The position numbers were made by a program, and so were the translations under genes. Of a DNA stretch of 32,000 nucleotides, positions 1 through 32,000 are shown one piece after another. The stretch covers positions 210,001-242,000 of the forward strand of contig NW_008806284.1 of the NCBI RefSeq assembly GCF_000400465.1, in the 5' to 3' direction. The DNA is from Wallemia ichthyophaga EXF-994. Its lineage: Eukaryota > Fungi > Basidiomycota. Position 1 is the first letter of the stretch, and each line of letters opens with the position of its first letter. Below the pieces are notes generated by a model. It did not search any database. It saw only the letters and a program-made list of their open reading frames with translations, and had not been told where the DNA came from.

Positions 1-638
1 CTGACCCTATCAAACCAGCGCTGAAGTGCGAGACGCACACGACGGTCATCTTCCTCTTCGCTCTGTGCGTTGGAGGAGTTGGCGGGGAGTGCGGGAATGA
101 TAGTGGAAGGGTGTGCCTGAGTGAGCTGCTCACTCAACCGCGTCACCTCATCGTATGTGCGCTGTACACCACGATAAACAGAGCTGTTGCGAGATGTTGC
201 TGTCCCACCGCCTGTATCATAGTCGGGGATATTCGTACTCGCGTCAAATTCAACAAGATAGTCACGTCGATTCTTGGTAATACCAGTAACGCGAATTTTG
301 AGGAAAGGGGGGGAATCAGCCGTGGTTGTATGGTTATTACTGCTTTTAATGCTGTTGCTACCAGCAGTGGTTATGACAGATGGCTGCGCAAGTGGGGCTG
401 TTGGCTGGCCATATATCTTAGCAGTGGAGGGTATACTGAGAGTGGATGAGTTCCTGCTGCGTGGTGGTTGCTGTGTATGCTGTTGCTGTTGACGCTCCCT
501 TTCCCTCTCTTCCAGCGCTGGCAAAGGCTTATCCGTGGAGAGAGATGTGTGCAGTGAGTGCGACGCCGGCGCATCTTCCCAGGCGTTTGAGCTGTCGTAG
601 AGTGTTGGAGCTGATTGGCTGAGTGGATCACTGTTCAT
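1..638 (-). CDS. VPS17: Retromer PX-BAR subunit Vps17, N-terminal part (runs off window start)
   Basis: ATG at 638 opens a stop-free frame to base 1 (absent from ORF track): MNSDPLSQ...PFLKIRVTGITKNRRDYLVEFDASTN...VQRTYDEV...HPSTIIPALP...EEEDDRRVRLALQRWFDRV, matching the fungal Vps17 PX domain as I recall it. Confidence 0.8.
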   Translation of the reverse strand, partial: MNSDPLSQSAPTLYDSSNAWEDAPASHSLHTSLSTDKPLPALEERERERQQQQHTQQPPRSRNSSTLSIPSTAKIYGQPTAPLAQPSVITTAGSNSIKSSNNHTTTADSPPFLKIRVTGITKNRRDYLVEFDASTNIPDYDTGGGTATSRNSSVYRGVQRTYDEVTRLSEQLTQAHPSTIIPALPANSSNAQSEEEDDRRVRLALQRWFDRV

Positions 639-706
639 CGTCCAGGAACAAGAAGTAAAAGAAATAAAATAAAAAATATAATTATTCAGGTTATCTGATA
701 ACCATC

Positions 707-1393
707 ATGTCGAGAAGCACACAAGTTACAATCACCGCCGCACCTTGGAAATCACTGCTAGAGAATACGCTAAATGAAAATAAAGAAAAGACTAAAAATA
801 TATTCAACGTTGCTGTTGGTACAGTCCAAGGGAATAGACCTAGAGTGAGGATGATGGTACACAGGGCATTCCAAGGAAATCTACTCCTTACGACAACTGA
901 TATACGTATGAACAAGATACATCAATTGGAAGATTCCTACGTTGATAACAAAGGCTCACCAATCGATTATGTCTTCTGGATTGAACCTGCTATCCGTCAA
1001 TTCAGATTCACCGGTAACGCTTTCCTTCTGCCTTCACCTTGTCATCGTAATCCAACTCCCTTATCAGATTACCTCATTAATTCTGGTATCGACTTTGAGC
1101 AGAAACGCATTGACATCTATAACTCCATGTCACGCTCTTTACGCGCTTCTTTCGCTAAACCTTTCTCGCCTGGAAGTCATAGATCTTGGGATGAAAATTC
1201 TCATCCGTCTCCCGATAAAGTTGAGTCAGATGACCAAGATGAGTGGTATCAAAAGGGCTTAGACAACTTTGCATTGCTCGTTGTAGACCCATTTCAAGTT
1301 GATTACTGCGATCTCCTCACTCAACCAAATCAACGTAAGGTATTCACACTCAACGAGCAAAACGCGTGGATTGAAGAGGATGTACACCCATAA
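707..1393 (+). CDS. Pyridoxamine 5'-phosphate oxidase-like FMN-binding protein (Pyridox_oxase_2 type)
   Basis: Single-exon 228 aa ORF with APWK, RPRVRMMVHR, TTDIRMNKIHQL, FWIEPAIRQFRFTG and NFALLVVDP motifs typical of this split-barrel family. Confidence 0.8.
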   Translation: MSRSTQVTITAAPWKSLLENTLNENKEKTKNIFNVAVGTVQGNRPRVRMMVHRAFQGNLLLTTTDIRMNKIHQLEDSYVDNKGSPIDYVFWIEPAIRQFRFTGNAFLLPSPCHRNPTPLSDYLINSGIDFEQKRIDIYNSMSRSLRASFAKPFSPGSHRSWDENSHPSPDKVESDDQDEWYQKGLDNFALLVVDPFQVDYCDLLTQPNQRKVFTLNEQNAWIEEDVHP

Positions 1394-1414
1394 TGTATAT
1401 AATCATATAAAATC

Positions 1415-2146
1415 TTAATCCAAACTTAAATTGATCGCTGGCATTTCATTCTGTCGCTTGTTAGACGTAGTAACGGGTGTATTACCACCAGATTCATCCT
1501 CCACCTCCATGAATTTTACTCTTTGTCTGTGTAGTAACGGCAGCTTAGGCGTGAGCGTTACCAACAAAGCCACAAAGTTGAATGCAAATAACCAGCTCTG
1601 AAATTTGGTATAGTGAGTTGAAATCAAGAACAATCCAATTGGCACACAGGTAAGCCACTTGCGAGCAGGCGTATACTGAGCACCGCCATCAATCTGTTCC
1701 CAGAATGTAAGCTCATCCCATGCGCCATTGTTGCTCTCAAAAGGAACTCCCTTGACGTGATGGAACATGAGGAACGTGACTGCCATATAACCGCAGTTAA
1801 CCAGTGTCCAGCTGATTTCCTGTGTCATTCCAGGTAAAGCGTCTATTAACAGCTTCCCAAGCGTCACGAGCACTACATGCATCAGCCACGCGCCTTTGAA
1901 ATTTACCCAGTCAGCGTTGTAGTTGTTCAGTGCTCCTTGATCTAGCGTCTCCTGTGCATCTGCTGGTACTTCCTGTAAACTAACAAGCGATGACGATCTC
2001 CCCCTCCTTCTCCTCTGCGGCGGTGGTTGTGATTGTGATTGTGCTTGCGTCTGGTGTGCGCTCCCACTGCCGCCACCACTCCCACTCCCACTCTCCTCTC
2101 CTGATATCACCAGACTCGGTATTGGCGGTGTTGTTCGCGCTGTCAT
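1415..2146 (-). CDS. ORM1: ORMDL-family serine palmitoyltransferase regulator
   Basis: NADWVNFKGAWLMHV, SWTLVN, FHHVKGVPFESNNG, LTFWEQIDGGAQYTPARKWL and LISTHYT are ORMDL signatures. First in-frame ATG is at 2146 (243 aa). Confidence 0.92.
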   Translation of the reverse strand: MTARTTPPIPSLVISGEESGSGSGGGSGSAHQTQAQSQSQPPPQRRRRGRSSSLVSLQEVPADAQETLDQGALNNYNADWVNFKGAWLMHVVLVTLGKLLIDALPGMTQEISWTLVNCGYMAVTFLMFHHVKGVPFESNNGAWDELTFWEQIDGGAQYTPARKWLTCVPIGLFLISTHYTKFQSWLFAFNFVALLVTLTPKLPLLHRQRVKFMEVEDESGGNTPVTTSNKRQNEMPAINLSLD

Positions 2147-2889
2147 TTCTCCTCGCTTTTGCTCTTCGCTGTTGTGAATCAACCGTTCTTTGGGTGTTTT
2201 CCCACTTACGTTTTCTTTTTTCTTGTTTATTCATTTGCCTTGTTATTATAACACTCCTCTGTTCTCTAATTATTCCCTCCACGCTGCTTTCATTTCCCGC
2301 TGCACTGCAAAATCCTCGGCTGGAATGCTTCTCAAGCTTATCATACGCAGTATATCCGTTACCAGTCACAGCTCGCTCTCACTCACTCTCTCGCCCTCTC
2401 TCACCATGTGGAGACGCTGGTGGAGGCGTGCCTGACTTCCTATCCCGCCCCAACGCAATCTAACGCAATCACAGACGTGTTGGAGGCATGTAGCACACTC
2501 CACACTACCTGAGCTGACCATGAGCCTGAGCGTATCAGTAGCTCTGTCGTTGCACAACATTCTCCACGCGTTGTGCCATCTTTGTCTTGCAGCCGCGAGT
2601 GCCTTTTAGCAACTACAAATACACATATACTCCCTTTTCCACCTCAACACCGCCCAATGGCCACTTTTTCCTTACAGTCGACATTGAGTCCAGTAGTCCA
2701 GTGGAAGCCGTCCAATTTCACGTGTCCTTACGCAACATGCGTTGTGAAGGATTCTTACGTGTGTTGTGTGTGTTATTAGGTCTTTATCTGTTCAAACAAC
2801 CGAATCACACCATTGAATCGCGTGCCTGCCCTATTATCTGCCCATTTGAGCTCGTTGGAATGATGCTGATGCGGCTGTCACAATAGCAA

Positions 2890-3477
2890 GCTCAATGACG
2901 TGTTCGTCACAACACTGTAATCACTGCAGACCACGCCAGATTTGGGAAATTTGGAGCACCTAGCTGTTCGAGGAGGTCGAGGGTGCTTCTATTGCGACTG
3001 GCTCTGCCCTATACTCGGTACCGTTCCAGCCAGACAGGTATATCTCAAGAGAGAAATTCGGAATATATAGATGCACACTCATCATATCCCGCTTTCTGAG
3101 ATTCCAACGCAGCCTTGACCGCTTTCATACACCCATTATACGAAATTTCAAACTGCACCTGATCGACCCAAAACTCCGATTTCAGAGTTTGGCTGACCCC
3201 CTCTTTTCTCTGCATAAATAGCTTTTAAAAGGTATAAAGTGAGGTGAAACAGCAATGATTTTCTCCTGGTTTCGATTTTAAATCTTCTGGAAGCAACTCA
3301 AGTCGACTTGTCTGGGTGCGCAACACGCCTTTCGAGGGGTAAATACTTGAGCTTTTTGGAAACAAGCTGAAGCATATCAGCGGAGCCCTTGAATTATTTT
3401 GTATCTTCCTAATTGAAGCATCGGTATGTGGCGGTATTTGCACGATAGCTTGCTCAATGACGTATACGTCACAGCAC
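2890..3477. promoter_or_regulatory. Two paired CRE/ATF-like modules upstream of ENA (2890-2915 and 3452-3477)
   Basis: GCTCAATGACGTgttCGTCACAaCAC and GCTCAATGACGTataCGTCACAgCAC. The second contains the perfect palindrome TGACGTATACGTCA (3458-3471). Confidence 0.5.
3053..3359 (+). repeat. Diverged third copy of the ENA-flanking repeat
   Basis: 3154-3216 (TGCACCTGATCGACCCAAAACTCCGATTTCAGAGTTTGGCTGACCCCCTCTTTTCTCTGCATA) aligns to the starts of both flanking repeats. 3341-3359 matches 3895-3913, and 3053-3140 resembles 8308-8385. Confidence 0.75.
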
Positions 3478-3710
3478 CAAAACGATTAGCAATATAAACG
3501 TTCTTGGTTTCGTCATGTAGCGAGCAACTGTGTAAATAGGAGACAGGTAAGCTTTTCATAAATAGCCCAGTGATTTTTTCTGTCCTAGTTCAATTGCATG
3601 TGTCATTGTGAAGGAGTAGTGTAGTAGCTAAAAATATCTTAGCGTAGTAAACTGACTTCTGCAATTTCAAATTGGCCTCAAATCCCCCTTATCATGATAA
3701 GTCGATTTTC

Positions 3711-4139
3711 CGAAATGCACCTGGTCAAGCCAAACCCCCCTGATTTCGGAGTTTTCGATGACACCCACTTTTCTCTGCATACCTCTGTTTTTCCAAGCGT
3801 GAAGTGAGCGAAATGGCAAAAACTTTTCTTTGGTGCCAACTTTGAGTCGTGTAGACGCTACGCAACATAAAACGTTTTTCGCGTTTATAGGGCCAAATAT
3901 TTGAGATGTTTGGGTGCTTGCGATCTCTATAAATCAAAATGACTTGCTTTAATCGATTGAGCGCGTTATTCTCTCATTGTCTTGTTTATTTCGTGCTCTA
4001 AAGCAATTTAGATTTATTCCTTCCGATCAGCTTGCAAGGCGCGATAAGGAGCGCCAAGGATACAAGTTTGGCAAAGTCATATTCATTTCAATCATAGCTT
4101 CCAATAAAGCTATTTAATTTGGAGATCATCAATAGTCGT
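3711..4139 (+). repeat. Direct repeat, left copy (upstream of ENA)
   Basis: 3749-4139 is identical by eye to 8433-8823. The ORF track shows the same spurious peptide in both copies. The first ~38 bp differ slightly. Confidence 0.97.
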
Positions 4140-4609
4140 TAGTCTTTCAGCCATATTGAGATGGCAGACGTCGAGGAAATCGGATATAGACGACAAAGAT
4201 AGCTCTGGGGTCCTCGGAATCCCATGAGAGTAATTGTCAAGCTATATTGCATGCAACGGGAGACGTTCATACCAAATTAATTGTTGCAAGGGTGTTAATC
4301 TGGCAAAAGTCTCTTCAATCAGTCAACTCTACCTTCAGATCCAATCCATTTGCCATCGCTTCGTTTTACTCCGGTCTTCATATTCCTGAAACATGCCAAG
4401 AATGCTCGGCACGCGCTACCCACTCACCACCAATAAGCCCAGCATTACAGCAAAGCTATAGGAAATGCTACGACTAAATACCTGAAGGCTGCTTTCTTCG
4501 AAATTTCACCACTTTAATTTCGCAAGCGTGCGAATAACCTGAATGATCTCCTCCAATACAAGTACCTCATCAACTGCCGAGAGCTATAAAATTTATAAGC
4601 AAAATTAAA

Positions 4610-7600
4610 ATGCGCTCACTCCGCGAGTCATTCTCATCAACAATGACAATGTTTTCAAACAAACAAACTGAAAAGTTCTCATCTACTGAAAAATCTGATC
4701 AAAGTGGGTATCGCGCGGGGTTGCTGCCGCATAGCTAAAGTTATCATACAGCTCCAGCTCATGTGAGAGACTCGTCCGACATTCTCCATGAACACAGCGT
4801 CGATCCTTTACTGGGCCTTTCTTTCGACAGGGTCGATCAACTGCAGAAAGAATTCGGTCCTAACAGACTGAGACCTCCGCCCAAGCCATCTTTACTAAAG
4901 ATATTCGGTACGCAGCTCGGTAACGCTGTAAGTCTTATTGTGATATCATCTCATAATCTCACATGTCGTCATTGCAGATGACACTGGTTCTGATAGCTGC
5001 AATGGCTGTCTCTTTCGGTACACAAGACTGGATCGAAGCAGGAGTTATTGCTGCTCTCGTTATTCTCAACGTCACTGTCGGATTTACCCAGGAGTGGAAG
5101 GCTGAAAAGACAGTTGCTGCCCTAGAAAGCGTGAGTGCTTTGGTCCGTACAAAATAGCCACACTCTGACTTACAAATTCAGGTCGGAAGTCCTGTCGCTG
5201 TTGTTGTACGCCACGATGCTTCAAACAAAGGTCGTGAAGGAAAAATTATCGATGTTCAAACCGACGAAGTAGTTCCAGGTGACATTATGATGGTTAAAAT
5301 CGGAGATATCATTCCTGCTGATGGGAGAGTTATTGACAATCACATCTCCAACCTGGAAGTAGACGAAGCCTTGTTGACAGGTGAATCACTACCAGTCTCT
5401 AAGCAAACTGAGACCCTCGATGACAAAACATGCCCGGTTGGTGATCGTATTAATATGGTTTTCTCCGGTAGTCAAGTGACAAAAGGCAGGGCTAGATGCG
5501 TAGTCACCTCGATAGGGATGAAAACTGAGCTCGGTGCTATATCCGAGGCTTTGGCAACGAAAGCTGATTCTAAGAAACGCGGCTGGAGAAGATTTTGGGA
5601 GAAGACCCAAGTTTTCTTAGGTGTTAAAGGTACAACGCCACTTCAAATCAAATTGAATAAGTTAGCTTATTTACTACTGGTATTAGCAATCATATTCGCC
5701 ATCGTCGTCGTTAGTTCGACTGGATACGTCGACATCCCAGATTCTACCGCAACTTACGCAGTCGCTACTGCTATTTCTCTTTTACCTGCTTCGCTCATTG
5801 CTGTAGTGTCGCTTACACTTGCAACATCTTCGAGAGAGCTAGCTAAGAGGAATGCATTGGTTCGTAAGATGGACGCTATTGAAACCTTGGCAGGGGTAAC
5901 GGATATCTGTTCAGACAAGACCGGTACAATCACTGTTGGAAGAATGGTTCTGAAGAAGGCCTGGGTACCTTCACGTTTTGAAGCACCGGATACCAAAGTT
6001 GGACAAACCTATGCCGTCGAATCGGGTAAAGATCCTTACTATCCAAGAGGCACAATACAAGCACAGGATGATAATGACGACGACAATGAAAGTGGTATAT
6101 CAGATAGCGATGCCGTTCATGTGAATGAATTGGATTCTTCATTCCAGGAACTCGTTCAATCGGCTGCACTCAACAATATGGCAACAATTTCAGCTAGTGA
6201 CGAAGGAGGGGACTGGGATGCTCAAGGAGATCCAACGGAAATCGCTTTACAAGTCTTCTCTCACAAGGCTGGCCACGGTAAACCTCACTTGACTCATCCA
6301 CCTAAACACAGAACAAAGAAGGAAGATCATCCTGCACCTAAAGCCGATGTAGACGGTCACTTTGAGATACTAATCGAACATCCCTTCGATTCATCTATAA
6401 AGAGAATGACTACCGCATGGAAGTTGGTTGGTGCTCAGGGCGGTGACGACGATGATTCCAAGCAACATATTTTCATTTACATGAAGGGTGCAGTCGAGAG
6501 GGTGTTAGAAAGATGTACACATGTTTCAATAGGTGATAAATCAATAGAGATGTCAGAGGAAGCCAAAGATGACATCATCAAGAAGATGGACCAATTAGCA
6601 GCTGAGGGTTTGCGTGTTTTGGCTCTGGCTGGAAGAACAGACCGTCTTTCAAATGCCCAGACTGTGAAGGAGACTAAAAGAGATGATGTAGAAAATTGTT
6701 TCGGACTGTTAGGCTTAGTTGGTATATTTGATCCGCCAAGACCTGAGTCTAAAGGGGCTGTCTACGATTCAAGACGCGCTTCGATAGTTGTGAGAATGCT
6801 TACAGGTGATCATGCAGCAACAGCTGCATCCATCGCAATGTCAGTGGGCATTCTAGATAAGAATCACTCAAAATCTGCTGTAATGACTGGCCAGCAATTT
6901 GATGCAATGACTGATGAAGAGGTAGATGCACTTGAAGAACTCCCCGTTGTGGTAGCGAGATGTGCTCCTGAAACTAAGACTGGATTCGTTGATGCCTTAC
7001 ATCGTCGCAAACGTTTAACTGTTATGACCGGTGATGGTGTGAACGATTCACCTGCATTGAAGAGAGCCGATGTTGGAGTCGCAATGGGACTTAATGGCTC
7101 AGATGTTGCAAAAGGTGCTGCCGATATCGTATTGGCAGATGATAACTTCTCAACTTGTGTTCGTGCAGTCAGAAAGGGTAGATCAGTTTTTACGAACTTA
7201 TCAAAGTTTCTGGTCTACTTGCTAGCTAGTAATGTGTCTGAAGTCTTGGTTTTACTCGTTGGATTAGCTGTTCGTTCTGATGGCGATGCTGTCTACCCTA
7301 TTTCACCAGTCGGTGCACTGTAAGTGGAGAGTATGCTATGTGGATTGTCTGACAAATATCAAAGCGTAATCAATACTCTTACTATTGGCCCAGTAGCTTT
7401 TGCTCTGGGTGTCGAGCCTACGGCAGATGACACTATGCTTCAACCACCTAGCAACTTCTTCACGATATTCACGCCTAGATGGTTTATGGATTTATTCGCC
7501 TTTGGAATTATGGCGGGTGCACTATGTTTTGCTAATTTCATTATTGTCATCTATGGAAGAAACGATGGCAATGAAGATGTTTCTGCAAGTTGCAACGAAG

Positions 7601-8107
7601 GTGCTGTCAATAGTGAATGTGAAGTGATATATAGGGCAAGAGCGGCAACATATGCCTCACTTTTGCTCATGCTGATGGTCCTAGCATTCGATTGCAAACA
7701 TAGTACTCGCAGGTAGGTAAATTGTAGTACTAAAGTCCTCATCCTAATAACCTATTGCAGCGTTTTCAAGATGAATCTACTAGACAACAAGCTTTTAATT
7801 TGGTCAGTTGCTCTGCTTTCGCTCAGTGTCTTTCCAGTTATCTACATTCCCGGTGAGGTGTATCTTCCTCTAACATCACATTCTCATATGATTATTAGTC
7901 ATTAAAGATCGCGTTTTTCAAGTTACTGGTATTGGCTGGGAATGGGGTATGATTGCGGCAACAGTTTTGGTTTACTTTGGTTACTTAGAAGTCTACAAAG
8001 CTATCAAGCGTTTGTATGAGAGAAGACTGATGAGAAATAGTGACCTGGAAAATTCAAATGGGAAGGAAATTCGAATGGCACCAACGATGGAGCCTAATAC
8101 TGTTTAA
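4610..8107 (+). CDS. ENA1: P-type IID Na+/K+ efflux ATPase (ENA family), 7 exons, ~1069 aa
   Basis: Exons 4610-4703, 4752-4927, 4978-5130, 5182-7319, 7365-7712, 7761-7852, 7899-8107 splice in frame. Motifs: LTGES, ICSDKTGT, GDPTEIAL, MKGAVE, MLTGDH, MTGDGVNDSPAL, WEWG. M4 LPASL lacks the Glu of SERCA/PMR1-type pumps. Confidence 0.9.
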
Positions 8108-8397
8108 ATAAATTACACTATACTTATCGCTGACATAGTTGATATCTTCATGTCCACAGGCAGAGAGAGTAGGAGGCAATAAGTATCAATGTAAAGAAGC
8201 TTATTTTACCCTCTTGATCTGATTATGCGCGCTCATATCCTGATTGGCGTTGCGCAACGCTCTGTAATCGTTGAACCAATATTGGCATGTTGCGGGGATA
8301 GTGATTTGGAATTTCGAAATTATACATTCTTATTATAGGGACTTCTAAAATCCCAGCGCATCCTTAACCCCCTTCATACTTTCATTGCTTGACATAG

Positions 8398-8823
8398 CGA
8401 ATTGCATCTGGTCGAGCCAAACCCCGATTTCAGAGTTTTCGATGACACCCACTTTTCTCTGCATACCTCTGTTTTTCCAAGCGTGAAGTGAGCGAAATGG
8501 CAAAAACTTTTCTTTGGTGCCAACTTTGAGTCGTGTAGACGCTACGCAACATAAAACGTTTTTCGCGTTTATAGGGCCAAATATTTGAGATGTTTGGGTG
8601 CTTGCGATCTCTATAAATCAAAATGACTTGCTTTAATCGATTGAGCGCGTTATTCTCTCATTGTCTTGTTTATTTCGTGCTCTAAAGCAATTTAGATTTA
8701 TTCCTTCCGATCAGCTTGCAAGGCGCGATAAGGAGCGCCAAGGATACAAGTTTGGCAAAGTCATATTCATTTCAATCATAGCTTCCAATAAAGCTATTTA
8801 ATTTGGAGATCATCAATAGTCGT
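8398..8823 (+). repeat. Direct repeat, right copy (downstream of ENA)
   Basis: 8433-8823 is identical to 3749-4139. Identity ends abruptly after AATAGTCGT. Confidence 0.97.
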
Positions 8824-9352
8824 ATATCATCTGAGGTGGTAGAGGAGAATTCCAAGTTGGTGGGTATTGAGCGGAGGGTTGAAATGAGGATGCATTTGGA
8901 ATGCTGAAGCTGCAAAGGAAATAATGGTCTTGCTAAATTGTTGAAATTGTGAGTATATGATATGATATTTCCGCGTTTGTCTTCTCACTAACTTGGTAAT
9001 TTCCGGTTACCTTCAGCAGATCTAAATCAACAAAAATGGTTCATGATTTTGCAAGCTTCTGATATTTCTAACAAAAAGTGCTCAAAGCTCAATGTCATCC
9101 CACAATCACATCTTGAAGTCATCAGATATGTAGACACGATTTCCAGTTTGAGTGTTTGTGGGGTTTAACTTGAGGAATAGCTTAGTTCTATGTCCAAGCA
9201 CTTCTTAATTTTGAAACTGAGCGGAGGTAACGAAGGAAGAAGGCAGATTCAAGGCACAAAAAGGGATGAAAAGCACGAAGCAGCAGCCGGCTGGTAAACA
9301 ATCAAAATGATATTATTGTACATGGCCATCTGTATAAAAGTTAATTATTGTT

Positions 9353-10081
9353 TTAAATGAAACAACTGAAGTGCAAAACAAGGGAGATGGAAATAGTAGC
9401 GACAAAGGCGACGACGTGGGAGTGATTGTAGCCATTTGCATTTGATGTCTCAGAATCTAAATTGACTTCATCCTGTTTAGATCCACCACCGTTCTTGATT
9501 TTCTCTTCAGCCGCATCAGATGCAGGGTAGTTGTGATGCAAAGGCAGAGTATCTTGATCGATAGGACCTTCTCTAAGTGATCCGATACCCCATGGAGTAT
9601 CCTTTCCAGATTTAGGCTGGGTTTCGTGGGAAGGTGGTTCAGAATCGCCATTTTCACCTGTAATGGTAAATCTAGTCGACCATGCTTTGTCGGTTGCATT
9701 TTCAGAGTTGTAGAATTGCAAAAAGTAGATTTGGGAGTGTGGGGTGACTGTGTCTGGGAGTGTCCAATTTATTTTGCCCTGGTCCTTGTTTGGTACGCTA
9801 ATATTTTCTGCAACTTTGCCAACGAAGACCTGAGCGGTAGGTTAGAGTAATGTTGACAAGGTGATACCAGAACTCACCGTGTACAAATCAGGACCAGTCA
9901 TCAAATCAATAGAGAATTTATTCCATATTTCCGCTTTGTTTTCAGTATCGACATCAAATTTAATGGTCTGGTTGGATCCGACGGCCCATTTCGAGTCTGG
10001 AGAAGGTTCGGTGGGTAAGACTTTCGCTAAGACATTCGTTGAAAGAAGAGCAAGTAAAAGGTTTAGACAAAAGTATAACAT
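9353..10081 (-). CDS. Secreted/GPI-anchored Kre9/Knh1-like cell-wall protein, 2 exons, 226 aa
   Basis: Exons 10081-9878 and 9829-9353 (intron GTGAGT...CTAAC...CAG). Signal peptide MLYFCLNLLLALLSTNVLA; PTEPSP, IDLMTG, IYFLQF, WSTRFTI motifs; hydrophobic C-terminal tail. Confidence 0.8.
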
Positions 10082-10150
10082 GGTTGGTGTATAAGAGATA
10101 GCATTTCGAATATTGAGCAAGGTTTAGACTAAATCGGTAGATTGGAATGT

Positions 10151-11380
10151 TCAAATACTTGTAGATGACGTATGTGATGAGGCTTTGGTAGAAATATGTT
10201 TTACGAATGAGATAAATAGCTGAAAATCGAAGCCTTCGAGCCATCTAAAGTGTAGAGTGTTTGAATTGGGTTCGTGGCTCTCAATGGAAATGGATAGCTT
10301 CGTTGGATTAAAGTGAGGTGTGAGGGGGTTAGTAGCAGCTCTTCTAGAAGATCTTGACCATGAGTTGATCCCCATAATGATTACAAACACACTACCCTCA
10401 CTACGATGACTGATGTACACGCTTGATAGCTGATTGATTAAGGAGATCATCGCATCAAGGTTGATTGGGTGGTTGAGGTTGTGAGTGTGATGAGTGGAAG
10501 GTGGATTCAATTTGAATAGTGATTTGTTGTTCGATCTTGCTAGTGAGTTGTCCAATCTGTACGGCAAGAATGACCATGCTAGCAGCCACCTCAGTGTGTT
10601 ACCCCGATTAATAACGTTCAAAGCATAATTCGATATGTTGTGCTTATTCAAATATTTGATTAGGATTGATAGATTTGATTTTATGCCGATAAGTGTGGAG
10701 TACCAGACAACCTTGTGCTTAAGTTTGATCGACTGGTTTATGAGTTTTAAAATGAATCCAAGCTCACCGCCTTCTGTGTACAGCTCATTGGTAGATCCCA
10801 GATTCAGTCCACTCGGATGATTCGACTTGATATTCTGTCTACTAACCTGACCTGCATCGTAGAAAGGTGGATTCATTATCAAGAAATCAAATTGAGCGTG
10901 ATTGTCTGTTATTTCCGAGGGAATTAGATTGTTATCATCTCTATCTACACCAACCAGCTTAATCTTATCGTCCAAGTTGTTACGATCAATGTTGGAAGCA
11001 GCCAACTCTAGTGAGGAGTGATCGATATCGGTTGCATAAACCAAGCAATTGTCAAACAATCTAGCAGCTAGTATTGGATATATGGGGAGGTAACCAGTAC
11101 CGATATCGATCAAGTTGAACGTATCACCGGGGCTTACATGACTCCGCCATATACTCTTTATCCAATTCAGGTAGTCTAGTCTGTTGGGTATTGTAGGCAT
11201 GAGCTTGTTTTGCACTAGGCTAACTTGTAAATTAAAGTAAACCTTTAGTATAGCCAGTGTTAAGTGTTTTACAGACAATTCATCCTTGAAATTAATCTTG
11301 TTTTGTTTATTGACAAATGGCTTCAACTTGCTGTACCTTGCAGCCAGCCAATTAAAATCAATCTCATCCAAATTTACCAT
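10151..11380 (-). CDS. METTL16: METTL16/RlmF-family RNA m6A methyltransferase
   Basis: 409 aa with LMPTIPNRLDYLNWI, DIGTG, IYPIL, ATDID, MNPPFY, GGELGFI, WYSTLIG and RWLLAWSF. Confidence 0.9.
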   Translation of the reverse strand: MVNLDEIDFNWLAARYSKLKPFVNKQNKINFKDELSVKHLTLAILKVYFNLQVSLVQNKLMPTIPNRLDYLNWIKSIWRSHVSPGDTFNLIDIGTGYLPIYPILAARLFDNCLVYATDIDHSSLELAASNIDRNNLDDKIKLVGVDRDDNNLIPSEITDNHAQFDFLIMNPPFYDAGQVSRQNIKSNHPSGLNLGSTNELYTEGGELGFILKLINQSIKLKHKVVWYSTLIGIKSNLSILIKYLNKHNISNYALNVINRGNTLRWLLAWSFLPYRLDNSLARSNNKSLFKLNPPSTHHTHNLNHPINLDAMISLINQLSSVYISHRSEGSVFVIIMGINSWSRSSRRAATNPLTPHFNPTKLSISIESHEPNSNTLHFRWLEGFDFQLFISFVKHISTKASSHTSSTSI

Positions 11381-11411
11381 TGTTTTATGTAAAGAAATTC
11401 AATAATCATAT

Positions 11412-12515
11412 TTAATGCTTAACAAGACAAAGGACATCCTCATCTTCTAATATATGGTCTAATCCGACCTTTTGACCTCTTGGATGTTTAGATGACTTGC
11501 CCCAAACAACGGCGTACTTGAGTTGCTTTGCGATTTCCTTGTGAATTGCATGTGCAAAGTGCTCAACAGTACATCTACCCTTTCTCAAAACAACTGGTGC
11601 CGTATAGTCTGGTGCTCTACCTTTGGGTCTTGTGTAAACTCTAACGAGCTGCAATCTCTGCCACATAATATCAATCAATTCATCAACGTTTAACCATTGT
11701 GACGATGAGATTGGAACAGAGTTTGGAATTTGATAGAGAAGATCCAATTCTTCAATTGAAATTGCATCAATCTTGTTTAAACAGTAGATGCAAGGGATGT
11801 ATACTCGGTTACCTTCAACAACATCAATCAGCTGGTCAACAGAGATATCCTCCCTAATCATAACATCGGCATTAGGTATTTTGTACTCTGACAAAACAGC
11901 CTTGATCTCTTCAGGTTCAATCTTTGTGAGTGGTACAGTGTTTGTGATAGCTATACCACCTTTTTCCTTCTTCTTTACTGAAATGTTTGGTGGTGATTGA
12001 TTTAGTCTAATACCGAAACCTTCCAATTCCCTTTCAATGACGCCCTTATCGTTTAATGGCTTCAATACGTCAAGTACAATGAAGATCAAGTTGCAAGTTC
12101 TTGAAACCGCAATGACTTGTCTACCTCTACCCTTACCATCTTTGGCACCTTCAATGATACCCGGCAAATCCAAAACTTGAATAGGTGCACCAAAAACATT
12201 CATTGTACCGGGAACAGTTGTAAGAGTAGTGAACTCGTAAGCAGCTGTCTCAGAGTGTGTGCCAGTTAATTTGGACATTAAAGTTGATTTACCAACTGAA
12301 GGGAAACCAATGAAACCGACTGAAGCTAAACCAGTCTTTGCAACATCGAAACCAACTCCAGGGCCACCACCACCAGAGGAAGAAGGAGTGAGAAGTTCCT
12401 TCTTGTATTTACTGAGCTTAGCTTTTAGCTGACCCAAATGGTAATTTGTGTTTTTATTCTTTTGAGTTCTAGCCATCTCATCCTCGATATCCTTAATCCT
12501 TTGTACCGTACTCAT
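11412..12515 (-). CDS. RBG1: Developmentally regulated GTP-binding protein (DRG1/Rbg1)
   Basis: 367 aa with [39 protein letters not shown] and a C-terminal TGS domain. Confidence 0.95.
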
Positions 12516-12704
12516 TTTAAACTAATTTATTATGGTGGATGCTCACTCACAAGATTTGAATGAATACCTACGTCAGTTTCTAACTTTAAATAAATATAAA
12601 TTAACATTTAAAACAAAAACTACATTTTTAAATAAATTACTATAATATCCGCTGATCTCTGCTTCGAGCTATAAAATTTTCAATTTTCCTTCAAGACTAT
12701 GCTT

Positions 12705-14572
12705 TTATCCTGCTTGATTTGGTTGATTTGGTTGACCTGCTTGAACCGTTTCAGCCATTTGATTCGATTGTGCTGGTTGAACTACTGGGGCATGAAGAGG
12801 CGTCATTGACATAAAGCTGTGAATTGATTTTCCATTTGAATTGTTGCCCGGCGACTGTGGTGGACTTGCCCCAGCGCTGTTTGTCGCAGAGTTTGTCTGA
12901 CTATTAGGCAATGACCTTATCGCACTCTGCATAGGCGTTGATGAACTACCACTGATACTACTGCTTGGACTTGGATGGACGGGTTGAGGTGGCGACCTTA
13001 GTATCTCCTCTATCTTGTTTCTATTATCTAATGGCAGCGCTGGAGGTGGATTCGCATAACCCATCTCCTCCGTACCACCCATGGTCGAGCTCGATGTCGT
13101 TGACTGCGCTAACGGTGGTAGTCTAAAGTTGGTAAAGTGTACTGGAGAGCTTGCTCTGCTGACGTTTGGTGAATTGTGTGCTGATGTCGATGGTGTTCCT
13201 CCTCTGGAATTTAGATTGAAATAACTTGGCGTTGGATACACTCCCGTGCTTGTTTGATTTGGAAATAGGTTGAGCGATCTTAGTGGGCCCAGTACAGGTG
13301 AACTTGAAGGTGTAAACTCTATGCCGCCAGGAACAACAGGATAAGCACCTAAATTCTGCTGTATAGAACTCTGTTGCTTTGTAGGATTAAAAGTAGTTGT
13401 TTTTGCATCCTCTGTATCACTAAAGTCACTCTCTGCAGAACTAACAGGGCTAACTGTCTGTGACTGCTCTGCGGAGGAGGTATTGAAGGAAGCATAAGGA
13501 TGATAATTATGTCTATGGGTTCTAAGATGTGGAGGTTCAGTGAGAGTGTGCTCTCGTGCACTTAGAGTGCTAAGTTGATCACCTGAATAACTTTTATGGA
13601 AAGGCATAGAGGAGGTTGAAGGGGTAGTAAAAGAAGGTTGAAGTTGTGGCTGCATTTGATAAATGTTACCTTTGTTACCCTTCATCCGCTTAGATTGCTG
13701 TTCCATCTGTCTACAATCATCATGATCGCAGTTTATGTCATCGTTGAGACTAATCGCCGCCTGATTAAAGTCAGGATGATGACAACGAATTGGTTCTTGA
13801 GGTTGTTGATGTTGTTGCTTTAGGTTATAAGGCATATTATAGCGTTGTGCAGGAGGATTGAGGAAATTGAATTGATTGTTGTAAGGATTGAAAGAGGTGT
13901 TTGGAGAGCTTGAAGTGGAATTTGGCTGTGAGGAGATACCATCCTTGAGTTGCCTATGACGATATTCGTATTCAGCTCTTCTTACAGCTTCTTCTCTCTC
14001 TAATTCGTATAATTGATCAGCAGCTGCGGCGGCAAGAGCAGACATTTCATTAGCCGGCTGATAAGGAGTTGGAGGAAAAGAAGAAGTAGAAGAGTAAGCG
14101 TATGGGTTGAATTGGAGGGTAGGATTTGGGGGGATTGAGAGTGGATTAGCTTGTGCAGGGTTTTGAGTGCTGGGAGCTGATTGGCTGGGAGTAGCAGCGG
14201 AGTTAGCAGTAGCATTAACACTACCGCTACCGCTGCCACCGCCATTGCCATTCAAAGCCCTTTTACCTCTACCTTTAGGATTTGAATGAGTGCGCAGGTG
14301 CCTCGTAAGTTCATCTGATCTACTGAATCTTTTATGGCAGCCAGGGTGAGAGCATTGATGAGGCTTTTCACCTGTATGAGTTCTAATATGCCTAGTCTGT
14401 ATAAATCCAGTTAACGGCTTATCTAGTGAATGATATACGGCCAACCAACCTGATGCTCCAAACGATAAAAAGCTCTATCACATAAAGGACACTTGTAAGG
14501 CCTTGGAATTTTGGATTTATCGACGTTAAGCGCTTCCTCGATTTGCTTTAATTTATATTTTTCATTTGACAT
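12705..14572 (-). CDS. creA: C2H2 carbon catabolite repressor CreA/Mig1, 2 exons, 604 aa
   Basis: Exons 14572-14450 and 14396-12705 join as [19 protein letters not shown]|[37 protein letters not shown]. Also carries [13 protein letters not shown] and LPPL motifs. Confidence 0.92.
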
Positions 14573-14602
14573 GTTATGGTTGAGGTACAACAACAAGATA
14601 AT

Positions 14603-15194
14603 TTAATCAACGGCCGTTCTCTTCTTAGGGTTGACTGCGTTGGCTGTGTTGGCTGCAAAGCTCACATCCCCGTTATCTCCAGCAGGTACGGCCGCTTTCA
14701 AATGTCCCCAGCCGCCTCGGCCGCTATCATACTCCTGTCGGTATTCATCTCGGACTTGACCACCGGATCGACCACGTCCAAATTGACGACCATCTCTATA
14801 ACCTTGTGCATCTAAATCACACCTAATCATTCTCTCATCGAGTTTTGTACCGTTTATATACCTTAAAGCTTCAACTGCCTCTTGATGCGTATAATATTCA
14901 ACAAACGCAAATCCACAGGGCGTTTTAGTATTCCTATCTAATCCCATTATTATTCTCTTTATACCCTGTCCACTAGCCACTCTGCCGAACAACTCATATA
15001 TCTGTTCCTCTGTCGTGTAGAATGATAGATTCCCGCACTAAAATACATTATAAATATTAATATACTCATTTTCACACACTCACATACAGCGTCGTTGACC
15101 TATCAAGCATATCCCTCTGCTTCTCCGGGTCAATACTCGAACGCGTATCTTTATACGTTGAAGGTCCATCTAGGGGCTGTATAATTGAACTCAT
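14603..15194 (-). CDS. CBC2: Nuclear cap-binding protein subunit 2 (CBP20), 2 exons, 181 aa
   Basis: Exons 15194-15084 and 15037-14603: STTLY|[66 protein letters not shown]. Confidence 0.95.
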
Positions 15195-15391
15195 ACTGTT
15201 TATTTGGTTATTCTAATTATCCAATTGATCGACGTTGGTTGTGTGTGTTTAAGTGGTGTATTATGATTTTTCTGTTTTACTTGACAATTAATAGCCAGCA
15301 GCTATAAATTACTTGTCACTAGTATTTTTATATTTTGCTTGAAATTTAAAGATCTGTTGATCAAGAACTGCCATCCACACGATAACAAACC

Positions 15392-16077
15392 ATGTCTAGT
15401 CCGTCAACAGTACAATACCTGCTTCACCTAACATTTCCTCAGAATTAACCTATAGGCTATCAAATATCCCACACACAGCCACTATCAACGATGTAAAGAG
15501 AGTTATTGCTAGATCAACTAATATCAATCAAATCTCAGCGGATAATCATTTTATAAGTGGGTTTGCTACTATCCACAATACTACTCACTCACCCATCACC
15601 ACAGCTTCTTTCAGAAGTTCAAAATTCCCAAACTATCCAAACACAGCGACAATCAAATTCCTAAATCCAAAGCCAGCCGAGAATTTGAGGAATTCTTTAA
15701 AGACTATAAACACTCTCACTCTATCAACCTCTCAGATCAAGTGCCTACCTTTAGATAAGCCTAGCCAAGAAGACGTTTCTTTGACTCACTTTGAACCAGC
15801 AACCCACCCAGGCCAAATCGTTGTCTTGTCTGGTTTGCCTGCTAAAATCAACTCATTTGATATCCAATCCTATCTCAAACCTTATTATCTCGATAACTCC
15901 CCTAACTCCTCGGATCCCATCACCAACATACGCATTCCCTCCGATAAGTTCAGCAGCACCTCCAAATGGCTCGTCAGGCTCAACTCTGTATCTGAAGCTC
16001 ATCGCTTGGTGCGCAACCTCAATCAATCCAGCTGGGTCGATTCACATTATACGATTAATGCAAGAATAATTTATTGA
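15392..16077 (+). CDS. Hypothetical protein with two RRM-like segments, 2 exons, 213 aa
   Basis: Exon 15392-15398, a 44-bp intron (GTCCGT...CTAAC...CAG) and exon 15443-16077 give MSKLTYRLSNIPHTATINDVKRVI... and VVLSGLPAKINSFDI...WLVRLNSVSEAHRLVRNLN. Confidence 0.65.
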
Positions 16078-16109
16078 TCCGTTATCCACATATATAGACA
16101 TACACTTTG

Positions 16110-18581
16110 CTAATTCTTGTACTTTTTCTGCCTCTTTTCCTCTCTCTTCTCCTGGCGTGATCGATTGTCTAATTCTGGTTTATCATTCTTGTCCGCCTTA
16201 TCCACAATCTCCTCCTTTTCCTCATTGTCCTCTCTAGACTTACGCTTCTTCGCTACTGCTGGTCCTCTTCTATCCTCGTGCTGTTCACCACTCAATGGTC
16301 TATCAACAACTACACCATTAATCACTCGTGCTGCCTTCTTGACATTATTCACCTTGGTCAGCCCTGCATTTTTAACTTCCTCAGCCGTTTTCTCCCTCCA
16401 CTCCTCTATCCTTCTCCTAAACAGTGACAATCCAACCTTCCTAATCAGATACTTACCATACGCCGAGCCTGCTAAAAAGTCTTCGTGTTCGAGCAGTGAG
16501 TTGGCTATCTTCTCTCTAAAATATCCATCTGAAGTCTCGTATATCTTCTCTGCCACCCTGCTACCGACTCTCATATCCGCTAGCAGGTGATACGAACCGA
16601 GTAACTTTAGTCTCAATTTGTGTTTATATTTGAATGTAACAGCCTCTGAATCCATAATTCCATCAATTATACGCGAAGCTGGTGATGAACCACATATCTC
16701 TAGTATCCTTTCCATACTCAGATTTAAGAGGCTGTTCAGTATGGCTTCGTTGTGCGGTGTACCGAGATTGTACAGTGACAGAATTAGCTGTGCGCCTGCA
16801 CTTGTGAATCTGTCCGATTTCCCCTCCTTGTTTGACTGTTCCTTCTCTTCATCAGAGCTGCCTTCTTCGTCTTGATCGTTTTTCTCAAACATATCCTTGT
16901 GGAAGCGGCGGTATGACTGTTTAAAGTGAGCATGTCAGTACGGGCGCTTTTTTCAAACCACACCCACCTTCCATCTCTTCATCTCAAGCATGCACGGTAT
17001 GACATGCTGTGCTTGTGCTGTGCTCCGCGTGCTCAATCCGAAGCAATGCATGATGGCCTGTCAAGTGAGTTATGAATCGTGAGTCATGAGATCATGTGCG
17101 CTACTAAGCCAAAAATCCACTCACAGCCATGACATCCGCCTTAAATACATCCCGAAATACACCCACATCGCAATTCGCCATCAATGGCCCACTTCTATTA
17201 GTCTTGATTAATTTGCTTCCATTCTCGCGCAGTGCTGTTATAGCTCCCGCGAATTCTTTTTCAATGAATGTCCCGCTGAGACCGTTATCATTTCCCATCC
17301 TCTTGAGTGCCTTTGCATATACAAAATTACCGACGGGGTGCTTCATGCATCGCACTCCCCCCTTTCCAGTAAAGTAGAGTTGCCAAATAACCTCAAAAAC
17401 GGCAGAGCTTGAACATTCCATGGCAGTCTCGGTTGTGTGACTTGCAGTAGTGTCGAGTAGCGTAGTGGTTACGTGACTGCTAGCCTTAATTTGACTGATA
17501 TCTTCTGAATTCACCTGTCCTATCAAACCATCCATCCATGAATCCAAAAAGCTATCTGCGTTGTCGTTCTCTTTGTTTTTCTTCTCGTAGTGCAACAGCA
17601 GTTGAAGAATTGGTGCTCCATAATCACTCACCCCAAATGCCCTTATCTCAGCTGGAGAGGAGAAAGAGTCGAATAAAGCTTTGCGAAGCTTGTTAGAAAG
17701 CTCTTTAAAGTGTTTTGGTGGACGGTAGTACTCCTCCGGCTGCTGTTCATTCACGGCATCAAAGTTATCATGTCTGGATAGCCAATATTGTGACTTTTTC
17801 GAACGCTTCATCACGCTGTCGCTTACATCGCCAGATAACAAATGAAGTAAGTATCTGACGGGGTAGGTTGCGTGTGGATTGAGGATATGATCGCCGATCT
17901 TAGGTACTATCTCGTCCACCATCTCCACTATGAGCTTCGTTATAGTGCGTAATTCTCCCGCAGGTTCCTCGCTTTCATTGCTGGGAGGCTTTGCAATGTT
18001 TCCAGAGCTCTCTCTCATGATAGTACCTTTGGAGGACTCGAAGAAAGTCTCCAACACGTGACTGCCGAATCTGTTGCTGATGATGGTATTGATTTCGCCC
18101 ATCAAGGCATCCGCAAAGACCCTCTTCTCGAAATCACCCATGCGCTTGATCATGTGCTCCACCATAAGCGCGCATTCAGGATCAGTTGATAAGCAGAGTT
18201 CGTTTGAAGCCATTTCAGTGAGAGTAGCCTCCATCATCATTGCGTACTCGTCGTCGTCGGCCGTACTGCCATTGGTGAGTCTCTGGTCCATGTCTCTGAG
18301 ATAGCTCTTGAGATCTGGGTTCAAATCACCATAAGGAGTACTAGCTTGCTGGGAATCCAATAGCCAGTTGGGAGCTGCTTGATCTTCTTGCTGTGGGGCT
18401 GCCACGGGTTCCTGCACCGCCTGCTGCTCCTCTGTAGCCTTCTTGGAGATCTTCTTGCCTTAAAAACCCATCAGCTGGATCAACAAGCCACGGCGAATAC
18501 AAAACTCACCTCTCTTCCTTATCTGATCTTTAGGCCTGTGAATCTATTAGCTGCGTGTATACTCGCCCATCTCTCTCACAT
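16110..18581 (-). CDS. NOP9: Nucleolar Pumilio-repeat protein Nop9, 5 exons, ~752 aa
   Basis: Exons 18581-18580, 18535-18510, 18458-17125, 17057-16968, 16916-16110. N-terminus MPKDQIRKRGKK; NRFGSHVLET, HTTETA, HPVGNFV, SPASRIID and GSRVAEKI Puf-like repeats. Confidence 0.88.
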
Positions 18582-18634
18582 TAATGTTGGGCGTCGTTTC
18601 TCAACCAACAACGACGACGGTCTAATAAATTTAA

Positions 18635-19121
18635 ATGGCTGGATTGAAATCGATAATAGCACTATCACTCGTACTCGCACTGGGATTTCTACTGGTGATC
18701 CTGAGCTGTGCACTTTGGGGAAATTGGCTGCACTTGCTATCTGGTGGGTTTGTATGGGTGTGGGAGTTGTAGCAGCTTCTTACAAGCCACAGCTTTCCTA
18801 TTCGCGTTTGCGCCGTTCCCAAACTCAATCGCTACTCGAAACACGGAATCCACGATTACCTCCGGTGATGATTCAAATACGTAAGCGTATGACTGTGTTA
18901 TGATATTTAATAACAATCCACTCTCTAGTGCTATTCAAGACTTTTCCAGATTCTTTACCTCCATTATCCTCGTCACCGGCGCTGCAATACCTATCGTACT
19001 TGCCCACGCTGGCATACTCGCAATGACGTCGTCAATCATGTCTGTCACCGGTGGTACACTTATTTACACCACCATCGTTGCCTTTGGTAGCTCATTCCAC
19101 TCTGGTTCTGACGAGTTCTGA
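18635..19121 (+). CDS. VPS55: Vacuolar protein sorting 55 (OB-RGRP family), 3 exons, 131 aa
   Basis: Exons 18635-18743, 18787-18880, 18929-19121: MAGLKSIIALSLVLALGFLLVILSCALWGNW...AIPIVLAHAGI...GGTLIYTTI. Confidence 0.9.
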
Positions 19122-19155
19122 GACATATATATCCCAATGTATCATATAATGCTTT

Positions 19156-20775
19156 TTACTCTTCAATTTGATAGGTACAGTAATCTTGAATGATACTCTC
19201 CAATTTTGAGCTCTTCTTTCCCTTAATCACTACGTTTAAATCGAATTGCTTATCTATCTCATCGTCCACCAGTACCTTTGTCTTGATCGGCCTTCTCGCT
19301 GTCTGTGGTACTGGCTTGGGCGTGTTTGGTGCACTTTGTTTCATTCTTTCTGTCGGTGCTGCTACCTTGTAGCTCACCTCATCGATGGACGCCAACCGTT
19401 GCAATAGTTGGTCTGCCTCCTGCTCATCTCTTCTCGCCTTGGCCAGTCGCAGCCGTTGCTCCAGTTCTGCTTTCTCAAGTACTGCGCTCTTCTTCGTAGT
19501 ACCGCCCATAACATCAGATTTCTTCTGGAGCTTGAAATTGATGTCATCCTGTAAACATTGTCAGCTAATATCCTTATTTCAACAAAACCTTTCTCACATC
19601 TGTCCAAAATCGCTTCCTAGTATCTTCAATCTGCCTTCTAACCTTATCGAGTGATTTCCGTGTTGGTAATTTCGCCCTCTCGTCTTTGGCGTGTGCAATG
19701 AATCTATCAAATTCCCTATCTGTACACCGCGAGTTAGATACTTTAGACATAGGGCATATCTTGCTTGTTTTGCCCTGCCTGAGGACAAGTTGCTGATTTG
19801 TCATCGTATTTCCTTCAATTGCGTAGGGTTTGACGAGGCTGTCACCAAGGCCTGTGAAAATTAGCATTCCTATACCCGTCAAAAGCACTCCACCCACCAA
19901 TAACCTCACAAAGTCGATAGTCTGGCTTTCCATCGGATTCTCCGAGCAGATATCTAACGAAAGTGCCTTTGATAAAGTCTTCGAAGAATGGCGCATAGCA
20001 GAATTCGACGAGGTTAGTACGATTGATCATCACCCTAAGCACATCAGCTTTCTCGAGTGGTTTGTCGTCTTCCATATCGTGCTTGCTAACCTCACCTTCT
20101 TCCGAATCGTCGGAAGAGTGTACTGAGCGCGCGCGACCGCCGTAATCCTCATCGTCGTCATCCTCCTGTGTCGTGTGAGCATTGCTAGTTTACAAAGATA
20201 CCACCGCGTACATTCCTCGATCTCTTCTTGGTCTTTGCTTCACGCTTACTCTTGAGCTCCTCAAGCTTGCTCTTTTTCTCGGTTGTAGCGCCTGTCTGGG
20301 TGTGGCTACGCTTCGCAGCTGAAGCCACGTTATCTTCACCACCCGCCTGGGCAGCAGAAAAGAGTCTGTTGATATTCAGCGAATCCTTGTACTTTTGCAT
20401 CTCCTCCTGTCGAGAAGCGAGGATATCCTCACGCTCGAGTTCATCGAGATCGAGAAGCCTGAATATGTAAGCGTGGTGGCCGTAACACTGCGATCCACCC
20501 ACTTTGCTCTATCCGCTGAGTTCTTATACTTGCCTTCTAGAGGATATGGATTCTCGCTGTCTGCGGGTTGATCGACTTCCATGAGCGTATCCTTGCCGGC
20601 GTTGTCCTCTTCGCCGCTATCGCTGAGCCTGGGTGCTTGTCAGCGTAACAACACTTGCAAACAGCCTCCTCGCGCACCCTTCCTCCTCCTGCTTCGATAG
20701 CTGCTCATCAGCGCCATCGTCATCCCCTACGAGACCCAACAAATCAGCGTCGAGATCGTTATCCACATCGGTCAT
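19156..20775 (-). CDS. RTF1: Paf1-complex subunit Rtf1 (Plus3 domain), multi-exon
   Basis: Spliced frame gives MTDVDNDLDADLLGL, NPYPLEGKYKNSADRA, ELEREDILASRQEE, INRTNL...PFFEDFIKGTFVR...YRLCEVIG and MSKVSNSRCTDREF. Confidence 0.88.
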
Positions 20776-20863
20776 ATTTTTTATCTCAAGATGGTTCGGG
20801 TTAATGACGCGACGTCGTACCCATCCCCATCTCGTTGATATAAACGTCGAGATAGAAAAATTG

Positions 20864-22125
20864 ATGAAAACTGTTTCAACGGCTCCACTGGCTGGCTACA
20901 ACCTCGCTTATTCCCCTTTTCATAAATCTAGATTGGCTGTAGCATGCGCAGCCAATTACGGTGAGTGATAAGACGCACGCAATCGCCGGCAATTATAGCT
21001 TTATAGGCCTCGTTGGAAATGGCAGGCTTAGAGAGTATAGCTACGATCTACACGGCGATCTTTCTCCCCACTCATCGTGAGCCGTTTCTCTGGTATCGGA
21101 TACTTTTAATTGCCGAGACAGTTTCGACACTCAAGACGGTCTATTCGATTTGGCGTGGTCTGAACTCCATGAGAACCAGATCGTGACTGCAACTGGCGAT
21201 GGCAGCGTGCGGCTATTCGATACGCAGATTCCTGTGGGTGGTTCTATGTCCACTCAGCCGCACACACTCATCCACCGCGCAGAAATTCCCAATTAGGGCG
21301 TGGCATGAGCATTCTAGGGAGGTTTTCGGCGTCGACTGGTCACCAACAGACAAGACGCAGTTTGCGACGTACGTCATTGAGCTGATATCATCCATATCAC
21401 TCACAGCTAACGTCATTCCAGTGCTTCTTGGGACGGCACTGTTAAAATAGTGAGGAGACTCCACTCGCTCTCTCTTAGTTCACCACTCACTGCCACCAGT
21501 GGACACCCGATAACACCCACTCACTGCTCACACTTCCTGCGCACGATGGATGCGTCTACTCTGCCATATACAGCCCCCATCAGCCATACTGTCTAGCCAC
21601 CTGCGGATCAGACGGCAAGCTTCATGTATGGGATCTGAGAACACCTCAACGCCCAGCGACGTCACTGGCTGCCTCACCAACAGAGCTGCTATCGCTCGAT
21701 TGGAACAAGTATATCCAAGGCACGCTAGCCACTGGCAGCGTCGACAAGAGTATCAAAGTGTGGGATATACGGCAAGCGAAATGTCTCAATAACCTCCATG
21801 GACACGATTTCGCTATTAGGAGGGTGCAATTCTCGCCCCATGTACCCAATCTCATTGCCAGCGCATCTTATGACATGAGCGCAAGAGTGTAATTACCTGC
21901 CTCGCCGTTTGATCCACTCAATTAACGTGTTTTAGGTGGGACACTAGCGTTAACGCGTGCATTCATATCCATGATGCTCACACCGAGTTCGTCACAGGGG
22001 TCGCCTGGTCTCTATTTGATCCCTTGGTGCTGACTACTTGTGGATGGGACTACAAGGTGCACCTGCTCAGCCTCAAGGACCTGAATAGGCCGAACAACAT
22101 GAGGAACATCAGCAACAAGAGGTGA
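20864..22125 (+). CDS. PEX7: Peroxisomal PTS2 receptor Pex7 (WD40), multi-exon
   Basis: GYNLAYSPF, NYGLVGNGRL, FDTQDGLFDLAWSELHENQ, EHSREVFGVDW, DWNKY, SASYDMSARVW and HTEFVTGVAWSLF across GT-AG introns. Confidence 0.9.
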
Positions 22126-22182
22126 TATACCAACTATACTATACAACTACTGTACAAATCATTTAAACGACCCAATTTGTAA

Positions 22183-22959
22183 CTACATGTGATGCCTCGA
22201 TGATATAATTCCCATCGTAGGCTTAGCGTCCTGTCCGACGACTTGAGCATTTCCGTCAAAGACAGGTTTCGCTGGGTAAAGAAGCAACGATCTGCTGCTC
22301 AGCGGCCTCGTCGCGTAGGCCAAGATGCCCTTTGCTATGTGATCCGTCGAACGCTTTGCCTGTGTGAGTGTGAGTGTTAGTGTGATTGTGAGTGTGAGGA
22401 TAACAATCCAATGACGTACGCTGTACCAATACATTAGCGGTATATCGGCATTATACGCCATCAACCATCTTTTCGCCTCTACAGGATTCATCTGATGCTG
22501 GAGATGCAAATCGCCTGTGCGCATGTCAGCGACGCGTACATACACCCCAACACACCACGCACTCTTCGACAAGACGACGTACACGAGATTCCTGGCAATC
22601 AAGTATTGCGGTATATTCTTCATTTGCGTCGTAAAGTCTTCCATATGCTCCAAGCAGCTCACAACTATCACGAATAACTTGTGGTGTGGATGCTCGAAGT
22701 AGTGCTGATTAGAAATTGGGTCGCTGAGTTGGCTGCATCTTGTGAGCTCTGATTTCACATCTGTCTCCCTCATCACCCTCACATTCTCAGCCTCTGCTTA
22801 TCCCCCGCTAAATCTGCCACCCTCTTAGCAAGCTCTATCTTCCCAGAGAGTGATGATCCCGTTATCTGGATTACGCGTTAGATTTGATGGGCTGTGTTAA
22901 TATTTAATCACCATCAATTTGCAGTTCGGTAGCTGCTCCGCTTTTGTCACGTCCGCCAT
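22183..22959 (-). CDS. Orphan small-GTPase-fold protein (pseudo-GTPase, CENP-M-like candidate), 5 exons, 192 aa
   Basis: Exons 22959-22912, 22865-22783, 22738-22563, 22514-22420, 22359-22183 with 46/44/48/60-bp GT-AG introns. Degenerate G1 (GSSLSGKI), G4 (VVLSKSDL) and G5 (YSAK). Confidence 0.6.
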
Positions 22960-23124
22960 ATCGTTGAGAGTAATTAACGCGTTAGCTTGCCTATAAGTTG
23001 CATACAAAAATTATACACGCTTGAACATCTATCTATTGCTCCCATAATACATTTATTAAATCCCTTCAATGTCTATATGCGCTGCGTAGACTTAACTCGA
23101 AACTATTAATAAACATTCCTAGTC

Positions 23125-25664
23125 CTAAATCTCACTCAGACTAGCTTTGATTGCCTCTTCTAGCTGCGCCTCGAAATTCTGATCCACGTTTTCGGCTACC
23201 TGTGAGTAGCTCGGAGGTTCGGGATTCTCTTCCTCTATCGCCTCTTCTTGAGGTGCGACTGGCGCATACTCACTCCTCTTGCCCTCCTTCTTGGTCAGGT
23301 TGTTCGTATCACTATCGCCTTCTAGATTTATAGCATCTTCAATGTGCTGCTTTGAGGATCCTTCGATTGGCTCATAGGGAAAGTCACCCTCATACTGCTT
23401 TTCGAGATCCTCGCTTTTCTTTATTTCATCCAATATCGCTTCCATTTCGCTTTCTTCTCGCATCTTCTTTTGATTCTCTTCCTCTTCTTGGCTGATCATC
23501 ATAATGTCTGTCGCGGGATTAGTGCGATGGAACGTAATGTGAGTAACTCACACTCTAAGGTCTCCGATTCATCTAGTCCTAAATTCTCCAAGCGGCCAAG
23601 AGTCTTCATCATATTCTGCTTTCTATCCGCTTCACTCTCGGAAACATCGTCGGTTTCGTCTTGCATCACAAGTGACTCTCTTATCTCATCCCGCACATCT
23701 GACGAGTCTGTCAATGGTTAGTCTTTTGGTGATACTCGAGAAGCAACAGCTACAGTCACGGCAATACTCACACTGATTCTTCTGCGCAACTCCCTTATTC
23801 GAGCCTCTCCATCCTTTACCTCTAGTTTTAAAATCTTTTATACCCCCAGCTTTCCATGCAATTACTTTGTTGCCGATAGCAGCGACGACAGCAAATTCAT
23901 CCGCTACTATTCCGCTGACAGCAAACGCGTTCTCGTCTTCCGTCGATGCCTCATTTGTGGCCAGATACCGAGAGAGATGACGAGTCGATGATGTTTGATT
24001 GAATGATCTTATGGCATCACCGGTGAGTGGATCGTGCGCAATGAGCACTCCATCTGCAGCACCAGTCAGTAGAAGTAGAGGCGTGAGAGAGATGGTGGTT
24101 ATCTTTGAGTGGTGTCCGCCAAATATTCTCAACGGCTCTATCACCTGATCCGACCTCGCATCCCAATCCCATACACACGTCCTTCCGCTAGAGTCACCAG
24201 CTACGACTGCCCTTCTATGTTTTAATATCTGATCTTTTGTGTTAAATGAGGAGCCAATGTTGAGTGCATCAGAGAAATTGTTGGTGGAAGACGCACTTCT
24301 ACTCAATATCGGAGTTGAAAGTGGCGAGCACTTGCTGAGATCGTTGTTCAAATAGAAAGATGTGAGTTCGGATATTGGACCAAGCCCAAAGATTCTCTTC
24401 TTTTTAGTCTCAATGTCATGCCTCTCGAAGAAGGTCTCTGGCTTGCGATATATCAGAACGCTCACGTCGTTAGGACCTTGAGTGTCTAGTAGAAGTTTTG
24501 AGATTGGTAAGTATTTAGTGAAGCTTCCAAGAGAAGTATAAGCTACACGGTGTTCTTCTATTGTGTCTCTGGGGTTTTCTTCACTGATACATGCCTCAAT
24601 TGGCATATTACTCCATACTCTGACTGTTCCACTCTCATATCCAGCAGCGATAGAACAACTCGTGCTATCGTAAGCTACTTGTGTTACTGAATCTACGTGC
24701 GCCAACTCCTCTCCTTTGGAGTTGAGTAGCTTTTTGACGTCTGAGCTCCATATACAACGCAGCTCAGGCTCATTCGACCACAACTTAACGACGCCATCCA
24801 TGCTGCCGCTGACGAAAGAGGGCGCAGCCCAAGCGCTCTTTGAGAGAGTCGTTGATGGATGAGAAAGACAAGTGACAGGTCCATAGTGAAAATCACGGCT
24901 AATGTTTTGATGTGTTGCTAATCCGCTGCCTCGCACACCCCACGCAGATGCAGCTCCAGAGCCGTGCTGCAAAGCACTTTTAGCGATCTGGGTGAAACCG
25001 ACAAAACCAGAAGCAAAGCCCCAAATGACTCTGCCATCACTGGACAGCTCTACAGTAGAGGCATCGTTGGGGGCCATTCCTGGTGCAAGAATGTAGCCTT
25101 TGGCTAGCTTACCACTGAAAGGCTCCGATCTACTCAAGCAGGCGTGCATGAGGGATACGGAGATGAGTCTTCGCGGGGTGAGTTCCGGGTTTGTAATGGT
25201 GGACAAATCGAGAGATATCTGGTGTATAGTAGCGACTCTGGGGTTGTGAGTGATAAGCGGGGCCTTCGATTTCTTCCAGCGACGGATGTAGATGGACCGC
25301 CTAACGAATTCCTCTTTCCATGAGCTGAATCTGCCCGAGATTCTCGAAGCGATGATAGAAGTGAACTTTGAGTTCTCCTCTGAAGGTTGTATGCCTAGAA
25401 AAGAGAAGGCAAAGGCACGGCGCCAAGCAGCGTCATCGGTAGCAGTGTGATGGAGGGACTTGTTCGTAAGAGAAACAGCGATAAGGGAGCCAGGATCGAG
25501 ATAGGTGAGGATATGGAGGACAAGATCGTGTGGGAGATGGAACAGGAGAGAAGGGAGATGTGTGTCGTCGTCCTCGTCGTCGGTGGCTGATTGGGGGATT
25601 AAGTCATAGCCAGACAGAGCCAGCCGAACTCACAATTAGAATGAGAATAGAGGTTATTTGACAT
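23125..25664 (-). CDS. F-box/WD40 protein with C-terminal UIM-like helices, 4 exons
   Basis: ATG at 25664, intron 25633-25587. F-box LFHLPHDLVLHILTYLDPGSLIAVS; WD repeats (SGSMDGVVKLW, AGDSSGRTCVWDW, GHHSKITT, TGAADG); C-terminal LDESETLEYIMMISQEE and FEAQLEEAIKASL. Confidence 0.8.
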
Positions 25665-25740
25665 TTAAATCAAATTAAATAATTATTTAAATTAAATCAA
25701 GATGATCGTTATCAACTAACACCCAAGTCGTCGGTGTGAG

Positions 25741-28700
25741 ATGGCAGCCCCTGCGCTCCAAAACTACCAGATTGGCGATTGCTTGGGGAAGGGGGCATTT
25801 GGCAGCGTCTACAGGGCTCTCAATTGGACCACTGGAGAAACGGTGGCTGTCAAGCAGATCCAGCTGAGTGACATTCCCCATTCCCAGTTGGGCGAGATTA
25901 TGGTGGGTATATAACGATTTCTTGGGTCAAGCTAACTCGGTAATAGTCGGAGATAGATCTCCTCAAGAATCTCCATGTGAGTTGTTGTCTACTGCGTACA
26001 CCACCACTCATCTCCCAAGCATCCACGCATAGTGCGCTATGGCGGTTTCGTAAAGACGAAAGATGCTCTGTTTGTTATCCTTGAGTGGGTTTTGTTGGTT
26101 TTGTTGGTTTTGGTGATGCAATCATCTAATCTGCTCCAGGTACTGCGAGAACGGTTCCCTGGCTTCGATCTGCAAGCGTTTCGGTAAATTCCCCGAGGCG
26201 CTGGTGGCCGTTTACATATCACAAGTCCTCGAAGGTCTCCAATACCTCCACGATCAGGGTGTATGTCATCGTGATATCAAGGCTGCCAATATCCTCGCAA
26301 TCAAGGACGGTAAAGTCAAACTCGCGGATTTCGGTGTAGCTACACAAGCACACCTAGCAGATAACTCTGTAGTTGGTAGCCCCTTCTGGATGGCTCCGGA
26401 GGTCATTGAACAGTCCGGAGCGAGCACTGCATCCGATATTTGGAGCGTAGGCTGTGTCGTGATTGAGCTGCTAGAGGGGCGCCCACCATACTCACATCTT
26501 CCTCAAATGAGCGCACTCTGGGCTATCGTTCAACACGACCAAATGCCAATCCCAGAGGGTTCCTCACCCGTTGTCAAAGATTTCCTCCTCCATTGTTTTC
26601 AAAAAGATCCTAATTTGCGTGTCTCAGCTAAGAAACTACTCAAGCATCCTTGGATCCGCCAAATTAACTCGCCAGACAAAAGTAATACCAAGTTTACCCA
26701 ACTTTATAGAAGAAATACCCCAACTGAGGACCACGAAACTTACGACAACGCCGTACAGAAGGTGCAAGAGTGGAATGAGGCTTTAAAATCCCCGCCTAAA
26801 AGCTCAAAGACTAAGTCGCTCTTCCCTGCTCGTGATAGCAAGTCTACTTTCTCTCCGCTACGAAGATCGTCTCTTAACAATGATAGTCCCAACCCCGCTA
26901 CGGTATCAAATCAACCGCCTGCGAAACCATTCACGGTTAGGAATGACAATAGAGAGAATGTCCTCAGTAAAACGCAGGAGGATGAGGAAGACAATTGGGA
27001 TGCAGACTTTGCTGGCACAATCTCCTTTTCGAAAGCACAGGATGCAATTTCAGGTGACACTGGCAAATCAGACGATAATACCCAAACTATAAAACCAAAC
27101 TCGAGGAAAGCCAGCGAGGATCACAGCATAACGTCACGTATACCTAATAAGATAATTGAAGATTACTCTGACCTCGGCGGAGATGAAGATGACATTGTAC
27201 TCAGCGAGAAGATATCAAGTTTGAGGTTGAAGGGTGGCCTCTTCCATCCAAAGGACCTAGGCAGGCTGAGAGAAGAGCCATCACCACCATTGCAATCGTC
27301 GTTTAACATACCACAGAAGAAGCCATCTCTACCAAAACGCCCCTCTCCTCCAACATCGCTGCGTTCTCACAGCAGATCACGCTCAAGTATATCCTCCTTG
27401 CCAGCGCCATCGACAGAGCAAACAAGGAAAACGAGCGATCTGGCAAAGTATTCTGAAGTTGACGACGAAGACTTTGACGATGTTTTTGGTAAAGCGCCGC
27501 CATCAGTGTCAGGTGAAAGTGGGCAAACGCTACAACTGACGACCAAGTTGTCTAATAAATCGTGGCTCGGTGACGACGTAGCCGATGATGAGGATCCATT
27601 TGCACAAATTGAGGATGACTTTGCCGAGAACGATATTGAGTCAAACTTGGTCAGAGATAGACATGCAAGGTTATGTGCTATGGTCGCTGAATTAGTCGAT
27701 CAATTAGAGGCTGGTAAGTCTGAAGAGAAGCTGAATGAAATGCTTGACGAGTTGTTGCACATACTCGAAGAGTTCCCGGATATGTATATGCAATTTGTTG
27801 CAGCCAGGGGCATGCTTTCATCACTCGAGGTTCTAGAAAGTAAACCCAGCAAAGATGTAATTTACAAGCTGCTGAGGATAATAAATCTCATTGTCTCGGT
27901 CGATCCTGGTCTTGTTGAGTCATTCTGCCTCGTCGGGGGTATAGCGGTGGTGATGACTTATGCGAGCAAACGTTATTCGCATGAACTTCGGCTGGAGGCT
28001 GCGTCGTTTGTAGGCCATGTTACCCACACGAGCGTCTTGACGCTGCAGATGTTTATAGCGTGTCGAGGGTTTAGAGTCCTTGTCGATCTGCTGGATGAGG
28101 AAGCGCAGGAGCTGGTATACGAGGCAGTCTCAGCAATCTCTAGTGTATTCGAATCACATTCCCTTACTACAAAAACGGACTTTTGTAGGATATTTGCTAA
28201 GGAAGGTCTTCTAGAGCCACTTTCTAGTGCTCTTACTACGGCACTTAGGGAGACATCTGATGAAGGTGCGCAAGTGAGGGACATCTCAAGCAAGATCTAC
28301 TTGCTGTTTGCGCAAGTGGGACAGAACGACAACGTGGTCTTGAATGCGTTGGGCACACGCAGCATTCTAAGACGCCTTCTAAAGGCGTGTGAGAGTTTAT
28401 GTGACAAGGACAAGATGTCATCCCTGCTGATCACGCTGTTAAAGACGTTCAAGCATATATCGACATCGGCGGGAATGTTGGATGTGCTGCAAAACAGCAA
28501 CGCAATTGAAGTATTTGTCAGAGTGCTCGACAAGCGTAAGGAGGGAGAGCGGAGTAGTGAAATTTCGTCGCAAGTGCTGCAGATATTCTACTCACTTACA
28601 CGACTTTCACCAAGCAGACAAGAAGAGGCGGCACAGGCGGGATTGATACCACTGTTGAAGAGAGTTTTTGAAGTTTCATCGCCGCTGAAGCAATTTGCAT

Positions 28701-29385
28701 TGCCAATACTATGTGACTTTGCGCATGCTGGGAAGAGCTGCCGAGCGCTGCTTTGGAAACACAACTGCTTGGATCTCTACATTCTACTATTGCAAGATGC
28801 ATACTTCCAAGTTTCGGCGTTGGAGGCAATACTCATCTGGCTGCAGAATGAGACTGATAGAGTGGAGGGTCAGTTGCTTCAGCCAAGACCACTGGAAAGT
28901 CTGTTGACTATGTTCGTACAAGCCAAGGCCAACTCGTTCGAAGCAAGTCTGGAACCGATACTGAAAATGTGCAGGATCAGCAGGGGATTGGTTCTGGGAG
29001 TTGCGAAAGCAAGCTTCTTTAGGAAGCTCATTGATAAGCTCTCGCACACGAAAGCGCTCGTCCGGCTAAACTTGCTCCGTATACTGAGGCTGGTGCTGGA
29101 GGTGCATCCCAACTGTAAGAGTATTGTAGAGGAATATAGATTGATAGAGGTAGGTGACGTAAATCTCGGTTACATTAACTCACAAAATTGCAGGTGATAA
29201 GCGAGCTTGGAGTGAAGGATAGTGCGATACTGGTTAGGGAGTTGAGTAAGGAAATATCGAATGAATTGAAGGCTGGAAAATACACAAGCCTGGCAAGGGA
29301 GCGAAGATCGACATCGGACAACGGCGTTCTGGGAGCGAGCCGCGCGTACAGGCCGCACAGGAGGATACCGTCACGAGGATTTTGA
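25741..29385 (+). CDS. sepH: Septation/mitotic-exit STE kinase Cdc15/Cdc7(Sp)/SepH
   Basis: NYQIGDCLGKGAFGSVYRALNWTTGETVAVKQI, HRDIKAANIL, DFG, VVGSPFWMAPEVIE, followed by DNWDADF and a long ARM-like C-terminus; four introns. Confidence 0.9.
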
Positions 29386-30368
29386 GACATAGATGCATGA
29401 GCGGAGATACTAAAATTAATTGTGCGTTTAGGTGTGCATTTTGTGTGCAATTAGAGGTTAATGTGTGAATATAAAGAAAAATCTAATAATAAATTTGCAT
29501 TTCGTGCGTAGAAGGACAGAAGCCGAGATAAGGGCTAAGCTAAGACAAGGGGAAGGAGTGAAAGAATAGAGCTTGACAGACCAATAAACTACAGACACAG
29601 AAAGTAGGTAGACTAATAGCAATTTAACTATTATCAATAATTTGCGGGGTCTCGGCAACAAAATCGCTTACAAGTGAGGGGCAACAAGTGAGATACCGCA
29701 TTTGAAAGGAATAGCGGGTGAGTGTAAAAAGGGTGAAAGGAATTCAAGTGTTTAGCCCGCTAGAAGGCGGACTGTGCACGATGTAACACGTCGCATGATC
29801 CCCGCTGGTCGATCACACTGTACCAATTGCGGGGATGAGCCGCAAAAAGAAGTGACGATAGAGGATGGCGACAAGAATGTCAAGTAGAATCAGTGTGACA
29901 AGTGCTGCGCAAGGAATGTTGGGCGTAGATGAGATTTGTAGTGTGCCTGGCAAAAACTTCAGGGGCTTCTTGAGACCGGCAGAAGATCCGAGAGCGCCTA
30001 GAAATGAGGAGGAGGCGGGAGCAATTAAGTAAAGTAGTGGGATGGAAAACTAGAATGACACTGCAACTATTTTTAAGCACTTAAAAGTGATTACGTGCGT
30101 AAAGTCACCAATACGTCAGCCAATCAGGGGCCACGAAAAAGGGAGACAGAAGAAGAGCAATAGGCAATGTATATGAAAACAGACGCGTAAAATATTATTA
30201 AAATTAACATAATAAATCCGGTAAATTTTGATTTTTTTTTAAATCCCCAACAATTAAATTGCGGCGAGGAGAAATCTTTTTCTTCAACTTCCACATTGAA
30301 ATAAAAAGTCCAGCCACCCTTTCACTTTAAACACATTTAAAAGCTCAAGCAGGGCAATTAAAATAAAG

Positions 30369-32000
30369 ATGTCTACCCATGATGAAAAACCAGTAAGAGA
30401 GGGTGAAATTCCTTCAAAGGAGCAAGTGCCTCAAGAGGATGATGAATCACCTGGAGCTGAGTACTCGGCTTTGGTCAACTACATTCAAAATGTTGAACTT
30501 AGAAAGGGTGATGACGAAGCCCAAGAGGAAGACGACGTTACTTACAAACGCGTAAGTTTTTTAGGTTTCACCTAAATGGTATTTTTAACACGCGTTTAGA
30601 AATGGTATGCGCCTTGGAAAAAAGTTGAAATTAGACAACAAGGCGCAACTGTTCCTCCCGATTGGCTTACTGCCACTCACGCTTCAGGTGGTTTAAAGTC
30701 ATCCGACGTTGAACCACGCCGTAAGCGCTTTGGTTTCAACGAATTAGAATCTCCAGAAGAGAATCACTTCCTCAAATTCCTTGGTTTCTTCAGAGGCCCT
30801 GTTCTCTACGTTATGGAAGGTGCCGTCGCTCTTGCGGGTGGTCTTCGTGAATGGGTCGATTTCGGTGTCATTATTGGTATTCTTCTCCTCAACGCTTTCG
30901 TCGGTTTCTATCAAGAAAAACAAGCTGGTGATATTGTGGCCCAACTTAAAGCTGGTATCGCTCTGCGTACTACCGTTGTCCGCGACGGTCAAGAGACTGA
31001 AGTCGAAGCACGCGAACTTGTTGTTGGTGATATCGTCGTTATTGAAGAAGGTGCGACAATTCCAGGTGATTGTGAACTTCTTGCGGACTACAAGGATAAG
31101 GATGGCTCAAAAGCTGCCGACATCCTTCAAAAAGTCAAGGAAGACGCAAAGAGAGAAAAAACTGACGACGACGAAGAAAAGTTCGGCAAAGGTCCATCAA
31201 TTTTGGCCGCTGATCAATCCGCTATTACTGGTGAATCCTTAGCTGTTGACAAGTATGTTGGTGACATTGCTTTCTACACCACCATCTGTAAGCGTGGTAA
31301 GGTTTATGCACGTGTCAAGATGAGTGCACCAATCTCTTTCGTCGGTAAAACTGCTGCCCTTGTTTTAGGCTCGAACGACAAGGGTCACTTCGTTAAGGTC
31401 ATGAACATTATCGGTGGTACTCTCTTGGTTCTTGTCATTGTCTTCTTGTTCGCTGTCTGGATTGGTGGTTTCTTCCGTAACGTAGAGATCGCCCAACCAA
31501 GAGACAATAACTTACTTGTCTACACTCTTATCTTCGCTGTCATTGGTGTCCCAGTTGGTCTTCCAGTTGTTACCACCACTACTCTCGCCGTCGGAGCTGC
31601 TTATCTGGCTAAGCAACAGGCCATCGTTCAACAACTCACCTCCATCGAGTCTCTCGCCGGTTGTGATATTCTCTGTTCCGATAAGACTGGTACCCTTACA
31701 GCCAACAAACTTTCTATTCACGAACCATACACGGCTGAAGGTGTCGACATGGACTGGATGATGTGTGTTGCTGCTCTTGCCTCATCGCACAACGTCAAGT
31801 CTTTGGACCCTATCGACAAGATCACCATTTCTACCCTTAAGGAATACCCTCGCGCCACCGAAATGCTTAAGACTGGATGGATCACCAAGGACTTTAGACC
31901 TTTCGACCCAGTGTCCAAGCGTATTACTTCAATTGTTGAGCGCGACGGTGTTACCTACACTTGTGCCAAGGGTGCTCCAAACTCTATTCTCAAGATGTGC
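30369..32000 (+). CDS. PMA1: Plasma-membrane H+-ATPase (P-type IIIA), truncated by window end
   Basis: Exon 30369-30551, intron 30552-30599, then an open frame with FGFNELES, YVME, GFYQEKQAG, DQSAITGES, IGVPVGLPVV and CSDKTGTLT. Confidence 0.95.

What the first reader, a model, noticed from the sequence alone, without database searches (positions are those of the whole stretch)
3711..8823. ENA salt pump enclosed by identical 391-bp direct repeats: candidate amplification/excision cassette
Seen: 3749-4139 and 8433-8823 appear base-for-base identical and same-orientation, giving a 4684-bp unit. The unit contains exactly one complete ENA gene, its proximal promoter and its 3' region, with no transposon coding sequence. 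Established: S. cerevisiae ENA genes form copy-number-variable tandem arrays affecting Na+/Li+ tolerance, and direct repeats allow unequal crossover or pop-out circles. Inference: this is either a pre-built gene accordion for salt adaptation, the residue of a contracted array, or a multi-copy array collapsed in assembly. Perfect identity in non-coding DNA implies recent recombination or conversion.
Basis: partly seen in the sequence, partly recalled or inferred. Interest (0 to 1): 0.8.

Follow-up and report, generated by a model that had tools for sequence, protein, structure and literature searches.

The report
Repeat-flanked sodium pump gene, deletable
In the extreme salt-loving fungus Wallemia ichthyophaga, one of its two sodium-export pump genes sits between two identical 391-base repeats, and at least one natural strain carries exactly the single-repeat, pump-less version of the locus, so the gene is a removable (and apparently dispensable) cassette, not a proven amplification device.

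Summary
Window 3749-4139 and 8433-8823 are identical direct repeats (R), 4,684 bp apart. They enclose one intact ENA-type (IID) P-type ATPase gene and no transposon ORF. The organism is Wallemia ichthyophaga EXF-994, not S. cerevisiae, and the gene is the published EOR00553.

New here:
- R is the middle of an older ~830-bp non-coding repeat family, with four diverged copies found.
- R's right edge is a non-homologous breakpoint. Its left edge runs into ~65%-identical old homology.
- A W. hederae-like relative has the same locus without ENA but with a relic of the repeat, so ENA1 is a lineage-specific insertion.
- Independent k=120 assemblies of other strains break exactly 119 nt inside R.
- One strain (SPNX01000013.1) crosses the locus with a single R and no ENA, which is the exact product of R x R recombination.
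- At least four strains have ENA1 broken at 5496/5497 and joined to another scaffold.

There is no evidence of amplification. Copy number cannot be read from any available assembly. Published data show low, salt-unresponsive expression.

Verdict: a real recombination cassette with natural presence/absence variation. The "salt accordion" reading is unsupported. Interest is moderate.

The parts
1415..2146 (-). Left flanking gene, ORMDL family
   Evidence: Pfam PF04061, E = 2e-56. Called as ORMDL in L001/L005. Syntenic in the outgroup L035.
2985..3301 (+). Copy A: old, partial member of the ~830-bp E repeat family
   Evidence: 65% to 8231-8549 and 69% (3141-3301) to 3703-3865. Aligned with C and D in A1.
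3579..3748 (+). Bup: diverged E-family sequence immediately left of the left R copy
   Evidence: Significant but weak homology to Cup and to D-left (SW scores 26.5 and 29.5, 0/500 shuffles). The last ~100 bp are 65% identical to Cup.
3749..4139 (+). R, left copy: 391-bp perfect direct repeat
   Evidence: 391/391 identical to 8433-8823. ENA contigs of other strains start 119 nt before its right edge.
4140..4642 (+). ENA1 upstream region (promoter / 5' UTR), unique sequence
   Evidence: No homology to E-right. 4421-4698 is 62% identical to the region upstream of the outgroup's ENA.
4643..8107 (+). ENA1 (EOR00553), type IID Na+/K+-efflux P-type ATPase. Exons 4643-4703, 4752-4927, 4978-5130, 5182-7319, 7365-7712, 7761-7852, 7899-8107
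   Evidence: 100% match to P0001/EOR00553. Spliced model reproduces all 1058 aa. TIGR01523 scores 878 bits against a cut-off of 645.
5496..5497 (+). Breakpoint of the 'type-2' rearranged allele, in exon 4 near codon 235
   Evidence: In L012 (SPOJ01000038.1), window 5497-8551 (99.87%) abuts scaffold KE007240 sequence 185 bp upstream of SPS19.
8108..8230 (+). ENA1 3' flank, unique sequence
   Evidence: Lies between the stop codon and the start of E-family homology.
8231..8432 (+). Cup: left part of the complete E copy C
   Evidence: Aligns with D (L017 17226 onward) and A from E position 1.
8433..8823 (+). R, right copy
   Evidence: Identical to 3749-4139. Right-flank contigs of 12 other assemblies stop 119 nt inside it, and Logan contigs stop 67 nt inside it.
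8824..9062 (+). E-right: right part of copy C. Follows the single R directly in the ENA-less allele
   Evidence: 65% to D (L017 up to 18052) over 846 columns. SW score 69.5 vs shuffle maximum 18.5. Colinear in L028.
9353..11380 (-). Right flanking genes: Kre9/KNH-domain protein and Methyltransf_10 protein, fused into one model in the reference annotation
   Evidence: Gene calls in L001, L006, L028 and L035.

Best explanation
ENA1 (EOR00553) of Wallemia ichthyophaga is a lineage-specific, dispersed duplicate of the fungal sodium/potassium efflux pump gene. It was inserted between the ORMDL and Kre9/methyltransferase genes, into a pre-existing ~830-bp non-coding repeat element (E).

The insertion left 391 bp of E (R) on both sides of the new gene. 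The right edge of the left R (4139|4140) is a non-homologous junction. The left edge lies where two old, ~65%-identical E-family sequences meet. One event that would produce this is a copy-paste or template-switch type of repair that re-copied R (inferred).

Because the two R copies are identical and in direct orientation 4.7 kb apart, homologous recombination between them removes the whole 4,684-bp unit and leaves one R. It could equally add a second unit.

Shown: the structure, its presence in many strains, the ENA-less syntenic locus in a sister lineage, and a natural single-R allele.

Inferred: that the single-R allele arose by deletion rather than being the never-occupied site, the insertion mechanism, and that the pump is dispensable.
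For: 1. Structure. The repeat pair and unit are confirmed. There is no homology right of R but old homology left of it.
2. R belongs to a family. Copy C (8235-9062) matches copy D on scaffold KE007240 (L017 17226-18052) at 65% over 846 columns. Copies A and B are partial.
3. Sister lineage. In a W. hederae-like relative (SRR25399871; its SKT5 is 97% identical to W. hederae's), the syntenic GTPase-methyltransferase-Kre9-[2.7 kb]-ORMDL-Vps5 locus has no ENA. It does hold an E relic in the syntenic orientation (z = 8.3, 0/200 shuffles). That organism's ENA lies at an unrelated locus, and homology to the window is limited to 4421-8114.
4. Other strains. ENA sits on its own 4501-4667-bp contig covering 4021-85xx/86xx, and right-flank contigs stop at 8705. 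That is 119 nt into R, as expected for the published k=120 IDBA assemblies.
5. Single-R allele. SPNX01000013.1 (215 kb) crosses the locus and aligns without a gap to window 1-4139 + 8824-22605 at 99.83%, with R unchanged. It can do so only if R is unbranched in that genome.
6. Published context. W. ichthyophaga has two ENA genes and W. sebi has one (PMC3849046).
Against: - Direction of the polymorphism is not resolved. The single-R allele (Bup-R-E-right) is what both a pop-out and an unoccupied site would look like, and Bup vs Cup could not be polarised against the outgroup.
- ENA1 differs about 16% at the nucleotide level from the only other ENA sequence recovered, while the R copies are identical. 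So either the insertion at this site is much younger than the gene duplication and the donor is unknown, or R is homogenised by conversion, or the identity is partly an assembly effect (K=21 reference).
- No read-level data were available. L028 is a single contig from a reference-guided short-read assembler.
- No duplication allele, tandem junction or circle was seen.
Confidence: 0.68

Rival explanations
1. Recent insertion with the empty site still segregating. The SPNX single-R allele is the original, never-occupied locus, and the R-ENA1-R allele is a young insertion that has spread to most strains. No excision has occurred.
For: - The outgroup has an ENA-less locus with one E relic and a similar intergenic length: 2.5 kb in L028 vs about 2.7 kb in L035.
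- The two R copies show zero differences, which is compatible with an age no greater than the species' ~0.3% diversity.
- Linkage decays fast in this species (1270 bp; PMC6738226), so old and new alleles could coexist.
Against: - No near-identical donor ENA copy is known. The published paralogue is 92% identical at protein level, and the other ENA sequence recovered here is 84% identical at nucleotide level.
- Cup and Bup are as diverged as unrelated family members, so part of the structure is old.
- Only one of about 19 informative strains carries the empty form.
Confidence: 0.22
2. The locus is really a tandem array of two or more ENA1 units (an S. cerevisiae PMR2-like array) that every short-read assembly collapses to one unit between two R copies.
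For: - The assembly graph left-R-unit-R-right is identical for 1 or N copies.
- The reference used K=21 with inserts of 2 kb at most, and the population assemblies used k=120 with PE150 reads.
- All ENA contigs end inside R.
- S. cerevisiae S288C carries five tandem ENA genes and CEN.PK carries one (PMC3364882).
Against: - No positive evidence for an array.
- Neither paper reports excess depth or ENA copy-number variation.
- ENA1 transcript level is very low.
- Genome sizes are very uniform, 9.51-9.70 Mb.
Confidence: 0.15
3. R is a transposable-element end (solo LTR or non-autonomous element), and the pair flanks ENA by chance or forms a composite mobile element.
For: - R belongs to a dispersed family with at least four copies in the ~60 kb of reference sequence examined.
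- It contains a TATA-like motif and no conserved ORF.
Against: - Family members are only ~65% identical. There are no terminal inverted repeats, no TG...CA ends and no obvious target-site duplications, and no TE protein domains.
- Exact R is not a high-copy sequence, because a k=120 assembly runs straight through it when the cassette is absent.
- The left copy is truncated exactly where identity ends, which fits a duplication breakpoint rather than two independent insertions.
Confidence: 0.05

Closest known systems
S. cerevisiae PMR2/ENA locus (ENA1-ENA5 tandem array, variable between strains)
   Same: - Same protein family (type IID P-type ATPase).
- The gene unit is bounded by direct repeats that allow unequal crossover.
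- Copy number differs among natural strains: five in S288C and one in CEN.PK (PMC3364882), and 1 vs 0 here.
   Different: - Here only one unit is demonstrable.
- The repeats are 391 bp of a non-coding element, not neighbouring gene copies.
- The gene is lowly expressed and not salt-induced.
- The second ENA gene is dispersed, not in tandem.
Non-allelic homologous recombination between flanking direct repeats (e.g. LTR-LTR pop-outs leaving solo LTRs, yeast CUP1 arrays, low-copy-repeat-mediated deletions)
   Same: Identical direct repeats of a few hundred bp, a deletion allele whose junction is exactly one repeat copy, and clean flanks.
   Different: The repeats are not LTRs or gene copies. They stem from a partial duplication of an older, uncharacterised repeat. 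The reciprocal duplication product has not been seen.
[quoted passage not shown] 2013 (EOR00553, EOR04078)
   Same: The gene in the window is EOR00553 itself. The expansion from one ENA (W. sebi) to two is published.
   Different: No mention of ENA, of this locus's repeat architecture, of presence/absence variation or of a rearranged allele turned up in term searches of either paper.

Membership tests
Type IID (ENA, fungal Na+/K+-efflux) P-type ATPase | Full-length match to the equivalog model TIGR01523 above its curated cut-off | tested here: met
   878.4 bits against a cut-off of 645, residues 42-1030 on profile 26-993/997. The next-best families fall below their cut-offs.
Type IID (ENA, fungal Na+/K+-efflux) P-type ATPase | P-type catalytic motifs: DKTGT phosphorylation site, TGES in the actuator domain, TGDGVND hinge | tested here: met
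   CSDKTGTITVG, LLTGESLP and MTGDGVNDSPALK are present in the translated gene.
Type IID (ENA, fungal Na+/K+-efflux) P-type ATPase | ATP-driven Na+/Li+/K+ export at the plasma membrane | not testable with these tools
   Needs expression, for example in an S. cerevisiae ena1-5 deletion laboratory strain.
Tandem ENA gene array (PMR2-like) | Two or more head-to-tail ENA units at one locus | tested here: inconclusive
   One unit in every assembly, but all assemblies are short-read and break at R. tblastn finds no ENA remnants elsewhere in the window.
Tandem ENA gene array (PMR2-like) | Unit number varies between strains | tested here: met
   One unit vs zero units (L028). No allele with more than one unit was seen.
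Direct-repeat (NAHR) deletion/duplication cassette | Flanking repeats in direct orientation with long uninterrupted identity | tested here: met
   391/391 bp, same strand.
Direct-repeat (NAHR) deletion/duplication cassette | A natural allele equal to left flank + one repeat + right flank | tested here: met
   L028 aligns without a gap to window 1-4139 + 8824-22605 at 99.83%.
Direct-repeat (NAHR) deletion/duplication cassette | Reciprocal product: duplication, or an excised circle with an 8432-R-4140 junction | not testable with these tools
   R (391 bp) exceeds the read and k-mer length of all available assemblies. Needs reads or outward-facing PCR.
LTR retrotransposon / solo LTR / composite transposon | Transposon-encoded proteins between or near the repeats | tested here: not met
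   Only ENA lies between the repeats. The small ORFs have no Pfam hit at E <= 0.1.
LTR retrotransposon / solo LTR / composite transposon | Defined termini (TG...CA or terminal inverted repeats) with target-site duplications, and multiple near-identical copies | tested here: not met
   No terminal inverted repeats or matching flanks at the ends of copies C and D. Other family members are only ~65% identical. Exact R is unbranched at k=120 when the cassette is absent.

The most novel reading that the evidence does not exclude
The R-bounded ENA1 unit moves as a circle. R x R recombination would excise a 4.7-kb circular DNA (R + 4140-8432), and this could re-insert elsewhere by illegitimate recombination.

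The 'type-2' allele shows window 5497-8432-R joined to the SPS19-SKT5 intergenic region of another scaffold, with no homology at the junction. It would then be a circularly permuted re-integration (SPS19 | 5497...8432-R-4140...5496 | SKT5) rather than a translocation. ENA1 would be a host gene that relocates through repeat-mediated eccDNA.
Probability: 0.1. Interest if true: 0.75.

Novelty: new member of a known kind. Interest (0 to 1): 0.45.

Why it matters
W. ichthyophaga is described as the most halophilic fungus known (PMC3849046). The published puzzle is that it has few, weakly expressed cation pumps, and the extra ENA gene is one of its few 'expansions'.

That extra gene turns out to sit in a recombination-prone cassette. 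It is missing in one natural isolate and broken in a lineage that appears to be the clonal saltern lineage. This gives natural loss-of-function material to ask whether ENA1 contributes to halophily at all.

The locus is also a simple, PCR-scorable system for measuring repeat-mediated gene loss or gain under salt or alkaline stress in a non-model basidiomycete. Mechanistically it is ordinary direct-repeat recombination, so the general novelty is modest.

Tried and rejected
- S. cerevisiae origin: rejected. There is a 100% protein match to W. ichthyophaga EOR00553, the window is identical to KE007234.1, and the gene has introns.
- ENA remnants upstream of copy A, as residue of a contracted array: tblastn found none in the window.
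- R as an RNA gene: no Rfam hit at E <= 1 other than a chance ssnA match, and no tRNA.
- R/E as a protein-coding gene: tblastx of C vs D shows stops in every frame.
- R/E as a TE: no terminal inverted repeats, target-site duplications or TE domains.
- Classical gene conversion between two old repeats as the sole origin of the identity block: disfavoured, because homology is absent right of 4139/8823.
- Polarising Bup vs Cup against the outgroup relic: no signal.
- E-family element next to the outgroup's ENA, as a possible donor of Cup: none found.
- Reciprocal junction of the type-2 allele: not recovered.
  - SKT5 look-ups returned only intact SPS19-SKT5 loci among the 10 places shown.
  - The Logan contigs were too short.
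  - The N-terminal ENA protein search returned only short foreign proteins.
- The second W. ichthyophaga ENA (EOR04078) never appeared in the protein searches, so its locus could not be compared.
- Supplementary files of PMC6738226 hold no accession-to-strain table.
Full report
**1. The observation**

An ungapped comparison at offset 4684 shows 3749-4139 and 8433-8823 to be identical at all 391 positions, in the same orientation. Self-BLAST of the window finds no other long repeat.

It does show that the pair sits inside a longer, older similarity. 3645-4139 ~ 8331-8823 is 92% over 498 columns. A third copy at 2985-3301 is 65% identical to 8231-8549 and 69% identical to 3703-3865.

The enclosed unit is 4,684 bp and holds one gene.

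**2. Organism and gene**

The 678-aa central ORF is 100% identical to a 1058-aa protein of Wallemia ichthyophaga. The cluster look-up names it EOR00553 of strain EXF-994.

The window is identical to GCA_000400465.1 scaffold KE007234.1 over 18,107 bp aligned, with 0 mismatches. The offsets place it at 210001-242000.

The gene has seven exons (4643-8107) that reproduce the protein exactly. It matches the fungal K+/Na+-efflux type IID ATPase model TIGR01523 at 878 bits against a cut-off of 645. The DKTGT, TGES and TGDGVND motifs are present.

So this is not S. cerevisiae. It is one of the two ENA genes reported for W. ichthyophaga, described as the most halophilic fungus known. The two genes are 92% identical to each other, and W. 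sebi has one (PMC3849046).

That paper also reports that both ENA genes are weakly expressed, ranking 3812 and 4613 of 4884. Only the other one, EOR04078, responds to salinity, being higher at low salt.

**3. What the repeat is**

R is the middle of an ~830-bp non-coding element that I call E.

- Copy C is complete (8235-9062). It aligns over 846 columns at 65% with copy D on another scaffold (KE007240; L017 17226-18052), which lies between the Med11 and R3H genes.
- Copy B (about 3579-4139) is truncated.
- Copy A (2985-3301) is partial and lies just upstream of B.

C and D share no open reading frame. There is no Rfam or tRNA hit, no terminal inverted repeats or recognisable target-site duplications, and no TE domain in the small ORFs. 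The nature of E is unknown.

The two edges of the identity block differ, and this matters.

- Right of 4139 there is no detectable similarity to 8824 onward or to the right part of D (score 11 vs shuffle mean 10.4). C-right and D-right, by contrast, align strongly (69.5 vs a shuffle maximum of 18.5). So 4139|4140 is a non-homologous breakpoint.
- Left of 3749 the two copies continue as old homologues. They are only ~65% identical over the last 100 bp, no closer than any two family members.

The block therefore looks like a segment duplicated in one event. One junction was illegitimate, and the other fell within homeologous E sequence. It does not look like a classical conversion tract between two old repeats.

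**4. The locus in a sister lineage**

A Logan assembly (SRR25399871) comes from a W. hederae-like organism. Its SKT5 protein is 97% identical to that of W. hederae and 93% identical to that of W. ichthyophaga.

This organism carries the syntenic block GTPase-methyltransferase-Kre9-[2.7 kb]-ORMDL-Vps5 at 75-80% nucleotide identity, with no ENA gene.

That intergenic region contains a relic of E, in the syntenic orientation only (z = 8.3, 0 of 200 shuffles).

The same organism's ENA gene is 91% identical in protein and 84% in nucleotides. It lies at an unrelated locus with SAE2, Ras, NTF2 and DLIC neighbours. Homology to the window is confined to 4421-8114, and there is no E element nearby.

So E was at this site first, and ENA1 with about 220 bp of its upstream region arrived later in the W. 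ichthyophaga lineage.

**5. The locus in other W. ichthyophaga strains**

The 21 population genomes were assembled with IDBA-Hybrid at a maximum k of 120 from PE150 reads (PMC6738226).

- In those strains ENA1 lies on its own 4501-4667-bp contig. Every one of these starts at window 4021, which is 119 nt before the right edge of R, and ends 89-255 nt into the downstream R.
- Right-flank contigs of 12 assemblies end at 8705, again 119 nt into R. Logan contigs end 67 nt in.

R is therefore a branching repeat with the same boundaries in all these genomes. The same graph would arise from one unit or from several, so copy number is not readable.

**6. A natural single-repeat allele**

One assembly differs. 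Contig SPNX01000013.1 (215 kb, GCA_004918315.1) runs from the GTPase side through Kre9, one R and Bup, then on to ORMDL and Vps5.

It aligns without a gap to the sequence 'window 1-4139 + 8824-22605' at 99.83%. There is no difference inside R.

A k=120 assembler can cross a 391-bp repeat only if the repeat is unbranched. So the R-4140 and 8432-R junctions are absent from that strain's data, or negligible in it. This also shows that exact R is not a dispersed high-copy element.

Whether it is a pop-out or the never-occupied site cannot be decided from structure alone. I favour deletion for three reasons:

- The Bup/Cup divergence indicates that part of the structure is old.
- No near-identical donor ENA is known.
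- Only one strain carries the allele.

Locus-tag order against accession order suggests that SPNX is genome 22 (EXF-12845, cod fish, Lofoten). This mapping is an inference. It is consistent with the published clonal clusters: 3 samples share contig L002, 4 share L003, and genomes 18 and 19 share P0122.

**7. A second structural variant**

It is an N-terminally truncated ENA1.

In L012 (SPOJ01000038.1, 97 kb), window 5497-8551 (99.87%) is joined cleanly to scaffold KE007240 sequence. The junction lies 185 bp upstream of the SPS19 start codon, in the SPS19-SKT5 intergenic region, with no homology at the junction.

The reference and at least 15 other assemblies have the intact SPS19-SKT5 adjacency. 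The contig passes the junction without a fork, so these strains probably lack an intact ENA1.

By the same tag mapping they belong to the clonal Secovlje saltern cluster (genomes 3-6, 9, 21). If so, a lineage that persists in hypersaline water has a broken ENA1.

I could not recover the reciprocal junction. A reciprocal translocation and a re-inserted, circularly permuted excision product therefore remain indistinguishable.

**8. Mechanism, stated plainly**

*Shown:*
- Identical direct repeats bracket one intact pump gene.
- The bracketed unit is missing precisely, leaving one repeat, in a natural strain.
- The gene is absent from this site in a sister lineage.
- The unit is rearranged in other strains.

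*Inferred:*
- ENA1 was copied into E by an event that re-copied 391 bp. Candidates are template switching or break repair using an ectopic donor that itself carried an E-like sequence (Cup).
- Since then R x R recombination has deleted the unit at least once.
- The same exchange between sister chromatids would generate duplications, but none is documented.

The 'salt accordion' idea is not supported by published expression data, nor by the natural loss alleles. It is also not excluded.

**9. Caveats**

- The reference was assembled with K=21 and inserts of 2 kb at most. The perfect identity of the two R copies and the single-unit count could both be products of collapse.
- L028 is one contig from a reference-guided assembler.
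- All strain-identity statements rest on an inferred accession-to-strain mapping.
- The second ENA gene (EOR04078) could not be retrieved from the protein database.

**10. Verdict**

The feature is real and correctly described. It is unproven on amplification and wrong on organism.

The mechanism is an ordinary one, non-allelic recombination between direct repeats, applied to a biologically interesting gene in an extremophile. The gene itself is published. ENA and this locus's architecture or variants did not appear in term searches of the two relevant papers.

Noticed in passing
window 5496/5497; L012 9980/9981; L017 (KE007240.1) 9815/9816: In at least 4 W. ichthyophaga strains (protein P0121), the 3' three-quarters of ENA1 plus the downstream R is fused to the SPS19-SKT5 intergenic region of another scaffold, with no junction homology. 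ENA1 appears to be disrupted there. The reciprocal junction was not found.
   Followed up: partly
window 2985-3301, 3579-4139, 8235-9062; L017 17226-18052; L035 ~13936-14394: An ~830-bp non-coding repeat family (E), with copies ~65% identical on two scaffolds and a relic in a sister species. It has no ORF, Rfam hit or TE hallmarks. Copy C has a TATAAA near 8613 and an intron-like GTGAGT...CTAAC...CAG at about 8950-9018. Its nature is unknown.
   Followed up: partly
window 30690-32000 (+): The start of a second P-type ATPase runs off the window end. It is 27% identical to ENA1 and has the motifs ITGESLAVDK and CSDKTGTLTANKL, typical of a PMA1-type plasma-membrane H+-ATPase. It is probably the published EOR00565, about 12 genes from ENA1.
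   Followed up: partly
window 9353-11380 (-): The reference annotation fuses a Methyltransf_10 protein and a Kre9/KNH-domain protein into one 467-aa model. Other strains and the outgroup call them as two separate genes (390-414 aa and 243 aa), so the fused model is probably wrong.
   Followed up: no
protein database: The second published W. ichthyophaga ENA (EOR04078, 92% identical) and its orthologues in the 21 strains never appeared among hits or cluster members. The only ~91% hit was a Logan ORF from a W. hederae-like run. No annotated W. hederae ENA was seen either.
   Followed up: no
L008/L009 ends (window 8757): Logan contigs, which I recall are built with a small k (about 31), from two W. 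ichthyophaga-like runs reach 67 nt into R rather than the ~30 nt I would then expect. This hints at a small difference between the two R copies, or a shifted boundary, in those strains.
   Followed up: no
window 3606, 3683, 3704: The single-R allele (L028) carries three SNPs clustered in the 150 bp just left of R (Bup), against about 0.2% elsewhere. It was not checked whether these are shared with other strains or reflect the recombination event.
   Followed up: no

What the first reader, a model, noticed from the sequence alone, without database searches (positions are those of the whole stretch)
22183..22959. Hidden five-exon gene encodes a switch-less Rab-like pseudo-GTPase resembling kinetochore CENP-M
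Seen: splicing four canonical introns yields MADVTKAEQLPNCKLMITGSSLSGKIELAKRVADLAGDKQRLRICSQLSDPISNQHYFEHPHHKLFVIVVSCLEHMEDFTTQMKNIPQYLIARNLVYVVLSKSDLHLQHQMNPVEAKRWLMAYNADIPLMYWYSAKRSTDHIAKGILAYATRPL... The G4-like SKSD and G5-like SAK motifs form only across predicted splice junctions, which supports the model. G1 is GxxxxGK followed by I instead of S/T. Switch I and G3 (DxxG) are missing, and there is no C-terminal prenylation cysteine. Established: CENP-M is a ~180-aa Rab-related pseudo-GTPase lacking switch regions, part of CENP-H/I/K/M, with no recognised ortholog in budding or fission yeast. Inference: a fungal CENP-M retaining more GTPase motifs than the human protein, or a new pseudo-GTPase family.
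Basis: partly seen in the sequence, partly recalled or inferred. Interest (0 to 1): 0.75.

Follow-up and report, generated by a model that had tools for sequence, protein, structure and literature searches.

The report
Wallemia CENP-M kinetochore pseudo-GTPase gene
This is a real five-exon gene of the salt-loving fungus Wallemia ichthyophaga that encodes a very diverged copy of the kinetochore protein CENP-M; it is already in GenBank and UniProt already calls it CENP-M, so it is a correct call, not a hidden or new gene.

Summary
The gene is real. It lies on the minus strand at 22959..22183, with five exons and four GT-AG introns. One acceptor needs a 6-nt correction, which gives 190 aa instead of 192. 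The window is W. ichthyophaga EXF-994 scaffold KE007234.1:210001-242000. The 190-aa product is exactly EOR00562.1 / XP_009268663.1 (J056_000760). UniProt R9AEF8 already carries the automatic name "Centromere protein M", so the gene is not hidden.

A syntenic ortholog in a second Wallemia-like genome keeps all four intron positions (dN/dS 0.09).

Sequence alone shows only a diverged Ras/Rab-like domain:
- hhalign 78% against Ras/Rab and 49% against CENP-M.
- No Pfam PF11111 hit.
- CENP-M HMM scores of 9-19 bits, against 35-208 bits for true members.

The deciding evidence is gene structure. All four introns fall in the same alignment column and phase (0,2,1,0) as the introns of accepted CENP-M genes of Mucor and Spizellomyces. 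They also match four of the five introns of Nematostella, Salpingoeca and guinea pig.

Supporting points:
- Hydrophobic residues align with both human CENP-I-binding residues (L94, L163).
- Wallemia keeps CENP-I and CENP-N.

Verdict: CENP-M ortholog (about 0.88). It has the usual non-vertebrate CENP-M motifs. It is already named in databases but absent from the papers I could read. Interest is low to moderate.

The parts
22912..22959 (-). Exon 1 (codons 1-16, MADVTKAEQLPNCKLM). It includes the N-terminal QLP motif at 22927-22935.
   Evidence: QLP aligns with the K/x-L-P motif of CENP-M.
22866..22911 (-). Intron 1: 46 nt, GTGATT...CTAAC...CAG, phase 0, between M16 and I17 (KLM|ITG).
   Evidence: Same column and phase as intron 1 of six CENP-M genes.
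22783..22865 (-). Exon 2 (codons 17-44, partial). It carries the degenerate P-loop GSSLSGK-I (22839-22859) and helix 1, ELAKRVADLAG.
   Evidence: Conserved as GSSLSGK-V in the ortholog.
22733..22782 (-). Intron 2: 50 nt, GTGAGG...CTCAC...TGCAG, phase 2 inside codon I44.
   Evidence: The TGCAG acceptor is conserved in L006. It yields exactly EOR00562.1. Same column and phase as CENP-M intron 2.
22563..22732 (-). Exon 3 (codons 44-101, partial). It holds the strand-loop-strand QLSDPISNQHYFEHPHHKLFVIVVS and the YLIAR motif (22591-22605), which is equivalent to human FFLGK with L94. It ends in S-K of SKSD.
   Evidence: 72% identical exon-3 ORF P0122 in a relative.
22515..22562 (-). Intron 3: 48 nt, GTGCGT...CTGAC...CAG, phase 1 inside codon S101 of SKSD. 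It is in frame and has no stop.
   Evidence: The ortholog's intron is 46 nt and has a stop. Same column and phase as the CENP-M intron in Mucor (VTK|M|D), Spizellomyces, Nematostella, Salpingoeca and guinea pig.
22420..22514 (-). Exon 4 (codons 101-132): DLHLQHQMNPVEAKRWLMAYNADIPLMYWYS.
   Evidence: 29 of 31 residues are identical in the ortholog.
22360..22419 (-). Intron 4: 60 nt, GTACGT...CTAAC...CAG, phase 0 between S132 and A133. It is CA-rich, in frame and has no stop.
   Evidence: Same column and phase as the last CENP-M intron.
22183..22359 (-). Exon 5 (codons 133-190 plus stop). It holds the last helix, the SRSLLLY motif (22276-22296, equivalent to the human VSALNLL with L163) and a conserved C-terminal tail ending MGIISSRHHM.

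Best explanation
The gene encodes the Wallemia ichthyophaga ortholog of CENP-M, the small-GTPase-like subunit of the CENP-H/I/K/M module of the inner kinetochore (CCAN).

Shown here:
- The gene is a conserved, purifying-selected five-exon gene.
- Its product has the element order of a Ras/Rab G domain, but the stretch between helix 1 and strand 4 is about 25 residues, against about 52 in Rab. Switch I and strand 2 are therefore gone and switch II is shortened.
- The P-loop keeps GxxxxGK but has I/V where Mg-binding Ser/Thr should be.
- G3 is DPIS (no Gly) and G4 is SKSD.
- There is no prenylation cysteine.
- Its four introns sit at the same codon positions and phases as the introns of accepted CENP-M genes.

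Inferred:
- Like human CENP-M, it does not act as a nucleotide switch. It serves as a structural wedge that binds and stabilises CENP-I (W. ichthyophaga R9AB10) and ties it to CENP-H/K and CENP-L/N.
- It does so through a hydrophobic surface that includes I89 (aligned with human L94) and L157 (aligned with human L163).
- Whether it still binds a nucleotide without hydrolysing it is open.
For: - **Gene model.** define the model. It is identical to EOR00562.1 / XP_009268663.1 / UniProt R9AEF8, and UniRef names that entry 'Centromere protein M'. UniRef gives the same automatic name to the accepted CENP-Ms of Spizellomyces, Capsaspora, Nematostella and Salpingoeca, whose GenBank names are also 'hypothetical'.
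- **Selection.** dN/dS is 0.09. Exons are 74% identical and introns 45-57%. Within the species there are 2 exonic and 5 non-coding SNPs.
- **Intron positions.** Wallemia introns have phases 0,2,1,0 at KLM|ITG, RLR|I|QLS, LSK|S|D and WYS|AKR. Mucor and Spizellomyces CENP-M have 0,2,1,0 at the equivalent NVL|LIG, FYK|I|FT, VTK|M|D and NFL|NEL. Capsaspora has three of them. Nematostella, Salpingoeca and guinea pig have 0,2,2,1,0.
- **Alignment test.** In MAFFT L-INS-i and G-INS-i alignments, made without intron information, all four fall in identical columns. In E-INS-i, three are identical and one is 2 columns off.
- **Chance estimate.** The chance of 4 of 4 matching 5 fixed sites is about 3e-9 with 450 sites and about 8e-6 with 64 protosplice sites.
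- **Specificity of the test.** Among Rab genes, conserved intron positions are subfamily-specific and have been used to place diverged orphans (PMC3504004).
- **Full-length colinear hhalign match** to 17 CENP-Ms: E 1.8e-4, 137 columns.
- **CENP-I-binding residues.** YLIAR aligns with F-F-L94-G-K and SRSLLL with S-A-L163-N-L-L. Human L94A+L163E abolishes CENP-I binding (PMC4080450).
- **Partners.** W. ichthyophaga has CENP-I (R9AB10) and CENP-N (R9AGB9) and lacks bridgin (PMC7794384 Suppl. Data).
- **Motif retention.** Non-vertebrate CENP-Ms also keep GxxGxGK followed by a non-Ser/Thr residue, and T/S-K-x-D.
Against: - Pfam PF11111 hits all 17 reference CENP-Ms but neither Wallemia protein.
- A CENP-M HMM scores the two Wallemia proteins at 8.6 and 18.9 bits. 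That is no better than RAB1A (17.1). True CENP-Ms score 35-208 bits in leave-one-out tests.
- hhalign is slightly better against a Ras/Rab profile (78%, E 1.9e-5) than against CENP-M (49%).
- The best matches among solved-structure sequences are Rab33B (E 0.02), not CENP-M.
- The CENP-M hallmarks LPLP and RPRID are not kept.
- The only AlphaFold model that resembles CENP-M is low-confidence (pLDDT 54) and was built on a CENP-M alignment.
- I could not fetch Rab genes of Wallemia as an intron-position control.
- No transcript, localisation or binding data were available.
Confidence: 0.88

Rival explanations
1. A lineage-specific, degenerate Rab-like pseudo-GTPase of Wallemia that arose from a Rab paralog and has nothing to do with the kinetochore.
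For: - Profile and HMM scores against Ras/Rab are as good as or better than against CENP-M.
- There is no Pfam CENP-M hit.
- No homolog outside Wallemia was detected in 1.84 billion representative proteins.
Against: - All four introns match CENP-M positions and phases, and intron positions are subfamily-specific among Rabs.
- The deletion pattern is shared with CENP-M: the helix 1 to strand 4 stretch is about 25 aa in both.
- Hydrophobic residues align with both human CENP-I-binding residues (I89 with L94, L157 with L163), and N-terminal LP and helix-1 LA motifs are shared with CENP-M.
- UniProt's signature-based name is CENP-M.
Confidence: 0.07
2. A still functional nucleotide-binding small GTPase or NTPase with an unusual P-loop, working as a switch in some other pathway.
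For: GxxxxGK and SKSD are both conserved between the two Wallemia lineages. Lys and Asp are the key phosphate and guanine contacts.
Against: - There is no Ser/Thr after GK in either ortholog.
- There is no switch I or strand 2.
- There is no DxxG glycine.
- There is no lipid-anchor cysteine.
- SAK is not conserved.
- No Ras, Roc or Arf Pfam match was found.
Confidence: 0.03
3. Not a real protein-coding gene: a chance ORF chain or a mis-modelled piece of the neighbouring F-box/WD gene, as in the 990-aa fused models of other strains.
For: Other strain annotations fuse it to pof10. Introns 3 and 4 are in frame and stop-free.
Against: - dN/dS is 0.09 and the codon-position pattern is that of a coding sequence.
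- All splice sites and intron positions are conserved in L006, where intron 3 carries a stop.
- It has its own ATG and stop.
- Its gene structure matches CENP-M genes.
Confidence: 0.02

Closest known systems
Human CENP-M (PDB 4P0T/4WAU; chain M of CCAN structures 7QOO, 7PKN, 7XHO)
   Same: - About 180-190 aa, a single Ras-like domain without switch I and strand 2.
- The same spacing between helix 1 and strand 4.
- No lipid anchor.
- Hydrophobic residues at the positions aligned with L94 and L163.
- Four of its five introns are at the same positions and phases.
   Different: - There is no detectable pairwise or mammal-profile similarity.
- Wallemia keeps GxxxxGK and SKSD, which mammals lost.
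- It lacks LPLP and RPRID.
- It has a longer conserved C-terminal tail (residues about 160-190).
- It lacks the third ancestral intron.
CENP-M of early-diverging fungi (Mucor circinelloides S2J2Y9, Spizellomyces punctatus A0A0L0HVP7; van Hooff et al. 2017 set)
   Same: - The same four-intron gene structure (0,2,1,0).
- A P-loop GxxxxGK followed by a non-Ser/Thr residue.
- An S/T-K-x-D remnant at G4 (TKMD in Mucor, SKSK in Conidiobolus).
- A Y/F-L-x-x-K/R motif before strand 5 and an S-x-L-L motif after the last helix.
   Different: - These fungal proteins match Pfam PF11111 and score 70-101 bits with a leave-one-out CENP-M HMM. The Wallemia proteins score 9-19 bits with the full 17-sequence HMM and get no Pfam hit.
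- Wallemia is in Dikarya, where the papers I read report no CENP-M.
Rab GTPases (closest solved sequences: Rab33B, Rab30)
   Same: The best sequence-level matches: hhalign 78% over 122 columns at 27% identity, and Rab33B E 0.02. The match covers P-loop, strand 4, helix 3, strand 5-G4, helix 4 and strand 6-G5.
   Different: - A 19-residue gap at switch I and strand 2, and a 7-residue gap in switch II.
- No P-loop Ser/Thr.
- No DxxG.
- No C-terminal cysteines.
- Intron positions match CENP-M. They do not match the H-RAS exon junctions as I recall them (37/38, 97/98, 150/151).

Membership tests
CENP-M (Pfam PF11111 / InterPro IPR020987) | Match to the curated family model PF11111 | tested here: not met
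   No hit at E<=10 for either Wallemia protein. All 17 reference CENP-Ms hit.
CENP-M (Pfam PF11111 / InterPro IPR020987) | Profile similarity to CENP-M clearly above that to other small GTPases | tested here: inconclusive
   hhalign gives 49% (E 1.8e-4, 137 columns) against CENP-M and 78% against Ras/Rab. HMM scores are 8.6/18.9 bits against 10.2/12.2 bits.
CENP-M (Pfam PF11111 / InterPro IPR020987) | Family-specific conserved intron positions and phases | tested here: met
   4 of 4 introns fall in the same column and phase as in Mucor, Spizellomyces, Nematostella, Salpingoeca and guinea pig, and 3 match in Capsaspora. No Rab-gene control could be fetched. The literature says such positions are subfamily-specific.
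CENP-M (Pfam PF11111 / InterPro IPR020987) | Ras-like domain lacking switch I and strand 2, with a shortened switch II and no lipid anchor | tested here: met
   Gaps of 19 and 7 residues against the Ras/Rab profile, the same total as CENP-M against Ras/Rab. The secondary-structure order in both AF2 runs agrees. There is no C-terminal Cys.
CENP-M (Pfam PF11111 / InterPro IPR020987) | Hydrophobic residues at the CENP-I-binding positions (human L94, L163) | tested here: met
   I89 and L157 align with them in three alignments. This depends on the alignment. The function of the human residues is from PMC4080450.
CENP-M (Pfam PF11111 / InterPro IPR020987) | Partner CENP-I (and CENP-H/K, L/N) present in the same genome | tested here: met
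   From the literature only. PMC7794384 Suppl. Data 1 lists W. ichthyophaga CENP-I R9AB10 and CENP-N R9AGB9. No CENP-H is listed, and the CENP-K sheet is cut off in the stored copy.
CENP-M (Pfam PF11111 / InterPro IPR020987) | Fold closest to solved CENP-M | tested here: inconclusive
   Foldseek top hits are 7qoo_M and 4wau_A (TM 0.52-0.63). The model has pLDDT 54 and was built on a CENP-M alignment. The single-sequence model gave nothing.
CENP-M (Pfam PF11111 / InterPro IPR020987) | Binds CENP-I within HIKM and sits at centromeres throughout the cell cycle | not testable with these tools
   Needs pull-down, co-folding and imaging.
Ras-superfamily small GTPase (active switch) | G1 GxxxxGK[S/T] | tested here: not met
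   GSSLSGK-I, and GSSLSGK-V in the ortholog.
Ras-superfamily small GTPase (active switch) | Switch I threonine (G2) and G3 DxxG | tested here: not met
   The switch I segment is deleted. G3 is DPIS or DSIS.
Ras-superfamily small GTPase (active switch) | G4 N/TKxD and G5 SAK | tested here: inconclusive
   SKSD is conserved. SAK is present in W. ichthyophaga but is SAQ in the ortholog.
Ras-superfamily small GTPase (active switch) | Detectable homology to the G domain | tested here: met
   hhalign 78%, E 1.9e-5, 122 columns. PDB profile hit to Rab33B at E 0.023. No Pfam Ras hit.

The most novel reading that the evidence does not exclude
This would be the first CENP-M recognised in Dikarya. CENP-M would then have survived into the basidiomycete ancestor together with the rest of the CCAN, and been lost many times afterwards. 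Other CCAN-retaining Dikarya (Ustilago, Rhodotorula, Neurospora, fission yeast) may hide equally diverged CENP-Ms that a Wallemia-seeded profile plus the intron signature could find. Because GxxxxGK and SKSD are conserved, the Wallemia protein might also still bind a nucleotide. That would make it an intermediate between a GTPase and the fully dead vertebrate CENP-M.
Probability: 0.3. Interest if true: 0.5.

Novelty: already known. Interest (0 to 1): 0.27.

Why it matters
Reviews state that CENP-M was lost in fungi, or cannot be found in S. pombe and N. crassa (PMC9252888; PMC9235857). The van Hooff 2017 ortholog set holds no Dikarya member. Wallemia is the earliest-branching Agaricomycotina lineage and still has CCAN subunits.

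A CENP-M there fits the picture of stepwise CCAN loss in Basidiomycota. It also gives a very diverged seed sequence for looking again in other Dikarya.

The case also shows that conserved intron positions can settle orthology where profile methods cannot separate a pseudo-GTPase from its Rab relatives.

The gene and its name are already in GenBank and UniProt, so this is confirmation, not discovery.

Tried and rejected
- I used the unspliced ORF P0001 for the representative search. After the exact look-up I used the database entry P0126 for folding.
- **Word-indexed homolog searches.** Searches with the protein and with the two-ortholog profile returned only the species' own read-through ORF.
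- **Search with human CENP-M.** It listed only mammals, which were useless as a profile. hhalign against them gave 0.5% and the HMM scored at shuffle level.
- **Representative search.** It found only an exon-3 ORF of a relative, plus fish NLR-like repeat proteins whose 11-fold repeat inflates the score. I rejected those as spurious.
- **Single-sequence AlphaFold model.** pLDDT was 45 and the Foldseek matches were meaningless.
- **More Wallemia lineages.** A cluster look-up found none.
- **MluI cell-cycle boxes.** ACGCGT is enriched in the window, with three copies in or beside the gene. None is conserved in the ortholog's locus, so I make no regulatory claim.
- **CENP-M sheet of Sridhar et al. 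2021.** It is cut off in the stored copy. I could not see whether they already list R9AEF8. A full-text search for the accessions found no paper.
- **RecA/Rad51-paralog and P-loop kinase readings.** I considered these for the Walker-A-like motif. I dropped them because the match to the G domain is colinear from the P-loop to G5.
Full report
**1. What is in the sequence**

The feature lies on the minus strand. An ATG at 22959 opens a five-exon reading frame that ends with the stop at 22183.

The four introns are short (46, 50, 48 and 60 nt). They start with GTGATT, GTGAGG, GTGCGT and GTACGT, carry CTAAC/CTCAC/CTGAC branch sites and end in AG.

The TGCAG six bases further on, which makes 22733 the last intron base, is the one conserved in the ortholog. 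It lies about 10 nt from the branch A instead of 3-4 nt.

Introns 3 and 4 are multiples of three and free of stops. Prokaryote-style ORF callers therefore report a 196-199 aa read-through product.

**2. Where the window comes from, and whether the gene is hidden**

An intronless neighbour, the DRG GTPase at 11412-12515, is encoded identically on NCBI scaffold KE007234.1 of assembly GCA_000400465.1. The coordinates show that the window is positions 210001-242000 of that scaffold.

That record has a called gene with a 190-aa product at this place. An exact look-up shows that my corrected 190-aa protein is EOR00562.1 / XP_009268663.1, 'hypothetical protein J056_000760 [Wallemia ichthyophaga EXF-994]'. 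It is UniProt R9AEF8, which UniRef names 'Centromere protein M'.

So the gene is annotated and is not hidden. Annotations of other W. ichthyophaga strains fuse it with the upstream F-box/WD 'pof10' gene into proteins of 979-990 aa.

**3. Is it a real, constrained gene?**

An exhaustive HMMER search with the unspliced ORF found one informative hit, an 83-aa exon-3 ORF (P0122, 72% identical). Its contig (L006, Logan SRR25399871) is syntenic, with the kinase, the F-box/WD gene and the acidic protein in the same order before this gene.

The ortholog has 191 aa, is 73-74% identical, and has introns at the same four positions (47, 47, 46 and 46 nt).

- CDS identity is 74%, with codon positions at 81/89/53%.
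- Introns are 45-57% identical.
- dN is 0.16 and dS is 1.83, so dN/dS is 0.09.

In the ortholog, intron 3 contains a stop, so the introns are real.

A second W. ichthyophaga isolate differs at 7 sites in 810 bp. Only 2 of them are exonic, one of them synonymous.

GSSLSGK(I/V) and LSKSDL are conserved. The 'SAK' is SSAQ in the ortholog.

**4. What sequence searches say**

Pfam finds nothing.

Against the sequences of solved structures, the best matches are Rab33B, Rab30 and kappaB-Ras. With the two-ortholog profile the best E-value is 0.02. These align strand 4, helix 3, strand 5-G4, helix 4 and strand 6-G5.

For reference sets I used two alignments:
- **CENP-M.** The 21 CENP-M orthologs published by van Hooff et al. 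2017 (PMC5579357, supplementary CenpM.fa). I aligned 17 of them (A3).
- **Ras/Rab.** The human CENP-M sequence was verified against PDB entries.

hhalign results:

| Comparison | Probability | E-value | Columns |
|---|---|---|---|
| Wallemia pair vs CENP-M | 49% | 1.8e-4 | 137, colinear over the whole domain |
| Wallemia pair vs Ras/Rab | 78% | 1.9e-5 | 122, 27% identity |
| CENP-M vs Ras/Rab | 93% | 2.4e-7 | 144 |

The Wallemia-versus-Ras/Rab alignment has gaps of 19 residues at switch I and strand 2 and 7 residues in switch II.

A CENP-M HMM scores the Wallemia proteins at 8.6 and 18.9 bits. That is above 2000 shuffles (maximum 7.5) but no better than RAB1A (17.1). True CENP-Ms score 35-208 bits in leave-one-out tests, and the fungal ones 70-101 bits. 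Pfam PF11111 hits all 17 reference sequences.

Conclusion from sequence alone: this is a diverged member of the small-GTPase superfamily. Assignment to CENP-M is neither shown nor excluded.

**5. Structure prediction**

Without an alignment the model is poor (pLDDT 45, pTM 0.44) and the Foldseek matches are meaningless.

With an 11-row alignment made of CENP-M family members, the model reaches pLDDT 54 and pTM 0.51. The element order is strand-helix-strand-strand-helix-strand-helix-strand-helix. Foldseek then puts human CENP-M first:
- 7qoo_M: E 1.5e-4, TM 0.52/0.55.
- 4wau_A: TM 0.53/0.63.
- These come ahead of flavodoxin-like folds and Rab5 (TM about 0.45).

Because the alignment presupposes the answer and confidence is low, I count this only as 'not contradictory'.

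**6. The deciding evidence: gene structure**

I fetched the genomic loci of six accepted CENP-M genes. I mapped their introns by requiring exact translation with GT/GC-AG introns.

| Species | Intron phases |
|---|---|
| Nematostella, Salpingoeca, guinea pig | 0, 2, 2, 1, 0 |
| Mucor, Spizellomyces | 0, 2, 1, 0 |
| Capsaspora | 0, 2, 0 |
| Wallemia | 0, 2, 1, 0 |

The sequence contexts correspond:

| Intron | Wallemia | CENP-M genes |
|---|---|---|
| 1 | KLM\|ITG | NVL\|LIG, AIL\|IAG, TIL\|LVG |
| 2 | RLR\|I\|QLS | FYK\|I\|FT, DLE\|I\|RF, AIQ\|I\|RK |
| 3 | LSK\|S\|D | VTK\|M\|D, GFF\|G\|D |
| 4 | WYS\|AKR | NFL\|NEL, DAE\|NQQ |

In MAFFT L-INS-i and G-INS-i alignments, computed without intron information, all four Wallemia introns occupy exactly the columns and phases of the CENP-M introns. 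In E-INS-i, three do and one is two columns off.

The chance that four introns all hit five fixed sites is about 3e-9 if every nucleotide is a possible site. It is about 8e-6 with 64 protosplice sites.

Gallegos et al. 2012 showed that conserved intron positions among Rab genes are subfamily-specific. They used 3-of-4 matches to classify diverged orphan Rabs (PMC3504004). From memory, the H-RAS coding junctions (37/38, 97/98, 150/151) do not coincide with these positions.

I could not fetch Wallemia Rab genes as a direct control. That remains the main caveat.

**7. Family-specific motifs and partners**

Outside the generic G-domain elements, the Wallemia proteins share several features with CENP-M:
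- An N-terminal x-L-P before strand 1.
- 'LA' in helix 1.
- A Y/F-L-I-A-R motif aligned with the F-F-L94-G-K of CENP-M.
- An S-R-S-L-L-L motif after the last helix, aligned with V-S-A-L163-N-L-L.

Human L94A+L163E abolishes binding to CENP-H/I/K and kinetochore localisation (PMC4080450).

The stretch between helix 1 and strand 4 is about 25 residues in both, against about 52 in Rab.

Non-vertebrate CENP-Ms keep GxxGxGK followed by R/H/K (rarely S/T), and T/S-K-x-D. The 'extra' GTPase motifs are therefore the family norm outside vertebrates.

Sridhar et al. 2021 list CENP-I (R9AB10) and CENP-N (R9AGB9) for W. ichthyophaga, and no bridgin. CENP-H is not listed, and the CENP-K and CENP-M sheets are cut off in the stored copy.

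UniRef gives the automatic name 'Centromere protein M' to the accepted CENP-Ms of Spizellomyces, Capsaspora, Nematostella and Salpingoeca, whose GenBank names are 'hypothetical'. I infer that R9AEF8 got its name from the same signature-based rule. The signature is probably not Pfam, since Pfam fails here.

**8. How it most likely works**

Shown:
- A conserved 190-aa Ras-like protein without switch I.
- No P-loop Ser/Thr, no G3 glycine and no lipid anchor.
- The gene structure of CENP-M.

Inferred from the human structures and mutants (PMC4080450; PMC9235857):
- It stabilises CENP-I.
- It does not cycle between nucleotide states.

The conserved GxxxxGK and SKSD leave room for nucleotide binding without hydrolysis. 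That is untested.

**9. Novelty and verdict**

The gene model and the name are in public databases, so I rate the finding as already known.

The papers I could search say CENP-M is absent from fungi or from Dikarya models. The published ortholog set has no Dikarya member. No paper mentions the accession.

The Dikarya angle and the intron-based proof therefore have some value for kinetochore evolution. Confidence that this is the CENP-M ortholog is about 0.88. Interest is 0.27.

Noticed in passing
window 22515-22562 and 22360-22419: Introns 3 and 4 are 48 and 60 nt, in frame and free of stops. ORF callers therefore produce 191-199 aa read-through 'proteins' (P0001, P0152-P0154). Retaining these introns would insert 16 and 20 residues exactly in the G4 and G5 loops. 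In the ortholog the introns are 46 nt each, and intron 3 has a stop.
   Followed up: yes
window 22183-25206 (this gene plus the upstream gene): Annotations of about ten other W. ichthyophaga strains merge this gene with the upstream F-box/WD 'pof10' gene into proteins of 979-990 aa. The EXF-994 record keeps them apart as 190 aa and 794 aa. The fused models look like annotation errors.
   Followed up: partly
window 22977-22982, 22873-22878, 22532-22537 (and 8 other sites): ACGCGT (MluI cell-cycle box) occurs 11 times in the window, against 3.9 expected. Three copies lie in or just upstream of this gene, one of them 18 nt before the ATG. None occurs in the orthologous locus L006, so it is probably not a conserved regulatory feature.
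   Followed up: partly
window about 20804-22125 (+) versus 22183 (-): A 343-aa WD40-repeat gene on the plus strand converges on this gene. The two stop codons are only 57 bp apart, so the 3' UTRs must overlap or be very short.
   Followed up: no
window 22360-22400: There is a CA-rich imperfect repeat (CACACTCACA...) inside intron 4. The ortholog's intron has no such repeat.
   Followed up: no
proteins P0123-P0125 (not in the window): Large fish NLR-like proteins reached E 1e-11 to 3e-5 against exon 3. They did so through 5-11 copies of a repeated unit (FLLDLCSHVKNYESQTGRSFLPALQPVYQ). This is a repeat-inflated chance match, not homology.
   Followed up: partly
literature, W. ichthyophaga genome outside the window: Sridhar et al. 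2021 list CENP-I and CENP-N but no CENP-H for either Wallemia species. Given how diverged CENP-M is here, a small coiled-coil CENP-H or CENP-K may simply be too diverged or unannotated.
   Followed up: no
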